Part shown: positions 1-64,000 of the stretch, in pieces
Layout: every line of letters begins with the position of its first letter
Position numbering within the stretch: the first letter of the stretch is position 1
Sequence record: PZ386947.1
Origin: a phage
Direction: 5' to 3' (one strand)
Length of the DNA: 64,000 nt
Position numbers and translations under genes: made by a program
The notes under the pieces: generated by a model
Databases searched by the model: none
Seen by the model: only the letters and a program-made list of their open reading frames with translations
Told to the model about the DNA's origin: nothing

Positions 1-64
1 AAATAAGGAAGGCCTGATTGCCAGCTTAAACATACTCCATCAATATCAGTTAAAATAGTAGGCT

Positions 65-529
65 TCATAGAGAGTCTCTTAATAGGTTTAACACATCAAT
101 AAATTCAGCTTCTGTTAGTATTGTATCATCTTTTGTTAGACCACTAGCCATGCTGTGCTTCAAAACTTTTCCTTTCGAGGCTTGTAATGCATCGCGAAAG
201 CCTCTGTTTTGGATCGCTGCTTCAAAATATGCATTTGTGTATAATTCTTTCCACGCTGGGGAGTATCTTGAAAATGGAACTCCAAGCCAGAAGAGGGTTC
301 CGCGGTCCTGAGCTCTTGCATAAGACCTTCCAGCTTGTTGGGCGGCAAGCCCGGATAACCCAAATATACGACGTTGTTGTTCAACATTTTTCACCTTGCA
401 TCCTTGGAGGAATCCTTCAAGACCTCCAAATTGAATACCATCCATAACGAAAGGCCAATGGGCGAAATTACTTAATGCACATGATGGCCATCTAAAATTG
501 CTTCTAATCTCTAACTCAGACATTTTCAA
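65..529 (-). CDS. NADAR (YbiA-like) domain protein, likely ADP-ribose processing
   Basis: 154 aa; motifs LSNFAHWPF..DG..F and SGLAAQQAGR and C-terminal helix align by eye with E. coli YbiA/NADAR family; position matches the T4 gene 30.x cluster. Confidence 0.6.
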   Translation of the reverse strand: MKMSELEIRSNFRWPSCALSNFAHWPFVMDGIQFGGLEGFLQGCKVKNVEQQRRIFGLSGLAAQQAGRSYARAQDRGTLFWLGVPFSRYSPAWKELYTNAYFEAAIQNRGFRDALQASKGKVLKHSMASGLTKDDTILTEAEFIDVLNLLRDSL

Positions 530-722
530 TGCTTATAATTTCAACATCAGCCCAATGACCATAGTTTGGTAGACGAAATTCAACTGGCCAGTCACTGCCT
601 TTTTCTAATATAATAGACTTAACTTGTGGTTCTTCGTGTTCATCAGTATACGGATTTTTATCTGTTACTTTATATGTGACCTTAATGTACTGAATTCCAA
701 AAATCTTATTAATTATATTCAT
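516..722 (-). CDS. hypothetical early protein (gene 30.x cluster)
   Basis: 68 aa ORF packed head-to-tail with neighbours. Confidence 0.35.
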   Translation of the reverse strand: MNIINKIFGIQYIKVTYKVTDKNPYTDEHEEPQVKSIILEKGSDWPVEFRLPNYGHWADVEIISIENV

Positions 723-916
723 ACTATTTCCTTTAATCCGTAGATAGGAGATAATTCATCGCCCATACGAAGGTCTTCATTCCCATCTACCCAAAAAACA
801 ATATAAGCCTCTTTTATTTGAACACCACTCCATTTAAATGGAGGTAGAACCTTAGAAATTAATCCAGGTATACCAACTCCCTTTAATTCAACAGTTTGAC
901 CTAAAAAGAATTTCAT
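719..916 (-). CDS. hypothetical early protein
   Basis: 65 aa ORF, 4-nt overlap with upstream ORF. Confidence 0.35.
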   Translation of the reverse strand: MKFFLGQTVELKGVGIPGLISKVLPPFKWSGVQIKEAYIVFWVDGNEDLRMGDELSPIYGLKEIV

Positions 917-1203
917 CAGAACCTCATCTGAAAGCCGTGTGATTTAACATTACCGCCGCCAATATCAGAAATATTAATTTCACGCGCAATTGAAGGGTCA
1001 ATGTCAATTTCACGATTAAGTTTAGCGATAGCTAAAGTATCACGCCCATTTACTGTACGGAATTCTAAAGGACAAACCACATCAACGTAATTTTTAATCG
1101 ATTCACTGGTAGGTTGCAAATGAGCAGGAAGGTCTTTAGGCGCCTTAGAAAAAACCACTTCACAAAAATTTTTGCGGGTATCAAAATAAGTAGTCATAAA
1201 CAT
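916..1203 (-). CDS. hypothetical early protein
   Basis: Track ORF 916..1254 trimmed to ATG at 1203 (MFMTTYFDT...) preceded by GAGGA Shine-Dalgarno; GC hairpin 1222-1239 just upstream. Confidence 0.35.
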   Translation of the reverse strand: MFMTTYFDTRKNFCEVVFSKAPKDLPAHLQPTSESIKNYVDVVCPLEFRTVNGRDTLAIAKLNREIDIDPSIAREINISDIGGGNVKSHGFQMRF

Positions 1204-1243
1204 AATATTTTCCTCAGTAAGGGGCCGAAGCCCCTGTTTTATT

Positions 1244-1609
1244 TTAAATATCAAATTCGTTAAGAACTACATCAAAGATTGCTTCAAGATGTTCAGGTTT
1301 AGCTCTGTTACTCAGAATATGACGAATCCAAGTTTTAACCAGAAGCTTACGATTGACGCCATTCCAGCAAGGATGAGTCCCTAAATCACGTTGACGAAAA
1401 TCATCATCTAATGCGATTTTAAAAGAAGAACCTTCTTTCGTGATTGAAACCGTGATGCCATTTTCAAATCGCATATAAACGTAGTTAGGAGTCATATACT
1501 GTTCAATTTCGCATACTGATCCATTTTGATGTTTCCAAAGGCAGATAGTATCAATAGAACCTGCAATACCGTTAGAAACATATTTACGTTCAAAGTTGAT
1601 GTAGTTCAT
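1244..1609 (-). CDS. hypothetical early protein
   Basis: 121 aa ORF in minus-strand operon. Confidence 0.4.
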   Translation of the reverse strand: MNYINFERKYVSNGIAGSIDTICLWKHQNGSVCEIEQYMTPNYVYMRFENGITVSITKEGSSFKIALDDDFRQRDLGTHPCWNGVNRKLLVKTWIRHILSNRAKPEHLEAIFDVVLNEFDI

Positions 1610-1677
1610 TTTTATTCTCCGAGATGTTTAATTGCGGTACAGATATATAATATCATATCCTGTACCAAAGTAAACAA

Positions 1678-2010
1678 TTATTTTACTACTTTCCAATGCT
1701 TCATGTCAAGTTTACCAACTTTTTTCATCTTCTCAATTAAGCGTTCGGCACGTTGGCGAGCTGTAACATAATACCATTCACCTAATTCATTTTGTTCAAT
1801 TTTTCCAACGATTACTGTATTCAATTCATAAATCCAACCAGTAAAGAAATTATGAACTTGGATTGTAAAGGTGAAATCTGTTCCCATACCTTCTGTTGTT
1901 TCTACTTCAATAATATCACCTTCAACTGCCATTAAGAACCACATAGTTTCATCATATTTACCATTGAAGCATTTAGTTTTAACTGTAGCGTTCAGATTAA
2001 TCGTTTTCAT
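1678..2010 (-). CDS. hypothetical early protein
   Basis: 110 aa ORF in minus-strand operon. Confidence 0.4.
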   Translation of the reverse strand: MKTINLNATVKTKCFNGKYDETMWFLMAVEGDIIEVETTEGMGTDFTFTIQVHNFFTGWIYELNTVIVGKIEQNELGEWYYVTARQRAERLIEKMKKVGKLDMKHWKVVK

Positions 2011-2091
2011 TTTATTCTCCTTTGTTTGTGTAAGATAATACTATCACAAAGGAACCGTACTGTAAACAACTTTGTGCAATCTTTGGAAAAT

Positions 2092-2117
2092 AAAAAAAGG
2101 ACTCCCGAAGGAGTCCT
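2092..2117 (-). terminator. intrinsic terminator or RNA-stabilising hairpin
   Basis: Stem AGGACTCC / GGAGTCCT with CGAA loop, U-run on the minus strand; identical hairpin recurs at 54945-54964. Confidence 0.5.
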
Positions 2118-2121
2118 CAAC

Positions 2122-2298
2122 TTATGCTTTCTGCTTACCAAAACGAGAAGCATCATCTCGAAGAACCGCACGTGCTCGACGCATGATCTTCTCAACAGTT
2201 TGATTAATACGAGAGTTCGACCCACGCTTGTAGCCAGCGCGTTTAGAATCACCAACTTTCTTTTCAACTGCTTTCTTTGCTTTAGCTTGTTTTGCCAT
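2122..2298 (-). CDS. small basic protein (gene 30.9-like)
   Basis: Track ORF trimmed to ATG at 2298 (MAKQAKAKKAVEKK...); 58 aa, lysine/arginine rich. Confidence 0.4.
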   Translation of the reverse strand: MAKQAKAKKAVEKKVGDSKRAGYKRGSNSRINQTVEKIMRRARAVLRDDASRFGKQKA

Positions 2299-2417
2299 TA
2301 TAAATTCTCTTTTAAATGAAAATGCAGGACTTATTGGCATTGCCTGCGCAAGCCCTCAAGGGGTACTTAGGTTTTGAATATTTACCGACAGGATAACCAT
2401 AAACCTCGTCAACATAA

Positions 2418-2666
2418 TTACTTCAGTGTTACCACAAAGTGACGAACTGCTTTTCGTGCAGCAGAAGCCAAAGGCTTAGCATATTTAAGCTCATCTTTTT
2501 CCTGGAGCTCAGCGGCTAATGCAGTTTGAGCAGGATTCAGATGTTTGAAATAACGCAGGATTTCAAGAGCTTCGGCTTCAACATCAATAGATGCGCCATA
2601 GTTTTCGTGACCATTATTCCATGCGTTTCGTTGCAGTTCAAGAGCGTGTTGTAATTGTTTAATCAT
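2418..2666 (-). CDS. rIII: rIII lysis-inhibition accessory protein
   Basis: 82 aa, same length as T4 rIII and same position next to gene 31. Confidence 0.6.
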   Translation of the reverse strand: MIKQLQHALELQRNAWNNGHENYGASIDVEAEALEILRYFKHLNPAQTALAAELQEKDELKYAKPLASAARKAVRHFVVTLK

Positions 2667-2813
2667 TTAAAAATTCTCGTTAGAGATTAAAACTCGGTAG
2701 TCACGTTCTTCTGAATTTCATCTTCTTTCGACAGATCTCTCAGTTGTAGACTACCACATAGAATTGTTCGGTTAACTTATTATTCCGACACCCAATTCAT
2801 ATTATTATTTATA

Positions 2814-3149
2814 TCACTTATAAAGACACGGAATAGCTTTATAGTGACAGGTAACGAATTTTTGTTTAATTTCTTTTGGCTGCTTAAGACCCAGAGCTAC
2901 AAAAGGATGCGGAACATTTCGAATTTGACCAACTGGAAGAGAAGTCAAATCACCAACTTCGCAGAAACCTTCAGGAACATCAGGACCGACAGAGTGAACT
3001 ACACACAGTTCAGGAACTTCACCTTGAACACGTTTACCGATAATAAGTCCTGATTCTGTGACTTCTTCATCACCTGCTTGTGCAGGTTCAGAAACTAAAA
3101 TAACATATTCACCGACAGCACGAATTGGTAGCTGTTGTACTTCAGACAT
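2814..3149 (-). CDS. 31: gp31 co-chaperonin (GroES analogue)
   Basis: 111 aa; sequence [24 protein letters not shown]... recognised as T4 gp31; length matches. Confidence 0.85.
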
Positions 3150-3205
3150 TGTTTTTCCTTTTTGTTAACAGATGAATTAATAATAACAAATAATTCTTAA
3201 AGCAT

Positions 3206-3514
3206 TTATTTACCAATAAATTGGAGTAAATGCTCAACTTTCATACCATTAACAGAAATCAATTTGTCAATAGAAAAACCTCGCCATGCACCAAGTTCAA
3301 CATCAAATACTGGAATCATGTCAGTAGATTCTTTCCAAGTAGATTCAGTCAATTTGCCGGTTTGCATGGTTGGCATAAAGTCCGCATCACGAGTACCTTT
3401 CATAATACGAATAGTACCATCAGACTTTTCAAAAACTACGTTTGAAACACCCATGGACAATTTAGTTTTCAAAATTTCACGAATTGCTACTTTCTGCTCA
3501 GTTGTCAGTTTCAT
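3206..3514 (-). CDS. hypothetical protein (31.x)
   Basis: 102 aa ORF between cd cluster and gene 31. Confidence 0.4.
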   Translation of the reverse strand: MKLTTEQKVAIREILKTKLSMGVSNVVFEKSDGTIRIMKGTRDADFMPTMQTGKLTESTWKESTDMIPVFDVELGAWRGFSIDKLISVNGMKVEHLLQFIGK

Positions 3515-3754
3515 TTATTTACCTATCACAGTTTTAATATGAGTTGTTCCACGTTCTTTAAGGGTGGAAAGTAATTTTTGGCATTTTTCTAAATCAGATT
3601 TCCAACTATATGGTCTATCAATACTAGTCCAATCAGTTTTATAATACTGTTTCCATTTAGAGAAAAAATATTTCTTATACTCTACAGCAAATGAGATGTT
3701 CTCATTAGAATAAGAACTAATTGCTGTGAGCTTTACCAAACGAAATTTCATCAT
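3515..3754 (-). CDS. hypothetical protein (31.x)
   Basis: 79 aa ORF, 4-nt overlap with cd. Confidence 0.35.
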   Translation of the reverse strand: MMKFRLVKLTAISSYSNENISFAVEYKKYFFSKWKQYYKTDWTSIDRPYSWKSDLEKCQKLLSTLKERGTTHIKTVIGK

Positions 3755-4332
3755 TCACCACAGAATTCGTTGATATTTTCCCAGTTTAACTTATTTAAGT
3801 TTTTCTTAGGAACATTAAACACTTCAATACCTGCATTTCGCAGAATATCATCCCAGCCAGGTTTATTTTTATCGTATGTTTCACAATAAACCAGCTTTTT
3901 AATTCCAGATTGAGCTATTGCTTTTGCACAATCTGGGCAAGGAGAAAGTGTTACATACATAGTAGCACCTTCAATAGAAGAACCATTTCGTGCAGCAAAC
4001 AAAATTGCATTTAGCTCAGCATGAATTTCATTTTTAGACGACCATTCAGAGTGAGCGCTGCGGTGTTCTTTCGCCAAGACAAAGCGATCAGTTGAACCAA
4101 ATGATACGCATTCAGGCTTATGGCCTTGGATGATAGTATGTTTAGGTTTATTCAGCAACCAACCTTGCTCAGCGGCATAATCACAACAGTTCACACCTCC
4201 TGCGGGTGAACCATTATACCCAGTAGAAATAATACGTCCATTCTTTTCAATTACTGCTCCTACCTTCCAGGAGCAGCATTTTGATTCTTGTGATACTAAA
4301 TATGCAATTTGAAGTACTGTACTCGCTTTCAT
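3751..4332 (-). CDS. cd: dCMP deaminase
   Basis: 193 aa; zinc-binding deaminase motifs HAELNAI and PCPDCA; length equals T4 Cd. Confidence 0.85.
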   Translation of the reverse strand: MKASTVLQIAYLVSQESKCCSWKVGAVIEKNGRIISTGYNGSPAGGVNCCDYAAEQGWLLNKPKHTIIQGHKPECVSFGSTDRFVLAKEHRSAHSEWSSKNEIHAELNAILFAARNGSSIEGATMYVTLSPCPDCAKAIAQSGIKKLVYCETYDKNKPGWDDILRNAGIEVFNVPKKNLNKLNWENINEFCGE

Positions 4333-4667
4333 TTCATAATCACCAGATAAGCAGATTTAGCAGTTTCAACACGATAAATTTCGTGACGAAGTTTAGTTAT
4401 ACTTTTAATAACAGAACTAATTATATTCTGCCCATCTTTAAAGCGGTTTTTCTTATCAATAAAAATTGCGCCAACCATCTTTTTGTGAAGCTCAACTGGA
4501 TACTTCGTCACAATAATAGCATCATACACAGAAGGATGAATACTATTCACTAGAGTATCATTCATTAAAGTTATTCTAATGAACTGTGCTGTTTCAGAAT
4601 CAAGCGCTCTATGATCGCCAGTATCATTTTCAAGACAATTATCAATTATATCAGTTAAATTCATCAT
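4329..4667 (-). CDS. hypothetical protein (cd.x)
   Basis: 112 aa ORF, overlapping start/stop with neighbours. Confidence 0.4.
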   Translation of the reverse strand: MMNLTDIIDNCLENDTGDHRALDSETAQFIRITLMNDTLVNSIHPSVYDAIIVTKYPVELHKKMVGAIFIDKKNRFKDGQNIISSVIKSITKLRHEIYRVETAKSAYLVIMK

Positions 4668-4900
4668 AGTACGCCATACACCCTTTGTGCTTCAACTAAT
4701 CCATCAAAATCCAGTTTAAGATGCGATATTTGATCGCCATCACCTGGATTCACAATTACTAATACCGAACGAGGAGTTTCGGTAATAACACGAACCGATG
4801 TTTCAGGAAATCGTTCAGAAACCTTATTTACCAATTCCTGTGCAAATAGTTTAACTTTTTCTTGGAATTCTTTAACAGTAATTGGTTTTTCACTTAGCAT
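4664..4900 (-). CDS. hypothetical protein (cd.x)
   Basis: 78 aa ORF. Confidence 0.4.
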   Translation of the reverse strand: MLSEKPITVKEFQEKVKLFAQELVNKVSERFPETSVRVITETPRSVLVIVNPGDGDQISHLKLDFDGLVEAQRVYGVL

Positions 4901-4962
4901 TTTGTTTTCCTCATTTGTTTTGGTAGAGCTATAATATCACAACTCTACCGTAAAGTAAACTG

Positions 4963-5238
4963 TTAAATTGCTTTGAATTCTGATGTCTGTGATTCAAAGC
5001 GAATATCGCCTTTGATGACTAGCTCAGCATCAAGACCAAATACGACAATGATATGCGCAGAACCTGGATACAGCGTAATGGCAATAGAATCCACTTGGTC
5101 TGGAAGCAAAGTGTTCAATACATGAGTCACTTGAGCATGAATTCGAAGCTCGGCTGCGTTATCAAGCTTTTCAAACATATTATTAGCGATAATTTGGCTA
5201 AAAACTACTTCTACGATTTTAGAATAAGTCGGAAACAT
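4963..5238 (-). CDS. hypothetical protein (cd.x)
   Basis: 91 aa ORF. Confidence 0.35.
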   Translation of the reverse strand: MFPTYSKIVEVVFSQIIANNMFEKLDNAAELRIHAQVTHVLNTLLPDQVDSIAITLYPGSAHIIVVFGLDAELVIKGDIRFESQTSEFKAI

Positions 5239-5240
5239 AT

Positions 5241-5433
5241 TTACCTCACATAATTTTCTTCAAGCCAATCAATAACATCCAACGCATTATCAAAAGTTGA
5301 ACCATCTACTTTGTCTTCTGTTTCATAATCAAGAACATCTAAGCCTACTCTTCCATCAACAATAGGCCATAAACAAAATAGATATTTCTTTTCTTTTTCA
5401 ATTTTATCACAAAGTCGATAAATCTTTTCTATG

Positions 5434-5441
<8 letters not shown>
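5241..5441 (-). CDS. hypothetical protein (cd.x)
   Basis: 66 aa ORF. Confidence 0.35.
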
Positions 5442-6856
<1,415 letters not shown>

Positions 6857-6859
6857 TTA

Positions 6860-7090
6860 TTATTTCTCAACCAATGATTGAATATAATCATGTAGGTCTT
6901 TAGATGCTTTACCCCACTTATTTTGGTATTCATTTTTAAGATTAGCACGTGATTGAGCTAATAAAACATCATTAGTTGGAGGTAAAGATTCTAACCGCTG
7001 AATCTGGCGTCCGTAAATCATTGCAGCTATCTCGGATTCATAAATCAATCCTTTGAGATGTTCAAATTGATGCCATGAAATCATTTGCAT
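6860..7090 (-). CDS. hypothetical protein (pseT.x)
   Basis: 76 aa ORF. Confidence 0.35.
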   Translation of the reverse strand: MQMISWHQFEHLKGLIYESEIAAMIYGRQIQRLESLPPTNDVLLAQSRANLKNEYQNKWGKASKDLHDYIQSLVEK

Positions 7091-7380
7091 TTATCCTCTT
7101 TTAACTCTTGACGATAATAACATATCATAGTTTTCTGATCATGTACATATCGTTTTACATCATTGAGCCAAATACGAAATTCCTGGGAATCTTCGAATGG
7201 CATACCGACCCAAGCTTTACCATCAATAACTTTAACTTGCCAAAATAGTTTAGCTTCATCGTATGACTTTATCTGTACAGGCCAATTAGGATGAACTGTT
7301 TCTTTCTTTACTTCTAGAGGCTTTGTCGAACAACCAGCTAGAAGACCGATAGATAATATTACTGCTGATAGTCTAATCAT
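7081..7380 (-). CDS. outer-membrane spanin (Rz1-like lipoprotein)
   Basis: 99 aa; signal peptide with lipobox LLAGC; 4-nt overlap with upstream TM/coiled-coil ORF; corresponds to T4 pseT.2. Confidence 0.65.
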   Translation of the reverse strand: MIRLSAVILSIGLLAGCSTKPLEVKKETVHPNWPVQIKSYDEAKLFWQVKVIDGKAWVGMPFEDSQEFRIWLNDVKRYVHDQKTMICYYRQELKEDKCK

Positions 7381-7730
7381 TTAGAAAGGTCCTGGATGTC
7401 TTCTGCGAACTTGTTGAAGGAGTTGTTGATTTGTTTTTCAACCAATCCTGGCTTACGAGCCACCACATCCGCCTTCTTTGCATCTTTGCGCAGTTTTTCA
7501 TTTTCACGCTCAATAGCAGCAATCGCCTCACGATTTTTATTATTCATCGCATCAATATAATTATACTGAATTCGCAAATTATTTAATGCTAAGGCGTTTT
7601 CATTGGCCGTTTTTGTAATTTCTACAACAGACGTTTCTAATCTTTCAATTTTATTTTTTAAAATTAAAGAAGTTCCGCCTAATGCAATTACAATTAATAG
7701 CAAACCTGCTGTCGTATTACTTAATTGCAT
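7377..7730 (-). CDS. inner-membrane spanin (Rz-like)
   Basis: 117 aa; N-terminal TM helix (LLLIVIALGGTSLIL) then charged coiled-coil; corresponds to T4 pseT.3. Confidence 0.65.
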   Translation of the reverse strand: MQLSNTTAGLLLIVIALGGTSLILKNKIERLETSVVEITKTANENALALNNLRIQYNYIDAMNNKNREAIAAIERENEKLRKDAKKADVVARKPGLVEKQINNSFNKFAEDIQDLSK

Positions 7731-8227
7731 AAAGTTTTAATAACCTCTATAATATCGTCTTGAGAAAGACCGTTAATTAAAATATGATGTTCAGCCGGAG
7801 ATTTAGAAATTTTAAAGCATGCCTCAACATCTTCTGCCATATCCGATGCACTACGATTTGGATTACTAATACCAAGGCGGTGTTTTCCCGTTAAAGGATT
7901 AACGATGATATAGCATTTACAGTTGTTAATATGAACATTAGGTTGAGTCTGATTAATGAACACATCGCAATCATATTTCGCAAGCTGATTTTCTAAAAAG
8001 ACTTTCATCTCTTCAACCGCATCAGGAAGCATATCACGGGCTTGCTCAAGACGACGATTTCGATATTCTTTAATGGTCGTTTTCCGCTTGACTTGCTTAG
8101 CTAAATCTTTCTTAAGATCGGTGATATATCCAACTCGACGATTTCCTTTAAATACAGAAATCCCATCTGTAGTATCACCGTATGCTTCAACGACCATTTC
8201 AGTAGTAATAAGCTGCAAATCCATCAT
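7721..8227 (-). CDS. alc: Alc, blocks host transcription on cytosine-containing DNA
   Basis: 168 aa (T4 Alc is 167); position between pseT cluster and rnlA. Confidence 0.7.
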   Translation of the reverse strand: MMDLQLITTEMVVEAYGDTTDGISVFKGNRRVGYITDLKKDLAKQVKRKTTIKEYRNRRLEQARDMLPDAVEEMKVFLENQLAKYDCDVFINQTQPNVHINNCKCYIIVNPLTGKHRLGISNPNRSASDMAEDVEACFKISKSPAEHHILINGLSQDDIIEVIKTLCN

Positions 8228-8255
8228 AAAGTCCTCATGTTATGTCAGTAAGACT

Positions 8256-8285
8256 ACTATAACACAACACGAGGGACTTGTAAAC
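8256..8285 (-). promoter_or_regulatory. early sigma70-type promoter upstream of alc
   Basis: Minus strand GTTTAC (8285-8280), about 18-nt spacer, TATAGT-like -10. Confidence 0.45.
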
Positions 8286-8288
8286 AGC

Positions 8289-9876
<1,588 letters not shown>

Positions 9877-9904
9877 AATAAAATGGGCCTTGCGGCCCAC
9901 TCCT
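9877..9904 (-). promoter_or_regulatory. structured translation-initiation region of denA
   Basis: AAGGAG immediately after nrdB stop, then hairpin GGGCC-GCAA-GGCCC, then AUUUUAUU AUG; hairpin sits between Shine-Dalgarno and start codon. Confidence 0.45.
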
Positions 9905-11082
9905 TAAAAGTATTTTTTAAAACTCATCATAACTTTATCATCAACATCATTATCAATCTGTGCAACAAGATAAGATGACAGTTCTACTTCTTGTGGCGCT
10001 GATTGAACATTATCAGAATTAAGATATTCACGAATCCAAGGATATGGATGTTTAACCGGAGCATCGGTAATTGGGCATGGAAGACCACACTGTTTCATAC
10101 GAGATACAGTTAAGTAATCAATAAAGCTCCACATGCTATTTGTATTTAATCCAGGAACATCGCCATCTTTAAATAAATGAACTGCCCAATCTTTTTCTTG
10201 GCGGTTAACTTCCATGAAAATATCAACTGCTTCTTGTTCACACTCTTTGGCAATTTTAACCCATTCATCACCATCAGTGCCAAGTTGAAGTTGACGAATA
10301 ATATATTGTGTACCTTTAAGATGAAGCTGCTCATCACGTGCAATGAACTTCATAATCTTGGCATTACCTTCCATGATTTCCATATTCTTGTGGAAGTTAA
10401 AGGTACATGCAAAAGATACATAAAAACGAATAGCTTCCAATGCGTTGATTACGTGCAGGCAGAGGTAAAGAGAGCGCATTAGTTCACGTTTCCAATACAT
10501 TTCATGCTCTATGGCATCTTCAATAACGTCTTCGTCTGCATTAATTTCTTTTTGGTATTCGATATCAGCTTTAGCGTTTTCCCAATAACGAGTTTTAATC
10601 AGAACATCATCATAATAACGTCCAATGGATTCAGCACGTTTCATAATAGCTTCATCTAATACAATTTCATCAAATACTTTCGATGGATCAGTATAAAGAT
10701 TTCGCATGATATGTGTATATGAACGGCTGTGAATAGTTTCACTAAAAGTCCACGTAGCAACCCATGTATCAAGGCTTGGGTCTGAAATTAATGACATAAG
10801 TACAGCAGACGGCGCACGACCCTGAATGCTATCCAAAAGTGATTGATACTTCAGGTTATTAGTAAAAATATTTTGCTGATACTGAGGAAGCTTATTAAAT
10901 TGCGCAGCATCCATCATTAAGTTTACTTCTTCAGGACGCCAGAAAAATGACAACTGCTTTTCGGTTAAATCTTCAAAAACTTTATGACGTTGAATATCAT
11001 AACGCGCAATACCAAGACCTGAACCAAAAAACATAGGTTCTTTTAAAACATCAACTGGATTTGTATTAAAAACTGTGCTCAT
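9904..11082 (-). CDS. nrdB: ribonucleotide reductase small subunit
   Basis: 392 aa, continuous ORF with no intron interruption; length close to T4 NrdB; adjacent to nrdA. Confidence 0.9.
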   Translation of the reverse strand: MSTVFNTNPVDVLKEPMFFGSGLGIARYDIQRHKVFEDLTEKQLSFFWRPEEVNLMMDAAQFNKLPQYQQNIFTNNLKYQSLLDSIQGRAPSAVLMSLISDPSLDTWVATWTFSETIHSRSYTHIMRNLYTDPSKVFDEIVLDEAIMKRAESIGRYYDDVLIKTRYWENAKADIEYQKEINADEDVIEDAIEHEMYWKRELMRSLYLCLHVINALEAIRFYVSFACTFNFHKNMEIMEGNAKIMKFIARDEQLHLKGTQYIIRQLQLGTDGDEWVKIAKECEQEAVDIFMEVNRQEKDWAVHLFKDGDVPGLNTNSMWSFIDYLTVSRMKQCGLPCPITDAPVKHPYPWIREYLNSDNVQSAPQEVELSSYLVAQIDNDVDDKVMMSFKKYF

Positions 11083-11133
11083 AAATTTTCCACTTAGTTA
11101 ATAGATAGTGACTCGTCCATGAGTCAAATTATA

Positions 11134-13398
11134 TCATAATTTACAGGATGAACAATCTTCAGCTTTTGGAGTTTCTATTTCATAATCATCAGTACCAGAA
11201 CCATCACGGGTATTATGATAATAGAAATTTTTTCCGCCAAAATACCAAAAATACAAAAGGTCATCAATCATTATTGACATTGGAACCTTTCCTTTTGGAA
11301 AAATCTGTGGGTCATAATATGTATTCGCCGAAGCTGATTGACAAACCCATTTCAGCATAATAGCTACCTGCGTAAGATAAGGTTTATTACCTTTCTTAGC
11401 TAATTTCCATGTATAATCATAGAGGTCTATGTTATGCTCAATATTGGGCACGACTTGATTAAAGGAGCCCTCTTTTGATTCTTTAACAGAGACTGGTCCA
11501 CGTGGAGGCTCGATACCGTTTGTACTGTTAGAAACTTGGGAAGATGACTCACATGGCATAAGTGCTGATAATGTGCTATTACGGATGCCAAAGAGCTTAA
11601 GGTCTTCCCGCAGCGACGACCAGTCACAAACGTATTTTGGAGCTGCGATTTGGTCAATCTTTTTATTGTACCAGTCGATAGGTAATTCGCCTCGAGACCA
11701 ACGAGTGTCTGAATAATATTCGCAAGGTCCTTTTTCTTTGGCGAGCTTAATGGATGCTTTAATGAGTCCATACTGTAATCTCTCAAATAGTTCATGTGTT
11801 AAATCGTTAGCATCTTCATAAGAAGCAAAGTTACTTGCCAGCCAAGCTGCATAGTTAGTAACACCTACACCGAGGTTACGACGCTTTTTAGCTTTTTCTG
11901 CTTCAGGAACTGGATATCCTTGGTAATCCAAAAGATTATCAAGAGCACGAACTTGAACTTCTGCTAATTCATTAATTTTATCTTGGTCTTGCCAATCGAA
12001 GTTATCCAGCACAAATGCAGATAACGTGCACAATCCAATTTCAGCATCAGGACTATTCACATCATTTGTTGGAATAGCAATTTCACAGCACAAGTTACTC
12101 TGACGAATAGGTGCCTTTTCACGAATAAACGGAGTATAGTTATTCGTATTATCAATGAACTGTACATAAATCCTTGCTGTTCCTGAGCGTTCAGTCATGA
12201 GCAATTCAAATAGTTCACGGGCTTTAATACGCTTTTTACGAATATTAGGGTCTTTTTCTGCTGCTTCGTATAATTCACGGAAACGGTCTTGGTCTTTAAA
12301 ATAAGAATAATAAAGCTCGCCACCCATTTCATGCGGACTGAACAAAGTAATGTAATCGTTCTTTCCGAATCGTTCCATCATCAAATCATTCAGCTGAACA
12401 CCATAATCCATATGACGAATGCGGTTTTCTTCTACACCTTTGTTATTTTTCAAAACGAGAAGATTTTCAACTTCCAAATGCCAAATAGGATAATAAGCAG
12501 TAGCAGCGCCGCCACGAATTCCACCCTGTGAGCATGATTTAACAGCAGTCTGAAAATGTTTCCAAAAAGGAATAACCCCAGTATGGCGTACTTCACCCAT
12601 GCCAATCTTAGAACCTTCGGCACGAATCATACCAACGTTAATACCAATTCCAGCGCGTTTAGAGATATATTCAACAATCGAAGCGGAAGCCTTATTGATA
12701 GACTTCAGCGAATCACCTGCCTCAATAACAACACATGAACTAAACTGTCGAGTCGGAGTACGACAACCAGCCATAATAGGAGTTGGCAATGAAATCTGTC
12801 GAGTAGATACTGCTTCATAAAAACGAATAACATGTTTTAATCTGTCAACAGGTTCATCTTGATGCAATGCCATTCCAATAGTCATAAATGCAAACTGTGG
12901 AGTTTCATAAATTTGACCAGTGGTTTTATCTTTAACGAGATATTTTTCTTTTAATTGCATCGCCCCGGAATAAGTAAATTCCATATCCCGCTCGTGCTTA
13001 ATTTTTGATTCTAAAAATGTAATTTCTTCTGCTGAATATTTTGACAATAATTCAGGGTCATATTTACCTTCATTTACACAGTAAGAAATATGGTCAATAA
13101 ATGAACGTGGTTCATACTGCCCATAAACATGCTTACGAAGAGCAAACATTAAACAGCGTGCAGCTACATATTGATAATCAGGTTCTTCAACCGAAATAGA
13201 ATTCGCAGCGGCCTTAATGACAATAGTCTGAATATCATCAGTTGTCATTCCATCACGGAGATAAGATTTAATATTTTCATATAATTCATAAGGATCTACT
13301 GATGTTCCCTCAGCTGCCCAAGATAAAACTTTAATAATTTTTTGCGGGTCAAAGCTCTGAGAAACACCACTACTTTTGATAACATTAATTAATTGCAT
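11134..13398 (-). CDS. nrdA: ribonucleotide reductase large subunit
   Basis: 754 aa, same length as T4 NrdA; C-terminal CxxC tail. Confidence 0.9.
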   Translation of the reverse strand: MQLINVIKSSGVSQSFDPQKIIKVLSWAAEGTSVDPYELYENIKSYLRDGMTTDDIQTIVIKAAANSISVEEPDYQYVAARCLMFALRKHVYGQYEPRSFIDHISYCVNEGKYDPELLSKYSAEEITFLESKIKHERDMEFTYSGAMQLKEKYLVKDKTTGQIYETPQFAFMTIGMALHQDEPVDRLKHVIRFYEAVSTRQISLPTPIMAGCRTPTRQFSSCVVIEAGDSLKSINKASASIVEYISKRAGIGINVGMIRAEGSKIGMGEVRHTGVIPFWKHFQTAVKSCSQGGIRGGAATAYYPIWHLEVENLLVLKNNKGVEENRIRHMDYGVQLNDLMMERFGKNDYITLFSPHEMGGELYYSYFKDQDRFRELYEAAEKDPNIRKKRIKARELFELLMTERSGTARIYVQFIDNTNNYTPFIREKAPIRQSNLCCEIAIPTNDVNSPDAEIGLCTLSAFVLDNFDWQDQDKINELAEVQVRALDNLLDYQGYPVPEAEKAKKRRNLGVGVTNYAAWLASNFASYEDANDLTHELFERLQYGLIKASIKLAKEKGPCEYYSDTRWSRGELPIDWYNKKIDQIAAPKYVCDWSSLREDLKLFGIRNSTLSALMPCESSSQVSNSTNGIEPPRGPVSVKESKEGSFNQVVPNIEHNIDLYDYTWKLAKKGNKPYLTQVAIMLKWVCQSASANTYYDPQIFPKGKVPMSIMIDDLLYFWYFGGKNFYYHNTRDGSGTDDYEIETPKAEDCSSCKL

Positions 13399-13715
13399 AA
13401 GTCCTCAACTTGAAAATCGTCTTTAAACAATCGGTTAACTATATGAGCTATTATATCACCATGACACGGCTTTGGTTTACATGTGCATCCTAGCCTCATT
13501 CCACGTAAAGGCTCTAAATGTGCTTTAGTTATTTCTCCGGATTTAATTCGACGTATAAAATCTTTTTTGAATAATTCAATGGCAGCCTCTCGGCTGCCAG
13601 CATCTTTACCGACGTAATTTCCCCAAAATGTACCACGGTGAATATTAACATCAAAGTCGGATTTATATTTATTCACTACCCGACATAGACGGCCCGCGCG
13701 GTGATAATTCGGCAT
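13389..13715 (-). CDS. conserved hypothetical protein (nrdA.1)
   Basis: 108 aa ORF immediately upstream of nrdA. Confidence 0.45.
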
Positions 13716-13932
13716 ATTGTTTTTCCGTTAAAACAGTAATATCATAATAACAGTCAGAAGAAATTTTAATGGTGGAAACTTTATTATCAAAATACTCACG
13801 GGTCATTTTATGAGTATAATATTTTTTGCCATAAATGATAATAGGCTGATTTGGTCCTGGAACTTCTAACTCGCTTGGGTTAGGAAGTGTAAAAAGAACT
13901 GCACCAGAAGTATCTTTAAATCGTAAAATCAT
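13669..13932 (-). CDS. hypothetical protein (nrdA.2)
   Basis: 87 aa ORF between td and nrdA.1; true start uncertain. Confidence 0.35.
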
Positions 13933-13955
13933 AAATCCTCACAATTAAATTAAAA

Positions 13956-14816
13956 TTACACCGCCATCTTTCCTTTAATTGGCGGGTGAGATACATAGTC
14001 GTTAAGAACAAAATTATGCGGCTTTGCTAATTGACTCAACCAAAATACCTGTGATTCTGTGTTCCATTCATCAAATTCATCTGGGAATTTTAATTGTAAT
14101 TCGCATAAATCCATAGGTTCACGACGCAAAATTTCTTTACATTGTTCTACGTGATTCATATAGATATGAGTATTACCGCCAGAAAATATCAAATCTCCCG
14201 GAATAAGATTACATATCTTAGCTACAATATGAACTAACGCAGCATATGATGCAATATTAAATGGAAGACCGAGGAAAACATCTACTGATCGTTGATACCA
14301 CTGAAGGTCAAGGTATCCATTACGAACATTAAATTGATAGAACATATGACAAGGTGGTAATGCCATCTGCTTGAGTTCAGCTGGATTCCATGCTGAAACA
14401 ATTTGACGCCTATCATTTGGCAGTTTTTTAATACGATCAATAACTTCTATAATTTGGTCTACACCACCAAAATCACGCCATTGTTTTCCATAAATTGGAC
14501 CAAGTTCACCGCTATGGTATCCTAAATCTTTTGCTTGATTTTCGTAATTTTCATCCCAAACTGTTTTGCCTTGGATTAACGAATCATGCTGAATTAATCG
14601 TAAATCATTGACATTTGTGCTTCCTGATAAAAACCATAGAAGCTCAGCAATGCATGCATTCCACGCAAGCTTCTTAGTTGTTACCGCAGGAAAACCTTTA
14701 GTTAAATCCCAACGTAATTTAGTACCGAACAAAGCAATTGTTCCTGTGCCTGTTCGGTCATCGGTTTCATAGCCATTTTCAAAAATGTCTTTAATTAAAT
14801 CTTGGTATTGTTTCAT
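13956..14816 (-). CDS. td: thymidylate synthase
   Basis: 286 aa uninterrupted, identical in length to spliced T4 Td; thymidylate synthase active-site region (LPPCH). Confidence 0.9.
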   Translation of the reverse strand: MKQYQDLIKDIFENGYETDDRTGTGTIALFGTKLRWDLTKGFPAVTTKKLAWNACIAELLWFLSGSTNVNDLRLIQHDSLIQGKTVWDENYENQAKDLGYHSGELGPIYGKQWRDFGGVDQIIEVIDRIKKLPNDRRQIVSAWNPAELKQMALPPCHMFYQFNVRNGYLDLQWYQRSVDVFLGLPFNIASYAALVHIVAKICNLIPGDLIFSGGNTHIYMNHVEQCKEILRREPMDLCELQLKFPDEFDEWNTESQVFWLSQLAKPHNFVLNDYVSHPPIKGKMAV

Positions 14817-14861
14817 TTAGTACCTTATATAAATTATAATACATTTTATGAAGCTAAATAA

Positions 14862-15209
14862 TCAATACGGTTTAGCATCAAATTTTCTCTCAATTTCAGG
14901 CGTGAAATATAATTCTTTACCGCGTTTGGAAAAGCGACCAATAATATGATAATTATTCTCATCAAACGTGATATTACCAATATCCATAGCTTTCAACCAA
15001 ATATCGATATTTCTATCCAGCTTTATGTCAAAATTCCAATACGGTGAACTATTACCGAAAATACTGCAAGCGGATTCAGTGAAACAACTGCTATAAATCT
15101 TGTCTTTAGGAACTACTAATTGATAGACACCTTTAATAAACTGAGGACCCTGCCACTTTGGCTGTTTCGTGTCTTTTTCTAATAGAATAGGGTAATAATT
15201 AAAATTCAT
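14862..15209 (-). CDS. hypothetical protein (td.1)
   Basis: 115 aa ORF between frd and td. Confidence 0.4.
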   Translation of the reverse strand: MNFNYYPILLEKDTKQPKWQGPQFIKGVYQLVVPKDKIYSSCFTESACSIFGNSSPYWNFDIKLDRNIDIWLKAMDIGNITFDENNYHIIGRFSKRGKELYFTPEIERKFDAKPY

Positions 15210-15228
15210 ATTTCCGCCACGCGTTATT

Positions 15229-16055
<827 letters not shown>

Positions 16056-16066
16056 ATTATCTCCTA

Positions 16067-16399
16067 TTAAAAAGGATCAGGAACATATCCGCTAGCTTTA
16101 ATCATTTTAATTAACGTTAACATTCCTTTGTTAACTGCTCGTGAGATTTCATCAAAAACTTCATCACTAAAAAGTTCTAACACGCCCTTCTGAACTTTTA
16201 ATTTACAGCCAACAATTTCTTCATCGCCTACAGTAAATTCATTACCACCAATTCCACCGAAAAACTTAATTACACCAGTTAACTGTCTTCCACGAGAATA
16301 TGGGTCGTGTGATAAAGTAATATGAGTCACCCCGGGTACAGTTTTAAATTGGCAGCGAATATTTACTTGTGAAATTCCAGTTACATGAATGTCAGACAT
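16067..16399 (-). CDS. hypothetical protein (frd.x)
   Basis: 110 aa ORF. Confidence 0.4.
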   Translation of the reverse strand: MSDIHVTGISQVNIRCQFKTVPGVTHITLSHDPYSRGRQLTGVIKFFGGIGGNEFTVGDEEIVGCKLKVQKGVLELFSDEVFDEISRAVNKGMLTLIKMIKASGYVPDPF

Positions 16400-16409
16400 A
16401 ATATTTTCC

Positions 16410-16652
16410 TCAAATAGACTTTTTCACAATTTTCCAATCAGCTTTAAACTGATCGACGTCAGAGTGATAAATCCAAAATCCTGCGCTTTCACCGTCTTCA
16501 TAAAGCGGACACCCATCACATTCATCTTCCCATCCCATGCCACGTAAAAGGTGTTCAGCTTTTTCAACAAGTTCAGAATCTTTACCGATGATATTAAAAT
16601 ACCATTTACCTCTAACTTCCGAATCTTTGATGCTCTGACGTTGTAATCTCAT
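16410..16652 (-). CDS. hypothetical protein (frd.x)
   Basis: 80 aa ORF; early promoter GTTTAC...ATACTAT at about 16665-16700 upstream. Confidence 0.4.
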   Translation of the reverse strand: MRLQRQSIKDSEVRGKWYFNIIGKDSELVEKAEHLLRGMGWEDECDGCPLYEDGESAGFWIYHSDVDQFKADWKIVKKSI

Positions 16653-16710
16653 TTTATTCTCCTCAAGTTGATAAGGCTATAGTATCATTACTATAGCCCG
16701 TTGTAAACAA

Positions 16711-17013
16711 TTATTTTTGAATTTTATCGAGCCACTTACCAAGCTTAATCATTTCTTTAGTAGCCTTTTCCATACTTCTGAACTTGACCATTAGAGGATA
16801 GGTATCGACACCCATAACTAAACTGGTTACAAGACTGTGTTCACCCACAAGCCATAACGAATACGTTTGAATATCGAGCCCGTAATTTCTGTCTTTATGG
16901 ACCCGTACACCCATCACTTCAAATTTCTCACTAGCTTTTTCTACCGCATCCAGGAAATCATCTTTAGTCATATTAGGCCTTAAAAGTTTTTCGCAAAAGT
17001 TCAATGATTTCAT
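16711..17013 (-). CDS. hypothetical protein
   Basis: 100 aa ORF. Confidence 0.35.
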   Translation of the reverse strand: MKSLNFCEKLLRPNMTKDDFLDAVEKASEKFEVMGVRVHKDRNYGLDIQTYSLWLVGEHSLVTSLVMGVDTYPLMVKFRSMEKATKEMIKLGKWLDKIQK

Positions 17014-17338
17014 CTACATTGTTTTCGTCAACAATGCAGTGAATTTTTGTTACGCCAGAAACCTTGTCTTTGACTTCATCCTCTTCAGAAGTCGGTTCTT
17101 TATATTCGCGGAAACAATAAAACTCTTCTTCACAAACGTTAAAGTAAAAATGCTTTCCATTTGCGCATTCAATGTGTTTTATTACTCTAAATCCATCAAC
17201 AAAGAAAGCTTCTTTAACTTCAAACCATCCACCATTTTCTTGAATAATTTTAACTATCGATGAATTAGAACGTGGGCGATAATTAATAAATGTATCAATA
17301 AGTCTTGGAACAAGCTCATACTTTTTGCCAATATACAT
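16973..17338 (-). CDS. hypothetical protein
   Basis: 121 aa ORF; Shine-Dalgarno GAGGAAAACG upstream. Confidence 0.35.
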   Translation of the reverse strand: MYIGKKYELVPRLIDTFINYRPRSNSSIVKIIQENGGWFEVKEAFFVDGFRVIKHIECANGKHFYFNVCEEEFYCFREYKEPTSEEDEVKDKVSGVTKIHCIVDENNVDEIIELLRKTFKA

Positions 17339-17383
17339 TACGTTTTCCTCATTTTAACGGGGCTTGTAATAGCCCCTTGATAA

Positions 17384-17614
17384 TTATTGTTCAATCAATC
17401 CCATGTAAAATTCTGCGTCTTCAGAATCCATACCATCACAATATTCATTAGCCATAAAGCGGGTGAGGTCTTCAAGAGGACCTTCAATGACAATAGAAAA
17501 ATTGCAATAATTGGGATCATCGTGAATACTTGTGATACTAAGTTCAGGATAACGATTACGAATAATTTCTTCAATATATTCAAAATCAACGATGTCAATA
17601 TCAACTTTAGCCAT
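17384..17614 (-). CDS. hypothetical acidic protein
   Basis: Track ORF trimmed to ATG at 17614 ([13 protein letters not shown]...), 76 aa; AAAGAGGA Shine-Dalgarno; early promoter immediately upstream. Confidence 0.4.
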
Positions 17615-17711
17615 ATTGTTTTCCTCTTTAATCGTCAGCAGTATTGCCGATAGTTGTATAGTACCATAGAAGAACAGGGATGTAAACCATTTTGTGAAAA
17701 AATTTTGAAAT

Positions 17712-17734
17712 AAAAAAGGGACCTCTAGGGTCCC
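17712..17734 (-). terminator. intrinsic terminator downstream of gene 32
   Basis: Stem GGGACC / GGTCCC with 4-nt loop, followed by U6 on the minus strand, directly after gene 32 stop. Confidence 0.6.
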
Positions 17735-17757
17735 CAATTAATTAGTAATATAATCTG

Positions 17758-18666
17758 TTAAAGGTCATTCAAAAGGTCATCCAGGTCCGTGTCATCAGCA
17801 CTAGATGAACTGCCAGAGCTTGAGCTCATAAAATCATCTTCAGTTTTTGTTTTGAAGTCATCAACATTGAATGCATCCAAATCATCAGCAACTTTATCAG
17901 CTTTCTTAGCGGCAGTTGCAGCGGCACCACCCATTGCAGCAGTTCCCATAACTTGACTGAACTTAGTGCTCAGTTCTTCAAATGATTTGAATTTATCTTT
18001 AGAAGTCATTTCAGAAAGGTCAACCATTTGTTCGAACAGTTCTTTCTGGAAAGATTCATCGTCAATGTTTGGAATCGCAGATTGATTCAGGAATTTAGAT
18101 TCGTCGTAGTTACTAAAACCAGAAACTTGTTTAACTTTCAGTACAAAGTTAGCACCTTCCCACGGGCAAGTTACATCAACCGGAGTTTCACCCATTTCAA
18201 CATCAACTGCAATCATTGCATTGATTTTATCCCAGATTTTCTTACCGAAACGATATTTAAATACTTTACCTTCGTTTTCTGGAGCAGCTGGGTCTTTTAC
18301 AACAAGAATGTTAGCCCAGTAAGAAGTTTTACGTTTAACAAGACCGTACTCTTTATTGTCAGTGTTGTACAAATCATTTTTACTGATATACTGACATACT
18401 GGGCAAGAATCGTAATCACCGTGGGTAGATGAACAGTTTTCAATATACCATTTACCATTTTTCTTGAAACCGTGATTTACAAGAATTGCGAATGGTGCTT
18501 GTTCATCATTTTTAGACGGAAGAAAACGAATTACTGCTTGACCGTTACCCGCATTATCGAGTTTCAGTTTCCACTCGCCTTTATCTTCAGAAGAAAAACC
18601 ACCTTTATTTCCAGCCAGTTTAGCCATTTGTGCAGCGAGTTCAGCAGTAGATTTACGTTTAAACAT
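17758..18666 (-). CDS. 32: single-stranded DNA-binding protein gp32
   Basis: 302 aa; N-terminus [17 protein letters not shown] and zinc site [12 protein letters not shown] recognised as T4 gp32; acidic Ser/Asp-rich C-terminal tail. Confidence 0.9.
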
Positions 18667-18765
18667 TTTTATTTCCTTTTTAATTTAATTAACAGTTGGT
18701 GCTATGACGATGTATGACCTCATAGCTGGTCAGTGAGATAATTATAATCTATTTATAATAAGCAA

Positions 18766-19419
18766 TTAATACTTGCAAGATTTCACAGTTTCAATGAAAA
18801 CATTTTTAGCTTTCTGTGAATCAATATTTAAAATTTTTCTATAAGCCTTTAACTTTATAGAATAATTATTCCAGACTAAATTATCAGTCTGTTCATCATG
18901 TTTATCAATTATATTTAAAAACGAATCAAGCAAGATAAACGTCTCAAACGAAATTATGTTCGATTGCAGAAGTTTAAAAATATAACTTGACTGAACCTTT
19001 GGATTATATTCAAAGATTTCTTTAAAAGCAGAAACTTCAACTTTTTTACTAAAATAATAAATGTTGCGAATATCTTCTTCAAACTTAAATTTAATTTGCT
19101 TTAAGCGTCCGATATATTCACGATAAAACACAAGTGCATCAGCGTCAGAGATGTCACCAATCCAAGCATCTTGGTTAGCAACCAAATTACTTATAAAGAT
19201 TAAAGCAAGTTCCTTTAATTTATATTTTTCTGATAACTTCTGGAAAAAATACTTATCCCTTCGCTTTTGATAAGCGGCATCAGACACCCGCATGCACCAA
19301 TTATACTTAATTACATCATACTTTCCATTCATATGTTGTTTTATCATTAAGTATAATTTATAAACTGATTTACCATCAATGTATCTTTCACCACCAGCAG
19401 GCATGCGGAGTTTAATCAT
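18766..19419 (-). CDS. 59: gp59 helicase loader
   Basis: 217 aa, same length and position as T4 gp59 (between 32 and 33). Confidence 0.7.
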   Translation of the reverse strand: MIKLRMPAGGERYIDGKSVYKLYLMIKQHMNGKYDVIKYNWCMRVSDAAYQKRRDKYFFQKLSEKYKLKELALIFISNLVANQDAWIGDISDADALVFYREYIGRLKQIKFKFEEDIRNIYYFSKKVEVSAFKEIFEYNPKVQSSYIFKLLQSNIISFETFILLDSFLNIIDKHDEQTDNLVWNNYSIKLKAYRKILNIDSQKAKNVFIETVKSCKY

Positions 19420-19754
19420 AGCAGAAAATCTAATGTATTAGTTTTTTCACAACGAACAACAGAAGGACGTAAAAGATTTTCGTCAATGGCTTCTGACTGA
19501 ATTTTTTCAATTATACCCGAAGGAATAAATTTAGCAAATTGAGTTTCAGGAATAGAGTTTTCTTCCAAGAATGCTGTTGTAGCTTCAAGATAACTCATTC
19601 CAAACTCTTCTATCATTTTTTCAATAATAAATCCGTTTTCTTGACGATCAAGAAGCTTTGCTATTTCATCCTTTTCTTTCTTGATTGAAAGTTCTTTTTC
19701 TGAAAGACCGGTCTCATCGACCGGACGAATATCATTTAGAGAAAACTGTGTCAT
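19416..19754 (-). CDS. 33: gp33 late transcription co-activator
   Basis: Trimmed to ATG at 19754 (MTQFSLNDIRP...), 112 aa as in T4 gp33. Confidence 0.7.
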   Translation of the reverse strand: MTQFSLNDIRPVDETGLSEKELSIKKEKDEIAKLLDRQENGFIIEKMIEEFGMSYLEATTAFLEENSIPETQFAKFIPSGIIEKIQSEAIDENLLRPSVVRCEKTNTLDFLL

Positions 19755-20001
19755 AAAGTTCAACTACCTCTTCAGTTTCAGCTTCAAACACATCACGATT
19801 ATCTTTATGATACAAAGCTAATAGACGATTAAACATCTTACCATCAACGCCAAGTTCATCTTTGGCACGAATTCGAATATCTTTAATCAGTTCATTATAA
19901 CCGGAAATTTTCAGTTTATGGTCAGATGCTTCTTTAATAAATTTAGCCAAGTCTTCGCCATGGATAGCTTCATCAAATTCAACCATTTCTTTTTTAGCCA
20001 T
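19732..20001 (-). CDS. dsbA: DsbA double-stranded DNA-binding protein
   Basis: 89 aa, same length and position as T4 DsbA. Confidence 0.65.
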   Translation of the reverse strand: MAKKEMVEFDEAIHGEDLAKFIKEASDHKLKISGYNELIKDIRIRAKDELGVDGKMFNRLLALYHKDNRDVFEAETEEVVELYDTVFSK

Positions 20002-20009
20002 TATTCACC

Positions 20010-20927
20010 TCAAAATTCATTAATGCTATTAGTTAATTTAGAAAGACCCGCTTTTACAAAATATGAATAAATTTTGCCACGCGGTGGTAATTTATATGAA
20101 TTATAGTAATTCACAATGTTTGAAGCAATATTATCAGGAATATAATCAAAATCAATTAGAACTAAATTTTCTTTATAACGATTATACTCAGATTCTGAGA
20201 GAAGTACCTTAGCTTGCTCACGATCATTAGCAATAGCTTCAACGATTGAAGTTTTCATTGAAGGAGTCCGTTCACCTTCAACTCTGGTAAACCAAAAGTC
20301 AGAACGTACTTTAACTGAAGCAACGTTATCCTTTTTGTCACCCTTAAGAATTTTAGTCATACAATCAATTTCAGCAGAACCGCTTTTAATTTTAACCCAT
20401 TTCTTGTGCATCGGTGACCATTGCTTAACATTTGGATATTTGTGAAGTTGAGTAAAGTCACCGTCCGATGAAATGATTAAAATCTTATGTCCTTCTAAAG
20501 AGAACTTTTTAACAAGAACAGCAATGTGGTCATCTGCTTCATACTTATCAATATCCATAACAATGTATGGCATATAAGCTTTCAATTCATCTATAACTTT
20601 ATGACTGGATTCAAAATAACCTTCCCAGTCCCAAGTAGATTCTTCTCGTGCTTTTCCACGGTTTTTCTTATAATAATAAGCGAAATCACGACGCCAGTAT
20701 CCAGATTTCGCGTTATCAATACATAGTACAATTTTAGTGTATCCAAGCGTTTTTGCTTTTTTGACATTAAACTTAATTGAGTTCAATATCAAATGACGAA
20801 CCATTGATAAATTAATTTTTTCTTTATCTGGGAAGTTTACCAGAGCAGTTGAAAGAGCAATTTGACTAAAGTCAATAAAGCAAATTCCTTCTTTGTAATC
20901 TTCATCCAGCATCATTTCTAAATCCAT
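20010..20927 (-). CDS. rnh: RNase H (5-prime to 3-prime exonuclease / flap endonuclease)
   Basis: Trimmed to ATG at 20927 (MDLEMMLDEDYKEG...), 305 aa as in T4 RNase H. Confidence 0.85.
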   Translation of the reverse strand: MDLEMMLDEDYKEGICFIDFSQIALSTALVNFPDKEKINLSMVRHLILNSIKFNVKKAKTLGYTKIVLCIDNAKSGYWRRDFAYYYKKNRGKAREESTWDWEGYFESSHKVIDELKAYMPYIVMDIDKYEADDHIAVLVKKFSLEGHKILIISSDGDFTQLHKYPNVKQWSPMHKKWVKIKSGSAEIDCMTKILKGDKKDNVASVKVRSDFWFTRVEGERTPSMKTSIVEAIANDREQAKVLLSESEYNRYKENLVLIDFDYIPDNIASNIVNYYNSYKLPPRGKIYSYFVKAGLSKLTNSINEF

Positions 20928-20989
20928 ATGAACCTCGTTCAATTAGTGAGATTTCTATTATATACTATCTAAATCTTAAAGTAAACAGG

Positions 20990-20997
20990 TATAAATA
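20990..20997 (+). promoter_or_regulatory. late promoter (TATAAATA) for gene 34
   Basis: Exact TATAAATA 35 nt upstream of gene 34 ATG; GGAG Shine-Dalgarno follows. Confidence 0.6.
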
Positions 20998-21031
20998 CTT
21001 ATTATTGAAAACACAATAGGAGCCCGGGAGA

Positions 21032-24000
21032 ATGGCCGAGATTAAAAGAAAGTTCAGAGCAGAAGATGGTCTGGACGCAGGTGGCGATAAAATAATCAAC
21101 GTAGCTTTAGCTGATCGTACCGTAGGAACTGACGGTGTTAACGTTGATTACTTAATTCAAGAAAACACAGTTCAGCAATATGATCCAACTCGTGGATATT
21201 TAAAAGATTTTGTAATCATTTATAATAATCGTTTTTGGGCAGCAACGGATAATATTCCAAAACCTGCTGGAAATTTTAATAGAATTCGTTGGAAAGCATT
21301 ACGTACTGATGCCGTATATACAACCGTATCATCTGGACCATATCAATTAAAATCCGGAGAAGCAATTTCAGTAGATACATCAGTTGGCAATGACATTGAG
21401 TTTACTTTACCACCTTCTCCGCTTGATGGAGAAACCGTAATAATTCAAGATATTGGTGGAAAACCTGGCATAAATCAGGTTAAAATAAATTCTTCAAATC
21501 AGAGTATTGTCAATTTTAGAGGTGAACAGGTACGTTCAGTTTTAATGACTCATCCAAAGTCACAGATGGTATTCATTTTTAATAACCGTTTGTGGCAAAT
21601 GTATATTGCTGATTATAGCAGAGAAGCTGCAATTGTTACTCCATCGACTGCATATCAAGCACAATCTAATGATTTTATCGTACGTAGATTTACTTCTGCC
21701 GCACCGATTAATGTTAAACTTCCAAGATTTGCCAATCATGGAGATATCATTAATTTCGTTGATTTAGATAAATTAAATCCACTTTATCATACAATTGTTA
21801 CGACATATGATGAAACAACGTCAGTGCAAGAAGTTGGAACTCATTCCATTGAAGGCCGTACATCGATTGACGGTTTCTTGATGTTTGATGATAATGAGAA
21901 ATTGTGGAGATTGTTTGACGGGGATAGTAAAGCACGTTTACGCATTATAACGACTAATTCAAACATTCGTCCAAATGAAGAAGTTATGGTATTTGGTGCG
22001 AATAATGGAACAACTCAAACAATTGAGCTTCAGCTTCCGACTGATATTTCTGTTGGTGATACTGTTAAAATTTCCATGAATTACATGAGAAAAGGACAAA
22101 CAGTTAAAATCAAAGCTGCCGGTGAAGATAAAATTGCTTCTTCAGTTCAATTGCTGCAATTCCCAAAACGTTCAGAATATCCGCCTGAAGCTGAATGGGT
22201 AACAGTTCAAGAATTAGTTTTTAATGGTGAAACTAATTATGTACCAGTTTTGCAACTTGCTTATATAGAAGATTCTGATGGAAAATACTGGGTTGTACAG
22301 CAAAACGTTCCAACAGTTGAAAGAGTCGATTCTTTAAATAATTCTACTAGAGCAAGATTAGGCGTAATTGCTTTAGCTACACAAGCTCAAGCAAATGCTG
22401 ATTTAGAAAATTCTCCGCAAAAAGAATTGGCAATTACTCCAGAAACGTTAGCTAATCGTACTGCTACTGAAACTCGCAGAGGTATTGCAAGAATAGCAAC
22501 TACTGCTCAAGTAAATCAGAACACCACATTCTCTTTTGCAGATGACCTTATCATCACTCCTAAAAAGCTGAATGAAAGAACTGCTACAGAAACTCGTAGA
22601 GGTGTCGCTGAAATTGCTACGCAGCAGGAAACTAATACAGGTACTGATGATACTACAATCATCACTCCTAAAAAGCTTCAAGCTCGTCAAGGTTCTGAAT
22701 CATTATCTGGTATTGTAACTTTTGTATCTACCGCAGGAGCTACTCCAGCTTCTAGTCGTGAATTAAATGGTACGAATGTTTATAATAAAAACACTAATAA
22801 TTTAGTTGTTTCACCTAAAGCTTTGGATCAGTATAAAGCTACTCCAACGCAACAAGGCGCAGTAATTTTAGCAGATGAAAGTGAAGTAATTGCTGGACAA
22901 AGCCAAGAAGGATGGGCAAATGCGGTTGTAACGCCAGAAACGTTACATAAAAAGACATCAACTGATGCAAGAATTGGTTTAATTGAAATTGCTACGCAAA
23001 GTGAAGTTAATACAGGAACTGATTATACTCGCGCAGTCACTCCTAAAACTTTAAATGACCGTAAAGCAACTGAAAGTTTAAGTGGTATAGCTGAAATTGC
23101 TACACAGGTTGAATTCGACGCAGGCGTCGACGATACTCGTATCTCTACACCATTAAAAATTAAAACCAGATTTAATAGTACTGATCGTACTTCTGTTGTT
23201 GCTCTATCTGGATTAGTTGAATCAGGAACTCTCTGGGACCATTATACCCTTAATATTCTTGAAGCAAATGAGACACAGCGTGGTACACTTCGTGTAGCTA
23301 CACAAGTTGAAGCTGCTGCAGGAACATTAGATAATGTTTTAATAACTCCTAAAAAGCTTTTAGGTACTAAATCTACTGAAGCACAGGAAGGTGTCATTAA
23401 AGTTGCAACTCAGTCTGAAACTGTGGCTGGAACGTCAGCAAATACTGCTGTATCTCCAAAAAATTTAAAATGGATTGTGCAGAGTGAACCTACTTGGGCA
23501 GCTACTACTGCAATAAGAGGTTTTGTTAAAACTTCATCTGGTTCAATTACATTCGTTGGTAATGATACGGTAGGTTCAACACAGCCATTAGAATCATATG
23601 AGAAAAATGGTTATGCAGTATCACCATATGAATTAAATCGCGTATTAGCAAATTATTTGCCATTAAAAGCAAAAGCTGTAGATAGTAATTTATTAGATGG
23701 TCTAGATTCGCTCCAGTTCATTCGTAGGGACATTGCACAAACAGTTAATGGTTCACTAACCTTAACCCAACAAACGAATCTGAGTGCCCCTCTTGTATCA
23801 TCTAGTACTGCTACATTCGGTGGATCAGTTTCAGCAAATAGTACATTAACTATTTCTAATACTGGAACGGCAACTCGTCTGATTTTTGAGAAAGGACCTC
23901 AAACTGGAACAAACCCAGCTCAAACGATGACAGTCAGAGTGTGGGGAAATCAATTTAGTGGGGAATCAGACACAACACGTTCTACCGTATTTGAAGTTAG

Positions 24001-24901
24001 TGATGAAACGTCTAGTCATTTTTATTCTCAGCGTAATAAAGCTGGAAATATAACATTTAATATCAACGGTACAGTAACACCGATAAATGTTAATGCTTCA
24101 GGAACATTGAATGCAAATGGTGTAGCAACATTTGGTAATTCAGTCACTGCAACTGGTGAAATTATTTCTCGAAGCGCAAATGCTTTCCGTGCTATTAGCG
24201 GAAATTATGGTTTCATTGTTCGCAATGACGGGTCAGTAACGAATTTTATGCTTACTGCATCGGGTGATCAGACTGGCGGATTTAATGGATTGCGTCCTTT
24301 AGCTATTAATAATGCATCTGGCCAAGTAACGATTGGTGAAAGCTTAATCATTGCAAAAGGTGCTACTATAAGTTCGGGTGGTTTGACTGTTAACTCGAGA
24401 ATTCGTTCTCAGGGTACTAAAACCTCTGATTTATATACCCGTGCGCCAACATCTGATACAGTAGGATTCTGGTCAATCGATATTAATGATTCAGCCACTT
24501 ATAACCAGTTTCCGGGTTATTTTAAAATGGTTGAAAAAACTAATGAAGTGACTGGACTTCCATACTTAGAACGTGGTGAAGAAGTTAAATCTCCTGGTAC
24601 ATTGACTCAGTTTGGTAACACACTTGATTCACTTTACCAAGATTGGATTACTTATCCAACGACCCCAGAAGCACGTACCACTCGCTGGACGCGTACATGG
24701 CAGAAAACTAAAAATTCTTGGTCAAGTTTTGTTCAGGTATTTGATGGAGGTAACCCTCCTCAACCTTCGGATATAGGAGCAATCCCATCTGATAATGGAA
24801 TAATAGGTAATCTTACCATTCGTGATTTCTTACGAATTGGTAATGTTCGCATTATTCCTGACCCAGTGAATAAAACTGTTAAATTTGAGTGGATTGAATA
24901 A
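21032..24901 (+). CDS. 34: long tail fiber proximal subunit gp34
   Basis: 1289 aa, identical in length to T4 gp34; N-terminus MAEIKRKFRAEDGLDAGGDKI... Confidence 0.95.
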   Translation: MAEIKRKFRAEDGLDAGGDKIINVALADRTVGTDGVNVDYLIQENTVQQYDPTRGYLKDFVIIYNNRFWAATDNIPKPAGNFNRIRWKALRTDAVYTTVSSGPYQLKSGEAISVDTSVGNDIEFTLPPSPLDGETVIIQDIGGKPGINQVKINSSNQSIVNFRGEQVRSVLMTHPKSQMVFIFNNRLWQMYIADYSREAAIVTPSTAYQAQSNDFIVRRFTSAAPINVKLPRFANHGDIINFVDLDKLNPLYHTIVTTYDETTSVQEVGTHSIEGRTSIDGFLMFDDNEKLWRLFDGDSKARLRIITTNSNIRPNEEVMVFGANNGTTQTIELQLPTDISVGDTVKISMNYMRKGQTVKIKAAGEDKIASSVQLLQFPKRSEYPPEAEWVTVQELVFNGETNYVPVLQLAYIEDSDGKYWVVQQNVPTVERVDSLNNSTRARLGVIALATQAQANADLENSPQKELAITPETLANRTATETRRGIARIATTAQVNQNTTFSFADDLIITPKKLNERTATETRRGVAEIATQQETNTGTDDTTIITPKKLQARQGSESLSGIVTFVSTAGATPASSRELNGTNVYNKNTNNLVVSPKALDQYKATPTQQGAVILADESEVIAGQSQEGWANAVVTPETLHKKTSTDARIGLIEIATQSEVNTGTDYTRAVTPKTLNDRKATESLSGIAEIATQVEFDAGVDDTRISTPLKIKTRFNSTDRTSVVALSGLVESGTLWDHYTLNILEANETQRGTLRVATQVEAAAGTLDNVLITPKKLLGTKSTEAQEGVIKVATQSETVAGTSANTAVSPKNLKWIVQSEPTWAATTAIRGFVKTSSGSITFVGNDTVGSTQPLESYEKNGYAVSPYELNRVLANYLPLKAKAVDSNLLDGLDSLQFIRRDIAQTVNGSLTLTQQTNLSAPLVSSSTATFGGSVSANSTLTISNTGTATRLIFEKGPQTGTNPAQTMTVRVWGNQFSGESDTTRSTVFEVSDETSSHFYSQRNKAGNITFNINGTVTPINVNASGTLNANGVATFGNSVTATGEIISRSANAFRAISGNYGFIVRNDGSVTNFMLTASGDQTGGFNGLRPLAINNASGQVTIGESLIIAKGATISSGGLTVNSRIRSQGTKTSDLYTRAPTSDTVGFWSIDINDSATYNQFPGYFKMVEKTNEVTGLPYLERGEEVKSPGTLTQFGNTLDSLYQDWITYPTTPEARTTRWTRTWQKTKNSWSSFVQVFDGGNPPQPSDIGAIPSDNGIIGNLTIRDFLRIGNVRIIPDPVNKTVKFEWIE
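22430..23475 (+). repeat. internal tandem sequence repeats within gene 34 (fibrous shaft)
   Basis: Repeated ~40-aa units of form (I)TPK(K)L..R.ATE..RG.A.IAT..E.N.GTDD seen at least six times in the translation. Confidence 0.6.
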
Positions 24902-24909
24902 GAGGTATT

Positions 24910-26025
24910 ATGGAAAAATTTATGGCAGAGTTTGGACAAGGATATGTCCAAACGCCATTTTTATCGGAAAGCAATTCAGTAAGATATAAAATAAGCATAG
25001 CGGGTTCTTGCCCGCTTTCTACTGCGGGGCCATATGTTAAATTTCAGGATAATCCCGTTGGAAATCAAACATTTAGTGCAGGTCTTCATTTAAGAGTTTT
25101 TGACCCTTCTACGGGAGCATTAGTTGATAGCAAGTCATATGCTTTTTCTGCTTCAAACAATACAACATCTGCCGCTTTTGTCAGTTTCATGAATTCTTTG
25201 TCAAACAATAGACTTGTTGCTATATTAACTAGCGGAAAGGTTAATTTTCCTCCTGAAGTGGTATCTTGGTTAAGGGGAGCAGGAACTTCAGTTTTTCCAT
25301 CAGATTCAGTATTGTCAAGATTTGACGTATCATATGCTGCTTTTTATACTTCTTCTAAAAGAGCTATTGCATTAGAGCATGTTAAACTAAGTAATAGAAA
25401 AAGCACAGATGATTATCAAACTATTTTAGATGTTGTATTTGATAGTTTAGAAGACGTCGGAGCGACAGGATTTCCAAAAAGAACTTATGAAAGTGTAGAG
25501 CAATTCATGTCAGCAGTTGGTGGAACTAATAACGAAATTGCGCGATTGCCAACTTCAGCTGCTATAAGTAAACTTTCTGACTATAATTTAATTCCTGGTG
25601 ATGTTCTTTATCTTAAAGCACAGTTATATGCTGATGCTGATTTACTTGATCTTGGAACTACAAACATATCCATTCGTTTTTATGATGCATCAAATGGATA
25701 TATTTCCTCGACCCAAGCTGAGTTTACTGGGCAAGCTGGGTCTTGGGAATTAAAAGAAGACTATGTAGTTGTTCCTGAAAATGCAGTAGGATTTACGATA
25801 TATGCACAAAGAACTGCCCAAGCAGGTCAAGGCGGCATGAGAAATTTAAGCTTTTCTGAAGTATCAAGAAATGGCGGAATTTCAAAACCTGCTGAATTTG
25901 GTGTCAATGGTATTCGTGTTAATTATATCGGTGAATCCTCTTTACCTCCAGATATAATGGTACTTCCTACACAGGCATCGTCTAAAACTGGTAAAGTGTT
26001 TGGACAGGAATTTAGAGAAGTTTAA
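24910..26025 (+). CDS. 35: long tail fiber hinge connector gp35
   Basis: 371 aa (T4 gp35 is 372), immediately after gene 34. Confidence 0.85.
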   Translation: MEKFMAEFGQGYVQTPFLSESNSVRYKISIAGSCPLSTAGPYVKFQDNPVGNQTFSAGLHLRVFDPSTGALVDSKSYAFSASNNTTSAAFVSFMNSLSNNRLVAILTSGKVNFPPEVVSWLRGAGTSVFPSDSVLSRFDVSYAAFYTSSKRAIALEHVKLSNRKSTDDYQTILDVVFDSLEDVGATGFPKRTYESVEQFMSAVGGTNNEIARLPTSAAISKLSDYNLIPGDVLYLKAQLYADADLLDLGTTNISIRFYDASNGYISSTQAEFTGQAGSWELKEDYVVVPENAVGFTIYAQRTAQAGQGGMRNLSFSEVSRNGGISKPAEFGVNGIRVNYIGESSLPPDIMVLPTQASSKTGKVFGQEFREV

Positions 26026-26030
26026 ACTGA

Positions 26031-26054
26031 GGGAGCCTTCAGGTTCCTTTTTTC
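26031..26054 (+). terminator. intrinsic terminator or attenuator after gene 35
   Basis: Stem GGAGCC / GGTTCC with TTCA loop, followed by T7 run. Confidence 0.5.
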
Positions 26055-26056
26055 TT

Positions 26057-26064
26057 TATAAATA
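26057..26064 (+). promoter_or_regulatory. late promoter (TATAAATA) for gene 36
   Basis: Exact TATAAATA 24 nt upstream of gene 36 ATG. Confidence 0.55.
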
Positions 26065-26087
26065 ATATTAAAATAAAGGGGCATACA

Positions 26088-26738
26088 ATGGCTGATTTAA
26101 AAGTAGGTTCAACTGTGGGTGGATCTGTCATTTGGCATCAAGGAAATTTTCCATTGAATTCAGCCGGTGACGATGTACTCTACAAATCATTTAAAATATA
26201 TTCAGAATATAATAAACCACAGGCAGCTGATAATGATTTCGTTTCTAAATCTACTGGTGGTACTTACACAGGCCCAGTTACTATTAATTATGGTGTAAAT
26301 AGTTATCTTCAATTAAGTAATAATGAAACCCCCATCCGAATTCGTTCTGGTGGCGGCACTGGCAATACTCTTGTAGTTGGTGGCTCTTCTGGCGGTATTA
26401 GTTTTAGACCAGCAGGTAGTGAAATCACTACTGGACAAATTACTATTACGCCAGAAGGTTTGACAACATTTACCAAAGCTGTAAAGGCTCCATCTGTAAC
26501 TGTTACATCTACTCCTTCCGCAGCATCTGATGCTACTCGTAAAGATTATGTTGATGGAGCAATAAATACTGTTACAGCAAATGCAAACTCTAGGGTATTA
26601 CGCTCTGGAGACACTATGACAGGAAATTTAACTGCGCCAAACCTTTTTTCACAGAATCCTGCATCTCAACCTTCACACGTTCCACGATTTGACCAAATCG
26701 TAATTAAGGATTCTGTTCAAGATTTCGGCTATTATTAA
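26088..26738 (+). CDS. 36: long tail fiber distal connector gp36
   Basis: 216 aa, position between 35 and 37. Confidence 0.8.
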
Positions 26739-26746
26739 GAGGACTT

Positions 26747-29692
26747 ATGGCTACTTTAAAACAAATACAATTTAAAAGAAGCAAAACTGCAGGTCAACGT
26801 CCTGCTGCTTCAGTATTAGCCGAAGGTGAATTGGCTATAAACTTAAAAGATAAAACAATTTTCACAAAAGATGACTCAGGTAGTGTTATAGAATTAGGTT
26901 TAAAATATGGAGGAACTATAAATGGGTCTTTAGAGGTTACAGAAAATATAACTGGAACTTTAATTGGAAATTCTAGCACAGCTACTAAATTGCAAACACC
27001 TAGGAAAATTAATGGTATATCTTTTGATGGGTCAAAGGACATTACCTTAACTCCATCTGACATAAATGTCAATAGCACAACATTTATAAAAAATAATGGC
27101 GAATTACCTACTGATGCTAATTTAGATACGTATGGGCCCATTGAAGAATATCTTGGTGTTTGGTCGAAATCTACTTCAACAAATGCGCAACCAGCAAATA
27201 AATTCCCAGAAAAAAATGCCGTAGGTGTACTAGAAGTGTTTGTGGCCGGCCAATTTGCTGGCACTCAGCGTTATACTGTAAGATCTGGTAACGTCTATAC
27301 TCGTTCCTTATCTGCTAAATGGAATGGCGTCGATGGTCCATGGGGTGTGTGGCGTAATGTTCAAGCGTCAACTCGTCCACTTTCACAAACGATTGACCTT
27401 GATAGCTTGGGAGAATTAGAACATTGTGGCTTATGGCGAAACAGTTCAAGCGCAATCGCATCATTTGATCGCCATTATCCAGAAGAAGGATCAGCCGCAC
27501 AAGGATTTTTAGAAATATTTGAAGGTGGTTTATACACGAGAACTCAGCGTTATACTACCCGCATGGGTATGGTTTATACTCGTTGTCTCGCTGCTGCATG
27601 GGATGCTAGTGCACCTAAGTGGGAGGAATGGAAGCAGGTTGGTCATGGCACACCAGCGACTTTCTATGATGGTGACCTTAATGATTTTAAAACTCCTGGG
27701 TTATATAATATTTTAGGCACCGATGCCGTTATTAACTGCCCTACAGGTGAAGGTTTGCCGCCTGTTATTGTTGGTTTGCTGGAAGTTAAACAGCGTGCTT
27801 CTGGTGGTGCTATTTTCCAAAAATTTACTACTGCCGGAACAGGCGCAACTACTCGCGGACGTATTTTTGAGCGTGCATATACTGGTGGTGCGTGGGGTGC
27901 ATGGAACGAAGTATATACATCTTACTCTCTGCCAATTACTTTGGGTATGGGTGGTATTAAAGCTCAATTAGCGGAGTTAGATTGGCAAACCTTTGATTTT
28001 GTTCCTGGTAGTATGTTTAGCGTTCCTTTGAACAAAATAAAGAACATGCCAGCAAATATGGATTGGGGGACGATTGACGGAAACTTGGTTATGTTTTCCG
28101 TTGGTCCTAGCGAACACACTGGCACAGGGCGTACTGTTCAGGTTTGGCGCGGTACTGTATCCCAGACAAACTACCGTTATTTCGTTGTTCGTATCGCTGG
28201 TAATCCAGGAAGTAGGACTAATACTTGTCGCCGTGTTGTTCTTGAAGACGGATCACATACTTGGACTGCTCAACAAAACTTTAGGGGATTGCTGAATATC
28301 ACTGCTGCTGTTAATCTTGGTGCTAATCAGAAAATTTCACTTGCTCCAGGAGCATATATTCAAGCCCCTGCTAGCGGTTCTGGTTCTAATACTTACGCAA
28401 ATCAGAATACTACCATTGCGCCATTATATCAGGCTATTGACAATTCAAATAAAAACCAGTTTGCGCCAATTGTTAAACAGAAAAATACTGTAAGTAATAT
28501 CACCTTTGCCACTGGTATGGCTATAGGTACATCCGAATATAAGATCATTGCTCAGGGTGATTTATCCGCTGATGGAACAGCAGATGGGTTAAAACAGTGG
28601 ACTTTCATGCCGTCAGGTTATTTTAAATCTCCAGGGCGTGTATATGTCGGTGGTGCGTTCCTTAATACAGATGGTAATATTGCCGGTTCAATCTGGAAGA
28701 AATATAACAATGCGACAAATTTAGATGCTGCCTTGAATACTCGCGTAGGTAAAGGCGGTGATACGATGACAGGTCGGTTAACAATCAATACACCTAATGA
28801 TTCTATTGTATTATCAACGACTGCTAGTAATTCTTTGCATATTCGTGGTGACATAGACGGGACTGGTAACTGGTATATTGGTAAGGGTGGTGCTGATAAT
28901 TCGCTAGCATTTTATAGCTATGCTTCTCAGGCGGCAGTACATATCACAAACAATGGTGAGATTGCGTTAAACCCGCAAAATACCACAATGGTTAACGTTA
29001 ACCGTGACCGTGTACACATTAACGGTTCTGGATGGATTGCTAGACAACCGGGTGATTGGGGCAACCAATGGCAAGTAGAAGCTCCATTATTCGTTGATCA
29101 TGGTTATGTTTCACAGGATTGTTATTATCCTATTCTTAAAGCAAGAAGCGTTATAACCAATCAAGGATATAGCACCGCTGTTGACTTTGGTATGCGTCGT
29201 ATTCCATCACAGTGGGGGCAAGCAATCATTCGTGTCGGATCCACGGAGGCTTCTCCTGATGCTGGACACCCACAAGCTGTGTTTGAATTCCATCATGATG
29301 GATTCTTTTATACACCAGGAAATGGTAGCTTTAGCGATGTGTATATTCGTTCTGACTCCCGTCTCAAGATTAATAAAGAAGAATTAGAATATGGAGCGGT
29401 CGAAAAAGTTTGCCGACTGAAAGTTTATATTTACGATAAAGTTAAGTCTATTAAAGACCGTAGTGTTATTAAACGTGAAGTTGGTATTATTGCTCAGGAC
29501 CTTGAAAAGGAATTACCGGAAGCTGTATCTAAAGTTGAAGTTGATGGATCTGATGTTCTGACAATTTCTAACTCTGCTGTGAATGCTCTTTTAATTAAGG
29601 CTATTCAGGAAATGAGTGAAGAAATTAAAGAATTGAAAACGCCTCTCTTTACTAAAATTGCTCGCAAAATTAGTAAATATTTTAAATTCTAA
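26747..29692 (+). CDS. 37: long tail fiber distal subunit gp37
   Basis: 981 aa; N-terminus [22 protein letters not shown] typical of gp37; shorter than T4 gp37, consistent with a T2-type gp37/gp38 arrangement. Confidence 0.9.
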
Positions 29693-29698
29693 CAACAA

Positions 29699-29716
29699 GG
29701 GGGAAATGCCCCCTTT
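29699..29716 (+). promoter_or_regulatory. intergenic hairpin between genes 37 and 38
   Basis: GGGGG-AAATG-CCCCC stem-loop plus TTT, directly upstream of GGAG Shine-Dalgarno of gene 38. Confidence 0.45.
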
Positions 29717-29728
29717 GGAGTATAAATT

Positions 29729-30508
29729 ATGGCAGTAGTTGGAGTTCCTGGCTGGATTGGAAGTTCAGCCGTAAATGAAACGGGTCAGCGCTGGATGAGT
29801 CAAGCAGCTGGTCAATTAAGATTGGGTGTTCCTTGCTGGATGAGTCAATTTGCAGGTCGCTCAAGAGAAATTATTCATACACTTGGAGCAGACCATAACT
29901 TCAATGGTCAATGGTTCCGAGATAGATGTTTTGAGGCAGGTAGTACACCTATAGTGTTTAATATCACTGGAGATTTAGTATCATATTCTAAAGATGTTCC
30001 TTTATTCTTCATGTATGGAGATACACCGAATGAATATGTTCAGTTGAATATACACGGCGTAGCGATGTATGGCCGTGGCGGTAATGGCGGTAGCAATAGT
30101 CCTGGTTCAGCTGGCGGTCATTGTATTCAAAACGATATTGGTGGGAGACTAAGAATTAATAATGGCGGAGCTATTGCTGGAGGTGGCGGCGGCGGAGGCG
30201 GCGGCAACAGGGGTAGACTATCCTTTGGCGGCGGAGGCGGTCGTCCATTTGGCGCTGGTGGGTCTTCCTCTCATATGAGTGCTGGTGCAACCTCCGGCAC
30301 TATTTACGCTCCGGGTGCAGGATCTGTCGGTGAGGGGTCTCTTAGTGCATATACAGGCGGGAATGGCGGTGAAGTTGGCTCCGCAGGAGGTAGATGTAAT
30401 ACTCACGGTACCGGTACAGAATATGACGGCGGTGCTGCTGGTTATGCCGTCATAGGGTCTACGCCGACATGGCAAAACGTTGGAGCAATATATGGTCCAA
30501 GAGTATAA
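29729..30508 (+). CDS. 38: gp38 receptor-binding adhesin (T2-type, glycine-rich)
   Basis: 259 aa with multiple poly-Gly stretches ([24 protein letters not shown]) separating short variable segments; follows gene 37. Confidence 0.8.
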
Positions 30509-30538
30509 TGTGAATAAATACCCTTAAAAGGAGGGTCT

Positions 30539-31195
30539 ATGGCAGCACCTAGAATATCATTTTCGCCCTCTGATATTCTATTTGGTGTTCTAGATCGCTT
30601 GTTCAAAGATAATGCTACCGGGAAAGTTCTTGCTTCCCGGGTAGCTGTCGTAATTCTTTTGTTTATAATGGCGATTGTTTGGTATAGGGGAGATAGTTTC
30701 TTTGAGTACTATAAGCAATCAAAGTATGAAACATACAGCGAAATTATTGAAAAGGAAAGAAATGCACGCTTTGAATCTGTCGCCCTGGAACAACTCCAGA
30801 TAGTTCATATATCATCTGAGGCAGACTTTAGTGCGGTATATTCTTTCCGCCCTAAAAACTTAAACTATTTTGTTGATATTATAGCATACGAAGGAAAATT
30901 ACCTTCAACAATAAGCGAAAAATCACTTGGAGGATATCCTGTTGATAAAACTATGGATGAATATGCAGTTCATTTAAATGGACGTCATTATTATTCCGAC
31001 TCAAAATTTGCTTTTTTACCAACTAAAAAGCCTACTCCCGAAATAAATTACATGTACAGTTGTCCATATTTCAATTTGGATAATATCTATGCTGGAACAA
31101 TAACCATGTACTGGTATAGAAATGATCATATAAGTAATGACCGCCTTGAATCAATATGTTCTCAGGCGGCCAGAATATTAGGAAGGGCTAAATAA
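30539..31195 (+). CDS. t: holin
   Basis: 218 aa; MAAPRISFSPSDILFGVLDRLFKDNATGKVLASRVAVVILLFIMAIVW recognised as T4 holin T, one TM helix plus large periplasmic domain. Confidence 0.9.
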   Translation: MAAPRISFSPSDILFGVLDRLFKDNATGKVLASRVAVVILLFIMAIVWYRGDSFFEYYKQSKYETYSEIIEKERNARFESVALEQLQIVHISSEADFSAVYSFRPKNLNYFVDIIAYEGKLPSTISEKSLGGYPVDKTMDEYAVHLNGRHYYSDSKFAFLPTKKPTPEINYMYSCPYFNLDNIYAGTITMYWYRNDHISNDRLESICSQAARILGRAK

Positions 31196-31468
31196 TTATT
31201 TGTTTGTATACATCTCTAGATATCGATATACACCCTCAAAACCCTCGTTGAATTCGTCGATGAGGGTTTTCTTATCTTCTTGGGTTAATTCAGAAACAAT
31301 TTTACGGAATGAATTCTGATTTAACTTTCTACCTTCATGCGTTACTCCAATCTCATTCAGAAATGCAATAAAATTAGCACGATTCTCAACAATATCTTCT
31401 CTGGAAAATTTAATCAAAATAGACGCAACAGTAATAATTTCACGAACTGTATCAATGTTTTTATTCAT
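31196..31468 (-). CDS. asiA: anti-sigma70 factor AsiA
   Basis: 90 aa; sequence MNKNIDTVREIITVASILIKFSREDIVENRANFIAFLNEIG... recognised as T4 AsiA. Confidence 0.9.
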   Translation of the reverse strand: MNKNIDTVREIITVASILIKFSREDIVENRANFIAFLNEIGVTHEGRKLNQNSFRKIVSELTQEDKKTLIDEFNEGFEGVYRYLEMYTNK

Positions 31469-31629
31469 TAACTATACCACTCAATTAGTTGACTTTATTA
31501 TAATATCATCAGACGCTTGATTTGTAAACTGGTCTGTGTTATTTTCTTCAAAAATTTTTTCTACGAATTCCTTGAACGACTCGCGTTCCTGAGCTACATT
31601 ATGCTCGATTACTTTTTCAAGATTATGAC

Positions 31630-31908
31630 TCATTCGAAATAATCTTCAATTTCATAATCATGGACATAAATCATTATAGTTTTTAATACATCATCAATAC
31701 TTTTTCCTGGAGCTGGAATTACGTAAAAATATCCTGCTTTTGAGAGGTCTTTATAAGTTCCAATCAAGAAATCATTATTCTCAAGATGTAGTTCTTCAAT
31801 TAATTCATTAACAATTGAGTGGTATAAATTTGGTAGAAACTTATATAGCTTTTCTAGAATATCAATTTTGATTGTGTATTGAACCACAGATTGAGAATCA
31901 ATAATCAT
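31630..31908 (-). CDS. arn: Arn-like anti-restriction protein (McrBC inhibitor)
   Basis: 92 aa acidic protein, same length and position (next to asiA) as T4 Arn. Confidence 0.5.
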   Translation of the reverse strand: MIIDSQSVVQYTIKIDILEKLYKFLPNLYHSIVNELIEELHLENNDFLIGTYKDLSKAGYFYVIPAPGKSIDDVLKTIMIYVHDYEIEDYFE

Positions 31909-31991
31909 AGACCTTCCCCTTATGTTTCTGTTTGCGATTAGATTCTTTAAACGCTTTCTTCTTATCCTTATGAACAGAAGCTTTATTAAAA

Positions 31992-32210
31992 TTATGTTTT
32001 GCGACTAAATTGTTCATAGTGCTGAATTACCTCTCTCAAACATTTGCATGTGAATGAAAACTTTTTAGCTACACCACATTCAAATATATGTTCTCTTAAA
32101 TCACGTGTATCAATATATCCCATCTCAACAATAAAATGCCGTATTAGATTTTTATCTTTATCATTGAGAGAATTAAAATAGTCAGATTTTGAATTAATTT
32201 CCCTGGCCAA
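31992..32210 (-). CDS. hypothetical protein (arn.x)
   Basis: 72 aa ORF. Confidence 0.35.
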   Translation of the reverse strand: MAREINSKSDYFNSLNDKDKNLIRHFIVEMGYIDTRDLREHIFECGVAKKFSFTCKCLREVIQHYEQFSRKT

Positions 32211-32490
32211 ATTGAATCACCTTCAGTTGACGTTTTAATTCTTTTATCATTTCTTCGTTCATCGCAATATAAAGATCGCGTAAAGCAGGTTTTAACATTC
32301 CATTTACTGGAGAACTAAATGGACATACATAATCTTTTCCTACGAGCTTTTTAGTTAATTCCATATCACAGAATTTAAATCCCGGTTCATTGGTATAAAT
32401 TCCCCAATTAGTTGACATCATTTTATTGGCATATTCCAGCGCCTGGATTTGATTCATAATTCCATCAATTTGAAACTTTTTAATATTCAT
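32194..32490 (-). CDS. hypothetical protein (arn.x)
   Basis: 98 aa ORF. Confidence 0.35.
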   Translation of the reverse strand: MNIKKFQIDGIMNQIQALEYANKMMSTNWGIYTNEPGFKFCDMELTKKLVGKDYVCPFSSPVNGMLKPALRDLYIAMNEEMIKELKRQLKVIQFGQGN

Positions 32491-32954
32491 TAGTAAAGGT
32501 CCTCAGAGTAAAGTTCTTTTTCACTACCACCACGTTCAATACGTACTTGTCCAGCGTAAGTTGCAATAATCATTGCTTCTTCACGTGTCCAATAATTACT
32601 ATATTGGTCAATAAACCCTTGGTCATCATCACAAACTTGTTGAGTAACTAATTGAGGTTTAACTACATCTAAAACTGCTGCCATATCTTTAGAATAATGA
32701 CGAGCACCAGGAATAACAAGAGTTCCACCATCCTTTAATTTAAACCGATTAGCAGCACATACAATTCGTCGTTGATACTTTTGGTTTTCATCCCAGTATG
32801 CAGGCTGCCAACAGATTTCAGGAACTTCTTTCAGAACATCTTCTTCCGTATAATTAGTATAACCTGCTGATTTAAATTTTTCGGCTAAACTCTCTGGAGT
32901 CTCACGAGATAATGCAACGTTTAGCATTTCAAGTCTTTCTTCAAATGTTTTCAT
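32490..32954 (-). CDS. hypothetical protein (arn.x)
   Basis: 154 aa ORF. Confidence 0.4.
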
Positions 32955-33280
32955 TTAAACCATCCTTTAATACGCTGCCACAAAGTTTTCTGTTGAGCTT
33001 TGTTAACACCAATTGAACGAATAACTGGTTGAGATTCCTGGAATTCTTTATAATCAGCAAGGTAAATTTCGTAAGCTGCATCCGTAAATGAACTTATCGC
33101 TGCCATAAAATTATTGCGAATACCTACTGGAGCATCTTTACTTTCACGAATAATCATGTATTTACCAGTCTTAATCTTTACGATAGTTCCAAGATAAGCT
33201 CCATGGTACCAGATGTCCCACCCCTCTTGAGTGGGTTCTGCACAACGACGAAGTTCATTGACAATTTCTAACTTGTTCAT
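32951..33280 (-). CDS. hypothetical protein (arn.x)
   Basis: 109 aa ORF. Confidence 0.4.
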
Positions 33281-33290
33281 TATTTATTCC

Positions 33291-33926
33291 TCACAGTTCA
33301 GATGCTACAGTGATTACAGCTTCAATGTTTTCTACCGAGCGTTTAATGTCAAGATACACATTACCGTTTTTAGCGATTTTACATGACATTCCGATATCAG
33401 TAAATTTCTGAATATGATGTTCCATCATTTTGTATCCAAAAATTCGCATATTTCCATTGTTGTTAATTTCAAAATTACGAATTCCGTGAGTGCGTTTTTC
33501 TAAAATAGCGAGATAGTTACTGCGGTAAGTTTCAACCTTTTTAAGAACAAATCCATTTTCATCTAAAAGTTTTAACATGAAGTCTTTATCTTCTTCCATA
33601 TCAGAAGTAATTTCGCGAGCTTTACGAGTTGCTCGTTTTTTCAGCAGTTCCGGAGCGTTTTCCTGTGCGTATAAAGTTGCTGCATTTGAAATAATATCCT
33701 GAGCTTCACCAGTAATGATTAATCCATCACCAGATTTCTCCACCAGGCCTTTTTTAATCAATACCCCAATATTACTATTAACTACTGCATTACCTAAATC
33801 TGGATGCACCTCACGAACTTCTGCGGCTGTAATGAAATCTTTCTTAGCAATGGTAATTAAAATCGCAGCAGTTTTTTCATTCAGAACATCGTTAGAAGCT
33901 TTGATGATGTAAGTTACTTTAGACAT
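33291..33926 (-). CDS. motA: MotA middle-transcription activator
   Basis: 211 aa; N-terminus MSKVTYIIKASNDVLNEKTAAILITIAKKDFITAAEVREVHPDLG recognised as T4 MotA. Confidence 0.85.
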   Translation of the reverse strand: MSKVTYIIKASNDVLNEKTAAILITIAKKDFITAAEVREVHPDLGNAVVNSNIGVLIKKGLVEKSGDGLIITGEAQDIISNAATLYAQENAPELLKKRATRKAREITSDMEEDKDFMLKLLDENGFVLKKVETYRSNYLAILEKRTHGIRNFEINNNGNMRIFGYKMMEHHIQKFTDIGMSCKIAKNGNVYLDIKRSVENIEAVITVASEL

Positions 33927-34031
33927 TTTAATCTCCGTTTCAGTTCATTTATTTGATAGGTCTATAGTATCATGTTTAAAGCAGAAGTAAACACTTTTTT
34001 GCACTCTTTTTCAAGAGCTCTAATAAAGTAC

Positions 34032-34259
34032 TTACTTAATGTTCAGATTACGAACTTCGATTTCGTCTTCATGGGCAAAATCAAACTGTTTGAATTCTGT
34101 GTCACCTTTAAATTTAAAAATCATTGTGAAGAAAGTCAGAACACCAGGTTTTTCTTCACGAACTCCACAGATATCATATTCAATACCATCTACAACCAGT
34201 TTGTTAGCAGTCAGAGCATTTTTAGCTTTAACGATTTCGTTTTCGATTTTAAATTTCAT
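34032..34259 (-). CDS. hypothetical protein
   Basis: 75 aa ORF with GGAGATACAAAA Shine-Dalgarno; early promoter GTTTAC...TGGTACTATAC at about 34300-34340 upstream. Confidence 0.4.
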   Translation of the reverse strand: MKFKIENEIVKAKNALTANKLVVDGIEYDICGVREEKPGVLTFFTMIFKFKGDTEFKQFDFAHEDEIEVRNLNIK

Positions 34260-34363
34260 TTTTTGTATCTCCGGGTTGTTTGTTTCAGTTCATTTATTTG
34301 ATAGTTGTATAGTACCACAGTATGCTTTGGTTGTAAACCGTTTTGTGAAAAAATTTTTGAAAT

Positions 34364-34389
34364 AAAAAAGGGAGAGCCGAGGCTCTCCC
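34364..34389 (-). terminator. intrinsic terminator
   Basis: Stem GGGAGAGCC / GGCTCTCCC followed by U6 on the minus strand. Confidence 0.6.
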
Positions 34390-34394
34390 TAAAA

Positions 34395-34544
34395 TTACTG
34401 CATGACTGTGATAACTGTCATGATAACACGTTGAATTCCGAACGCAAGAAGACCTCCTGCTACGGCAGGAACAACACCTAAACCCGCCAGTAAAATGCCA
34501 CCAGATACTAATGCAGCGCTTGTGATACCAATGAATGGACTCAT
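34395..34544 (-). CDS. small glycine-zipper membrane peptide
   Basis: Hand-translated 49 aa MSPFIGITSAALVSGGILLAGLGVVPAVAGGLLAFGIQRVIMTVITVMQ; ATG overlaps gene 52 stop (ATGA); below ORF-track size cutoff. Confidence 0.4.
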   Translation of the reverse strand: MSPFIGITSAALVSGGILLAGLGVVPAVAGGLLAFGIQRVIMTVITVMQ

Positions 34545-35869
34545 TTGATTTCCTCTAAATCTTTGGTGTATTCTGTAACTACATCAGTAGTTTTCCAATA
34601 TTCGTTTTCTTCTTTTTTGGCTTTAGCTTCTTCAGCAAGTTTCTTTGCTTCGTCGGAAGTCATATGAAAAATGTTCATTCCAACTAGTTTATCAACATAA
34701 GAAGAATACATATCAATTTTAGAAAGTTCTTCGGTCAGTTCTTTGCGAGTTTTACCTTGTACAACAATTTCACCTGAAATTACTTTCTTAATGAAATGTG
34801 CCTTGGCAAAAGCTAAACGAAATGCTGATTCAGTTTCTTTGATTTTGTTATCAATTCGTTTTTGGACATAAGTTTTACGAACTTCAACGAAGTCTTTGAT
34901 TAAATCAACTACATTATCGTAAACTTGCAGCTTTCCTTTCTCATTAATGACGGTAATATTCTGGGAACGACGCTCAATCAACCCGAAGTCTTTCATAATT
35001 TTTGCATGGCGTTCTTCTTCGTTATCGCTCAAAGAGTATTCTTTACGGAATTTAACTTTAAAGCCAAACCCATGCTCACCGCAAGCATCATCCCACGTAA
35101 TAAAGCCTTTATCTTCAAGCGGGTCTAAAATTTTGCTCACGTAAGTTTCACGATCATACTTATACGGAATCTCAGTGATATGCATTTGAGTTCGTGAAGT
35201 AAACTTGTACGTTCCACGAATTTCATATTGACCGTCAATTTCAACGACTTCACCGCGAAATTCTGGAAATTCTACCTTCGGTTTAGTTACTTTCTTTCCT
35301 TGAAGAGCTTGCAATACAGCTTTCTTGACAGAAGAAACACTATGAGGAAGAATATAAGTTGCATAACCAGTTGCAATACCGGAAACACCATTAAGAAGAA
35401 CAGTAGGAATAATAGGCAAATAGAAAGCAGGCGGAATGTGTTCTTTATCTTGATGTACCGGAGCATATTCAGTATCTTTATATACGTTATAGAAATTTTT
35501 ACTTACACGAGCAAAAATATAACGACTTGCTGCTGCTTTTTGGACGGTACGAGAACCAAAGTTTCCTTGACCATCTAACAGAGGAAAGTTATTATTCCAA
35601 GTATTAGCCATCAAAGCACCTGCGTCTTGTGCAGAGTTTTCACCATGATGATATCCAAGGTCTGCTACACCACCTGCAATAGAAGCGAGTTTGTGAAACT
35701 TATCTTTATTTCCTCGTGCCAAATCAAGAGCTCGAGCAATAACAAATCGTTGAACTGGCTTAAATCCATCAATCATATTTGGGATAGCACGATTTTCAAC
35801 CGTGTACATAGCATAAGCCAATGCTTCATTATCAATGATACTTTTTAAATCACGATTATTCAGTTGCAT
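34541..35869 (-). CDS. 52: DNA topoisomerase II medium subunit gp52
   Basis: 442 aa as in T4 gp52; GyrA-like segment with catalytic-Tyr region. Confidence 0.9.
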   Translation of the reverse strand: MQLNNRDLKSIIDNEALAYAMYTVENRAIPNMIDGFKPVQRFVIARALDLARGNKDKFHKLASIAGGVADLGYHHGENSAQDAGALMANTWNNNFPLLDGQGNFGSRTVQKAAASRYIFARVSKNFYNVYKDTEYAPVHQDKEHIPPAFYLPIIPTVLLNGVSGIATGYATYILPHSVSSVKKAVLQALQGKKVTKPKVEFPEFRGEVVEIDGQYEIRGTYKFTSRTQMHITEIPYKYDRETYVSKILDPLEDKGFITWDDACGEHGFGFKVKFRKEYSLSDNEEERHAKIMKDFGLIERRSQNITVINEKGKLQVYDNVVDLIKDFVEVRKTYVQKRIDNKIKETESAFRLAFAKAHFIKKVISGEIVVQGKTRKELTEELSKIDMYSSYVDKLVGMNIFHMTSDEAKKLAEEAKAKKEENEYWKTTDVVTEYTKDLEEIK

Positions 35870-35873
35870 AAAT

Positions 35874-36014
35874 TTACCATACTAGTGAATGTAGTGCCAT
35901 AATAACATCAGAAATGAAAAGCACGACTTGAATTAATCCGAACATTATTCCGTAATATAATGCTATCAATAAAATAGCAAGGGCTAATGAATAGCCCAAG
36001 ATTTTCTTAATCAT
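35874..36014 (-). CDS. small hydrophobic membrane peptide (52.1-like)
   Basis: Hand-translated 46 aa MIKKILGYSLALAILLIALYYGIMFGLIQVVLFISDVIMALHSLVW; ATG overlaps ac stop. Confidence 0.35.
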   Translation of the reverse strand: MIKKILGYSLALAILLIALYYGIMFGLIQVVLFISDVIMALHSLVW

Positions 36015-36165
36015 TAGTAGATAACAACACAAATGTTAAATATGCACACATACCCTGAGCTAAAGCTTGCGAAAACACACTGCTGGCATCAATACAGATA
36101 GTTAAAACACATGCTACTATCCAACAAATAAATGAAATAACTCCTAATAATTTTGCAATATTCAT
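36007..36165 (-). CDS. ac: small membrane protein (ac-like, acridine sensitivity locus)
   Basis: Hand-translated 52 aa MNIAKLLGVISFICWIVACVLTICIDASSVFSQALAQGMCAYLTFVLLSTND; GAGGA Shine-Dalgarno; position between stp and gene 52 as in T4. Confidence 0.5.
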   Translation of the reverse strand: MNIAKLLGVISFICWIVACVLTICIDASSVFSQALAQGMCAYLTFVLLSTND

Positions 36166-36172
36166 ATTTTCC

Positions 36173-36253
36173 TCACTGGCGTCCGAAGACGCCTTTAGTT
36201 TTAAGATTATTACGATAGAACTGCATCACGTGTTCGTTGTGGAAATTACTCAT
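36173..36253 (-). CDS. stp: Stp peptide (activator of host PrrC anticodon nuclease / anti-restriction)
   Basis: Hand-translated 26 aa [26 protein letters not shown], which matches the T4 Stp peptide as I recall it; ATG overlaps ndd stop (TAATG). Confidence 0.75.
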
Positions 36254-36711
36254 TAATATGCCTGCAAAACGAATTTAAAGTTATCAGCCAACATACGGTT
36301 CATTTCTTCAAGTGTTTGATACTCGGAATGATGATTACGGGTAAACGCCAAAGCTAACTGACCTTTACCAAATCCTGTCGTCAGAGGTTTCATCTTAGAA
36401 GCAGGCAGATAAAATACTGTGTATACCATATTGTTATTTGCAATAGTACGTGCAAGCTGAGACCGACGTTGACGAATATGACTTAGAACTGCACTGAATC
36501 CTTGCTTAGAACGCTGATTACCTACATAAAATCGTGCAGACACACATGGATTACTAAATGGACGACCATCTAATTTACTTACTAAAAAGTAAAATCCAGG
36601 TTTAGATAAAATATCTTTATGCGGAGTTCCTAAAAACCACTCACCACCCTTGATTGTACCAATAACAGTAGCGCCTGCGTTGTTCAGATCAGTAACAGTC
36701 ATGTATTTCAT
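36253..36711 (-). CDS. ndd: Ndd nucleoid disruption protein
   Basis: Trimmed to ATG at 36711 ([13 protein letters not shown]...) with AGAGGA Shine-Dalgarno, 152 aa (T4 Ndd about 151); position between denB and stp. Confidence 0.65.
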
Positions 36712-36769
36712 ATTAATTTCCTCTAAATTATTTTCTACTCCAAGGCCGCATGAATACGCGGCCATTAAA

Positions 36770-36985
36770 TTAATCGTCGCAGTCGACGCTCAATTCCCAA
36801 AACTCTTCTACAGTATAAGTTTCAGTATCATTTTCAATACAGAAACGTTCATTACTGTTATTTGCTAAAGTAGCATTAACTGTCGGTTTCTCGCTAGTGC
36901 TCTTAAGAGGTGAAATACGAATTAACTGATCACCGTTATCTAAACAGAAAATTTCACCAACTTTTACATCTTTAAAACTTTTCAT
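36770..36985 (-). CDS. hypothetical protein (ndd.x)
   Basis: 71 aa ORF. Confidence 0.35.
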
Positions 36986-37100
36986 AATTCACCTCAAGGA
37001 GTATAAAATCCAAATGCAGTTGTTGACCATCCCATCCAATACGGAAAATTTGCACCAATGTAAAACATAAGAATATAAAACCAAATGTTTAGTAAATTCA

Positions 37101-37319
37101 TCATTTTACACCATTCCAAATTGTTTCAACTACGGATTTTAAACCATTCTGATGAATATCCATTCCGACTACCGCCATCAAATAGATTCCAACTACAACT
37201 GAACCTAAGGCAAAAATCAGCATGAAAATGAATAAAGCCGGAAAAATATTATCGAAAAACCATTCAATAAATGTAAAAGCACTGCGTTTACGCTTCATAT
37301 TTTCCTCACATAAATCCAA
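37101..37319 (-). CDS. small membrane protein
   Basis: 72 aa with two hydrophobic segments. Confidence 0.35.
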   Translation of the reverse strand: MDLCEENMKRKRSAFTFIEWFFDNIFPALFIFMLIFALGSVVVGIYLMAVVGMDIHQNGLKSVVETIWNGVK

Positions 37320-37419
37320 AGTAAACGTTTAATACATCAATCATTAAAACGATTGGGAATATACTCAAAACTATTAGTATTATAACTACATTCCATATAG
37401 CTTTAACAATCTTTTTCAT
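37306..37419 (-). CDS. small membrane peptide
   Basis: Track ORF trimmed to ATG at 37419 (MKKIVKAIWNVVIILIVLSIFPIVLMIDVLNVYFGFM), GGAGGAACAGAAA Shine-Dalgarno, early promoter upstream. Confidence 0.35.
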   Translation of the reverse strand: MKKIVKAIWNVVIILIVLSIFPIVLMIDVLNVYFGFM

Positions 37420-37662
37420 TTTCTGTTCCTCCGTAGTTGATAGGGTAATAGTACCACGGAAGAACAGTCTTGTAAACAACTTTTTTAAAAATATTCGTAA
37501 TAAATGTGAATACCAACTACTACCGCTGAAACTTGCACAACCCACCACGCACAAGCAATAAGTACAGAATTCAAAATTTTCATAATAACCTCATCACAAA
37601 AGTAAATGTTAAACAAATTACTGGAATACTAATTAACCAAACAAAACACCACCATAATGAAC

Positions 37663-37926
37663 TCATAGCTCAATCTCAGCGATTTTCATTTCACTACTAT
37701 TAATAGCCGCTTTAAGACTATCTGAAAGAATTACATTCCAGTGGTCATTCATATGACCATTAACTAAGCGTGTAATTTCTTCAGGAGTTGAAAAATAAGG
37801 CTGATCAGACTCCCAATGCGATAATCCTAAGCGAGTATAAATCATGCCTTCATCATCGCTAGAATATTCAACTGACACAAACTCATCAGTTATTTTATGT
37901 TTAGCGTAATAAAATTTAAATTTCAT
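37663..37926 (-). CDS. hypothetical protein (ndd.x)
   Basis: 87 aa ORF with GGAGGAGTAAAA Shine-Dalgarno and early promoter upstream. Confidence 0.4.
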   Translation of the reverse strand: MKFKFYYAKHKITDEFVSVEYSSDDEGMIYTRLGLSHWESDQPYFSTPEEITRLVNGHMNDHWNVILSDSLKAAINSSEMKIAEIEL

Positions 37927-37998
37927 TTTTACTCCTCCGTAGCTGATAGTTGTATTACCACGGTCCTTGTGGTATGTAAACCATTTTGTGAAATTTTT

Positions 37999-38556
37999 TT
38001 AAATGGAAAGATACCATCCGTTGTAGTTGCTTTTTCTTACAACCTTACGAAGGTCTTCTCTGTCACCGATGAACTTCGGAGTGTACTGGATGACACCTGG
38101 ATGAATTTCTTTAGTGTTGAATATAATTATACAGTCAGCGACTTGATGATTTAGAATGGGCCCTAGATTTATTCCAGAACCGTATGGATACTCTCCGCTG
38201 CATCCTGTTGTTACAGAAATCCAACGTGAGTCAGTTTGGTGTGTCTTAACTTCTACACGAAGCCCGCAGTATCTTGGATGCGCCAATACATCCCATGCGT
38301 ATGTATACGGGTCATTAACATCCTCTTGGCCTTTATTAACATACCCGCTTAACCAATCTGCTACAAAAAATTCTGCGTACACAGCGATACGACATCTTTC
38401 AATAACTTCTGCTTTATCCTGGTTCGGGTTTTGTTTTAAAGAGTATCTTGCTGTATCAGCAATTTTGACCTTCATTTCACTAGTCAAGTCACTGTTCGAT
38501 AGGGTAAATGTCGGAATCTGAAATAGTCTCTGTAAACCCGGATTCGTTTTCTGCAT
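37999..38556 (-). CDS. denB: endonuclease IV
   Basis: 185 aa as in T4 DenB; position between rIIB and ndd. Confidence 0.75.
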   Translation of the reverse strand: MQKTNPGLQRLFQIPTFTLSNSDLTSEMKVKIADTARYSLKQNPNQDKAEVIERCRIAVYAEFFVADWLSGYVNKGQEDVNDPYTYAWDVLAHPRYCGLRVEVKTHQTDSRWISVTTGCSGEYPYGSGINLGPILNHQVADCIIIFNTKEIHPGVIQYTPKFIGDREDLRKVVRKSNYNGWYLSI

Positions 38557-38818
38557 TTAGACTTTCCTTTTTACCACTGAGATAGGCGTTATATACTTTA
38601 AGAGTGCCATAATAAATTCGGTCATTTTCATCTAAAGACTCGCGGTCAAGTTCATCGAGCTCTTTTTTATCCATGACTATAACATCATTACAGTAAAGAA
38701 ACCCAAGTTTTTCGTGACCAAACTCAAATTTATTACAGTACACAATATTAGCGTGATGATTTCCGTGCAGTTTAATCTCTTTTATGTCGGAATCACCGAT
38801 ATTCATACAATAAATCAT
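38489..38818 (-). CDS. hypothetical acidic protein (denB.1-like)
   Basis: 109 aa ORF whose 3-prime 68 nt overlap the denB 5-prime end. Confidence 0.35.
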   Translation of the reverse strand: MIYCMNIGDSDIKEIKLHGNHHANIVYCNKFEFGHEKLGFLYCNDVIVMDKKELDELDRESLDENDRIYYGTLKVYNAYLSGKKESLNAENESGFTETISDSDIYPIEQ

Positions 38819-38830
38819 AATTTTTCCTTA

Positions 38831-38852
38831 AAACAAAAGGGCCGAAGCCCTT
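38831..38852 (-). terminator. intrinsic terminator or attenuator hairpin
   Basis: Stem AAGGGC / GCCCTT with UUCG-type loop on the minus strand, then U-rich tract; same hairpin sequence recurs at 39064-39079. Confidence 0.5.
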
Positions 38853-38854
38853 AT

Positions 38855-39049
38855 TTATTTGAATTGTGCAATTCTTTTCTCTAGACATTCAGCATAAGAT
38901 TTCATTGAGATGAACTGTGAAAGTAGCAATTCTTGCTCAACTGCACTAACTGTTAGAAACTTTGCGCTTTCTAAAAATTTGCTCAGTGCATTAATTTTGA
39001 GCATTAATTGATCGTATTCTTCTTTTACTCGTGCTTGATAACCTAACAT
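38855..39049 (-). CDS. hypothetical protein (rIIB-downstream)
   Basis: 64 aa ORF with AAGGA Shine-Dalgarno. Confidence 0.35.
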   Translation of the reverse strand: MLGYQARVKEEYDQLMLKINALSKFLESAKFLTVSAVEQELLLSQFISMKSYAECLEKRIAQFK

Positions 39050-39063
39050 AATTTTCCTTAGTT

Positions 39064-39079
39064 AAGGGCCGAAGCCCTT
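39064..39079 (-). promoter_or_regulatory. hairpin overlapping rIIB stop codon
   Basis: AAGGGC-CGAA-GCCCTT stem-loop, second copy of the 38837-38852 element. Confidence 0.4.
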
Positions 39080-40016
39080 ATTTAAATTGTTCAGTAACGT
39101 CTTCAACTACTTCGTATTGGCAGGTACGCATTTTAGCATCGTTGTAATCAATCGGAATTGATACTACATCACGCGGATGTACTTTAACTTTTACGACTCG
39201 GCTGGTTGAACTGCCAAAGTGACGAATATAAGATTTAGAACACACATGCAGACCACGAGAACAAGTTTGTGTATCATCGTCATTCACACGAGTACGTGGC
39301 ATTTTAACTACTTTACCCGGACTGTTATCAAAGGTGTTTGAGTGACAGTCAAAGTAATTGCTGCGAACTACTTTCCAAGCATAGAAGTAACCATCTTCTG
39401 TAATTTCAATATCGTTTGCTACCAAGAAATCAAAGAGTCGAGATACCGCTTTTTGGCTTGGGTTTTCCAGCAGATTTTCCAAGAACGGAAAATAAAATTC
39501 AAAGTTTTCGCCTTTTTCCATCGAGTCAAGAATACGATCAACCAAACCAGACCGCAATTCAATATTTTGATAGAACAAGCTTCCACCTTCAATTCGAACA
39601 TCGCCGGAAATATATTTTTCAACAGCGCGACGAACATTAATTTTTTGTGCCGCTTCTTCCAACTTATCCGCTACAAGCAGATTAAGAATTTCCTGGAAGT
39701 TTGAATGAGTATTAGGAGTTGCATTATAAGTTACACCGTCAACAGTAATTGAAATGAATTTTTTAGATGCATTCCAAATAATGTCAGATTTAGCAACTGG
39801 AGCAATAACTGCATCGCTATTAACTTTAACTGTAATATCACCGCTAATAGTAACTTTAGAACGTTTAGCTTCTTCAGCATTTTTCAAAACACGACGGATT
39901 GTGTCAACCGATACATCCTTCCAATAAGCTAATTCCTGCTGAGTGTAATTACCACTTGAATACAGTTTAACAATTTCAGCTTGTTCGTTTTTGGTCAGGC
40001 ATTTAATATTGTACAT
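39078..40016 (-). CDS. rIIB: rIIB membrane-associated lysis-inhibition protein
   Basis: 312 aa, identical in length to T4 rIIB; immediately downstream of rIIA. Confidence 0.9.
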   Translation of the reverse strand: MYNIKCLTKNEQAEIVKLYSSGNYTQQELAYWKDVSVDTIRRVLKNAEEAKRSKVTISGDITVKVNSDAVIAPVAKSDIIWNASKKFISITVDGVTYNATPNTHSNFQEILNLLVADKLEEAAQKINVRRAVEKYISGDVRIEGGSLFYQNIELRSGLVDRILDSMEKGENFEFYFPFLENLLENPSQKAVSRLFDFLVANDIEITEDGYFYAWKVVRSNYFDCHSNTFDNSPGKVVKMPRTRVNDDDTQTCSRGLHVCSKSYIRHFGSSTSRVVKVKVHPRDVVSIPIDYNDAKMRTCQYEVVEDVTEQFK

Positions 40017-40027
40017 AATTTTCCTTA

Positions 40028-42205
40028 TTAGGCCGCAAGGGCCTTCATAGTTTTAGCGATTTGGGAAACTTCATCATCACTTAAAGAGTTGCGATATCCG
40101 ATGAAGTCGGAAACAATACGGAATTTCTTGGTAAACTCAGCAACCATTTTATCACTGTTTTTTGAAGCATTATTTGATAATACATCAAAAAGATTAGTTA
40201 CTGTCCAGATGTCATGACCGATGGTATCTTTTCCACCATTAAAATATACACCGCGCAATGAACTAACTATATTAGCGAGTCGTGTATATTCTTCAGAAAC
40301 TTCATCTGTACTGAAGTACTTCATCATAAAATCTAGTTCAGGATACTTGATAATTTTATCAATATATCGTTGAGCTGAACTTGAATAACCTACATACTTA
40401 TCATAATCTACATCATCAAAAGCATCTACATATAAATCACGCAAAGCTTCAAAAATACATTGGCACTGACCGAGTTCTTTTACCTTTTTCTGTAAAAGCG
40501 GACGAATAACATAAAATTCATTAATGCCAATAAGATTAGCCATACGAATCAAAATATTCATAGATGGATGACAAAGAGATGTAGTACCATCCATAGAGAA
40601 AATATCAGAACGATGCATATACGCTACATAACCAGTAATTTCATCTGCTTCTGACGTAAGTGTAAATAGTTCCTCTTTTTCCCAGCGCCCGTCTTTAATT
40701 TCAAACTTAAATGCTGTAGCAGCTTTAGGACGAGGAGCTTTACTTTTAACTACCTTTGGAATATAGCTTTTAACTAAAGCTTCAATTTCTGACAAATAAT
40801 GAATGTTAACTTCATCACTTTCAAACATCGCCATAATATCAGGAAGTAAATCAATCTGCGATTCTACTTCTGGGTTAATAAACAGAAGGCGTTCGTTATG
40901 ATGAATATTTAAAGTGTTATTAAATTCACTATCATCTAACGCATGTGCTAATCCACGGACAATATTAACACGATTTTTAATATCATCAATAACGATATTA
41001 ATTTTTGTTGTATTAATACCAAACAGACGATAGCTTGATGCAACGGCTGAAGTTTCATGGCTTTGCTTAATACGTTTCAGCCGAGGGTCAAGATTTACTT
41101 CATACACAACTCCTGCATTGCATAACTTACTATCAGGTTCAAACATGCTCTGCATCTTCTTATATGACAGATTTTTAGTCGTAAATTTGACTGAATTACT
41201 AATCATATAATCTCGAGCAGAATACCCCATCTTCATCAATTCGCGATATGTGTGACGAGGAGATGTAGATTCTTTAAATCGTTTTACATCTTCATTAAAT
41301 GCTTTCTCACTGAGTTCTTTAACTCGTTCAATAATATTTTTACGAGTGCGATCATCCAGTGAAAGAGCCTCGCGAGATGGAGCAATATCAAGTGAACCCA
41401 TTGGAAACTTAATGTAATTCACTTCATTGCGAATGCTTAGCCAGTTACGGTCTCTAATAACACCATCGATAGGATAAACAATACCGCCATAGATAGCATA
41501 CAATCCGCCGCGATCAGGCCAGTATCTTTCTGGATTTACACCGTAATAGTCATCAAAATCTGGAAAATAATCAATTTCGCGGTCAAGACCATTAATGATA
41601 GCCAAATCTTTGAATGGTCGCATGATATAAGAAACTTCATAAGCAAAGTTTCTAAAGTCTTTTTCTTCAACTGGAACTACGATTTCAATGCCAGTTTTAT
41701 CATCTGGACCCATTTCTTTTACGAATGTAGGTTTAATCTGTGGACCATCACCATCCATGTAAGCTACATAACCACGAATTTCACCTTTATGATACGAAGT
41801 AATACTAAACGTATCAGTATAACTAAACGGAGATTTAGAACCTAAACCAAATCCGCCAATGAAATCGTTAGATTCAGCTTTAGATGAACTGAAGTATGAA
41901 TTATACAAGCCAGGAGAATTATCATCACCTTGAATATCAAAATCACTCATACCCGGACCAAAATCTCGACAAACAAATCGCGGGTCTAAACGTCCTGGAA
42001 CTTGTATGATAAATTTTTCAGGATTTCCATTGAGAGCATGGGCATCAATCATATTAGTAATCAATTCACGGACTACTGCGCGAATCTTGTTTGTATACAA
42101 ATCAGATGACAGAATTTTAAATACTTTAGGAGATGCTGTGATGCTAAATGCTTTTGATTTAGAACCATTGCCAAGAATTGTTTCTTTTTCAGTGGTGATA
42201 ATCAT
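40028..42205 (-). CDS. rIIA: rIIA lysis-inhibition protein
   Basis: 725 aa, identical in length to T4 rIIA; N-terminal GHKL-type ATPase-like region. Confidence 0.9.
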
Positions 42206-42215
42206 AATTTCCTCA

Positions 42216-42419
42216 TTAATTCATATTACGCTTAATAACTTCAGCAACTTCTAGTAGTTCATCTTTAGTTGCAGTGTCGGATTGAATTTTATCTCTAATA
42301 TCTTTAAAGCGGTTTTTAAATTCTTCGGCTTCTCCCATATCGAAAAAGCGTTGAATGATTCTATATTCTCGATGAACTGCTTTATCAAAAAGTTCTAAAT
42401 TTACTTTATATGATTTCAT
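42216..42419 (-). CDS. hypothetical protein (rIIA.1)
   Basis: 67 aa ORF between gene 39 and rIIA. Confidence 0.45.
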
Positions 42420-42444
42420 TTCAATATCCTCATTTGCCCAATTA

Positions 42445-42474
42445 ATTATACCACATCCTTGTGGTAAAGTAAAC
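42445..42474 (-). promoter_or_regulatory. early sigma70-type promoter for rIIA.1 / rIIA
   Basis: Minus strand GTTTAC (42474-42469), 18-nt spacer, perfect TATAAT (42450-42445). Confidence 0.55.
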
Positions 42475-44294
42475 TATTGGCTCATCCATTCTTTACGAAG
42501 ATCAGCATTATCTCCCATGAGCATTTCAAAAAGCTCTTTCCAGTTCTCAGGAAGTTTAACAACATCATATACTGGGTTTTGAATCATCTCACGATATTCA
42601 GATTTTTCCAAAGAGCCAAGTCCTTTAATATAACGGATGCTATGTTTAGGTAGAGCATCTTTGGCACTCTCATATTCAGCGACTGTATAAAACCATTCTT
42701 GTTTTTTACCGACCTGAGCGATGATTACAGGAGTTTTGACAAAGCGAATTCGTCCTTGCTCAAACAATTCTGGCCAATTACTAAAAAATCCGAGCAGAGA
42801 AGGATAAATGCTTCCTAGACCATCATGGTCAGCATCAGTCATAATAGCAATATTATGATAATTCAAGTTTTCAGCTTTTTCACCGAGAACTAATCCAGTG
42901 ATTGCGCAAATATCAAATAGTTCTTTGTTTTTAAGCATATCGGCATATGACATACCCCAGCTATTAAGAACTTTACCGCGCAATGGATAACCACCATGAA
43001 GTTCTTTATCACGAACATCAATAAGATATCCGATAGCTGAATCACCCTCAGTCAAGAACAATGTAGTGTCAGCATCTTTACCGCAAAGATTCGCTTTAAT
43101 ATGTTTATGAACCTTAGCTTTAGAAGCCTTTTTAGCTGCTTTAGTTTCTGCTGCTTTTTCTGCTGCCAATTTACGGGCCAAGGCAGCTTCAATAATTGGC
43201 ATCAAAATAGCTTCATTATTTAGAATAGCGCGTGAAATCTTTTTAGCATCAAGCTGAATATGACTACGAATTTCGCCAAATGGAGAAGTCAAACGCTCTT
43301 TAGTTTGAGAATCAAATCGCATGTTTTTCATATCACGGACAAACATAACGATAGTCAAACATTCTTTGACACGCGCTTTAGTCACATCAATTTTGAACTT
43401 ACGTTTGATTTGCGGAATAAGGTCTTCACAAATATCATCCATAACACAGTCAATGTGATGGCCACCATTCTTAGTGTGAATGTTATTCACATAAGTTAAT
43501 TGGCGAAATCCATCCGGTGAACGACCAACCGCAATAGAACAATTTTCTTGTTCTTGAACAATAGCATGTTCATCATACTGTCGTGCATATTTCTTAAAAT
43601 TGCCCTGAACCTTTTTACCATTAAAGGTAAATTGAATATCAGGATAAACAACAGCAAGTGTCTGGAGACGATCTAGTGTAATGTCAAGATAAACTTGGGA
43701 CAGCTCATTAGTTTCAAATGACATAAAATCAGGAATGAAAGTAACACGAGTTCCTTTCCATTTTCCAGGAATAGTTTCCCAGGATTTATTTTCCATGCCA
43801 TTTGAACAACGAACTACAATATTATTTTGACCATCGCCAGTTTCACCGACAAACATCACAGAAAAAATGTTAGTTAAACTAGAACCAACACCATTCATAC
43901 CACCGGTGACGCGTTCTTTATCATCACCAAAGTTACCACCTGCTTTTGGAATAGTCCAAGCAGCAACTGGGCCAGGAATTTCTTCACCGGTAGGTGTTTT
44001 AACCATCGCTTGTGGAATACCGCGACCGTTATCTTCAACTGTTACCTGATTATTTTTAATGGTAACATTAATTTTATTTGCGAATTTAAACTTAGTACGA
44101 ATACCTTCATCTACTGAGTTATCGATAATTTCATCAATAAGCTTAACAAGACCAGGTACATACTGAACACTTTCCCATTTACCAAACAGAAAGCGCTCAT
44201 GCATTTCATTAGCTGAAGAGCCAATGTACATGCCGCTACGCTTTTTGATATGTTCAATATCGCTCAGAATTTTAATTTCATTCTTAATCATCAC
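42474..44294 (-). CDS. 39: DNA topoisomerase II large subunit, unsplit (gp39 plus gp60 equivalent)
   Basis: 606 aa continuous GyrB-like ORF (ATPase domain plus TOPRIM); T4 splits this into gene 39 and gene 60, here it is one ORF. Confidence 0.9.
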   Translation of the reverse strand: MMIKNEIKILSDIEHIKKRSGMYIGSSANEMHERFLFGKWESVQYVPGLVKLIDEIIDNSVDEGIRTKFKFANKINVTIKNNQVTVEDNGRGIPQAMVKTPTGEEIPGPVAAWTIPKAGGNFGDDKERVTGGMNGVGSSLTNIFSVMFVGETGDGQNNIVVRCSNGMENKSWETIPGKWKGTRVTFIPDFMSFETNELSQVYLDITLDRLQTLAVVYPDIQFTFNGKKVQGNFKKYARQYDEHAIVQEQENCSIAVGRSPDGFRQLTYVNNIHTKNGGHHIDCVMDDICEDLIPQIKRKFKIDVTKARVKECLTIVMFVRDMKNMRFDSQTKERLTSPFGEIRSHIQLDAKKISRAILNNEAILMPIIEAALARKLAAEKAAETKAAKKASKAKVHKHIKANLCGKDADTTLFLTEGDSAIGYLIDVRDKELHGGYPLRGKVLNSWGMSYADMLKNKELFDICAITGLVLGEKAENLNYHNIAIMTDADHDGLGSIYPSLLGFFSNWPELFEQGRIRFVKTPVIIAQVGKKQEWFYTVAEYESAKDALPKHSIRYIKGLGSLEKSEYREMIQNPVYDVVKLPENWKELFEMLMGDNADLRKEWMSQ

Positions 44295-44360
44295 TTATCC
44301 TCGTTTGGTTTCGGGAATATTATACTCCAGTAATCATAAAGCTAAAGGCCCGAAGGCCTT

Positions 44361-44630
44361 TTATTTAAAACGGATAGTCGAATCCTTGAAGAATAGACCA
44401 GAACATACTGTTCCTTCTACTTTCTGCCCAGTAGGTCCAACAGCACGAAATCCAGTGTGTTGGAAATCATTTTCAGAGCAACCGAACCAGTTATATCCAG
44501 TGATTTCAATATTAGTAAAACCGCTTGAAGATAAAACTTTGGTTGCATTATCAGCATCAGTACATCCTACTAAAGATACTGCTAATACTAATGCTGCAAT
44601 AGAACGATTAATATATTTCATAATTTTCAC
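44361..44630 (-). CDS. small secreted lipoprotein
   Basis: 89 aa; signal peptide with lipobox LVGC (MKIMKYINRSIAALVLAVSLVGC...). Confidence 0.5.
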   Translation of the reverse strand: MKIMKYINRSIAALVLAVSLVGCTDADNATKVLSSSGFTNIEITGYNWFGCSENDFQHTGFRAVGPTGQKVEGTVCSGLFFKDSTIRFK

Positions 44631-44998
44631 TTAAATTTAATGGCTTGAAGAAGACTAATAATTCTCAAGCGACTTCTTTCATCTTTAACTGTAAAAGAAA
44701 GAGGGTCACCAGATTTCATAGTAATAGTACATTCAAAATCAAAATCTTCGGGAACTTCTTCGAATAGGTCAAATTCTTCATCATAAATTAGAACATTACT
44801 CTGAAAACTGTGAAGAATTTTTCCATCATTTCCAGATGCTGTACTAATCATTGTAACATTATTACCTTTCATATCTTCAACGATAAATTCGCTTGTAGAT
44901 ATTACATTACTAATAGAACCATTCCTATAAATAGCAGAAAATAGATATTTCTTTTCTTCACCTTCGCGAATACGATACTTCTTACCGATTTTAAACAT
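44627..44998 (-). CDS. hypothetical protein
   Basis: 123 aa ORF. Confidence 0.4.
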   Translation of the reverse strand: MFKIGKKYRIREGEEKKYLFSAIYRNGSISNVISTSEFIVEDMKGNNVTMISTASGNDGKILHSFQSNVLIYDEEFDLFEEVPEDFDFECTITMKSGDPLSFTVKDERSRLRIISLLQAIKFK

Positions 44999-45000
44999 AA

Positions 45001-45177
45001 TTACCCTTTAAGTAAGTCGTAAAAACCGCCATTCACATGCTTAGGAGCAGAAGGCCGACGAGTAGACAGACGATGACATTTAGGACAAACATCATTTTCT
45101 CGTTCAGAAATCTTTTTAATTTTTTCATATTCATGCCCGCAATCTTCGGATTGGCATTTATAATCATACATTGGCAT
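45001..45177 (-). CDS. small zinc-ribbon protein
   Basis: Hand-translated 58 aa MPMYDYKCQSEDCGHEYEKIKKISERENDVCPKCHRL... with CxxC...CxxC; AAGGA Shine-Dalgarno. Confidence 0.4.
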   Translation of the reverse strand: MPMYDYKCQSEDCGHEYEKIKKISERENDVCPKCHRLSTRRPSAPKHVNGGFYDLLKG

Positions 45178-45179
45178 AA

Positions 45180-45599
45180 TTATTCCTTAAAGTGTGCTTT
45201 CAACATCTGATACAAGGACCATGCCTGTTCATTATTTTCAATAGTAACTTTCATGACCGGGAATTCTGTGAAATCTTCTATTTGTTCTTGCTCTTCCTGC
45301 TTTTGCTCTTCGGACGCTTGATATGGATTTCCAACTTCGTCAAAGAACTCTGCTTCATTCGTGGAGAGCCAGATAAAGTTTTCATCAAGGATATCACCGC
45401 CTGTTGCGTATCCAACCGTGCCAGTAGATGTCACAATTTTAGTAGGACGACTGAGATGGTCAACATCTAAAATTTTAAAAGGTTCCATACCTAAACGTCG
45501 TGCGTAGATTCCGTTATCAGTATGGTCTTTAATAAAAGCTTCTTGAGCTTGTTTATTTTTAAATTGATACCATTTATTAACTTCAAATCTAATAGCCAT
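45180..45599 (-). CDS. hypothetical protein (possibly goF-like)
   Basis: 139 aa ORF at the position of T4 goF; assignment is by position and length only. Confidence 0.35.
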
Positions 45600-45814
45600 T
45601 AATAAATTTCCTTCCAGTAAGTTGTACCGTCTTCAGTGATTTCACGGAATACATCATAAATCGGTTGTTTATCACCAACCTTTTCATACACATAAACCGA
45701 AGTCAAGTGAGTAAACTTGATGGTGTGTTCCTTTTTAACTACTACCAAATCTGGATCAAATAATACATCTTCAAATTCGTCATTAGTGCAATTCTGAACA
45801 ATTTTACGTTTCAT
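45599..45814 (-). CDS. hypothetical protein (possibly cef-like)
   Basis: 71 aa ORF, same length as T4 Cef; positional assignment only. Confidence 0.3.
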
Positions 45815-45827
45815 TACAATTTCCTCA

Positions 45828-46109
45828 TTAATTGAACAGTGGAGCGATGCGTTTCAGAAGAGTAGCAGCACCTTTGGCAAATTTTACATCATGAAAAACA
45901 GTTTCTTCTTCCGTTACAACACGAGCTTTAATGTTTTCACAATCCCAATTTTTGCGAACAATCTTCAAAAGCTGCAGTAAATCTTTACATTCAGCAATAT
46001 CGATAACACATCCACGAGAATCTTCCATTATCGCACGATAACCGTAAGCCATACCATAATCGTTGAAAGATTGCTCGATGATAATTAAGTTTTCCATTTT
46101 ATTCTCCAA
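45828..46109 (-). CDS. hypothetical protein (motB.x)
   Basis: 93 aa ORF. Confidence 0.35.
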   Translation of the reverse strand: MENKMENLIIIEQSFNDYGMAYGYRAIMEDSRGCVIDIAECKDLLQLLKIVRKNWDCENIKARVVTEEETVFHDVKFAKGAATLLKRIAPLFN

Positions 46110-46194
46110 GTTGTTTTCTGTATCAGTAGTTGATATTGATATAGTACCATAATCAACTACTGATGTATATAGTTTTATGAAAAAATTTTAAACT

Positions 46195-46686
46195 TTATGC
46201 ATAGAGAGCATTGCTATAGTGTTTAATCCAACTTTCAGGAATGACTTTGTATGTTCCTAAAAATACCACATTGTATAACTTAACGCCATCTTCTACCCAT
46301 TGATCGGTAATATATCCACACATAGCGCGAGTACGCCGAGGAAGTGGTTGTCCACCTTCGATAAATTTAAACTCATAAGGAGCAATGAACTTAATAGCTT
46401 TACCGAGTTTCCACTTAAAGTCTACACCTACATGCGAAGTATCAATCGTTTCAATTCCTTTAGCAGGAACAGCTTTCAAAAACGCAGATTCAAGAAATTT
46501 CGCGCGAACATAACCAAACTGAGGTTTAGACTTTCCATCTTTAGGAATGATACGCACTTTTACTTCAGAATCTTCATCTTTAACACCATGTTTAAGCTGA
46601 ATGCTTACAATTTCAACCAATTTTCCTGCTGCTTTAGAACGGGATTTATCAGATACACGAGCAATTTCACCAATATTAATAATCAT
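46195..46686 (-). CDS. motB: MotB-like DNA-binding protein
   Basis: 163 aa (T4 MotB 162 aa) at the expected position upstream of dexA cluster; early promoter directly upstream. Confidence 0.5.
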   Translation of the reverse strand: MIINIGEIARVSDKSRSKAAGKLVEIVSIQLKHGVKDEDSEVKVRIIPKDGKSKPQFGYVRAKFLESAFLKAVPAKGIETIDTSHVGVDFKWKLGKAIKFIAPYEFKFIEGGQPLPRRTRAMCGYITDQWVEDGVKLYNVVFLGTYKVIPESWIKHYSNALYA

Positions 46687-46730
46687 AGTTATCTCTCACT
46701 TGTTAAAAAGATTTTATACTCCACGGGACC

Positions 46731-46760
46731 ATTATACTCTGGTCCCAAGAGTTTGTAAAC
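46731..46760 (-). promoter_or_regulatory. early sigma70-type promoter for motB
   Basis: Minus strand GTTTAC (46760-46755), 18-nt spacer, TATAAT (46736-46731); -10 lies in the loop of inverted repeat GGGACC/GGTCCC. Confidence 0.5.
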
Positions 46761-46762
46761 TA

Positions 46763-47302
46763 TTAATTTAAAATAGCTACCACCGCACTACGAGGTACTA
46801 CACTAAAATCACCTGCATGAACAACGTTCAGAAGTTCAACACCATCTTCAATCCATTGGTCTGTTACCCAACCACAGACCGAAATAAATGGAGTCTTGAT
46901 AGCTACCGCACGAGTTAGAAGGTCAGTAGGATCGCATTCTTGAAAGAGGATGAACTCTGCTTCAAAAACTATAGTTTTAATTACTTCATCATTATCTAAA
47001 CGGTGCACTCGAATCACGTAAGCTTTATTCTTATCATGCCAGTTACTTTTTGAAAAGCTTTTAACCACAAACTCGCCTTCACCAAAAACATTAGTCAATG
47101 CTTTATAACCCAAATTTAGTTCAGTAGTTTTAATTTCAGTTTCAGCCAGTTTGTAGATTTTGCCGATTTCAATAGCGGTAGTCATAGTAGGTTCCTTAAT
47201 TTCCAGTGGTTTAACAGGGCATACATAAGTGCTTACAACATCAAAATCAATCAGTTTAGCTACCGGATTTGGTATGTATTCAGGATTATAATTAAATTTC
47301 AT
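46763..47302 (-). CDS. MotB-paralogous protein
   Basis: 179 aa; C-terminal segment CGWVTDQWIEDGVELLNVV parallels CGYITDQWVEDGVKLYNVV of the adjacent MotB-like ORF. Confidence 0.4.
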   Translation of the reverse strand: MKFNYNPEYIPNPVAKLIDFDVVSTYVCPVKPLEIKEPTMTTAIEIGKIYKLAETEIKTTELNLGYKALTNVFGEGEFVVKSFSKSNWHDKNKAYVIRVHRLDNDEVIKTIVFEAEFILFQECDPTDLLTRAVAIKTPFISVCGWVTDQWIEDGVELLNVVHAGDFSVVPRSAVVAILN

Positions 47303-47304
47303 AA

Positions 47305-47844
47305 TTATCTCATTTCAATAAAATCTATGAGTTCAGCATGCGATTTGCGGAACATTACTTGGTGCCCACCAATGATAACTTCATCTTCAGGAACTTCGTA
47401 TACAGCGAGATAAAATCCTTTAGAAGATAATTCTTCCCGCTCTTCTCGTGTGAACCATCTCATCATATCATATTCACTAGCGAAAGCAAAATGATAAAGA
47501 GCTATAAACCACCCTGGAATATGATATTCTACTCCAACATAATCTTTCTTGAACTTAGTATTAATTACTATATTAGCGTTTTTAACTAATAGTTTATCTT
47601 CGTGTGGTAAAGGAATTCTTTTATTATTATCGCTATGATGCATAAAATTAGGTCTGTCATAACCTACGTGTAATAGCCACTCTTCGCTCCATGAATCTAT
47701 TATACTCCTGTACGGCGTTATTTGAACACAAAGATTTCGACGTATTGTTATAGCATCTTCATAATCAAGAATACTAAACGATGATTCAACACGATAAATT
47801 TTCATTTTATTATCCTCAGTAGCTATGGTGTTATAATACCACAA
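47305..47844 (-). CDS. hypothetical protein (dexA-downstream)
   Basis: 179 aa ORF; early promoter GTTTAC...TGGTATTAT at about 47830-47865 upstream. Confidence 0.4.
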   Translation of the reverse strand: MWYYNTIATEDNKMKIYRVESSFSILDYEDAITIRRNLCVQITPYRSIIDSWSEEWLLHVGYDRPNFMHHSDNNKRIPLPHEDKLLVKNANIVINTKFKKDYVGVEYHIPGWFIALYHFAFASEYDMMRWFTREEREELSSKGFYLAVYEVPEDEVIIGGHQVMFRKSHAELIDFIEMR

Positions 47845-47868
47845 CTAACCGAGGAAGTAAACAACTTT

Positions 47869-48552
47869 TTATCGTTTTGTTGGAAGAGATAGAGGATCGC
47901 ATTCTTCCTCTGACGGAGCATCTTCAAGACCCATAGCATATCGCAAAGCATACTTCATCATCAGAATGTCTTTCGCACAGTCATGAATAGAATCATGCGC
48001 AACGAATCCATCTAAAGTTCCCTTTGGAAGAGGACATGTGGTCATATCACGAACAAGCAGAAGTGCTTCAATTCTGGTACGAATATCACGCTGATTCCAA
48101 AATTTACATGGTTCTAACTTAAATGTGTCAAGCTCATTCTCAGATACACCATTAAGACGCTGAATATCACGAATGAGATCGACTAAAATTGGAAAATCAA
48201 ATGACATTCCACGACACCAGCCTTGAGATTTCCAAGGATCGATATTATGTGCATTAATGTAATCATTAAATTTTGCAATACCATCGATAGTGCTTACATC
48301 TTCATCTGATGGTGCAATATTTTTTCGAGCTTCAGGAGATTGGTTCTTCCACCATTCAATAGTGCTTTTAGTAAAAAGACGATGTCCTTTTTGGCTTTTT
48401 AAATCAAATTTGATTTTAATGCCGCGTGAAACTAATTCATCAAATGTTTCAACTACTTCTGGGTTAGGGTCAAAAGCAATTACAGCTAAATCAATAACAG
48501 CTGCCTTTTCGCCGCTTCCCATTGTTTCAAAATCTATAATAAAATCAAACAT
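47869..48552 (-). CDS. dexA: exonuclease A (DEDD-type 3-prime to 5-prime exonuclease)
   Basis: 227 aa as in T4 DexA; N-terminal Exo I-like motif IIDFETMG. Confidence 0.8.
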   Translation of the reverse strand: MFDFIIDFETMGSGEKAAVIDLAVIAFDPNPEVVETFDELVSRGIKIKFDLKSQKGHRLFTKSTIEWWKNQSPEARKNIAPSDEDVSTIDGIAKFNDYINAHNIDPWKSQGWCRGMSFDFPILVDLIRDIQRLNGVSENELDTFKLEPCKFWNQRDIRTRIEALLLVRDMTTCPLPKGTLDGFVAHDSIHDCAKDILMMKYALRYAMGLEDAPSEEECDPLSLPTKR

Positions 48553-48794
48553 TAAATTTTCCTCGCTAAATCACGAATTTGACCTACAGTATAGTCTTGA
48601 ATATAAACTTTATTGATAGGCTCATCAATAAATTTTGCCATAGATTCAATATCTTTTTGTATTTCTTCAAGACTGTATACTATCTTTAAAGCTTTTTCGC
48701 GAATAGTAATATTTTCAGGACCCGGATTTTCTTCAATGACAGCTTTAACATTTGTCATAAGAGATTTAAATTGGTACCAACTTAATTCAATCAT
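48552..48794 (-). CDS. hypothetical protein (dexA.1)
   Basis: 80 aa; paralogous to the adjacent 86-aa ORF. Confidence 0.4.
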   Translation of the reverse strand: MIELSWYQFKSLMTNVKAVIEENPGPENITIREKALKIVYSLEEIQKDIESMAKFIDEPINKVYIQDYTVGQIRDLARKI

Positions 48795-49047
48795 TAATAA
48801 TCGCCTTATAAAGATAGCTAATTTCGCCTAAAACGTAATCATTGATTGTAACAGTTTTAACTTCACCACAAAAGAATTCTAACGCAATTAAATCTCGTTC
48901 AATTTCTTCTAATTGAAGCATCAACTTACTAGATTCTATTTTTACAGTTTCACGATTTTTGCTATAAGCAATTTCATAAATTTCGCTTACTTTATCTTGA
49001 AGAAGATAAAACTGATCTTTAGTTATTTCCACGAATAGCTTCCTCAA
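48787..49047 (-). CDS. hypothetical protein (dexA.2)
   Basis: 86 aa; shares LEEI(Q/E)(K/R)D...(V/I).I.DY..G.I pattern with dexA.1. Confidence 0.4.
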   Translation of the reverse strand: MRKLFVEITKDQFYLLQDKVSEIYEIAYSKNRETVKIESSKLMLQLEEIERDLIALEFFCGEVKTVTINDYVLGEISYLYKAIIND

Positions 49048-49053
49048 ATTTAA

Positions 49054-50373
49054 TCATACATAAAACACATCATAACGACCACGGGTAACACCAACATAAA
49101 GAAGTTGTTGAGCCAATTCAGCATCTGCATAATGAATACAAGGCGTATAAATGAAAGCACGGTCTACAGACATGCCCTGTGCTTTATGGAATGTTGATGC
49201 AGGAAGTGCTTTCACTTTACTAAACTGTGATTTAGCATCCCAAAAATCACTCCATGGAGCTTTTCCGCCTTTGTTCCAATTTTTATAAGTTTCTGCCGTT
49301 TTACCTAAAAATAGGTTAAACTTATACAGTTCTTCATCAGATGAAATTATTTTAATCTTTTCACGATAATATTCATCATCGCCATAAGTTTCTACTGTTA
49401 AATCCCAATGACGAATTAAGTATTCTCCAGGAACACCACGAGCTTTAACAAACGTCGATGTATACTCTGCTTCTATAATACGAACTAATTGTCCGTTATT
49501 AAAAATAATTTCTAGCACAGGCTTTCCATCAATTTTATATGTTTTAATTAATGGTTCCTGCATTACAATAATTTCACCGACAATAAAATCTTTATCAGTT
49601 TCAAAAATCTTTTTACGAATAATGCTATTTAACTTGTCAACAGATTTATTCGTAAATGCCATTACGCGATTTTCAAACAAATCATCTAGTGATTTTACGA
49701 TTGAAAAATAATTTACCATAAAATCGCGTAAAGCGGTATCACCTGTAAATCCACGTACTCCATGCCCGTCAACAATTTTATCATAAATCCACTTACCGTT
49801 ACGAACATCAGTAGCTACATCAATAATAGGAGCATTACTGCGTTTAACTTCAGTAAGTTCACACTGATAAAAATCTTTGTGTGTAAAGAACGGACTGATA
49901 TAAGCAGTGTTTTCTCCTGGGTCAACAGGTCTAATTTGCTTATTATCACCTATTCCAATTATAGTACACCACGGCGGGATAGTTGAAAGCAGAATTTTAA
50001 ATAGCTTTCTATCATACATTGACACTTCGTCGCAGATTAATACCCTGCATTTAGCTAAATCTGGTACTTCCTTCTGCTCAAAAAGAACATTTTCTTCATA
50101 TGTTACTGGGTTAATTTTAAGAATACTATGAATAGTACTCGCTTCTTTCCCTGATAGTTTTGAAAGAATCTTTTTAGCCGCATGCGTAGGAGCTGCTAAA
50201 ATAATACCAGTTTCACCCGTAGATATTAAAGCTTCAATGATGAATTTAGTAAGAGTAGTCTTACCGGTACCAGCAGGTCCATTAATAGTTACATGATGTT
50301 TCTTTTCTTTAATAGCCCTCATAACGATGTTAAAGGCATTTTTCTGGCCTTCTGTCAAATCATCAAATGTCAT
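49054..50373 (-). CDS. dda: Dda DNA helicase (SF1B)
   Basis: 439 aa as in T4 Dda; Walker A GPAGTGKTT. Confidence 0.9.
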   Translation of the reverse strand: MTFDDLTEGQKNAFNIVMRAIKEKKHHVTINGPAGTGKTTLTKFIIEALISTGETGIILAAPTHAAKKILSKLSGKEASTIHSILKINPVTYEENVLFEQKEVPDLAKCRVLICDEVSMYDRKLFKILLSTIPPWCTIIGIGDNKQIRPVDPGENTAYISPFFTHKDFYQCELTEVKRSNAPIIDVATDVRNGKWIYDKIVDGHGVRGFTGDTALRDFMVNYFSIVKSLDDLFENRVMAFTNKSVDKLNSIIRKKIFETDKDFIVGEIIVMQEPLIKTYKIDGKPVLEIIFNNGQLVRIIEAEYTSTFVKARGVPGEYLIRHWDLTVETYGDDEYYREKIKIISSDEELYKFNLFLGKTAETYKNWNKGGKAPWSDFWDAKSQFSKVKALPASTFHKAQGMSVDRAFIYTPCIHYADAELAQQLLYVGVTRGRYDVFYV

Positions 50374-50681
50374 CGGAAAGTCCCTGCAATTGGAATACTA
50401 ACAATACGCCCAGTATCTAGAATTCGTTGATATAATCTTTGTGTATCTACATCAGGCTTAACATGTTTAACTTCTATTTTATTAAACCAAAACTTGCGTG
50501 GAGTCTCAACTAGTCTTGGAATTCCCATACCTAAAGCTAGTTTATATTGGTCTTTGAGAGTAGTAAAAACTCTATCAGCAATCTCTCTTTCAAAAAATAC
50601 AGCAGGACGATGTTCATCAAGTGGAACTGGCGCAGTAAATCCATCTTTGTCTCGGTAAACTATCGCATATACATAAACCAT
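50370..50681 (-). CDS. hypothetical protein (dda.1)
   Basis: 103 aa ORF, ATGA overlap with dda. Confidence 0.45.
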   Translation of the reverse strand: MVYVYAIVYRDKDGFTAPVPLDEHRPAVFFEREIADRVFTTLKDQYKLALGMGIPRLVETPRKFWFNKIEVKHVKPDVDTQRLYQRILDTGRIVSIPIAGTFR

Positions 50682-50682
50682 A

Positions 50683-51429
50683 TTATCCTCGGATAAGTTT
50701 AAAAATTGAACAATTTAGCGGGTATCCTCTTTTCAGTTTAAGTTTATCAATAAAAGACAAGTTTTGATACCGCTCTACACCTTGAATAATTTTATCACAC
50801 ATATCATATTGCATTTCTGCTTCTGACAACTTTTTCACAATTTTCCAATCCGAGCCTTTAAGAAGAACGTTCAATTTAACAACTTCAGCGCCTTCTGCTA
50901 TGCGAGAACCATCAATACGTGCTTTAAGTGCTATAATCCTTAGCTTAATGTCAGAGGTCTGTTTTGATTTAGAAAGCTGAGAAATGTGTTCAATTCGGTT
51001 TTCACGTTTTTTCTGTATAGCTTTAATTTGATTATAAGTCTTTTTGATTTTAGCCCATTTCTTTTCATCTAAATTTAGTTTATGAACTTTTTTCGCAGAT
51101 GAACGACCAATTCGCAAAGCAAATAAATCACGCTTTTCAATCAACTCTTCTAAAGTATAATCAGAACGAAATGTATTATACTTTTTCTTTACTGCAATAA
51201 CATTCCCTTTAATGTATCCAACGTTATTATCAAAACGTTCTAATGATAATTTCTCTCCTTCAATACGATTATCAAAAGGTTCTCCCGAGTAAGCGCAAAC
51301 TTTTTGATCTAAAATGTTCTTAATGTAATTGAAGTCTAAGTTAAAATCTTTAGAACGTCTTTTTGCAGATGCCTGAGTATGCTCTAAACGACGTTTAATT
51401 TTACGAATTTGATTATTAGACAGCTTCAT
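50683..51429 (-). CDS. srd: Srd-like protein
   Basis: 248 aa basic protein at the T4 srd position between dda.1 and modA; contains an HNH-like segment C.YSG...LSLERFDNNVGYIKGNVIAVKKKYN. Confidence 0.45.
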   Translation of the reverse strand: MKLSNNQIRKIKRRLEHTQASAKRRSKDFNLDFNYIKNILDQKVCAYSGEPFDNRIEGEKLSLERFDNNVGYIKGNVIAVKKKYNTFRSDYTLEELIEKRDLFALRIGRSSAKKVHKLNLDEKKWAKIKKTYNQIKAIQKKRENRIEHISQLSKSKQTSDIKLRIIALKARIDGSRIAEGAEVVKLNVLLKGSDWKIVKKLSEAEMQYDMCDKIIQGVERYQNLSFIDKLKLKRGYPLNCSIFKLIRG

Positions 51430-51510
51430 ATTTTTCTCACATCTTACGGACGGTTAACTACTTATACTATAACATTTTTACCTTAACTTGTAAACAACTT
51501 TATGTAAAAA

Positions 51511-51535
51511 TGCTTTAAAACTTTCATGGTATAAT
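51511..51535 (+). promoter_or_regulatory. middle-promoter-like element on the plus strand (antisense to modA)
   Basis: MotA-box-like TGCTTTA at 51511-51517, then extended -10 TGgTATAAT at 51527-51535 with middle-promoter spacing; plus strand, facing into minus-strand modA. Confidence 0.35.
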
Positions 51536-51552
51536 GAATCTAAGTCCTTCCA

Positions 51553-52155
51553 TTATAGATTAAATCCTTCAAAATCAAGAGTATAGATAGTGTATGTTGA
51601 ATACTTTTTATACTCATATCTATCTGCAATTCTAAATACACTTCCAGCTGGTATCATTACTTCTTGTTCATCTGAAACTAATTCCATATTACGATAACGA
51701 TGACTATCCGGAAACTTAAAGTTTGGATTGTATTCTTTACAGCGTAGAGCTTTTATAGCATACTCCTGGAAATTGAATACCATAGGAGCTTTGAATTCAA
51801 AAATAACTTGTGTGTTATACTCTAAACCGGAAGCAAAATGTAGAGCTATATTTTTATCATATGAAGCTGATACGACTTTATCAAATGTAATAATATCAAT
51901 TCCTTGATTTAACACCTGCTTAGTCTCAGCTGGAACACCTCTCCAAAGAGGTTTATCGTTTGGAACCAAACGAGATTTGATTATTTCATTTAACCAAGAA
52001 TGATCGTCTGGTTTATTAGTAATACAATGAATTAAAAGTTCAATTTCAGATAAATTAAACCCTTCAGAAAGTAATTCTTCACGAATAGAAGCACGCACCG
52101 ATGCATCCATTGATTTTATTTTAAAATCTTTTAGTTGCATTACTGAGTATTTCAT
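51553..52155 (-). CDS. modA: ADP-ribosyltransferase ModA
   Basis: 200 aa as in T4 ModA; paralogous to adjacent modB; 4-nt overlap between the pair. Confidence 0.75.
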   Translation of the reverse strand: MKYSVMQLKDFKIKSMDASVRASIREELLSEGFNLSEIELLIHCITNKPDDHSWLNEIIKSRLVPNDKPLWRGVPAETKQVLNQGIDIITFDKVVSASYDKNIALHFASGLEYNTQVIFEFKAPMVFNFQEYAIKALRCKEYNPNFKFPDSHRYRNMELVSDEQEVMIPAGSVFRIADRYEYKKYSTYTIYTLDFEGFNL

Positions 52156-52775
52156 TCAACTACCTCAATATCATAAACTTTAAATGTTCCAAATGAATCG
52201 TGTAATTTTTCTTTTGAAATAGAAGTTATTCTATACTTTCCAATTGGAATCATCCATTCCTGTTCACGCACAATCATCATTAAGTTATCAGTACGCTCTG
52301 AATCTAATCCATCAGTATCTTCATACGTGTACTTAAACTCAGTATTAGGAGAAGAAAGTATAATATCGCTGATATGGTCAGAATAATTAAAAGCTTTATT
52401 AGTTTTTAAGCGAAGTATTATTTTAGTAAAATATTCAGCGTAAGAAAAAGAACATGCTGTGAGCAAACTAGTAGTAAATGAATCTACTCTATTCGTTGAA
52501 AACACTTCTCCAACTTGTAAATCTTTAATAAGTTCTTCTGTTGATTTTGATATACCACGATATAACTGATAAGGTGATTTAGTTAAATGCTTTTTAATGA
52601 TTTTATTCAACTGCCGATGAAGAGCTTCATTCTTTTTGGCTTCCATACATTGCCAAAGAACTGACTGCTCAAAGTCAGTAAATTTTTCACAGACCTTTTT
52701 ATACATATCATATTGAAAATCGACGCTTTCAGCTTTTATAGATAACTGTTCAACATCTGCAAGATTAATAATCAT
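52152..52775 (-). CDS. modB: ADP-ribosyltransferase ModB
   Basis: 207 aa as in T4 ModB; LYRGIS (R-motif region) and FSTNRVD (STS-like). Confidence 0.75.
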   Translation of the reverse strand: MIINLADVEQLSIKAESVDFQYDMYKKVCEKFTDFEQSVLWQCMEAKKNEALHRQLNKIIKKHLTKSPYQLYRGISKSTEELIKDLQVGEVFSTNRVDSFTTSLLTACSFSYAEYFTKIILRLKTNKAFNYSDHISDIILSSPNTEFKYTYEDTDGLDSERTDNLMMIVREQEWMIPIGKYRITSISKEKLHDSFGTFKVYDIEVVE

Positions 52776-52801
52776 GATAGCCTCCGTATACTTCAGAAGC
52801 T

Positions 52802-52831
52802 ATCATATCATCGTTAGAAAGGAAAGTAAAC
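52802..52831 (-). promoter_or_regulatory. early sigma70-type promoter for modB
   Basis: Minus strand GTTTAC (52831-52826), 18-nt spacer, TATGAT -10. Confidence 0.45.
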
Positions 52832-52842
52832 AACTTTTTGAA

Positions 52843-53025
52843 TTATTTTGCCCAGGGAGCCCAGGGCGGAGGGTCAAGATGGTATGAAGCTAGTTCTTCT
52901 AGAAGAGCATCTGGGGCTTCAATTCCATAATTCTGTAATACTATACGGTACTCTTTCTTATAATCACTGGAATCATTCTGGTTATTCGTAAAATGATTAT
53001 CTTCTAACATCTCAAATAAATCCAT
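52843..53025 (-). CDS. hypothetical protein (modA.x)
   Basis: 60 aa acidic ORF. Confidence 0.35.
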   Translation of the reverse strand: MDLFEMLEDNHFTNNQNDSSDYKKEYRIVLQNYGIEAPDALLEELASYHLDPPPWAPWAK

Positions 53026-53033
53026 ATTAATTC

Positions 53034-53504
53034 CTAGCGATAAAAACCAAATTGACGATTAGCTTCAATAATCTTTCTTTCTTCTTCGGACATTCTCCAG
53101 CGTAGTCCAACATCAAAATGAGCCCAGACCATCTTAACAAATGCATTTATATCTTTAATATCTTCAATAATGAATGATTTACTTTTAGAAGGTTGACTCG
53201 CTAATTTAACTTTATCGTCTTCAAACAGGTCAAAAAGACCATATTCATGGGCTCTTTTATAGCCTTTAATAGTTAAAGCTTCAGAAGAAGAAAAAGGTGA
53301 ATCTGTATTCTGCAAAATATCTTCAGTATGCTTTATAATTAGAATAACATTTTCTGGATATTTTCTTTCTTTTATATCTTTAATTAAAAGATCCGGATTT
53401 TCTGCTAAAGGAATAATTAATGAGCACTTTTTATCAAGTGTATTTACTGATTTACCTTCTTTGGACATAAATTCTATTGAATAATGTTTTGCTACTTCAA
53501 TCAT
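53034..53504 (-). CDS. hypothetical protein (modA.x)
   Basis: 156 aa ORF. Confidence 0.4.
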
Positions 53505-53657
53505 GTGATTTCCTTTTGCCTACTAATGGACCGTCAGGAATTTTATTTTCCTGAATGTATTTTTCATTTTCTTCCATCATTTTACTGCCAATTTTAAGAA
53601 GCAAATCCATTGCTTCATTTGCTTTAGCTTTAGCCTCTTCTAATATCATATCTCTGT

Positions 53658-53861
53658 TCACGATTTATCCCCATAGATGTCTCTCATTAATTTAAGCGCT
53701 GAGCGTTCTAATTTCTTTTCTTTCTCAGCACTAATCATTGATTTCATCCATTCTTCCGATTCGTTCTGCATTTCTTTATTTGCTTGTTCAACCCAACCAT
53801 CATCAATATACATCGAGTTTGGTCTATTGAACCATTCAAGCATCTTCTTCAGAGCTTTCAT
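53658..53861 (-). CDS. hypothetical protein
   Basis: 67 aa ORF. Confidence 0.35.
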
Positions 53862-54333
53862 TTGTTTTACCTAAAACAACAGTAGGAGCATCATCAAATT
53901 CATGAATTTTTAGCAAATTTGGATGTAAACTATTCCATACAGAAGAAATAAAGTATGATAACGCATCTTCACTTGCAATTATAAATTTATTTCCTTTATC
54001 TATTTTCCAACTATATAGTGAATCGTACGAATAAAAAGATAAAGGCTTATCATTATATTGTTCTGCGCTAACATTAATGTATTCGGATTTAGTAAATGCT
54101 TCAATTGCTCTAAATGGAATATTTGGTACAGTTTCAATAATACCAATCTTTTTAAGTTTTATTTCAGCATCTTCTGGAACTGGCATTGAAACGAAATTTT
54201 CTACGAGATACATTGGGTCACAATAACCCTTATCAATCATTACTGCTACGGTAATTGGAACGTCTTTAGCAAACGACATACTATTACTGCTAATATACAT
54301 TTCAAACAAAATCGCTTCCATAATTTTCCTCAA
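53836..54333 (-). CDS. hypothetical protein
   Basis: 165 aa ORF. Confidence 0.4.
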
Positions 54334-54668
54334 TCACAAGATGTAGATGAACAACTAGAATCACAAGAACTTCCACATGAATCGCCCGTCCATACATGAA
54401 CAGGAACATTAGTGTCATATGAATCAGAACTAGACTGTGTATTCTGCGTATTAGATGATGTAGGTGTTGACCAACGCCAAGGATTTTTATAATATTCCTG
54501 GGCTTCTTCATAAGTCATAGTAACTGCTTCTACTGTTCCATCTCCCATATAAACATATTCAACTACAGTTAAAGGGAGGTAGTCATTTGAAATAGGAACT
54601 ACACCTTCTCCGGGAGTTGTAGAGAAAAAATCCGTAAAGAAACTTTTAAACCAATTAAAGATAAACAT
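54330..54668 (-). CDS. hypothetical protein with Cys/Ser-rich C-terminal tail
   Basis: 112 aa; C-terminus ...[22 protein letters not shown]. Confidence 0.4.
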
Positions 54669-54874
54669 TACAAAAAGCCTCTTTTGAATTCGACCTGCTT
54701 CTCACCATAATCATATCGAATCTCTGCGTTAAATTCAACAGACCCATCTGCGTGCATCATAAATGAATGCACAACAACTTCTGTAGACCAGGGTTGCAAT
54801 TCATATTTCTTCATTACATGCCGTGAAATGATAATATCTAAATCTTCATTTGGTTTAATCCAACGATTTAACAT
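54668..54874 (-). CDS. hypothetical protein
   Basis: 68 aa ORF. Confidence 0.35.
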   Translation of the reverse strand: MLNRWIKPNEDLDIIISRHVMKKYELQPWSTEVVVHSFMMHADGSVEFNAEIRYDYGEKQVEFKRGFL

Positions 54875-54939
54875 AGTGCTCTCCTCTATAAGATAATTCT
54901 ATTATACCATACTCATTTTGATATGTAAACCATTTAAAT

Positions 54940-54964
54940 GAAAAAGGACTCCCGAAGGAGTCCT
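54940..54964 (-). terminator. intrinsic terminator downstream of soc
   Basis: Stem AGGACTCC / GGAGTCCT with CGAA loop plus U-run on the minus strand; identical to hairpin at 2098-2117. Confidence 0.55.
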
Positions 54965-54969
54965 TGAAT

Positions 54970-55215
54970 TTATTCACCAGTTACTTTCCACAAATCTTCG
55001 TTTGCAGTAATCCATTCAGTACGTTGATTTTCTTCATATACTGTAGAATATGCTGCTTTTTCTGAAGGGAATGTCTGGTAATGTGCACCAGAAATTTTGT
55101 GAACGTCAGAATAAAGAGGGAAAGCTACGGAAATTTCCTTTCCTTCAATTTTCTTATTTCCATCTAATTTCTGCTCAAATGTTTTGATATTAACATAACC
55201 ACGAGTACTAGCCAT
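54970..55215 (-). CDS. soc: small outer capsid protein Soc
   Basis: 81 aa; MASTRGYVNIKTFEQKLDGNKKIEGKEISVAFPLYSDVHKISGAHYQTFPSEKAAYSTVYEENQRTEWI... recognised as T4 Soc. Confidence 0.9.
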   Translation of the reverse strand: MASTRGYVNIKTFEQKLDGNKKIEGKEISVAFPLYSDVHKISGAHYQTFPSEKAAYSTVYEENQRTEWITANEDLWKVTGE

Positions 55216-55245
55216 GTAATTCTCCTTTTATTTAAATTACATGAT

Positions 55246-55253
55246 TATTTATA
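55246..55253 (-). promoter_or_regulatory. late promoter (TATAAATA) for soc
   Basis: Minus-strand TATAAATA about 30 nt upstream of soc ATG. Confidence 0.5.
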
Positions 55254-55298
55254 ATAAATTCTCGCGGCTTTTAAGTCGTCGTTTATTTAAACGAGCTA

Positions 55299-55817
55299 TT
55301 AATAGCCTCGGTCTTGACGAGCGAAATTTTCAGCATTTTTCAGATAATAAAGTTTAAATATTTCTTCAGCTGACATTCCAAGAGCAATAAATTTATTCAT
55401 GAAAAAGTGAAATTGGTCAATCAGTTCAAATTTAATTTCAAGCTGATCTTCAGGAGATAAGTCTTGAATTTTCTTGGATTGCATTTCAGAATAACGTTTC
55501 TTCCAAGGTTTCCATACGGCAGAAGCTTCTTTTTCACCATTACTCATACCACCAAGAGAAGTATATAGTTCGCGAGTTTCATCTGCGATATAATCGTCTT
55601 GGTTTCGCAACCAAGCAAGAACTTCTCCTGCAGTTTCAAGTGAATCGGGATGACGATTTGTTTCTGGTTTATCATTAGCCAAACGAATCTGTAAATGCCG
55701 CTGCATATCAAGCATAACCTGCAGTGGGTCAATATTGTGCATAATATTCTCAGCATATGCACGATTTGCTTTATCAACACCTTCGATCAAATGAGCGCAT
55801 TCATTAAAGTGAGCCAT
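55299..55817 (-). CDS. 56: dCTP/dCDP pyrophosphatase (MazG-like)
   Basis: Track ORF trimmed to ATG at 55817 (MAHFNECAHLIEGVDKAN...), 172 aa (T4 gp56 about 171). Confidence 0.8.
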   Translation of the reverse strand: MAHFNECAHLIEGVDKANRAYAENIMHNIDPLQVMLDMQRHLQIRLANDKPETNRHPDSLETAGEVLAWLRNQDDYIADETRELYTSLGGMSNGEKEASAVWKPWKKRYSEMQSKKIQDLSPEDQLEIKFELIDQFHFFMNKFIALGMSAEEIFKLYYLKNAENFARQDRGY

Positions 55818-55888
55818 TATTTTTCCTTTCAATTCATGAGTTAGTAGATTAATTATACAATAAATATATAAAGCAATAAGGAGGACAT

Positions 55889-56089
55889 ATGGTACAAAAA
55901 TTAATGGCACTTGTTAATGCCATCAAAGGTAATAAAAAGCGTATAGCTTTTACTATTTCTGCTATGGTAGGAATTTTACTCTGGAACTTTATTCTATCAC
56001 CTGTTGCAATTGCACATGGTATTAATATTCCAGTAGTTACTCTTGATACATTCGTAGATCTAGCATTTGCTTTAGTTGGGTTAATTTAA
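55889..56089 (+). CDS. small membrane protein on the opposite strand (orphan)
   Basis: 66 aa with two hydrophobic helices; strong AAGGAGG Shine-Dalgarno 5 nt before ATG; lies in the 56-61 intergenic gap on the plus strand. Confidence 0.4.
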   Translation: MVQKLMALVNAIKGNKKRIAFTISAMVGILLWNFILSPVAIAHGINIPVVTLDTFVDLAFALVGLI

Positions 56090-57114
56090 ATCTTGGCATA
56101 TTTAGATAGCCGCATTTTAGCCATCAACCCCTGGGCAATATTATTTTTCATATATTCCATAATTTGTTCAGGGGTTGCACCTTCCTTTCTAATCATATCA
56201 TTAACATCTTTTGATTTCCAGGGAGATTTATCCCAAAACATAACCCTTTCTCCTGCATCAACTAATTTAGTCATTCGTTTGATAGTGTCAGGATGACGAG
56301 GTTCATTATCTAAAACCCACACACGTCTATCTTTAAATGGAACAACTTCTAGGTCTAATTGACCACCCGTAATAGCTATACCATTTTCAATAAAAAGTGA
56401 ATCTATAGGTCCTTCTAGAACATATACATCACCATTTTTAACTCGTTCGACTCCATAGATTTTTGTTGCCTCAGGATAAGCTTTGATAGTGATATATTTT
56501 TGAGGAGCATCTTTCTTTAATGCACGTCCTTGAAAAGACTCAGCTTTTCCATTAGCATTATAAATTGGAATAACAAGACGAGGCTCAGGTATTTCCTTTT
56601 TGTATGTTCCCGGTGCTATGCTATTAACTAATTTAGGCCATTCGGTTGTAAACCAAAGATATTTCCATTTATCCTTTGGAATACAACGAGCTTTTATATA
56701 TTTTATAATTGCATGGTCTTCCGCCAGTTTATCTAATCGAACACATGACGGAAGAGATTTAATTATTTTCTTCTCAGGTTGTTTAGGAAGTTCTTTAGGT
56801 TTTTCTACTGGACGACTTTTACCTTTTTCTTTTCTTATTTCAAAGATATACTCACGATATAAATCAGGTTCAAACTCCTTTAAATATATTCCGATTGGTG
56901 CATGATAGTTACAGTTATAACAATGAATATTTCCTTCATTATTATCACCATAATACCATCCACGAGCTTTATTCTGGTCGGTTTTTGAATCTCCACAAAC
57001 AGGACATCTAAACCGTAATTTAAAAGTTGAACTATTATTTACTTGTGTGAATTTAGGTAAATGAGCCAATGCACGATATGCAAACTCATTATCAATCCAA
57101 GGTATTGATGACAT
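56086..57114 (-). CDS. 61: DNA primase gp61
   Basis: 342 aa as in T4 gp61; N-terminal zinc-binding CPVCGDS...CYNC and TOPRIM core. Confidence 0.9.
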   Translation of the reverse strand: MSSIPWIDNEFAYRALAHLPKFTQVNNSSTFKLRFRCPVCGDSKTDQNKARGWYYGDNNEGNIHCYNCNYHAPIGIYLKEFEPDLYREYIFEIRKEKGKSRPVEKPKELPKQPEKKIIKSLPSCVRLDKLAEDHAIIKYIKARCIPKDKWKYLWFTTEWPKLVNSIAPGTYKKEIPEPRLVIPIYNANGKAESFQGRALKKDAPQKYITIKAYPEATKIYGVERVKNGDVYVLEGPIDSLFIENGIAITGGQLDLEVVPFKDRRVWVLDNEPRHPDTIKRMTKLVDAGERVMFWDKSPWKSKDVNDMIRKEGATPEQIMEYMKNNIAQGLMAKMRLSKYAKI

Positions 57115-57116
57115 TT

Positions 57117-57281
57117 TTACTCTTCTTTTTCTTTAGATTCCTCTTTTTTCTTTTTAGGAATCTGCTCAGGACCTTTATTTACTACAGCGCCTGATGTTGT
57201 TCCAGTAGAGATATTTTCAGGACTACCACCTGAATCTCCAGCGACCATATCTTCTTTGATAAATTCTTTATATGTTTTCAT
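57117..57281 (-). CDS. small basic protein (61.1-like)
   Basis: Hand-translated 54 aa MKTYKEFIKEDMVAGDSGGSPENISTGTTSGAVVIKVLSRFLKRKKRNLKKKKR; below ORF-track size cutoff. Confidence 0.3.
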   Translation of the reverse strand: MKTYKEFIKEDMVAGDSGGSPENISTGTTSGAVVNKGPEQIPKKKKEESKEKEE

Positions 57282-57282
57282 A

Positions 57283-57909
57283 TTAACCTCTATTCATAAA
57301 AGCATTAAAAATTTGGTCATCAATAGAAACATTTACTTTAGACTGTTTTTCTGATGGTAATTCATATCCACATATTACAATTTTGTGATCAATATCAAAA
57401 TACACAGAAGCAATATGATTAATGATGTTTTCAGTAAAGTCTAAATCAACATCAATATCTTTTTGACCACAGCCCAAAGGATAAATAATGCGAGTAATTC
57501 GATTATCTTTAACAAATATTCCACCGACATACTCTGTACTGCGTTTAAAGTCTACACGCCGACGAAATGAAAAATATTCAGGCTCTTTATGAGCTCGGCT
57601 CATAGGACACAACGAGTAACTAGAATAAGAGATGTCAAATCCTACGCCTTCGATATGAGCCAAAGTGTCATGATTAAACCAATTATAATCGTACGCCAAA
57701 TCCATTAGATTATAATATGTAAAAGGCACCGGATTAACATCATTAGTCACAAGCATGTAATTAGCAACTGCTATAATTTCATTGTTTTTAACGAATACAA
57801 ACCGTGATTGATGCGAATGACCTGGACCCGCGTTTTCACGATTAATGATATAACACTGGGCACCTTTATATTTGTATGTATCTTTGCATTTGTGCATTTG
57901 ATAGAGCAT
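57283..57909 (-). CDS. hypothetical protein at the T4 61.2 position (possible AdfA-like anti-DarT factor)
   Basis: 208 aa ORF between 61.1 and sp; identification is positional only and rests on my recollection that T4 61.2 is AdfA. Confidence 0.35.
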   Translation of the reverse strand: MLYQMHKCKDTYKYKGAQCYIINRENAGPGHSHQSRFVFVKNNEIIAVANYMLVTNDVNPVPFTYYNLMDLAYDYNWFNHDTLAHIEGVGFDISYSSYSLCPMSRAHKEPEYFSFRRRVDFKRSTEYVGGIFVKDNRITRIIYPLGCGQKDIDVDLDFTENIINHIASVYFDIDHKIVICGYELPSEKQSKVNVSIDDQIFNAFMNRG

Positions 57910-58202
57910 TATTCACCTACCACTTCAGCGATGATATTTTTGTTATTAAAGTTTTTATCGCAATACAGAACATAATTATACTGCATTACACCACCAGACT
58001 TAAGTTGTTTTTGCACTTCAGCTTTCATTTCAGGACGATCGCGCTCAACGATATTCATAATATCCGCTTCAATTTGAGTTTCAACCTCAGTCTGATCCGC
58101 AGTCATAGACCATTCACACAAATCTTTATCATAACCTGCCATAGCAGGCTGAGCAGCACAAGAAGCTAAAGCAAAAATTGTGGCAAAGATAAATTTTTTC
58201 AT
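57909..58202 (-). CDS. sp: Spackle periplasmic protein (superinfection exclusion / lysozyme inhibitor)
   Basis: 97 aa as in T4 Sp; cleavable signal peptide MKKFIFATIFALASCAAQPAMA. Confidence 0.8.
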   Translation of the reverse strand: MKKFIFATIFALASCAAQPAMAGYDKDLCEWSMTADQTEVETQIEADIMNIVERDRPEMKAEVQKQLKSGGVMQYNYVLYCDKNFNNKNIIAEVVGE

Positions 58203-58230
58203 GATAATCTCCTCAGTAGTTTATGTTTAT

Positions 58231-58260
58231 ATAGTATCTCAATTTCCAACAAAAGTAAAC
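58231..58260 (-). promoter_or_regulatory. early sigma70-type promoter for sp
   Basis: Minus strand GTTTAC (58260-58255), 18-nt spacer, TACTAT -10. Confidence 0.45.
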
Positions 58261-58262
58261 AG

Positions 58263-58520
58263 TTATTTTAAAATTTCTGCGTAATCACATGTTACAAACT
58301 GTTTCTCTAGCTTGACGATTTTACGAAAGTATCTTTTGCATTGGCGAATCTGCCGCTTCGTAGGGCGAACAGCAAACTTAATAAATTCCACTCGACCAAA
58401 TGGAGGACTTTCTTCTGCTGGAATATCTAACACCAATTCCCACGTATCTGCAATAAGTGCTTTGAATTGCGTATTTTTCCTGACGTTATACGGAGTAGGT
58501 TTAAATAAAACAATATGCAT
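58263..58520 (-). CDS. small basic protein at the T4 61.4 position (possible TifA-like toxin-antitoxin inhibitor)
   Basis: Track ORF begins at a TTG; likely ATG at 58520 (MHIVLFKPTPYNV..., 85 aa) with GAGGA Shine-Dalgarno, 1 nt after dmd stop; TifA assignment positional and from memory. Confidence 0.4.
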   Translation of the reverse strand: MHIVLFKPTPYNVRKNTQFKALIADTWELVLDIPAEESPPFGRVEFIKFAVRPTKRQIRQCKRYFRKIVKLEKQFVTCDYAEILK

Positions 58521-58521
58521 A

Positions 58522-58704
58522 TTATCCTCGGCAATCCACTTCACACACTTTCTTGTCATCAATGAAAGCTTTAACTAATGCTTTATTAACTTCAGCATAT
58601 TGAGTAGTAGCCCATTGAACGTCATCTTTCATCATTGTGGTTTCTTTAGTAAACATGCTTTCATTCTTAAACCACCCCATAAAAACTACCTTTACCAATT
58701 CCAT
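58522..58704 (-). CDS. dmd: Dmd antitoxin (inhibitor of host RnlA/LsoA toxins)
   Basis: 60 aa; MELVKVVFMGWFKNESMFTKE...VDCRG recognised as T4 Dmd. Confidence 0.8.
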   Translation of the reverse strand: MELVKVVFMGWFKNESMFTKETTMMKDDVQWATTQYAEVNKALVKAFIDDKKVCEVDCRG

Positions 58705-58733
58705 AACAATCTCCTCATTTAACCAACAAGACT

Positions 58734-58763
58734 ACTATACCATAGTCTTGTCAGCTTGTAAAC
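58734..58763 (-). promoter_or_regulatory. early sigma70-type promoter for dmd
   Basis: Minus strand GTTTAC (58763-58758), 18-nt spacer, TATAGT -10. Confidence 0.45.
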
Positions 58764-60190
58764 TAAAATTTTAATTCATTTGCCAAAGCATCTAACTGAG
58801 CTCGAGTGGATTCATTTCTTTGATAGCGATTCTGCTCAGCCTGAATCTGTTGTGAACCTGCTACTTCACTCACTTCAGTTGGAGTAGAATCTTGTTCAAT
58901 TTCTACCCATTTTTGATTTCCTTTTTGAACACCCATCAAAAACTTATTCCACTTATTCTTATCACCATATCGTGATTTGATTTGCTTAATGAGTTGTTGT
59001 TCAGCAGCTGCTAGCTCTTCGGTTTCAATGACCGCAAGCATAAAATCAGCTGTTGCTGGAAGACCAGCAGATTCTGCAATATCGCTCATGTTAACATCAG
59101 AAGAATCCCAAGCCTGTTTACCAACCTGTGCTGCAGTCCAAAGAACAGTTTCGGTTTCAACAGCAAGAGCACGCAATTCCTCTGCAATAGCTTTAACAGT
59201 TGTGTAACTATTTTCTGAGTAAACTCTGATGCGGCAAGATTTACAAATACCTAGATAGTCGACAATAATGATTGTTGGAACAAAATTCTTTTTGAGCTTC
59301 AATTCATTCAAGAGAGACCTGAATGTGTTAGCATCTGCCCCACCAGTAGGGTACTGTTTAACAATTAAACGACCGAGAGTAGATTTCTCACGCCATTTTT
59401 CCATTTTTCCTTTATACTCAGCGTAAGAAATATGCCCATCATCAATGTCATCAAGAGAAACATCAAGCATATTAGCGTCAATACGTTTAGCACAGACTTC
59501 TTCTGCCATTTCCATGGAAATGTAAAGAACATTATGTCCGAGCTGTAAATAATCTGCCGCTAATGAACACAATCCTAATGATTTACCAACGTTAACGCCA
59601 GCCATTAAAACGTTCAGTGTTCCAGTTTCAGCTCCGCCTTTCGTAATTTTGTTTAGAATTCTGAGTTTAAATGGAACCTTACGAGCTTTATTCATATAAG
59701 ATAGCCAACGTGCTTCGTAGTCATCCATCCAATCATGACCAACGTAGCTATCAAATGAAATTGATAATGCTTGGCGCATGATGTCAGGAATAGCACCAAC
59801 ATCCGGCATTTTCTTATTTCGTTTTTCCGGAGGAAGTTCAGCATTAGTTTGAATTTCGATTATTTTAGACGTAGCATTAAACATCGCCCTTTGCTGAACA
59901 TATTTTTCTGTTTCTTTTATTAACCAACTGTGGTCTTCCGGAGAATCAGCTAGTTTTGAAATAAGTGTTTTTACACCAGAATATTCCGTTTCAGTAAATG
60001 AACTATTTTCTAATGCAACATTTAACGCATTAATAGATGGAACGCTATGATACTCATTAACATGGGATTTAATTAATTTGAATGTATTTTTAGCTGGACC
60101 ACTTTCAAAATATTCTGAATCCATATATGGCCAAACTTTTGAAAAATAAGCTTGATCAAATATGAGATGAGAAAGAATAATTTCTACCAC
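58763..60190 (-). CDS. 41: replicative DNA helicase gp41 (DnaB-like)
   Basis: 475 aa as in T4 gp41; Walker A GVNVGKS. Confidence 0.9.
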   Translation of the reverse strand: MVEIILSHLIFDQAYFSKVWPYMDSEYFESGPAKNTFKLIKSHVNEYHSVPSINALNVALENSSFTETEYSGVKTLISKLADSPEDHSWLIKETEKYVQQRAMFNATSKIIEIQTNAELPPEKRNKKMPDVGAIPDIMRQALSISFDSYVGHDWMDDYEARWLSYMNKARKVPFKLRILNKITKGGAETGTLNVLMAGVNVGKSLGLCSLAADYLQLGHNVLYISMEMAEEVCAKRIDANMLDVSLDDIDDGHISYAEYKGKMEKWREKSTLGRLIVKQYPTGGADANTFRSLLNELKLKKNFVPTIIIVDYLGICKSCRIRVYSENSYTTVKAIAEELRALAVETETVLWTAAQVGKQAWDSSDVNMSDIAESAGLPATADFMLAVIETEELAAAEQQLIKQIKSRYGDKNKWNKFLMGVQKGNQKWVEIEQDSTPTEVSEVAGSQQIQAEQNRYQRNESTRAQLDALANELKF

Positions 60191-60199
60191 ACTTACTCC

Positions 60200-60556
60200 T
60201 TAAAAGAATTTAAATTTTTTCTTTGACCTTTTATTAAATGCATCTTGCAGTTGCATTGTAATACATTTTTCTACATGAGGAGCTAACTCAGCTTTTCTTT
60301 CTTGGTCAAGAACAGCAAAGTCCATTACAACCTTTCCATCAACCCAATCTAATTTTGTCACATACACAATGTGTGTAGAACCATCTTCTAGTTTAATGAC
60401 AATCTCCTGGATAACATTTTCCATAGCAGATTTAATTATCTTAAGAGACTCATTAAAAAGACGTTCTTTTCTTTCTTCTTCCCCCTCCGAAGAGGGAGAT
60501 TCATCGATAATTTCTAGATCTAAATCATCTTTACTCATTAAATTCTTCCATATCAC
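60200..60556 (-). CDS. 40: gp40-like head assembly protein
   Basis: 118 aa (T4 gp40 about 120) between uvsX and 41; positional. Confidence 0.5.
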   Translation of the reverse strand: MIWKNLMSKDDLDLEIIDESPSSEGEEERKERLFNESLKIIKSAMENVIQEIVIKLEDGSTHIVYVTKLDWVDGKVVMDFAVLDQERKAELAPHVEKCITMQLQDAFNKRSKKKFKFF

Positions 60557-61712
60557 TTAACTGCTCGAGGTCAGTTTCTAAATCAGCAGCTGATTTACTT
60601 TTACTTTCTGGAGATTTAAATTTTTCAACCTTTGAGTTAATCAATTCATCAACTTCAGCTTCAACAATTTCATTACTATCAATAGCACCTAACTGATAAG
60701 CACGTTTAATAGCATCTCGGAATGGTTGATGCTTAAATAAAGGACCCCAGAATGTAGTGCAGTTGGTATCTTTTGCACGCCAAGATTTTTCTTCGCGAAT
60801 CATCTCGCCGGTTTCTTCATCAAGAAATTCACGAGCATACCAGCCATTTTTAGGTTTTACCACGAATCCTAATTCTAGAGCCATATCTAACAATCCAGAA
60901 TAAGGATCGATACCACCGTCAAATTTAACATCAATAAAGAATTTACTTTTTTCTTTAACGGTACGAGATTTTTCTACATTTAGAACAAATTGATACCCCT
61001 GAAGATCAGAACCATCTTTAATCTGACGCTTACCGATAATGAATACAGTATCAGCCGAATACATTACGCCTGTACCACCTGTCATCACGGTTTTACTAAA
61101 CATTTCAATTGTTTCAATTGTATGGTTAACCGCAACACATGGAATATTTTTAATGCTAAAGTAAGGAGTAACAATACGGAATAATGACTTCAGTGATTTA
61201 GCACGAGTCATATCTGCCACAGATTTTTCATTCAAGGCATCTTCAGTTTCTTTCTTAGAAGCCATATTACCGATTGAGTCGATGAATACAATAACTTTTT
61301 CACCGCGCTCAATAGCTTCAAGCTGATTCACCATATCAATTTTCAGCTGTTCAACTGACTGGATTGGCGTATGAATTACTCGTTCCGGGTCAACTCCCAT
61401 GGATCGCAAATAAGCTGGAGTAATACCAAATTCGCTATCATAGAATAGACAAACCGCGTCAGGATATTTGTTCAAATATGCCGCAACCATAGTCAAAGAC
61501 ATATTTGATTTAAAGTGTTTAGAAGGCCCTGCGAAAATAGTTAAACCAGACTGCATACCGCCATCAATCGCACCAGAAATAGCAATATTAAGCATTGGAA
61601 TTTTTGTACGAATTACATCCTTTTCATTAAAGAATTTAGATGTAGTCAGTTCAGCAGTCATTTTAGAAGTGGAAGCTTTAATCAAACGGGATTTTAAATC
61701 TGCAATAGGCAT
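60531..61712 (-). CDS. uvsX: UvsX recombinase (RecA-like)
   Basis: 393 aa; near-identical over long stretches to T4 UvsX as I recall it (e.g. DLKSRLIKASTSK, Walker A GPSKHFKS). Confidence 0.9.
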   Translation of the reverse strand: MPIADLKSRLIKASTSKMTAELTTSKFFNEKDVIRTKIPMLNIAISGAIDGGMQSGLTIFAGPSKHFKSNMSLTMVAAYLNKYPDAVCLFYDSEFGITPAYLRSMGVDPERVIHTPIQSVEQLKIDMVNQLEAIERGEKVIVFIDSIGNMASKKETEDALNEKSVADMTRAKSLKSLFRIVTPYFSIKNIPCVAVNHTIETIEMFSKTVMTGGTGVMYSADTVFIIGKRQIKDGSDLQGYQFVLNVEKSRTVKEKSKFFIDVKFDGGIDPYSGLLDMALELGFVVKPKNGWYAREFLDEETGEMIREEKSWRAKDTNCTTFWGPLFKHQPFRDAIKRAYQLGAIDSNEIVEAEVDELINSKVEKFKSPESKSKSAADLETDLEQLSDMEEFNE

Positions 61713-61789
61713 TCATTTTTTCCATAGGCATCATTATATTTTCCTCACTGGTTAAAGATAGAGTAATTATAACACAATAAATTTAGGCA

Positions 61790-62638
61790 TTAATCAACTG
61801 CTATTGGATGAATAGCATTAAACTTATGAAATGCTTCTGATTTTTCTTTACGAGAAACACACATGCGAAGAACCTTTAATGGCTCGTCTTCTTCACCCAA
61901 CGATTTTCGTTTTTCAATATTAGAAGTTTTCCAACGAGCTTGCTCTGGAAACTCTCTATTGATTTGCTCAAGCGCTCTATTATGTTTAGAATTACTACGA
62001 ATTGAACTGCACCCGCCAGGAGCTTGTGCTTTTCCAGATACAACCAGATATTTGAACAAGGCCAAATGCGGATAACCTTGATTAATTAAATTGAGAAATG
62101 CATACATATCTTCGCACAAATCAATTTTTCCATACCCAATTTGTTCTGTCGTAAGTTTTCCGAGGTCATACCATGTATTCGTGAATCCATATGAATTTTC
62201 ACGATAATTACCCCAAGATGAAGTAATTTTAAAAATAGGTAGACGAGCATGGCCATGATAATACCCACAATCCATGGCATCCTCAACATATTGAATCAAT
62301 TCATAGAACTGTTCACGAGTCAATTGATTGACTTTATCCACACAACGACGATCATCTCTTTTTCGCATTGAACTCATACGAATAGTAGTATCATCGTCAA
62401 TCATCCAGATTCGTTGACCTGCATACATATCAGTAATTGCTTTACGAGTACCAGCAATTCCATTTACATCATCAGGAATAGTTATAATTTTAGCTCTAGA
62501 CCCATAGGCATCATAATAAGCTTTTTCTTCATGTTCACGCACTACAATATGGGGTTCATAATCAGTCGGAAACATATCAAGGGCAGAAACTGCCCCGACA
62601 CGCTGATAACTTGGAATTACGAATTGAATCATTTCCAC
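61790..62638 (-). CDS. GT-A fold glycosyltransferase at the beta-gt locus (HMC-DNA glycosylation)
   Basis: 282 aa; N-terminal VIPSYQR and DxD-like IWMIDDDTTI motif typical of GT-A enzymes; sits between uvsX and gene 42 where T4 has beta-gt, but length and fold differ. Confidence 0.5.
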   Translation of the reverse strand: MEMIQFVIPSYQRVGAVSALDMFPTDYEPHIVVREHEEKAYYDAYGSRAKIITIPDDVNGIAGTRKAITDMYAGQRIWMIDDDTTIRMSSMRKRDDRRCVDKVNQLTREQFYELIQYVEDAMDCGYYHGHARLPIFKITSSWGNYRENSYGFTNTWYDLGKLTTEQIGYGKIDLCEDMYAFLNLINQGYPHLALFKYLVVSGKAQAPGGCSSIRSNSKHNRALEQINREFPEQARWKTSNIEKRKSLGEEDEPLKVLRMCVSRKEKSEAFHKFNAIHPIAVD

Positions 62639-63369
62639 TCACCTTTATAGTCTTTTTTCACAATATGAGTTTCGCCAGTATTCCACCAATGATCAACCAA
62701 GTAAAAATGACGAGAATATACATGAAGACTTCCGACATTCCATATAATAGAACCTGCTTTATACTGACGAGTTGAATCGCCGGCATTCAAATCAGATACT
62801 AATTTATCTAATACGTATTTTTGCCATGCATAATCATTACGGAATCCGAAGACCACGTCATTTGAGCGCATGCTTACTACTGCATTGACTTTCTTATCAC
62901 GAATCAGGTACTGTACTGTATTAGTACACATGAAATCTGACATACCATCTTTATTGTAGTCAAATTGCATGGATGGACGAGTATAAATCATGATACCACG
63001 TCGAGAATCAGGATTTTGACCAAGTTCAGCTAAACACATATCATACTGGGCATAGTTATCTTCTGACCAAATAGCCCAACCATAATTCGAGTTAATTTCG
63101 CCTTTAGAAGATGCTACCTGCTGCCAAATCTTTGGTGTTTCACCTGGAATATCTTTAACAAACAAGCTCTTAGATTTATACCATTCAAGTTCACGCTGAA
63201 TGTATTCATCATTAAGAGCGCCAAAAATAAACGGTTCATCTGCTACAAATGATGCGCCAATAATTTCAATAGTTTTAACACCGGTTTTATCAACTACGAA
63301 ATCTTTTTCTTTTAATGCAAGCCCCAAATGAAGACGGATTTCTTCAACTGTCATAGAGTCACTAATCAT
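62629..63369 (-). CDS. 42: dCMP hydroxymethylase
   Basis: 246 aa as in T4 gp42; thymidylate-synthase-like fold. Confidence 0.85.
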   Translation of the reverse strand: MISDSMTVEEIRLHLGLALKEKDFVVDKTGVKTIEIIGASFVADEPFIFGALNDEYIQRELEWYKSKSLFVKDIPGETPKIWQQVASSKGEINSNYGWAIWSEDNYAQYDMCLAELGQNPDSRRGIMIYTRPSMQFDYNKDGMSDFMCTNTVQYLIRDKKVNAVVSMRSNDVVFGFRNDYAWQKYVLDKLVSDLNAGDSTRQYKAGSIIWNVGSLHVYSRHFYLVDHWWNTGETHIVKKDYKGEWK

Positions 63370-63376
63370 TTAAACC

Positions 63377-63526
63377 TCAATTGATACATTCATATTTAAC
63401 TTGTAACAGTAATAAACCCCAACCTAAAATAATAGTTGGAATCATAAGAGGAACCGTTACACTATAGTATATACTTATTATAATCATCAAGATTAAAAGC
63501 AACACTGCTATAATTTTGCTTTTCAT
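63377..63526 (-). CDS. small membrane peptide
   Basis: Hand-translated 49 aa MKSKIIAVLLLILMIIISIYYSVTVPLMIPTIILGWGLLLLQVKYECIN; ATG overlaps imm stop (ATGA). Confidence 0.35.
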   Translation of the reverse strand: MKSKIIAVLLLILMIIISIYYSVTVPLMIPTIILGWGLLLLQVKYECIN

Positions 63527-63774
63527 TCCTTCTCTCTGATGATAATTACCTGATTTGGTTGTGCAGACTTTTTAGTTTCACCCGCAATTGACCAAATAAA
63601 TGTAATAAACCAACCAATAATTGACCAGTTAAACAGTAAAGATGTGAAAAAGATTCCTACTGTCGATTTTGACCCACGCATCAAGGCGATAAACCATGGA
63701 AGCATGTATATAATAATAGCCAACACACCTGAAACTAAAACCATAAAAATTGAACCTGCTACTAAAGTTTCCAT
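63523..63774 (-). CDS. imm: Imm superinfection immunity membrane protein
   Basis: 83 aa as in T4 Imm; two TM helices. Confidence 0.85.
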   Translation of the reverse strand: METLVAGSIFMVLVSGVLAIIIYMLPWFIALMRGSKSTVGIFFTSLLFNWSIIGWFITFIWSIAGETKKSAQPNQVIIIREKE

Positions 63775-63781
63775 GTTTTCA

Positions 63782-63997
63782 TCACTTAGTCAAATTTTTT
63801 ACACATGAATTATAAGAATTCACTACATACTCCATCGGAGCATTTTTACCAGTACGCCATTGGTAATTATTAGCCCAATTAGCCCAAATTTCGGCGCAGT
63901 AGTTTTCAATTTTTTCTTCGCGTGTAATTACATCAGAATTACGATATGCTTGAGCAGATTCATCTGGACGAATAGCTTCGTCAAAATTCGCCTGCAT
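63782..63997 (-). CDS. hypothetical protein (imm.1-like)
   Basis: 71 aa ORF upstream of imm; start lies 3 nt from the window edge. Confidence 0.35.
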   Translation of the reverse strand: MQANFDEAIRPDESAQAYRNSDVITREEKIENYCAEIWANWANNYQWRTGKNAPMEYVVNSYNSCVKNLTK

Positions 63998-64000
63998 TTG

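Follow-up and report, generated by a model that had tools for sequence, protein, structure and literature searches.

A reading frame at one end of a 64,000-nucleotide stretch of phage DNA (sequence record PZ386947.1; the window, below) raises the question of whether a gene that carries the label "hypothetical protein" encodes an enzyme of the NADAR group and, if so, whose ADP-ribosylation this enzyme reverses. A sequence-only reading of the same DNA had recognized NADAR motifs similar to those of Escherichia coli YbiA and had offered two roles, i.e., counter-defense against DarTG-like systems of the host or regulation of the ADP-ribosylation driven by the phage itself. The two roles are weighed here on the basis of gene structure, orthology, family profiles, a predicted fold, and the published work on the corresponding gene of phage T4.

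Locus and gene structure

The window matches the genome of Shigella phage CM8 (Tequatrovirus, NC_054939) in circularly rotated form, with 100% identity in the segments compared. Its first base corresponds to position 127218 of NC_054939, and the last and the first base of that record lie at window positions 40027 and 40028, respectively. Somewhere between positions 3200 and 39280, the window is three bases shorter than NC_054939 (CM8 position 166500 falls on 39280, where 39283 is expected), and the flanking segments that were compared are 100% identical. An Rfam scan over all 64 kb found no family at the gathering score; in particular, it gave no indication of a group I intron in this portion of the CM8 genome.

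The mechanically called reading frame of 154 codons runs on the minus strand from a TTG at position 529 to the stop at position 65, just as the sequence-only reading had placed it. In RefSeq, the gene starts two codons further in, at the ATG at position 523, in both CM8 and T4, which results in a protein of 152 aa. This start fits the residue numbering in the literature, namely, E36 and K43. The coordinates of the gene, its neighbors, and its diagnostic codons are compiled in Table 1. The gene order of CM8 equals that of T4 (31, rIII, 30.9, 30.8, 30.7, 30.6, 30.5, 30.4, 30.3, 30.2), and matches to the surrounding 3.2 kb occur in 952 phage records, of which 475 cover 80% or more of this region.

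Table 1. Features of the adfN locus of phage CM8 and of the two mod genes, in window coordinates
Feature	Position	Strand	Description
adfN (T4 gene 30.3 ortholog), CDS	65..523	-	152 aa, starting with ATG; TGA stop codon at 65-67; CM8 RefSeq CDS 127282..127740, note 'gp30.3 protein'
Two extra ORF codons, TTG AAA	524..529	-	5' of the annotated ATG; probably untranslated (ORF list versus CM8 and T4 annotations)
30.4/30.3 overlap	516..523	-	8 nt; end of gene 30.4 (516..722) over the start of 30.3 (sequence and annotation)
30.3/30.2 overlap, ATGA	65..68	-	4 nt; stop of 30.3 over the start of 30.2 (sequence and annotation); 30.2 extends beyond the left end of the window
Gene 30.2	1..68, continuing left (L001 5229..6068)	-	start in the adfN stop (ATGA); 279-aa product
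S18-N19-F20 codons	464..472	-	N-terminal NADAR motif SNF; invariant in 69 members; aligned with YbiA S30-N31-F32
E36 codon, GAA	416..418	-	catalytic glutamate; invariant in 69 members; equivalent to PnNADAR E43 and YbiA E48
K43 codon, AAG	395..397	-	phosphate-binding lysine; in 90% or more of the family members; counterpart of PnNADAR K50 and YbiA K55
H123 codon, CAC	155..157	-	histidine of the phage (gp30.3) NADAR subfamily; only invariant His among the 69 aligned
Codons of residues 138-152	68..112	-	C-terminal helix (138-151 in the AlphaFold2 model); identical to T4
modA	51553..52155	-	in the window
modB	52152..52775	-	in the window

The overlap of genes 30.4 and 30.3 (ATGTCTGA) suggests co-transcription and possibly coupled translation. 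The shorter overlap of 30.3 and 30.2 recurs with the same four nucleotides in a relative with a 57%-identical protein (segment L008). Further upstream, a strong terminator-like hairpin (GAGGACTCC-TTCG-GGAGTCCTT) with a T run was observed on the minus strand at 2097..2118, directly after gene 30.9, and matches to sigma-70-like promoters are located downstream of it at 2066..2038 and 1709..1680 (the latter 11/12). Given this combination of a hairpin and promoter matches, genes 30.8 to 30.2 may constitute an early transcription unit of their own. Consensus scans for promoters and terminators over positions 1..3400 returned 10 promoter matches, compared with 10.9 expected from shuffled sequence, i.e., no excess, and our statements on transcription units are therefore limited to the gene overlaps.

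The T4 annotation also includes 30.3', a 75-aa internal ORF in another frame of 30.3, which is open in CM8 too (160..387, minus strand) and has a Shine-Dalgarno-like AAGGTG upstream. All nine codons that differ from T4 in the 30.3' frame are nonsynonymous and none is synonymous, whereas in the frame of 30.3 the majority of these changes are silent. Thus, purifying selection on a 30.3' protein is not apparent.

Orthology to T4 gene 30.3

The CM8 protein and T4 gp30.3 (NP_049816) have the same length and are identical at 149 of 152 residues (98%). The two genes differ in 15 codons, 12 of them synonymously and 3 nonsynonymously. This predominance of synonymous differences, the match to the Pfam family PF08010 described below, and the phage records covering the 3.2-kb region show that the reading frame is a real, conserved gene and not a chance ORF. 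The three substitutions relative to T4 (Q22H, K107R, and I125M) are all found at non-invariant positions and spare the conserved catalytic site; M125 of CM8 is the consensus residue of the 69-member family alignment.

With its 152 aa and its C-terminal helix, the CM8 protein is full length, i.e., free of the frameshift truncation of the RB69 type, and residues 126-152 are identical to those of T4. The inactive RB69 allele has lost this helix through a frameshift, and a truncated T4 protein is less active (PMC11825919). High sequence identity and a shared gene neighborhood, with 30.3 between 30.4 and 30.2 and downstream of 31 and rIII, identify the CM8 gene as the ortholog of T4 30.3/adfN, a characterized counter-defense enzyme that is already known.

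The DarTG1 resistance of T-even phages has been mapped to gene 30.3, which was renamed adfN for anti-DarT factor NADAR (Johannesman et al., Nat Commun 2025, PMC11825919). After deletion of adfN, T4 and T2 no longer form plaques on DarTG1 cells, and expression of adfN rescues RB69 on DarTG1 (PMC11825919). Against DarTG1, the gene is both necessary and sufficient in T-even infections. Purified T4 AdfN strips ADP-ribose from DarT1-modified DNA in vitro, and binding of AdfN to DarT1 was not observed (PMC11825919). The E36A variant rescues RB69 only partially on DarTG1 and was the inactive control in vitro, where the ADP-ribose signal stays on the DNA; the K43A exchange impairs the protein as well (PMC11825919). 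The specificity of the enzyme is likewise documented, since a phage gp30.3 NADAR hydrolyzes guanine-ADP-ribose and not thymine-ADP-ribose in vitro (Toxins 2024, PMC11125620; identified as that of T4 in PMC12945103). AdfN has no effect on the thymine-modifying DarTG2, and T4 without adfN still withstands that system (PMC11825919). Transposon insertions in T4 30.3/adfN were lost on DarTG1 hosts only (HIDEN-SEQ preprint, bioRxiv 10.1101/2025.11.20.689424).

NADAR membership of the CM8 protein

In Pfam, the CM8 protein is filed under PF08010 (Phage_30_3), with 232.4 bits and an E value of 1.7e-69 over profile positions 1-138 of 138, thus exceeding the gathering score of 36 bits. A HMMER match to the Pfam NADAR profile, which had been proposed as a check, did not materialize: direct hmmscan of the CM8 protein gave no match to PF08719 at an E value of ≤1. 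The NCBIfam scan of the protein returned nothing, and a single-sequence phmmer search of the PDB sequences yielded no NADAR, the sole match being a chance one (E = 0.58). The absence of a direct match reflects the splitting of the phage branch into its own Pfam family, Phage_30_3, and not biology.

The connection becomes visible on the level of the family. Homologs were gathered (94 in total), and the 69 full-length ones were aligned (alignment A1). All 69 match PF08010, and 26 of them, scanned singly, also match PF08719 NADAR at an E value of ≤1, with a best value of 1.5e-7. In a search of the PDB with the A1 profile, the top sequence match was E. coli YbiA (2b3w; E = 0.0044), over the region SNF...DG...E...Q.K...GR. 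A sequence link to NADAR is thus provided by the family members and by the family profile. In BLASTP, the CM8 protein itself aligned with YbiA in the motif region at 33% identity over 57 aa (pairwise E value of 1e-5). Both motifs quoted in the sequence-only reading are present and have their counterparts in this alignment: LSNFAHWPFVMDG (residues 17-29) is aligned with FSNFAAWPIKVDG of YbiA and SGLAAQQAGR (residues 57-66) with SPMVAARMGR.

The AlphaFold2 model built on A1 (pLDDT of 93.2, pTM of 0.89) has the YbiA-like alpha+beta fold, with a helical core flanked by small sheets, and its residues 138-151 form the C-terminal helix that had also been claimed from the sequence. The proposed comparison with YbiA came out clearly, as the three top matches of a Foldseek search against the PDB are all NADARs, namely 2b3w (YbiA; probability of 1.00), 8bau (Phytophthora NADAR; 0.99), and 8bat (Geobacter DarG1-type NADAR; 0.94). 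The remaining matches had probabilities of 0.06 or below. Fold and profile results support the classification of the CM8 protein as a NADAR of predicted minimal, core-only architecture, and the identification of the gene product as a YbiA-like NADAR protein holds on all three lines, i.e., family members, family profile, and model. The phage NADAR has been described as a bare core domain (Toxins 2026, PMC12945103), and the assignment of phage gp30.3 to the NADAR superfamily is credited to de Souza and Aravind (PMC11543638, PMC11125620).

Catalytic and subfamily residues

Residue equivalences were derived from the alignment of YbiA to 8bau and the residue list in PMC11543638. The conserved catalytic residues are in place in the family alignment, with E36 as the catalytic glutamate and K43 as the phosphate-binding lysine (Table 1), and the spacing of seven residues between them is equal in the CM8 protein, YbiA, and PnNADAR.

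The NADAR subfamilies are distinguished by one position, which is occupied by His in phage (gp30.3) NADARs, by Glu125 in the YbiA type, and by Asp in the DarG1 type (PMC11543638, PMC11125620, PMC12945103). Judged by this rule, which requires a His in the last strand, H123 would place the CM8 protein in the phage subfamily; the corresponding strand of the model comprises residues 120-122. YbiA (2b3w) and the Phytophthora NADAR (8bau) combine Glu125 with the motif D130-x-x-W133-G, whereas the residue in the phage family is His123, and a D-x-x-W-G motif (D130 and W133 in YbiA and PnNADAR) was not seen after H123 in the CM8 sequence or the family consensus. The CM8 protein continues with SMASGLTKDDTILT, which contains no Trp, and the family consensus reads HSMG......TVLT, compared with EHTENDAYWG in YbiA. 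Hence, the protein lacks both marks of the YbiA subfamily, and the absence of the motif implies that part of the ADP-ribose pocket would have to be built differently.

Probable function of CM8 AdfN and alternative explanations

The best explanation for the locus is that CM8 30.3 encodes a NADAR glycohydrolase that removes DarT1-made guanine-ADP-ribose from phage DNA and thereby counters DarTG1 (probability of roughly 0.93). Given the identity of 98%, the CM8 allele very probably behaves like that of T4. The host toxin DarT1 would attach ADP-ribose to guanines of the phage DNA and block its replication; AdfN would cut the bond between ribose and guanine, which would free the ADP-ribose and restore the template; and this would allow phage growth on DarTG1 hosts. 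The proposal of counter-defense against DarTG-like systems is accordingly narrowed by the data on the T4 protein: it stands for the guanine-modifying DarTG1 and falls for the thymine-modifying DarTG2.

Several observations weigh against this explanation. In vivo, the E36A and K43A variants of T4 AdfN are still partially active, and wild-type AdfN protects neither uninfected cells nor the unrelated phages T5 and Bas25 (PMC11825919); failure of the gp30.3 NADAR as an antitoxin in uninfected cells has also been reported independently of that study (PMC11125620). On the side of the sequence, the missing direct matches to Pfam NADAR and in the PDB phmmer search and the missing counterpart of D-x-x-W-G have to be taken into account.

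It is very unlikely that the enzyme instead regulates or erases ADP-ribosylation performed by the Alt, ModA, and ModB transferases of the phage itself, for example, on host proteins or off-target nucleic acids. Both modA and modB are present in the CM8 genome, and the nearest ADP-ribosyltransferase genes to 30.3 are two alt-like ones in the same orientation, 3-7 kb downstream and beyond the left edge of the window. The sequence-only reading had described the gene as lying alongside modA and modB, which is correct for the genome as a whole but not for the position, as about 51 kb separate the two genes from adfN, and nothing was found in support of the suggested regulator of phage-driven ADP-ribosylation. 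The targets of Alt, ModA, and ModB are protein arginines. In contrast, the reported NADAR activities concern base-linked ADP-ribose and, for the T4 enzyme, guanine (PMC11543638, PMC11125620, PMC12945103). T4-like phages seem to express their NADAR genes early, together with the transferases (Iyer et al. 2022, PMC9503650), but the only reported phenotype of an adfN loss in T4 is DarTG1 dependent, and T4 does not need the gene on plain K-12 (PMC11825919; bioRxiv 10.1101/2025.11.20.689424).

Also very unlikely is a main substrate other than DNA, i.e., RNA or a small molecule, such as soluble ADP-ribose-derived immune signals, RNA-repair by-products, or, as for YbiA, intermediates of the riboflavin pathway. 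In favor of such a substrate, an N-glycosidase activity on riboflavin intermediates has been described for YbiA (PMC11543638), phage NADARs have been proposed to target mostly low-molecular-weight ADP-ribose derivatives (Iyer et al. 2022, PMC9503650), and removal of guanine-ADP-ribose from RNA has been reported as well for all NADAR families, including the phage one (PMC12945103). However, the T4 deletion results specifically in DarTG1 sensitivity, the T4 protein acts on DNA in vitro, and Glu125 and D-x-x-W-G of the YbiA type are absent from the phage family. A second substrate would add to the role of AdfN on DNA and not replace it.

Comparison with related enzymes

The likeness of CM8 AdfN to T4 gp30.3/AdfN extends beyond the 149 shared residues and the length to the genomic position, the gene overlaps, E36, K43, and H123, and the intact C-terminal helix; the difference consists of the three substitutions in CM8. 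DarG1 (BC4488 family; e.g., the Geobacter lovleyi NADAR, 8bat) has an Asp where the phage protein has its His. It also carries an N-terminal extension, consisting of a helix and two sheets, whose positively charged surface or channel has been proposed to bind single-stranded DNA (PMC11543638, PMC12945103), whereas the phage protein of 152 aa consists of the core only and in the model begins at the core fold. Moreover, DarG1 is encoded beside darT1 and is the antitoxin of uninfected cells, whereas the phage protein is encoded by an orphan gene and leaves uninfected cells unprotected from DarT1 (PMC11825919, PMC11125620, PMC12945103); the CM8 gene is flanked by 30.4 and 30.2 instead of a DarT gene. 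By analogy, the CM8 protein would work like DarG1 without belonging to the DarG1 subfamily. YbiA differs in function as well, with a described metabolic role and a reported inability to protect cells from DarT1 (PMC11543638, PMC11125620).

Other orphan, antitoxin-like enzymes encoded by phages resemble CM8 AdfN in this respect. AdfN-Bas32 (T5-like) and AdfN-Bas60 (Vequintavirinae) have been shown to counter DarTG1, but they fall into other branches of the NADARs and do not depend on T-even infection (PMC11825919). AdfM, the macrodomain protein of T4 gene tk.4, is directed against the thymine-modifying DarTG2 and has been proposed to act likewise (bioRxiv 10.1101/2025.11.20.689424).

A possible partner of AdfN and family architectures

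Full function of T4 AdfN is limited to T-even infection; DNA modification has been ruled out as the reason, and another T-even protein has been suggested (PMC11825919). That such a partner is encoded next door, e.g., gp30.2 or another neighbor, appears unlikely. The gp30.2 protein belongs to phrog_420 and matches no Pfam family at an E value of ≤0.01. It begins with MKPTILTDIDGV, in which DxDGV resembles motif I of haloacid dehalogenase (HAD)-type hydrolases, and a 57%-identical gp30.2 ortholog has a weak match to PF00702 that is below the threshold (E = 0.03). The idea of gp30.2 and gp30.3 as a conserved pair was abandoned: the pair is kept in the 57%-identical T4-like relative and absent in four distant contexts of the gp30.3 family.

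Domain fusions were considered as a second lead to a partner and were also discarded. A full-library profile search with the gp30.3 family recovered 1659 representatives at an E value of ≤0.001, of which 463 reached ≤1e-30. The fusions among these 1659 sequences are heterogeneous (BspA-type leucine-rich repeats, GDSL lipase, Lgt, and FtsW-like) and in some cases possibly artifacts of gene calling, and the extra regions of ten long representatives are unrelated or unidentified. Some metagenomic family members (P0175, P0225, P0121, and P0131) look like fusions of a gp30.3 NADAR with BspA-type leucine-rich repeats, a GDSL lipase, or an Lgt-like domain. In P0095 (480 aa), the family profile matches three stretches, two of which are also found by Pfam. 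These fused proteins could be real cellular architectures or merges introduced by gene calling.

Further ADP-ribosylation genes and implications for Tequatroviruses

An ortholog of T4 gene 61.2 (adfA) was located at window position 57283..57909 on the minus strand; its product is identical to that of T4 at 202 of 208 residues and is labeled "hypothetical protein" in RefSeq. T4 61.2 encodes an anti-DarT factor that binds DarT. The CM8 ortholog is located beside sp, 61.4, and dmd, in a region for which a possible role as an anti-toxin-antitoxin island has been suggested (PMC9391042). With adfN and the adfA ortholog, two different anti-DarT genes are thus present in the window. Downstream of the CM8 DNA ligase gene, two Alt-like ADP-ribosyltransferase genes are adjacent to each other (L001 1..3262; CM8 120325..124479); the T4 stretch examined has one alt gene at that place and ends before the region further upstream.

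The enzyme, its activity, and its counter-defense role were published in 2024-2025, and the current analysis therefore adds no new biology. It exemplifies that a very divergent NADAR can be recognized from sequence alone, even though Pfam keeps it as a separate family of unnamed function. The practical value lies in a better annotation of a gene that is a "hypothetical protein" in the RefSeq records of both CM8 and T4. For CM8 and many related Tequatroviruses, the gene should be annotated as adfN, and resistance to DarTG1 can be predicted.

Follow-up and report, generated by a model that had tools for sequence, protein, structure and literature searches.

The repeated blocks of 25-70 bp in this phage DNA are very probably standard T4-like transcription signals, in which terminator hairpins with a UUCG loop are followed by strong early promoters. 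The window, by which we mean the whole stretch of 64,000 nucleotides that was analysed, appears from its sequence to come from a Tequatrovirus, a relative of T4. It is about 99.8% identical overall to Shigella phage CM8 (100% across the first 6 kb), its gene order is collinear with T4 30.3...rIIB/rIIA...42, and it spans the early-gene region, which is transcribed from the minus strand. Our analysis covered the sequence anatomy of the repeats, their strand and position bias, their conservation in relatives, predicted folding and the positions of crossovers; for actual initiation, actual termination and the mechanism of recombination we rely on established T4 biology and the literature. T4 early promoters, UUCG terminators and PeSL-mediated shuffling have all been published already, and knowledge of the biology is unchanged.

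The original prediction, made from the letters of the window, had described three repeated elements and proposed that they act both in transcription punctuation and as sites of recombination. The repeats are present where they had been placed, within 1 bp, and chance would not be expected to produce any of them. They represent just the closest-matching members of two wider families, one of 21 promoters and one of 8 UUCG-loop hairpins (Table 1). The proposed punctuation role is strongly supported, as the hairpins come after stop codons, some of them with U-tracts, and the blocks fit the T4 early-promoter consensus on the minus strand. In the GenBank records of relatives (fPS-65, G2133, T4), the orthologous positions carry terminator or early-promoter annotations. 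An Rfam scan of the whole window at the gathering threshold returned no matches. Relative to the CM8 record, from which these features are missing, the predicted gain in annotation is 21 early promoters, 5 terminators and several intercistronic hairpins.

Table 1. Predicted transcription signals and associated small genes in the window (positions in window coordinates).
Feature	Position	Strand	Details
Intercistronic C(UUCG)G hairpin, 30.7|30.6 junction	1220..1235	-	AGGGGC-UUCG-GCCCCU; no U-tract
Early promoter of gene 30.7	1647..1675	-	GTTTACT, 16-bp spacer, TATTAT; -10 bracketed by inverted repeat GGTACAG...CTGTACC
Gene 30.8 (110 aa, phrog_1507, unknown function)	1678..2010	-	Small ORF flanked by early promoters 2067 and 1675
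Early promoter of gene 30.8	2038..2067	-	GTTTACA 2061-2067, 17-bp spacer, TAGTAT 2038-2043, ATG 2010; PWM 42.3; same in T4 except 2 spacer bases
Intrinsic terminator after gene 30.9	2087..2118	-	First headline copy; GAGGACUCC-UUCG-GGAGUCCUU + U7 tract; -15.8 kcal/mol, z -3.5; orthologue in phage G2133 annotated 'terminator' (ARNOLD)
Early promoter, cd.3|cd.2 junction	4931..4960	-	Orthologue named 'early promoter Pe133295' in T4 GenBank note
Early promoter of alc	8256..8285	-	PWM; spacer complementary to alc SD
Early promoter of frd.1	16679..16708	-	PWM; 10-bp perfect inverted repeat brackets -10
Early promoter of frd.3 (second repeat block)	17658..17687	-	UP region TTTTTTATTTCAAAATTTTTTCACAAAATG upstream; PWM 61.3, top hit; T4 orthologue
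Gene 32 terminator	17708..17735	-	GGGGACC-CUAGA-GGUCCCU + U6 tract; -11.9 kcal/mol; kept in T4 and T6, loop inverted in T2
Early-type promoter upstream of rnh	20957..20986	-	PWM
Early-type promoter upstream of asiA	31500..31529	-	PWM
Second early promoter, directly upstream of motA	33964..33992	-	GTTTACT, 16 bp, TACTAT
Extra 75-aa ORF (phrog_10955, unknown function)	34032..34259	-	Between two early promoters, each followed by exact repeat CTATCAAATAAATGAACTGAAAC
Early promoter, paralogue of 17687 cassette	34309..34338	-	PWM 60.8; 'predicted early promoter' in fPS-65; predicted to drive motA in T4, extra ORF 34032-34259 here
motA.1 terminator	34360..34390	-	AGGGAGAGC-CUCG-GCUCUCCCU + U6 tract; -18.6 kcal/mol, z -5.1; annotated 'terminator' in fPS-65
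Intercistronic C(UUCG)G hairpin directly 5' of an SD	36178..36193	-	GGCGUC-UUCG-GACGCC; no U-tract
Early promoter, spacer pairs with downstream SD	37448..37477	-	PWM + folding
Early promoter without terminator ('partial copy')	37952..37981	-	GTTTACA, 17 bp, TAATAC; ATG 37926; PWM 33.8
Terminator-like C(UUCG)G hairpin after denB.1	38828..38852	-	AAGGGC-UUCG-GCCCUU + UUUUGUUUU; found in T4 with small changes
C(UUCG)G hairpin, rIIB stop codon to denB.1 SD	39063..39080	-	-10.9 kcal/mol; no U-tract
Early promoter upstream of rIIA.1	42445..42474	-	PWM
C(UUCG)G hairpin	44344..44361	-	AAAGGCC-UUCG-GGCCUUU
Early promoter with variant -35 ATATACA	46141..46170	-	PWM
Early promoter upstream of motB	46731..46760	-	PWM; GGGACC...GGTCCC brackets -10
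Early promoter upstream of motB.2	47833..47862	-	PWM; -23.7 kcal/mol hairpin pairs spacer with SD
Early promoter, srd|modA junction	51466..51495	-	PWM
Early promoter, modA.2|modB junction	52802..52831	-	PWM
Early promoter of mrh.2	54901..54930	-	GTTTACA, 17 bp, TGGTATAAT; ATG 54874
Intrinsic terminator after soc	54936..54965	-	Second headline copy; AAGGACUCC-UUCG-GGAGUCCUU + U-tract; -15.1 kcal/mol, z -4.6; same hairpin at same locus in T4 and T6
Early promoter upstream of sp	58231..58260	-	PWM
Early promoter upstream of dmd	58734..58763	-	PWM; 15-bp hairpin brackets -10

Generic scans, which are too permissive for an AT-rich phage, showed no enrichment either for sigma-70 promoters (76 versus 78.3 in shuffles) or for terminators (11 versus 10.6). 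The window stood out from shuffled sequence only under the T4-specific consensus and stricter hairpin criteria, and we used a T4-specific PWM, built from the sites, in place of the sigma-70 scan and the stricter hairpin criteria to call terminators. With the PWM, 19 minus-strand hits were obtained, against no more than one on the plus strand and 0-1 in 20 shuffles; two further sites with a 16-bp spacer bring the total to 21 promoters, every one of them on the minus strand. In the window, T4, T2 and T6 alike, the early strand carries 17-20 instances of the strict motif GTTTACW-N17-TAnnnT and the opposite strand none; in the window itself there are 17 strict matches, the remainder of the 21 being variants. 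The derived consensus is ...A.a.Aat.GTTTACa...N...atGgTAttaT, and the information that the PWM holds upstream of the -35 element (aa.a....t.cA.a.Aat) corresponds to an A/T-rich UP region at about -40 to -60. The distance from -35 to ATG is 55-79 nt overall and 55-61 nt at 14 of the 21 sites.

This consensus agrees with the UP/-35/TGn/-10 architecture described for T4 early promoters (PMC2988021) and matches the PeSL promoter of the T4/PST pair, TTTACW-N17-TAYWAT (PMC4122927). The window promoters share with those of T4 the -35 element GTTTAC(A/T), the 17-bp spacer, the extended -10 element TGnTAnnAT and the A/T-rich UP region, as well as their orientation with the early genes and their orthologous positions (Pe133295, for example, corresponds to window position 4960). 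Nothing substantive differs: spacers and leaders are a few bases off those of T4, and the window has one extra promoter (33992) that accompanies an extra ORF absent from T4. On the strength of orthology to T4 and of the annotation in relatives, we predict immediate-early, chloramphenicol-resistant initiation at these sites by the unmodified host polymerase.

The second repeated element had been described as a near-identical block with an attached GC hairpin. Its two copies, at 17649-17720 and 34300-34371, are indeed alike (79% ungapped identity over 72 nt), but the attached GC hairpins differ. The partial copy reported with them was recovered at 37971-38003, with 85% identity over 33 nt, and weaker relatives lie at 2029, 37439 and 46132. 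When the 17687 and 34338 cassettes, which are paralogues, were compared for concerted evolution, a single T/C site agreed in four of five genomes, as expected from chance and linkage. We dropped this concordance as evidence because it is inseparable from those two effects.

Among the 20 hairpins with a four-base loop on the minus strand of the window, eight have a TTCG loop, and seven of these eight are closed by a C-G pair. Predicted stabilities of the hairpins range from -10 to -19 kcal/mol, each hairpin comes after a stop codon, and in 4-5 cases a U-tract follows on the 3' side, on the minus strand only. A GC stem with a short loop and a 3' U-tract was found at 2097-2118, 17717-17735, 34369-34390, 54944-54965 and 38837-38852. 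The hairpins at 39063-39080, 1220-1235 and 36178-36193 have no U-tract and do not qualify as intrinsic terminators; that at 39063-39080 is therefore an intercistronic hairpin, and that at 1220-1235 is likewise not a terminator. The third predicted repeat, AAGGGCCGAAGCCCTT, occurs at 38837-38857 and 39064-39084 as an exact match of 21 nt that includes an ATTTA tail, with diverged copies at 1220 and 44345. Hairpins with a C(UUCG)G tetraloop in T4 intercistronic regions and terminators were reportedly described by Tuerk et al. in 1988 (PNAS). Those of the window are alike in the UUCG loop, the C-G closing pair and their place after stop codons or between cistrons, and we found no difference.

The headline hairpin, AAAAAGGACTCCCGAAGGAGTCCT, had been predicted to occur in identical form at two distant loci, and it does so exactly, at 2094-2117 and 54941-54964; the second location stood as given, and the first starts 1 bp later than the predicted 2093. 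No copy of this 24-mer turned up in 100 dinucleotide-preserving shuffles, not even when as many as 3 mismatches were tolerated. A stem, a UUCG loop and a T-run together leave only about 7 free positions, and the exact 23-mer hairpin followed by T5 is found in 47 IMG/VR stretches that represent about 26 distinct viral contexts. At least 20 of these contexts are unrelated to this phage, and a stop codon precedes the hairpin in every one. Control stems were about as common in IMG/VR (31 stretches for an arm-swapped stem and 10 for an arbitrary stem), and the exact stem GGACUCC recurs across many unrelated phages. Given the viral contexts and the few free positions, the exact identity of the two hairpins carries less weight as evidence than a 24-mer match might suggest. 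It does not imply recombination, and convergence on a generic terminator design accounts for it better than would an exchange between the loci, which beyond the hairpin have little sequence in common. Two exact hairpin pairs in 64 kb are nevertheless more than independent convergence easily predicts (we estimate a few percent per pair), and therefore some copying between the loci may have occurred.

The composite order of stem-loop, AT-rich stretch, -35/-10, SD and ATG within about 100-130 bp is that of the PeSL cassettes of T4-type phages (Arbiol, Comeau and Krisch 2010, PMC2839356; Comeau, Arbiol and Krisch 2014, PMC4122927), a model that includes the T4/PST pair. Four cassettes in the window show it, and the likeness extends to their intergenic place, to the small ORFs of unknown function alongside, to the fit of the window promoters to the T4/PST consensus and to crossovers between -10 and ATG, as mapped for the RB49 mini-circles. 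The window differs from the PeSL model in that a stem-loop lies directly upstream of only 4 of the 21 promoters (2067, 17687, 34338 and 54930), the other 17 being without one, and in that breakpoints are not significantly enriched beyond their intergenic location in the three-genome comparison.

In the mechanism that we propose, a GC-rich RNA hairpin, often with the very stable C(UUCG)G tetraloop, would form after the stop codon and, together with the following U-tract, would halt E. coli RNA polymerase without Rho. At 14-31 bp beyond it, the A/T-rich UP region, the -35 element, the 17-bp spacer and the extended -10 element would constitute a T4 early promoter, served by the unmodified host sigma-70 polymerase right after infection, with the Shine-Dalgarno sequence and ATG of the next gene about 57 nt past the -35. 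Terminator, promoter and ribosome-binding site would together form a self-contained expression cassette, the published PeSL. Copies would be alike mainly because of one strong functional consensus, the hairpins also converging on a generic stem-UUCG-stem-U design. The 20-45 bp that they share would be sufficient for the efficient T4 recombination system, and small non-essential ORFs between two cassettes would therefore occasionally be gained or lost by in-register crossover, with recombination as a by-product. For phage engineering, such cassettes may serve as natural sites, insulated in transcription, at which small genes can be inserted.

Recombination and modular exchange at the repeats, the other part of the original prediction, are supported as a possibility and fit the PeSL model, but the crossovers that we mapped lie in promoter, leader or SD sequence, outside the headline hairpin. 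The repeats are neither absent from relatives nor remote from breakpoints: they occur in T4, T2 and T6, the three genomes against which breakpoints were mapped, and several breakpoints fall inside them. Gene 30.8 is missing from T2 (window 1620-2006), with a crossover within the shared SD-ATG sequence GGAGAATAAAAATG, and its locus is at least 80% covered in 442 of 553 matching phage records. ORF 34032-34259, a putative cassette-type insertion, is absent from T4, T2 and T6, with a crossover inside the repeated -10/leader, and about 135 of 713 matching phage records contain it. Both are presence/absence polymorphisms over hundreds of records. Further breakpoints lie inside the footprint of the frd.1 promoter (16663 in T4/T6 and 16721 in T2), in those of promoters 37952..37981 (a T4/T2 replacement boundary at 37938) and 46731..46760 (the boundary of a 1-kb deletion in T2 at 46771), 35 bp from promoter 46141..46170 (a T4/T6 deletion boundary) and 14 bp from the footprint of promoter 4931..4960 (a 514-bp insertion in T6).

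Of the 48 breakpoints in total, 11 come within 50 bp of a promoter footprint, where 3.3 would be expected at random (p=0.0004). Counted by junction, breakpoints occur at 10 of 20 promoter-bearing junctions and at 24 of 85 others, a difference that is not significant by Fisher test (p=0.056), nor is that among gaps of at least 40 bp (10 of 19 versus 8 of 19, p=0.37). Recombination at the cassettes appears to be real but modest, and, as the enrichment by junction is not significant, its role is therefore either minor or indistinguishable from that of indels falling between genes.

These observations bear on the view that the repeats are first and foremost mobile regulatory cassettes (PeSLs), similar through copy-and-paste or gene conversion together with the small ORFs that they flank, and selected for a linker role. 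The in-register crossovers that delimit the two polymorphic ORFs are in its favour, as are chimeric cassettes (L102) in which one promoter's spacer is combined with another's leader, a 40-nt exact repeat of -10, leader and SD at two distant promoters of T6, a mosaic boundary exactly at the soc hairpin in three IMG/VR loci (L047, L049 and L052), and the experimental demonstration of PeSL-recombination mini-circles in RB49 and phi1 (PMC2839356). We nonetheless consider it unlikely as the primary explanation: enrichment per junction is not significant, the 17683 and 54941 cassettes have no breakpoint in T4, T2 or T6, and the headline hairpin is generic in unrelated phages, its two loci sharing little else. 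It is very improbable that the hairpins act instead as DNA, in the form of cruciforms or of binding sites for a recombination or replication protein. Such a role would accord with T4 deletion endpoints, about half of 13 of which involve GGGC, sometimes paired with GCCC (Mosig 1998, as relayed by Arbiol et al., PMC2839356), since the third hairpin family here is GGGC-TTCG-GCCC, and loop inversions among relatives reveal mutational activity of the palindromes at the DNA level. The hairpins are, however, strictly oriented with transcription, with a U-tract on the minus strand only and right after stop codons; the UUCG loop is an RNA-stability feature, and the 38837 and 39064 hairpins have no breakpoint in T4, T2 or T6.

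Labels in public records could also suggest that the repeats are attachment (att) sites or the ends of an integrated element, as the GenBank records of T2 and T6 (AP018813, AP018814) mark 20-nt and 40-nt exact repeats as attL/attR. The T2 orthologue of promoter 46141..46170 is annotated as attL, and the T6 orthologue of promoter 37952..37981 is mis-annotated as attR. These repeats turn out to be the -10/leader/SD parts of early promoters before ordinary T-even genes, the labels stem from automated prophage-style annotation, and the phage is a strictly lytic Tequatrovirus with no integrase in the annotated region, and we rejected this reading as having almost no chance of being correct. Chance or low-complexity matches in an AT-rich genome can be dismissed with near certainty as well. 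The shared UP regions are A/T runs, and the generic scans were not enriched over shuffles, but chance is refuted by the absence of the 24-mer from shuffles, the absolute strand bias and the strict-motif counts in T4, T2 and T6, where sites are conserved at orthologous positions.

A separate observation concerns the folding of the promoter regions. About half of the early promoters are predicted to lie within an RNA hairpin of which the promoter spacer forms the 5' arm, and in a subset the SD lies in the 3' arm (alc, motB.2, 30.8, frd.3 and the genes starting at 37419 and 52775); at 30.8, the spacer is predicted to pair with the SD in read-through RNA. We tentatively suggest, while rather doubting it, that RNA reading through from upstream would hide the ribosome-binding site and that RNA from the cassette's own promoter, starting inside the loop, would be translatable, which would amount to functional insulation. 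Over all 21 promoters, the mean P(unpaired) of the SD in read-through RNA was 0.46, not significantly different from 0.44 with shuffled spacers, and any SD-hiding effect appears to be confined to a subset of promoters.

A similar arrangement is known from hairpins embedded in T4 late promoters, which hide the ribosome-binding site in early read-through transcripts of e, soc, 49 and I-TevI (PMC3014915). There too the promoter lies in the 5' arm or loop and the SD in the 3' arm, and only RNA from the gene's own promoter is translatable. The embedded promoter is late in those cases, whereas it is early (sigma-70) here, and the late-promoter hairpins delay expression to late times, whereas here the effect would insulate an early cassette from upstream early transcription. 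In the literature searched we found no description of an early-promoter version. This is the only item here with some potential: if functional, it would extend the autonomy of the cassettes to the level of translation, each being insulated there as well as in transcription, and would help to explain why cassettes can be shuffled safely. For alc, a search for related loci with Alc recovered close relatives only, and we collected homologues by tblastn on the phage collection and assessed pairing with RNAduplex on each sequence, using shuffled spacers as null; a MAFFT alignment of the leaders was not structure-consistent and was left out of the counting of pairs. Complementarity between the alc spacer and SD is kept, with covarying stems, in six of nine genus-level representatives (z -4.6 to -7.3).

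T4 early promoters, UUCG terminators and modular shuffling mediated by PeSLs (T4-type cassettes of a stem-loop terminator, AT-rich region, early promoter, Shine-Dalgarno (SD) sequence and ATG), including in the T4/PST pair, are already established. Noticing the repeat cassettes of the window is a correct rediscovery of known signals. Over its first 6 kb the window matches Shigella phage CM8 (MK962750, genus Tequatrovirus) at 100% identity, and many T4-like phages are ~97% identical over the same stretch. The whole 64 kb align with CM8 127218..167247 joined to 1..~23970 at 99.8% identity (84 mismatches and 18 gaps; net length change 3 bp). The differences cluster in the gp38 adhesin gene (29743-30508), the only stretch departing from CM8, which suggests that the window comes from a near relative of CM8 whose host-range determinant differs. 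The genes follow the T4 order from 30.3 via rIIB/rIIA to gene 42, and because all genes except a tail-fibre/holin block (~21032-31195) lie on the minus strand, the repeats are to be read on that strand. Gene 34 (proximal tail fibre; 22436-23358, plus strand) carries dispersed direct repeats of 30-35 nt (ACTCCnnAAAnnnT...ACTGA) spaced at multiples of ~108-120 nt, consistent with a repeated protein motif.

Every repeat listed in the original prediction is present in the window. The headline 24-mer, located after gene 30.9 and after soc, is exact at both loci, and none of 100 shuffles contains a match to it even with up to 3 mismatches. The second block belongs to a 72-nt family (17649-17720 versus 34300-34371, 79% identity) with weaker members at 2029, 37439 and 46132, and its partial copy covers 33 nt at 37971-38003. 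The third hairpin, AAGGGCCGAAGCCCTT(ATTTA), has identical copies at 38837 and 39064 and diverged ones at 1220 and 44345. On the minus strand the headline repeat comprises a stop codon, GGACUCC-UUCG-GGAGUCC and then U5-7, a predicted intrinsic terminator of textbook form whose loop is a C(UUCG)G tetraloop, and the 30.9 copy is annotated as a terminator in the G2133 record. Predicted hairpin stabilities are -10 to -19 kcal/mol, and TTCG is the loop in 8 of the window's 20 minus-strand hairpins with a four-base loop; UUCG-loop hairpins are reportedly a feature for which T4 has historically been known, from work by Tuerk and colleagues in 1988. Three of the hairpins lack a U-tract and lie between a stop codon and the following SD; these are intercistronic elements and not terminators.

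Positions of hairpins and repeat loci, with breakpoints found in T4, T2 or T6
Feature	Position	Strand	Context	Breakpoint in T4, T2 or T6
Headline hairpin	2094-2117	minus	after gene 30.9; exact repeat	yes, in promoter part of cassette, not hairpin
Headline hairpin	54941-54964	minus	after soc; exact repeat	none; mosaic boundary in IMG/VR contigs
Gene 32 hairpin	17717-17735	minus	after gene 32; then U6	
motA.1 hairpin	34369-34390	minus	after motA.1; then U6	
denB.1 hairpin	38837-38852	minus	after denB.1; then UUUUGUUUU	none
Intercistronic hairpins	39063-39080, 1220-1235, 36178-36193	minus	between stop codon and next SD	none (39064 locus)
-10-bracketing hairpins	58721-58756, 47810-47858, 46724-46747, 46118-46165, 37425-37472, 16674-16699, 8233-8281, 4922-4949, 2015-2055, 1640-1672	minus	z <= -3	
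Repeat locus	17683			none
Repeat locus	34333			yes
Repeat locus	37975			yes

Two terminators have conserved stems but loops that are inverted between relatives. In the motA.1 terminator, the window and T6 have GCC-TC-GGC where T4 and T2 have GCC-GA-GGC; in the gene 32 terminator, the window and T4 have ACC-CTAGA-GGT where T2 has ACC-TCTAG-GGT (loci in the relatives: T4 L002 37700-37725 and T2 L005 ~20900-20990). The pattern resembles template-switch ('flip') mutation of palindromes.

The long repeat blocks, judged by their sequence, are promoters. Scanning with a PWM seeded with GTTTAC[AT]-N17-TAnnnT gives 19 minus-strand sites, whereas the plus strand has one weak site at most and shuffled sequences have 0-1; two more sites with a 16-bp spacer bring the total to 21. 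Their four-part consensus combines an A/T-rich upstream region, GTTTACa, a 17-bp spacer and TGgTAnnAT, matching both the UP/-35/TGn/-10 description of T4 early promoters (PMC2988021) and the PeSL consensus TTTACW-N17-TAYWAT in T4/PST (PMC4122927). In the window, T4, T2 and T6 the strict motif is present in 17-20 copies on the early strand and 0 on the other. In 14 of the 21 promoters, 55-61 nt separate the -35 G from the ATG (66, 73-74 or 79 nt in the others), a tight clustering that implies a fixed-geometry promoter-leader-RBS module. Existing records agree independently with the promoter and terminator reading: besides the G2133 annotation, the site orthologous to 4960 is named 'early promoter Pe133295' in the T4 record, and the fPS-65 orthologue of 34309-34390 is annotated 'predicted early promoter' and 'terminator'. 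A terminator lies 14-31 bp upstream of four promoters (2067, 17687, 34338 and 54930, named by their -35-side coordinate); these units, which share the composite structure published as PeSLs, are exactly the cassettes that had been noticed originally.

We considered whether the matching hairpin copies reflect common function or copying between loci. The repeat elements are kept at orthologous positions in relatives; the GGACTCC hairpin is the same at both loci in T4 and T6, and occurs once in T2, where soc is replaced by a different gene. IMG/VR contains the exact 23-mer (hairpin plus T5) in 47 stretches representing ~26 distinct flanking contexts, most without similarity to the window and all with a stop codon directly preceding the hairpin, while an arm-swapped control hairpin is found in 31 stretches and an arbitrary GC-matched stem in 10. 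Given these many unrelated contexts and the similar behavior of the controls, a stem-UUCG-stem-U run is a generic, convergently recurring design with an effective information content of ~7 stem positions rather than 24. Outside the hairpin and T-run the headline loci have little in common (the hairpin-to-promoter distance is 30 versus 14 nt), and recombination between direct repeats 52.8 kb apart would yield only a lethal deletion. We therefore attribute the identity of the headline copies to shared function. By a rough estimate, finding two exact pairs among the eight UUCG hairpins somewhat exceeds what pure convergence predicts, so that occasional copying between hairpin loci may also occur.

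In another T4-like lineage (IMG/VR L016, L025, L028, L029 and L051; contigs of 175-177 kb) the GGACTCC-TTCG hairpin is present at least twice per genome. Some copies are followed by TGCTT...TAGAAT, resembling a MotA-box middle promoter, and would form a cassette of terminator and middle promoter (PmSL) like that reported for phage nt-1.

The repeats had also been proposed as potential sites of recombination and modular exchange. Alignment of the window with homologous regions of three full relatives, T4, T2 and T6, gave 48 distinct indel/replacement boundaries outside the tail-fibre block. With random positions as the null, 6 boundaries lie inside promoter footprints (1.4 expected, p=0.004) and 11 lie at most 50 bp from one (3.3 expected, p=0.0004). 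This enrichment mostly vanishes with gene junctions as the null: a boundary is present at 10/20 junctions with a promoter versus 24/85 without (Fisher p=0.056) and, among intergenic gaps of at least 40 bp, at 10/19 with versus 8/19 without (p=0.37). Many other boundaries correspond to introns or homing-endonuclease genes (td and nrdB introns, mobE, segF, segG and the mobA/gene 60 insertion). Of the six loci originally singled out, 34333, 37975 and the 2094 cassette have breakpoints in T4, T2 or T6, and 17683, 54941 and 38837/39064 have none there.

Despite the non-significant junction-level enrichment, the individual crossover cases are clean. Gene 30.8 is absent from T2 (1620-2006 missing), and the junction falls within GGAGAATAAAAATG, the SD-ATG common to the 30.8 and 30.7 cassettes. 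A 75-aa ORF (34032-34259), absent from T4, T2 and T6, is flanked in the window by two early promoters with the exact repeat CTATCAAATAAATGAACTGAAAC after each, and the junction is inside the repeated -10/leader. Both genes are presence/absence polymorphisms in the phage collection (the 30.8 locus is covered in 442 of 553 matching records, and ~135 of 713 carry the ORF) and belong to PHROG families annotated 'unknown function'. More boundaries lie within the footprints of promoters 16708, 37981 and 46760. Among IMG/VR contigs, L055 has a deletion of 30.8 and 30.7 starting at the 30.8 promoter, L102 has a chimeric promoter with the spacer of one cassette and the leader of another, and in L047, L049 and L052 identity jumps from ~67% to 95% exactly at the soc hairpin. 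The crossovers relative to the window, between -10 and ATG, occupy the same positions as those mapped experimentally in RB49 mini-circles (PMC2839356).

A hairpin brackets the -10 hexamer at ten of the 21 early promoters, with MFE z-scores of -3 or lower against shuffles preserving the -10. At six promoters (52831, 47862, 37477, 17687, 8285 and 2067) the SD is within the 3' arm, and its predicted accessibility is ~0-0.2 in read-through RNA versus 0.4-1.0 in RNA from the own promoter; under this model, the former would be untranslatable and the latter translatable. SD occlusion is not significant over all 21 promoters, and SD hiding thus concerns only a subset. Substitutions in the T4, T2 and T6 hairpins are mostly G-U compatible, and one in T6 disrupts a pair. 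For alc (promoter 8285) we compared the rnlA|alc spacers of 11 phages from other genera, which together with the window yielded 9 genus-level representatives. In 6 of these 9 lineages (Tequatrovirus, Moonvirus, Gelderlandvirus, Dhakavirus and two Klebsiella phage groups) the spacer beside the -35 shows complementarity to the SD region, with duplex z-scores of -4.6 to -7.3; Mosigvirus, Lazarusvirus and Muldoonvirus lack the pairing. The stems differ by lineage, e.g. CATTTGGTTG/CAACCAAATG versus CGTTTGGTTG/CAACCAAACG, and the spacer-SD pairing covaries. A limited literature search found no description of such hairpins at early promoters; the same logic is known at the late promoters of e, soc, 49 and I-TevI (PMC3014915).

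GenBank records of the strictly lytic phages T2 (L005 38301-38320, L006 6093-6112) and T6 (L007 42590-42629, L008 24507-24546) contain attL/attR features. We rejected these labels: the features are exact repeats of 20 and 40 nt of the early-promoter -10/leader/SD, upstream of ordinary genes, and are automated mis-annotations.

Between denB.1 and denB the window contains a separate 330-bp ORF (38489-38818; denB-side interval 37999-38475). T4 and T2 have a ~195-207 bp deletion within it (38570-38772), flanked by 5-19 nt of overlap, and the annotated T4 denB therefore begins at the ATG of the upstream ORF, which suggests a fusion or an over-extended start.

Follow-up and report, generated by a model that had tools for sequence, protein, structure and literature searches.

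The junction between nrdB, which encodes the small subunit of ribonucleotide reductase, and denA, the gene for endonuclease II, raises the question of how ribosomes find the denA start codon in a T4-type phage. The strong Shine-Dalgarno (SD) sequence before this gene is located at the very stop codon of nrdB, and a GC-rich hairpin separates it from the AUG. We addressed this question in a stretch of phage DNA of 64,000 nt (record PZ386947.1), hereafter the window. This is T4-type phage DNA with the minus-strand gene order nrdB, denA, rnlA, and the 1 kb around the junction matches Shigella phage CM8 at 100% identity and T4 at 97.6%. In our estimate, the probability is about 0.6 that the junction is a split ribosome-binding site of the gene 38 type, in which the folded hairpin would bridge the SD and the AUG of denA. 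We found no description of the denA initiation region, or of a mapped terminator after nrdB, in the literature that was searched; older T4 papers may mention one. A search of the junction against Rfam returned only L20_leader (24.7 bits vs a gathering score of 58.7; E = 0.023), which is treated here as a chance match.

Layout and predicted folding of the nrdB–denA junction

Read as RNA on the minus strand, the junction consists of the segments AAA UAC UUU UAA GGAG U GGGCC GCAA GGCCC A UUUUAUU AUG AAA GAA, and the features that it contains are listed in Table 1. The sequence-only reading had described an AAGGAG at the nrdB stop codon, then a GGGCC-GCAA-GGCCC hairpin and, after a linear spacing of about 24 nt, the AUG. 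All of this is borne out: the AAGGAG overlaps the UAA, the hairpin lies exactly where it had been placed, and the spacing, from the last G of the SD to the A of the AUG, is 23 nt by our count. Subtraction of the 16-nt hairpin leaves 7 nt; the corresponding values from the GG of the SD are 25 nt for the linear RNA and 9 nt with the hairpin folded. The stop codon and the AUG are 27 nt apart, so that there is no stop/start overlap in the window.

Table 1. Coordinates of the features at the nrdB–denA junction (positions are those of the window)
Feature	Position	Strand	Description	Basis
nrdB	9904..11082	-	ribonucleotide reductase small subunit, 392 aa, intronless	ORF list; annotation of CM8, T4 and relatives
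nrdB stop codon	9904..9906	-	UAA, part of the SD: UAAGGAG is complementary to the 16S 3' end CUCCUUA	
Shine-Dalgarno sequence	9900..9905	-	AAGGAG	anti-SD duplex energy -7.9 to -8.7 kcal/mol
In-frame GUG	9898..9900	-	24 nt 5' of the denA AUG; used as start in some automatic annotations	
Hairpin	9884..9899	-	U-GGGCC-GCAA-GGCCC-A, 6 bp, 16 nt	folding, covariation
Stem arms	9899-9894 / 9889-9884	-	five G-C pairs and a closing U-A	
Tetraloop	9890..9893	-	GCAA, GNRA type	
Internal AAGG	9888..9891	-	weak alternative SD, 11 nt from the AUG; AA in the loop, GG paired	
Spacer	9877..9883	-	UUUUAUU, without SD; the U-tract if the hairpin terminates transcription	
denA	9466..9876	-	endonuclease II (GIY-YIG), 136 aa, AUG 9876-9874, end at 9466	ORF list; X04140; PDB 2WSH

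RNA folding, which had been suggested as a check on that reading, predicts a stable hairpin. The isolated structure has a predicted energy of -10.0 kcal/mol with 5 bp or -11.6 kcal/mol with 6 bp, and in a 240-nt context, the core stem pairs with a probability of 0.99-1.0. The fold of the 66-nt region (-18 kcal/mol; z = -3.04) was equalled by 4 of 200 shuffled sequences. In the model of the free RNA, weak A-U and G-U extensions of the stem partly pair the SD and the AUG, and the same pairing is present in the minimum free energy (MFE) structure.

The spacing sets denA apart from the other genes of the window. In about the first 30 kb, 35 genes have an SD that can be recognised, and their distance from GG to AUG ranges from 4 to 14 nt, with the mode at 8, so that the denA site is far outside this range in the linear RNA and central in it when folded. 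The earlier contention that the linear spacing is too long and that the hairpin mends it thus agrees with the usage of the phage itself. In a survey of the first 40 kb, for which the start coordinates of CM8 were used (reliable to about 30.5 kb and offset beyond), nearly all annotated genes have an SD 2-12 nt from the start; only at denA does a weak near site (GCAAGGC, -3.0 kcal/mol) occur together with a strong one farther off (AAGGAGU, -7.9 kcal/mol, 22 nt away). Both strands of the window were also scanned for an SD core followed by 0-4 nt, a GC-rich hairpin, 4-10 nt and the ATG of an ORF of at least 50 aa; denA was the sole match among 267 such hairpins. In six other genes that were checked because they follow GC-rich tetraloop hairpins (upstream of positions 1203, 17338, 36168, 38821 and 39052, and gene 38 at 29729), the gene's own SD stands between the hairpin and the AUG.

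Under the split-site reading, the 30S subunit would pair with UAAGGAG at the nrdB stop codon while the GC-rich tetraloop hairpin stays folded and loops out, such that the AUG would come to lie at a normal spacing, 7 nt, from the SD. With the SD overlapping the nrdB stop codon, terminating ribosomes may be handed directly to it, and translational coupling would then feed the same site. In the T4 lineage, ribosomes that finish nrdB probably do so; after their recapture at the SD, the refolding hairpin would place the AUG. The 7 nt between the stem and the AUG leave no room for a promoter, so the denA message always contains the hairpin. Cleavage of the GGAG in the SD by RegB was considered and set aside: RegB requires about 11 nt of single-stranded RNA from GGA onward (PMC1702504), but the hairpin begins 1 nt after the GGAG, and relatives have GGAC, GGAA or GGAU at this site.

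Conservation and covariation in related phages

Junctions for comparison were gathered from annotated phage genomes and from IMG/VR contigs that were found with a DenA profile. This yielded 23 distinct hairpin-type nrdB–denA junctions from about a dozen named T4-like genera and IMG/VR contigs, including Tequatro-, Mosig-, Dhaka-, Gelderland-, Winkler-, Gapriver-, Kanagawa-, Karam-, Marfa- and Moon-type phages as well as Klebsiella and Serratia phages. All 23 have UAA as the nrdB stop codon, and all 23 have a purine-rich AGG or GAG right after it (UAAGGA in most), which is kept while the adjacent positions diverged. Next come a G/C-rich stem of 4-7 bp and a U-rich spacer of 6-10 nt that ends at the AUG; none of the 23 spacers contains an SD. 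The tetraloop is UUCG in most of the junctions and GCAA or GUAA in the T4 lineage, with UUUG and UUAG also found, along with a single CUUGA. The G-rich 5' arm of the stem is itself SD-like, which complicates the assignment of the SD in some relatives.

The two arms of the stem change in concert. Compensatory variants include GGGCC/GGCCC, GGGAC/GUCCC, GGGGC/GCCCC, GGGAGAC/GUCUCCC, AAGGGC/GCCCUU and UAGGGC/GCCCUA. In a MAFFT alignment of the junctions, 89.4% of the cells are paired, compared to at most 69.7% in slid registers; there are 21 double-changed cells vs 7.0±2.3 in shuffles, a count that was reached by 0 of 500, and four stem pairs covary. The junction of relative L041, with its 5-nt loop, is out of register in this alignment, so these counts are lowered rather than inflated. 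RNAalifold independently found the same 6-bp helix with 4 covarying pairs. Judging by these compensatory changes, the hairpin is a real structure kept by selection.

The spacing itself is not informative in this respect. We considered the possibility that the distance is better conserved with the hairpin excised than in the linear sequence and rejected it, given that among the relatives the standard deviation is 1.65 for the excised distance vs 1.17 for the linear distance from stop to AUG. The linear distance is at least as conserved as the excised one, and the spacing data thus do not separate the models. Outside this set, in Krisch-, Tulane- and Slopekvirus, denA has no nrdB upstream and the arrangement is absent. 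Since these distant T4-like phages do without it, the feature is limited to the nrdB–denA junction of the Tevenvirinae type.

Termination, inhibition and the choice of start codon

A conserved hairpin between two genes can be explained in other ways. The most substantial rival holds that the hairpin is mainly an intrinsic (Rho-independent) terminator, or a stabiliser of the nrdB 3' end, and that read-through RNA supports weak expression of denA, either through termination-reinitiation coupling or through initiation on the A/U-rich leader without an SD, with AAGGAG incidental to its initiation. The GC-rich stem followed by UUUUAUU fits such a role: with the 6-bp stem, which is that of T4 as well, the terminator score is +24.7, although it drops to -4.9 with the 5-bp stem (the score is of the d'Aubenton-Carafa style with modern energy parameters, and its zero threshold is approximate). 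The hairpin is annotated as a terminator in the fPS-2 and PhiKpNIH-6 records, and experiments have demonstrated a weak terminator within mobE, in the same nrd region (PMC2790892). In Krischvirus, where another gene precedes denA, a similar hairpin with a GAAA loop comes first, then a normal SD (GAGGAAAGGA) and the AUG, the layout of a plain terminator. A terminator scan of the window did not list the denA hairpin; this result is uninformative if a stem extended by G-T pairs uses up the T-run, and our guess is that this accounts for the miss. Across the relatives, the same score is positive in only 6 of 18 (Winkler-, Marfa- and Moon-type phages, L024, L045 and L048) and negative in 12, with a range from -43 to +22.9. 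Most genera that keep the hairpin, the AGG and the short spacer score poorly, among them Mosig-type phages (-43), L050 (-38), Kanagawa (-30.5) and Karam (-12.6), and the Klebsiella phage is negative as well. The negative scores imply that something besides termination is conserved. The purine-rich motif after the stop codon, kept despite the divergence beside it, also speaks against an incidental role of the SD, and in no lineage has the spacer gained an SD, whereas the other genes behind hairpins that were checked in the window have one after the hairpin.

Expression by coupling apparently does occur among the relatives. In L046 (ATGA) and L055 (UAAUG), there is neither a hairpin nor an SD, and the nrdB stop codon overlaps the denA start, so that, as far as these sequences tell, denA would be expressed by the stop/start overlap only, and coupling alone would suffice. 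L041, which shares the N-terminus of its DenA with L046, has retained the hairpin, and in Aeromonas T4-like phages, denA overlaps the preceding gene. On balance, we consider it unlikely that termination or stabilisation is the main role of the hairpin. Termination and a split ribosome-binding site are compatible rather than mutually exclusive, and a second role as a partial terminator is probable in the T4 lineage: hairpin and UUUUAUU together would stop a fraction of the transcripts in T4-like phages proper and keep the dose of the nuclease below that of nrdB.

Endonuclease II is a DNA-degrading enzyme, and its low expression is plausible, which is in line with another rival whereby the hairpin is inhibitory. 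It would split the SD from the AUG and bury the internal AAGG, and initiation would occur only upon transient melting, for example by ribosomes terminating at nrdB, via the AAGG at 11 nt from the AUG. The AAGG lies close enough to the AUG to be used, and X04140, the original T4 record, marks two candidate ribosome-binding sites ahead of denA: AGGA at the stop codon and AAGG in the loop and 3' arm. The GG of the AAGG is fully paired (unpaired probability 0.0), and in the MFE structure the SD and the AUG are partly paired too, as this rival would have it. The AAGG is weak, with only -3.0 kcal/mol, and it is present solely with the GNRA loop of the T4 lineage (Tequatrovirus type); lineages with UUCG, UUUG or UUAG loops have neither the AAGG nor an SD in the spacer. 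Being confined to GNRA loops, the AAGG cannot be a conserved initiation signal, and the objection that a nearer SD exists fails across the group, given the relatives with UUCG loops that lack it. Furthermore, the near-identical element of gene 38 enhances initiation (PMC3014915). An inhibitory hairpin thus appears improbable, although in the T4 lineage the AAGG could contribute to initiation when the hairpin melts.

The remaining rival moves the start of denA to the in-frame GUG, which would yield a protein of 144 aa and turn the hairpin into coding sequence. The ORF is indeed open from this GUG; KJ477684 annotates denA from it, and the WG01 record from an AUG at the same position. This GUG overlaps the last base of the SD and therefore has no SD spacing, the start at -24 following the SD by only 0-2 nt. 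Only 4 of 19 lineages have an in-frame start at this position, two lineages have in-frame stops there, and the varying intergenic length (26, 27, 28 or 32 nt) breaks the frame in relatives. The changes in the stem are compensatory and without a codon pattern. The 136-aa form is that of X04140 and of the crystallised construct, PDB 2WSH, which begins with MKEI after the tag. The GUG start, being unconserved, with a frame broken in relatives and no SD spacing, was rejected, and we give it practically no credence.

Relation to genes 38 and 25 and occurrence beyond denA

In T4 genes 38 and 25, a hairpin restores the spacing between SD and AUG, and mutations that destabilise it reduce initiation (PMC3014915). 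The sequence-only reading had likened the denA site to that of gene 38, and the likeness holds up in detail. The T4 gene 38 junction (KJ477684) consists of GCA UAA GGAG AGGGGC UUCG GCCCCU UCUAAAU AUG: as in denA, the UAA of the upstream gene, here gene 37, overlaps UAAGGAG, and a 16-nt GC-rich tetraloop hairpin abuts the SD and is followed by an A/U-rich spacer of 7 nt. When one counting rule is applied, the geometry is identical, with 23 nt reduced to 7, or 25 to 9 from the GG. According to the review (PMC3014915), folding shortens the spacing from 22 to 5 nt in gene 38 and from 27 to 11 nt in gene 25; our own counts, made by one rule for all three sites, differ from these by 1-2 nt. The Karam- and Marfa-type denA junctions are close in sequence to the T4 gene 38 junction, whereas the denA loop in the window is GCAA, of the GNRA type, as opposed to UUCG in gene 38. 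The two genes are unrelated: denA encodes an early nuclease and follows nrdB, and gene 38 is a late tail-fibre assembly gene after gene 37. The gene 38 site is backed by mutations (PMC3014915), whereas the denA site is known here from sequence comparison. Gene 38 of the window itself is of the T2/T6 type, with the conventional hairpin-SD-AUG order.

The initiation region of T4 gene 25, at the gene 26-25 junction (Nivinskas and Malys), likewise has an SD, AAGAGG, with a hairpin before the AUG, and a spacing of 27 nt in the linear RNA and about 9-11 nt when folded (site read in KJ477684). Its stem is rich in A and U (CUCAAAG/CUUUGAG, about -8 kcal/mol) and does not resemble a terminator, unlike the denA stem, which is G/C-rich, with a stable tetraloop and a U-run after it. 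The gene 25 arrangement is kept in close T-even phages but not in distant T4-like phages (PMC3014915), and that of denA is missing from distant T4-like phages in the same manner. The intercistronic C(UUCG)G and GNRA hairpins of T4-type phages, which act as terminators or RNA-stability elements, have stems and loops of the same kind as denA; the window contains several of them, upstream of the genes ending at 1203, 36168, 38821 and 39052, and the mobE hairpin is another. A separate SD follows these hairpins before the next AUG, whereas denA has its SD 5' of the stem and just 7 nt between stem and AUG. Coupling by stop/start overlap (ATGA, TAATG), as used by L046, L055 and the Aeromonas T4-like phages, differs from the window denA, where the 27 nt between stop and start contain a stable hairpin. 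On these sequence features, the denA split site most likely adds to the known type of genes 38 and 25.

The same combination of elements is found before other genes. A scan of IMG/VR for TAAGGA, 0-3 nt, GGGSCUUCGGSCCC, 5-10 nt and ATG returned 76 loci, which include denA and a gp38-type tail-fibre assembly gene that follows a 1080-codon ORF (L102); at the other loci, ORFs of at least 54 aa belong to many unrelated families. Unrelated genes located after the module include a tail protein (phrog_394), a DNA polymerase (phrog_17) and phrog_407, along with further ORFs of 92, 64-67, 256 and 776 aa, and in four sequence groups, no real ORF follows the ATG. In a control that did not require the SD (GGGGCUUCGGCCCC, 5-10 nt, ATG; 114 distinct cases in IMG/VR), an SD core immediately precedes the stem in 21 of the 56 cases in which a real ORF follows and in 4 of the 49 in which none does (Fisher p = 0.0005; the cases are not phylogenetically independent). 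Because the control cases fall into families, this association is only suggestive. We tentatively raise the possibility, itself rather doubtful, that an SD overlapping the UAA, a GC-rich tetraloop hairpin, 5-10 nt and the AUG make up a general and perhaps exchangeable phage junction module, which would join partial termination or RNA stabilisation with delivery of the SD.

The arrangement has a practical consequence. The absence of a nearby SD misleads gene callers with respect to the denA start, and in GenBank, two records start denA at -24, PhiKpNIH-6 has a truncated version and Pet-CM3-4 has none annotated; automatic annotation thus mis-starts, truncates or omits denA in several records. 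If the module is indeed general, gene callers would systematically mis-start or miss such genes, as is the case with denA.

For the biology of T4-type phages, denA is a potential third case beside genes 38 and 25, the only two that are cited in the review (PMC3014915). With their covariation across about a dozen genera and the geometry of gene 38, the nrdB–denA junctions lend themselves to tests of how the 30S subunit copes with a fold inserted between SD helix and P site, and a single hairpin could serve termination and initiation alike.

Variants of the denA junction

Around denA, the window is identical to Shigella phage CM8 (L059). An ungapped comparison of the two yields 6,998 mismatches in 40,030 nt, and beyond ~30.5 kb the start coordinates in the annotation are displaced by 3 nt; the window is thus distinct from the CM8 record. 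In two IMG/VR contigs, the entire unit of Shine-Dalgarno (SD) sequence, hairpin and spacer is missing at about position 600, and the nrdB stop codon overlaps the denA start codon, as AUGA in IMGVR_UViG_2974786931_000001 (L046) and as UAAUG in IMGVR_UViG_2974770551_000001 (L055). Another relative (L041), whose DenA shares the N-terminus found in L046, retains the hairpin, with a 5-nt loop. In the Krischvirus-type loci (L014, L056 and L058), the gene upstream of denA differs from that in the window, and the equivalent place shows the layout of a terminator followed by a normal SD.

The SD of denA in the window also includes the core of the site cut by the T4 endoribonuclease RegB. RegB requires ~11 nt of single-stranded RNA counted from GGA (PMC1702504). 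The stable hairpin begins 1 nt past this core, and the denA junctions of relatives carry GGAC, GGAA or GGAU in its place.

Features of the leaders and spacers (window coordinates unless a locus is named)
Feature	Position	Strand	Description
Core of RegB site	9900-9903	-	GGAG, inside the denA SD
Terminator-like hairpin	11126-11109	-	UGACUC-AUGGAC-GAGUCA, in the nrdA-nrdB spacer
nrdA-nrdB spacer	11083-11133	-	only 51 nt
Gene 38 leader	29693-29731	+	hairpin GGGGG-AAAU-GCCCCC, SD UUGGAGU, 7 nt, AUG
Krischvirus-type denA leader	~350-400 in L014		stop UAAUAAGGUGG, hairpin GGCGGGA-GAAA-UCCCGCC, UUUGUUGU, normal SD GAGGAAAGGA, AUG

The unit before other genes and the annotation of denA

The unit of UAAGGA(G) followed by a GC-rich UUCG hairpin, 5-10 nt and AUG precedes real genes of many unrelated families in IMG/VR (L062-L137 and L138-L256). 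Among them are genes for a tail protein (phrog_394) and a DNA polymerase (phrog_17), members of phrog_407, and genes for small proteins that are 64-92 aa long. In the IMG/VR sample, whose cases lack phylogenetic independence, an SD immediately 5' of the stem is enriched where a real ORF comes next (21 of 56 cases, against 4 of 49 lacking such an ORF).

Comparison of four GenBank records (KJ477684, KU878968, MN395284 and LT614807; L001, L005, L011 and L012, respectively) showed that two place the denA start at an upstream GTG or ATG, at -24, a third cuts the gene to a 45-aa ORF, and the fourth leaves it unannotated, apparently because the true start has no adjoining SD.

Leaders of nrdB and gene 38

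Unlike in T4, the short nrdA-nrdB spacer of the window lacks mobE, and nrdB is intronless; the SD of nrdB is weak (AGUGGAA, -3.3 kcal/mol). Gene 38 of the window encodes an adhesin of the T2/T6 type, of ~260 aa. In contrast to the split ribosome-binding site of T4 gene 38, its leader follows the conventional order of hairpin, SD and AUG, and the T4 arrangement is therefore absent at this gene. The window employs the design of T4 gene 38 at denA and not at its own gene 38.

Follow-up and report, generated by a model that had tools for sequence, protein, structure and literature searches.

The window analysed here, a 64-kb stretch of phage DNA, carries on its plus strand the gene order g36-g37-g38-t, as read from ORFs and Pfam matches, comprising (i) gene 36 (216 aa, 26088..26738); (ii) gene 37, encoding the distal long-tail-fibre subunit (981 aa, 26747..29692); (iii) gene 38 (259 aa, 29729..30508, stop codon included); and (iv) gene t, encoding the holin (218 aa, 30539..31195; Phage_holin_T, E 2e-117), directly 3′ of gene 38. 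The gene 38 ORF, for which a preliminary description of this DNA had given exactly these limits and this length, starts with ATG, and its product is an adhesin-type gp38, a receptor-recognising protein, which the ORF call, Pfam and PDB matches and DNA identity confirm. A GC-rich stem-loop, GGGGAAATGCCCCC (29700..29713, given without strand), was found by sequence inspection in the g37-g38 intergenic region, just 5′ of a GGAG ribosome-binding site; the terminator scan detected it solely as a minus-strand terminator-like match, and the combined sigma-70 and terminator scan returned nothing meaningful on the plus strand. The exact T4 late-promoter consensus, TATAAATA, is absent directly 5′ of gene 38, its nearest plus-strand copies standing 5′ of gene 34 (20990) and gene 36 (26057), and its frequency in the window, with 7 copies found and 9.3 expected, is not above chance.

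The family assignment of gp38 relies on profile, sequence and model matches. Gp38_N (PF21721; aa 1-42, 74 bits, E 9e-21) and GP38 (PF05268; aa 47-259, full model, 235 bits, E 9e-70) together cover the full length of the protein, both exceeding the curated cut-off of 25 bits that applies to each, and the protein is assigned to PHROG 2056, 'tail fiber protein; host specificity' (E 2e-108). Sequence searches matched the solved gp38 adhesins from PP01 (9V85, E 1e-77) and S16 (6F45_D, E 2e-53). The same two entries were the only significant PDB matches of the AlphaFold model (pLDDT 86.9 overall, mostly >90 in aa 115-238), with TM 0.87 and rmsd 2.1 Å for 9V85 and TM 0.79 for 6F45_D, at structural-alignment sequence identities of 64% to PP01 gp38 and 45% to S16 gp38. 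The model thus predicts a three-domain fold with a polyglycine-II sandwich of glycine-rich motifs, an architecture common to the S16 gp37-gp38 tip (6F45) and the PP01 gp38 RBD (9V85); nevertheless, both of these proteins bind OmpC and display variable loops unlike those seen here.

The three domains, all on the plus strand, comprise (i) an N-terminal gp37-attachment domain (aa 1-47, 29729..29869), identified by Gp38_N and by the alignment of its tryptophans with S16; (ii) a conserved β-helix core (aa 48-114, 29870..30070), with a mean entropy of 0.76 bits and β-strands at pLDDT >90; and (iii) a polyglycine (PGII) sandwich region (aa 115-238, 30071..30442), delimited by glycine count, alignment and superposition on the PP01 RBD, in which 48 of the 124 residues are glycine (38.7%, vs 11.4% in aa 1-114). 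The glycines of gp38 include a run of nine at aa 151-159 (30179..30205, plus strand), a putative central PGII helix motif equivalent to helix 3 of S16, 151-GGGGGGGG-158 (PMC6851490), a run of five at aa 167-171, and ten GG pairs. In the N-terminal domain, Trp9, Trp22 and Trp37 align with the tryptophans of S16 gp38; across 102 sequences the first is invariant, the second is at least 90% conserved and the third is the majority residue. Three gp38 tryptophans insert into gp37 pockets according to the CASP13 text (PMC6851490). The low pLDDT of this domain in the monomer model is expected, since gp37 is absent from it.

Four variable segments, HVS1 to HVS4, lie between the glycine motifs, again on the plus strand. 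HVS1 (aa 122-128, SNSPGSA; 30092..30112) shows a family entropy of 1.79 bits and is the same in CM8, T6 and FL12. HVS2 (aa 160-166, NRGRLSF; 30206..30226; 2.10 bits) is an indel hotspot, with a five-residue insertion and four substitutions in CM8 and T6. HVS3 (aa 179-210, 30263..30358) differs from CM8 at 16 of 32 positions and from FL12 at one of 32, and HVS4 (aa 222-233, 30392..30427; 1.93 bits) differs at 4 of 12 positions from both CM8 and T6 and at none of the 12 from Ac3. The entropy profile derives from an alignment of 102 gp38 cluster representatives, in which the glycine columns of aa 115-238 average 0.44 bits vs 1.42 bits for the non-glycine columns (Mann-Whitney p=3e-9, 102 sequences). 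The glycine motifs average 0.51 bits and the four segments 1.64 bits (p=1.5e-13); the limits of the segments were set after viewing the entropy profile, so that the comparison of glycine with non-glycine columns is the independent test. Common indels of the glycine-rich region are confined to the variable segments, after aa 123, 162 and 225, and a further common indel of one residue is located upstream, in the β-helix after aa 109. The proposal that glycine stretches separate variable segments is therefore borne out by the 102-sequence test. The accompanying suggestion, that these segments are the receptor-contact loops, stands as a general reading; nevertheless, not every segment discriminates between receptors, since HVS1 does not vary among the proteins of Tsx type and OmpA type that were compared.

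The gp37 partner is 100% identical to that of CM8, with a T6-like distal part: its aa 676-981 are 89% identical to T6 gp37, and their alignment with EV240 gp37, which is gappy, gives ~41%. The C-terminus comprises a Peptidase_S74 intramolecular chaperone domain (aa 869-981, 29351..29689, plus strand; PF13884 at aa 869-927), starting with SDSRLK, a presumed self-cleavage site, and this region aligns to S16 gp37 (6F45_A). The SD.R.K motif, at S869 here, is also found in the gp37 proteins from EV240, T2 and T6 and not in that of T4. Judging from domain and motif, gp37 would fold with the aid of its own C-terminal S74 domain and then be cleaved at about Ser869, and, by homology with the S16 crystal structure, the helical N-terminal domain of gp38 would dock on the exposed gp37 base via W9, W22 and W37. 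The gp38 protein would act as a monomeric adhesin capping the trimeric gp37 tip and selecting the outer-membrane protein that is bound first; its place at the fibre tip of the virion and its binding of the receptor are supported by the literature on homologues and on the identical EV240 allele. Superposition of the model on PP01 and S16 gp38 suggests that the glycine-rich motifs are packed as polyglycine-II helices in a rigid lattice, with the variable segments between them forming distal loops that may touch the extracellular loops of the receptor.

At the DNA level, the 780-nt gene 38 is 100% identical to that of T4_ev240 (EV240, LR597657). Ranking of the receptor-binding region by tblastn placed EV240 and NBG2 first (100%), followed by FL12 (96%), FL20 (88%) and FL18 (84%), the next match falling to 75%. 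Identity over the variable segments is 95% for Ac3, 93% for FL12, 84% for FL18, 83% for FL20, 59% for CM8, 57% for T6 and 17% for T2. FL12, FL20 and FL18 depend on OmpA by experiment, and the range of OmpA variants that they accept is narrow (Lutz et al. 2025, PMC12032242); the segments described here lie near theirs and are distinct from the Tsx-, OmpF- and OmpC-type sets. This gp38 is thus the EV240 allele, and by its variable segments it belongs with the narrow-host-range OmpA 'type 2' adhesins. Each of these relatives differs in some respect: the attachment domain at the N-terminus of FL12 gp38 is T2-like and departs from the present one at 15 of its 47 residues, FL20 and FL18 carry close OmpA-type gp38 proteins but belong to other genera, and the likeness of Ac3 gp38 is one of sequence.

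Compared to the Tsx binders, native CM8 gp38 (260 aa) and T6 gp38 (265 aa), the protein shares family, similar length and scaffold. CM8 gp38 differs at four positions in the N-terminal 114 aa and is identical in HVS1; of its 35 amino acid differences, 30 fall within aa 159-230 (HVS2 to HVS4), and the differences include a five-residue insertion in or just upstream of HVS2 and a four-residue deletion in HVS3. The T6-type set of four segments (Trojet 2011) is shared in HVS1 alone, HVS2 to HVS4 differing at 24 of 51 aligned positions, whereas CM8 and T6 have 50 of 54 variable-segment positions in common with each other. T2 gp38 (262 aa, FadL/OmpF) shares the Pfam family and the gene position, and the label 'T2-type' given in the preliminary description is accordingly apt at the family level; it does not extend to the allele, since identity to T2 gp38, 52% over the whole protein, falls to 17% in the variable segments. 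The protein is an EV240/FL12/Ac3-like variant built on a scaffold of T6 type.

The type 2 OmpA variable segments lead to E. coli OmpA as the predicted primary receptor, a prediction based on sequence identity to EV240, a phage whose characterisation is reported in a preprint, and on the resemblance to OmpA-dependent phages in the literature. RB-TnSeq gives the receptors OmpA/HepI for EV240, Tsx/HepI for CM8 and OmpA/HepI for the recombinant CM8m1 (bioRxiv 10.64898/2026.04.02.716166, main text and Table S1). The same preprint reports that CM8, when given EV240 gp38, uses OmpA in place of Tsx as its receptor, in agreement with the earlier claim that this gene defines host range. The gp38 adhesins are the chief host-range determinant in most T-even phages and a favoured handle for retargeting therapeutic phages, and the label for gene 38 in annotation would be OmpA-type gp38 adhesin (EV240 allele).

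It has to be considered that the adhesin recognises more than OmpA, with a second outer-membrane protein or LPS needed for binding by the long tail fibre, as reported for PST, RB32 and Ox2, in which case OmpA alone would not set the host range. Several gp38 phages require at least two receptors (Trojet 2011), infection through type 2 OmpA adhesins is limited to strains with certain OmpA loop variants (PMC12032242), and EV240 also requires the LPS heptose (HepI). On the other hand, the HepI dependence tracks gp12, the short tail fibre, a gp12 swap changing HepI to Kdo independently of gp38 (bioRxiv 10.64898/2026.04.02.716166), and the RB-TnSeq list for EV240 comprises ompA and LPS-core genes and no second porin. 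A requirement of gp38 itself for a further receptor is, on this evidence, unlikely.

The genomic setting of this OmpA-type allele is a chimera. Window positions 1-29742 and 30479-64000 are 100.000% identical to Shigella phage CM8, the match wrapping round the record ends, and genome alignments leave 29743..30478 (plus strand), 100% identical to EV240, as the sole stretch of the window unlike CM8. An apparent 7-kb indel relative to CM8 proved to be an artefact of a 54-bp repeat, the alignment being colinear. The left crossover interval (29588..29742, plus strand), in which the window, CM8 and EV240 are identical, spans the 3′ end of gene 37, the intergenic region and the first 14 nt of gene 38, EV240 differing at 29587 and CM8 from 29743 onwards. 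The right interval (30479..30509, plus strand) comprises the last 30 nt of gene 38 and one further nucleotide, bounded by the last CM8 difference at 30478 and by an EV240 mismatch at 30510, 2 nt past the gene 38 stop codon. Identity to EV240 is therefore complete over 29588-30509, and because EV240-specific bases begin at nucleotide 15 of the ORF, the whole of gene 38 was exchanged. The window is not T4_ev240 itself, a reading rejected because the gp36 and gp37 lengths differ: in EV240, gp36 comprises 229 aa and gp37 1027 aa, the distal half of this gp37 being just ~41% identical, the EV240 backbone is 92-97% identical elsewhere, and the backbone seen here is that of CM8. Since the native gp37 tip of EV240 is that divergent, docking of this gp38 on a heterologous tip would be implied by the chimera having been reported as viable.

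A recombinant of this design has been described. CM8 x EV240Gp38 ('Escherichia phage CM8m1') was obtained by plasmid recombination and selection on a tsx deletion, with the receptor changing from Tsx to OmpA, the plasmid pLM1 containing the complete EV240 gp38 with 250-bp CM8 flanks (bioRxiv 10.64898/2026.04.02.716166). CM8m1 and the double mutant CM8m4, distinguished from each other by gp12 (the CM8 allele in CM8m1, a JK38 allele in CM8m4), which lies outside the 64-kb window, both match the window in design, a CM8 genome with EV240 gp38, as compared by published description. The perfect backbone and a cassette bounded by one ORF imply that the sequence is probably engineered, and the window most likely derives from, or reproduces, the engineered CM8 x EV240Gp38 (CM8m1 or CM8m4). 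The preprint also mentions a recombinant in which only the distal half, from HVS2, was exchanged, the mutant meant being ambiguous (bioRxiv 10.64898/2026.04.02.716166); the full ORF is exchanged here, and the window could therefore represent the other mutant, an in-silico design or an independent recombinant. We consider it very probable that the locus encodes an OmpA-type gp38 fibre-tip adhesin present as an EV240 cassette in a CM8 genome, most likely by engineering. Published work already covers the gp38 family, its structure, the role of its variable loops and precisely this gene swap, and the locus holds no new biology.

The competing origin is a natural and very recent recombinant between CM8-like and EV240-like phages, in which the whole gp38 cassette moved by homologous recombination in conserved flanks. 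Both crossovers lie within stretches identical in the parents (29588-29742 and 30479-30509), as natural homologous recombination yields, and gp38-cross exchanges favour conserved sequences on either side of the specificity region (Trojet 2011). In addition, near-identical OmpA-type gp38 proteins occur in FL12 (Tequatrovirus), FL20 (Krischvirus) and FL18 (Mosigvirus), so natural transfer of the cassette does happen. Nevertheless, the remaining 63.2 kb match the CM8 GenBank record without a single difference, the donated stretch is 100% EV240, EV240-type sequence runs no further than 2 nt past the stop codon, like the pLM1 design, and the same parent pair was used in the published engineering (bioRxiv 10.64898/2026.04.02.716166). 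Neither the junction nor this gp37/gp38 pairing appears in a public contig: a 198-nt left-junction pattern gave 0 matches in IMG/VR and JGI metagenome contigs, and in all six public contigs encoding the exact gp38 protein its partners are the 229-aa gp36 and 1027-aa gp37 of EV240 type and not those of CM8 type, both weak negatives, since these searches are exact-match scans. A natural origin is thus quite improbable, and the more specific case of an independent natural recombinant, a whole gp38 cassette passing from one T6-like phage to another and landing on a heterologous gp37 tip only ~41% identical to that of the donor, is decidedly so; if true, it would be a snapshot of a one-step Tsx-to-OmpA switch in nature with 63 kb otherwise unchanged.

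Whichever way the EV240 allele arrived, the Tsx receptor of CM8 is not to be presumed here despite the 100% identical backbone. A Tsx-binding adhesin, like those of CM8 and T6, would account for a scaffold, HVS1 and N-terminal domain nearly identical to both, and type 2 OmpA adhesins are phylogenetically near the Tsx binders (Lutz 2025, PMC12032242); however, the variable segments are 57-59% identical to CM8/T6 vs 93% to the OmpA phage FL12, the identical EV240 protein gives ompA and not tsx in RB-TnSeq, and a host deleted for tsx served to select the chimera, findings which together make Tsx recognition very improbable.

The T4-type reading, in which gp38 is an assembly chaperone absent from the virion and receptor binding is located in gp37, shares with this locus the gene name and the position between genes 37 and t and can practically be dismissed, because the 183-aa T4 gp38 shows no similarity to the protein (BLASTP E=1.8), its Pfam and PHROG families are disjoint (T4 gp38 belongs to PHROG 105, 'tail fiber assembly'), gp37 here lacks the T4 Collar and needle-tip domains, carrying the S74 chaperone domain instead, and the receptor changes on a gp38 swap alone (bioRxiv 10.64898/2026.04.02.716166). 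The earlier identification as a receptor-binding adhesin and not a T4 chaperone is hence sustained, the protein having neither aligned with the T4 type nor lacked the glycine-rich scaffold. The 981-aa length noted there for gp37 is also correct, whereas the view that a shorter gp37 accompanies an adhesin gp38 fails: gp37 comprises 1026 aa in T4, 1341 aa in T2, 994 aa in T6 and 1027 aa in EV240, the last paired with an identical gp38. The true gp37 correlate of an adhesin gp38 is the C-terminal Peptidase_S74 domain, replacing the T4 collar and needle tip; T4 gp37 comprises Collar and fibre repeats without the SD.R.K motif, and gene 38 here directly follows a gp37 with the S74 domain and without the T4 receptor-binding needle.

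The gp38 gene of the window occupies positions 29729-30508 on the plus strand, where an ORF with an ATG start encodes 259 aa, in agreement with the preliminary description. According to ORF calls and Pfam, the long-tail-fibre genes are in the canonical T-even arrangement, including (i) gp34 (21032-24901, 1289 aa), (ii) gp35 (24910-26025, 371 aa), (iii) gp36 (26088-26738, 216 aa), and (iv) gp37 (26747-29692, 981 aa), with holin t (30539-31195, 218 aa) downstream of gp38. Exact matches to the T4 late-promoter consensus TATAAATA lie on the plus strand at 20990-20997, 35 nt upstream of the gene 34 start, and at 26057-26064, 24 nt upstream of the gene 36 start, and none directly precedes gene 38, where only TATAAATT is found at 29721-29728; this distribution suggests that genes 36-37-38 may be co-transcribed, the motif count across the window being not above chance. 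The 36-nt gap between genes 37 and 38 contains a GC-rich hairpin, GGGGAAATGCCCCC, at 29700-29713, directly upstream of a GGAG ribosome-binding site; its sequence is the same in the window, Shigella phage CM8 (MK962750) and Escherichia phage T4_ev240 (EV240, LR597657), and no T run follows it on the plus strand.

Family and fold assignments support the window gp38 as an adhesin-type protein, the determinant of receptor choice, whose contact loops lie between glycine motifs. It matches the Pfam families GP38 (E 9e-70) and Gp38_N (E 9e-21) as well as PHROG 2056 ('tail fiber protein; host specificity'). Both gp38 adhesins of solved structure are also recovered, PP01 through its receptor-binding domain (9V85, E 1e-77) and S16 through the complex of gp37 and gp38 at the fibre tip (6F45_D, E 2e-53), bearing out the adhesin architecture first proposed. 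An AlphaFold2 model built from a 102-sequence alignment (mean pLDDT 86.9) retrieved with Foldseek only two significant PDB matches, PP01 9V85 (TM 0.87, rmsd 2.1 Å) and S16 6F45_D (TM 0.79), the third-best having E=1.9. A T4-type chaperone is ruled out, since the 183-aa T4 gp38 shows no similarity by BLASTP (E=1.8) and belongs to a separate family, PHROG 105 'tail fiber assembly'; the preliminary description had likewise set the protein apart from that chaperone, and we found neither an alignment with T4-type gp38 nor a missing glycine-rich scaffold. Protein P0033 (303 aa, annotated from E. coli) carries Peptidase_S74 and GP38 domains together, which apparently reflects either fusion of gp38 to the C-terminus of gp37 or a wrongly called ORF. 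The gp38 cluster P0013 (155 members) is labelled 'Bacillus cereus' as its source, for which phage contamination of an assembly is the most likely reason.

The window gp38 contains uninterrupted runs of nine (aa 151-159) and five (aa 167-171) glycines besides ten GG pairs, with glycine accounting for 38.7% of residues 115-238 versus 11.4% of residues 1-114. A homologue search yielded 194 clusters, from which 101 full-length representatives were aligned with the window protein. Across residues 115-238 of this alignment, mean column entropy is 0.44 bits for glycine versus 1.42 bits for non-glycine positions (p=3e-9), and 0.51 bits for the glycine motifs versus 1.64 bits for the four inter-glycine segments HVS1 (aa 122-128), HVS2 (aa 160-166), HVS3 (aa 179-210), and HVS4 (aa 222-233), a contrast that confirms the separation of variable segments by glycine runs. 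The common indels of this region are located in the HVS segments, with another upstream, after aa 109. The S16 gp38 structure comprises (i) an N-terminal helical bundle placing three conserved tryptophans into three equivalent gp37-trimer pockets, (ii) a central β-helix, and (iii) a three-layer polyglycine-II sandwich built from ten glycine-rich motifs, in which the hypervariable segments are distal connecting loops forming the proposed receptor-binding site (PMC6851490); in PP01, cross-linking and mutagenesis place gp38 loops D and E in contact with OmpC extracellular loops 5 and 7 (PMC12892980). The inter-glycine segments, by analogy with both, are the probable receptor-contact loops, which is the established view.

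The window is not phage T4_ev240, whose gp36 and gp37 are of other lengths. Instead, gp37 and the first 25 kb are 100% identical to CM8, and base-level comparison equates 1-40027 with CM8 127218-167247 and 40028-64000 with CM8 1-23973, the differences being confined to gp38, at 29743-30478. The window gp38 DNA is 100% identical to that of EV240, and the identity extends over 29588-30509, EV240 departing at 29587 and at 30510, the latter two bases past the stop codon, with a backbone only 92-97% identical elsewhere; the limits of CM8 and EV240 identity thus place the crossovers within 29588-29742 and 30479-30509. The swap amounts to 35 amino-acid changes, 30 of which fall in aa 159-230. With CM8 taken as a circle, the window spans the ends of its GenBank record (junction 40027/40028) and is 100.000% identical outside gp38. 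The CM8 genome contains a 54-bp exact repeat, ~15 kb apart (window 8232-8285; CM8 120272-120325, L003:2273-2326), and the 7-kb 'indel' suggested when BLAST matches to CM8 are joined is an artefact of this repeat.

A construct of this make-up has been published. CM8 is described as Tsx/HepI and EV240 as OmpA/HepI, and plasmid pLM1, carrying the complete EV240 gp38 with 250 bp CM8 flanks, was recombined into CM8, with selection on a tsx-deletion host; the recombinant CM8m1 is OmpA/HepI, and the double mutant CM8m4, with JK38 gp12, is OmpA/Kdo (bioRxiv 10.64898/2026.04.02.716166, 2026). The preprint also mentions a recombinant in which only the distal half, from HVS2, was exchanged, and leaves ambiguous which mutant is meant. 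In the window, gp38 is exchanged over the whole ORF and gp12 lies outside. The exact gp38 protein is paired with EV240-type gp36 and gp37 in six of six public contigs, and an exact-match scan of IMG/VR and JGI metagenomes for a 198-nt pattern across the left junction gave no hit, both agreeing with a non-natural combination; that the sequence is a natural recombinant appears improbable, and an engineered origin is highly likely. Everything here, the specific gene swap included, is already known; the usefulness lies in annotation, as a probably engineered sequence whose predicted receptor is OmpA rather than Tsx.

The native gp38 variable segments of CM8 are T6-like (50/54 identical to T6), and T6-like adhesins recognize Tsx (Trojet 2011). 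For the window gp38, OmpA is the receptor predicted from sequence, based on the EV240 DNA identity and the closeness of the variable segments to FL12, FL20, and FL18, experimentally OmpA-dependent, narrow-host-range 'type 2' adhesins (Lutz et al. 2025). Ranked by the receptor-binding part, the phage genomes disclose EV240/NBG2 (100%), FL12 (96%), FL20 (88%), Ac3 (88%), and FL18 (84%), followed by a gap and a large 75% group including RB3, RB5, and RB27. Over HVS1-4, identity is 93% for FL12, 83% for FL20, 84% for FL18, and 95% for Ac3, compared with 59% for CM8, 57% for T6, and 17% for T2, so that the label 'T2-type' holds at the family level and not beyond. HVS1 does not differ between the Tsx-type and OmpA-type proteins compared. 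Closely related OmpA-type alleles occur across three genera, represented by FL12 (Tequatrovirus), FL20 (Krischvirus), and FL18 (Mosigvirus). Neither gp37 nor holin is among the features listed beside FL20 gp38, in a record beginning a few hundred bases upstream, a layout consistent with the ~55 kb separating gp38 from gp37 in Krischvirus (bioRxiv 10.64898/2026.04.02.716166).

The length of gp37 given initially, 981 aa, is correct, but its description as correspondingly shorter fails: adhesin gp38 pairs with gp37 of 1341 aa in T2, 994 aa in T6, and 1027 aa in EV240, whose gp38 is identical to that of the window, and the T4 chaperone with 1026 aa, which rules out a short gp37 as the companion. 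That companion is the gp37 C-terminus, which in the window contains a Peptidase_S74 intramolecular-chaperone domain (aa 869-927) opened at S869 by an SDSRLK motif, also found in EV240, T2, and T6, whereas T4 gp37 lacks the motif and displays Collar and fibre-repeat domains instead. As in S74 domains generally, the remaining 113-aa tail would presumably be cleaved off, exposing the tip for gp38 docking.

A single gp38 attachment module can evidently serve gp37 tips that have diverged widely: just two positions in aa 1-47 of gp38 distinguish CM8 from EV240, despite ~41% identity, in a gappy alignment, between the EV240 gp37 distal half and the window tip (aa 676-868, 28772-29350), and over aa 676-981 the window gp37 is 89% identical to that of T6. 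This compatibility is supported by the viability reported for the chimera and agrees with the conserved docking of tryptophans into gp37 pockets described for S16. The window gp38 has the three S16-type tryptophans, as W9, W22, and W37. The third is present in window, T2, T6, FL12, FL20, FL18, Ac3, and S16 gp38, whereas native CM8 gp38 (L003:38947-39729) encodes Leu (TTG) at codon 37, and the EV240 swap puts Trp back (TGG, 29837-29839). FL12 gp38 (L007:211-987) is a mosaic, its first ~47 residues being T2-like (15/47 differ from the window, 29729-29869) and the remainder almost the same as the window protein, which suggests that the attachment module may be exchanged separately, matching the gp37 partner.
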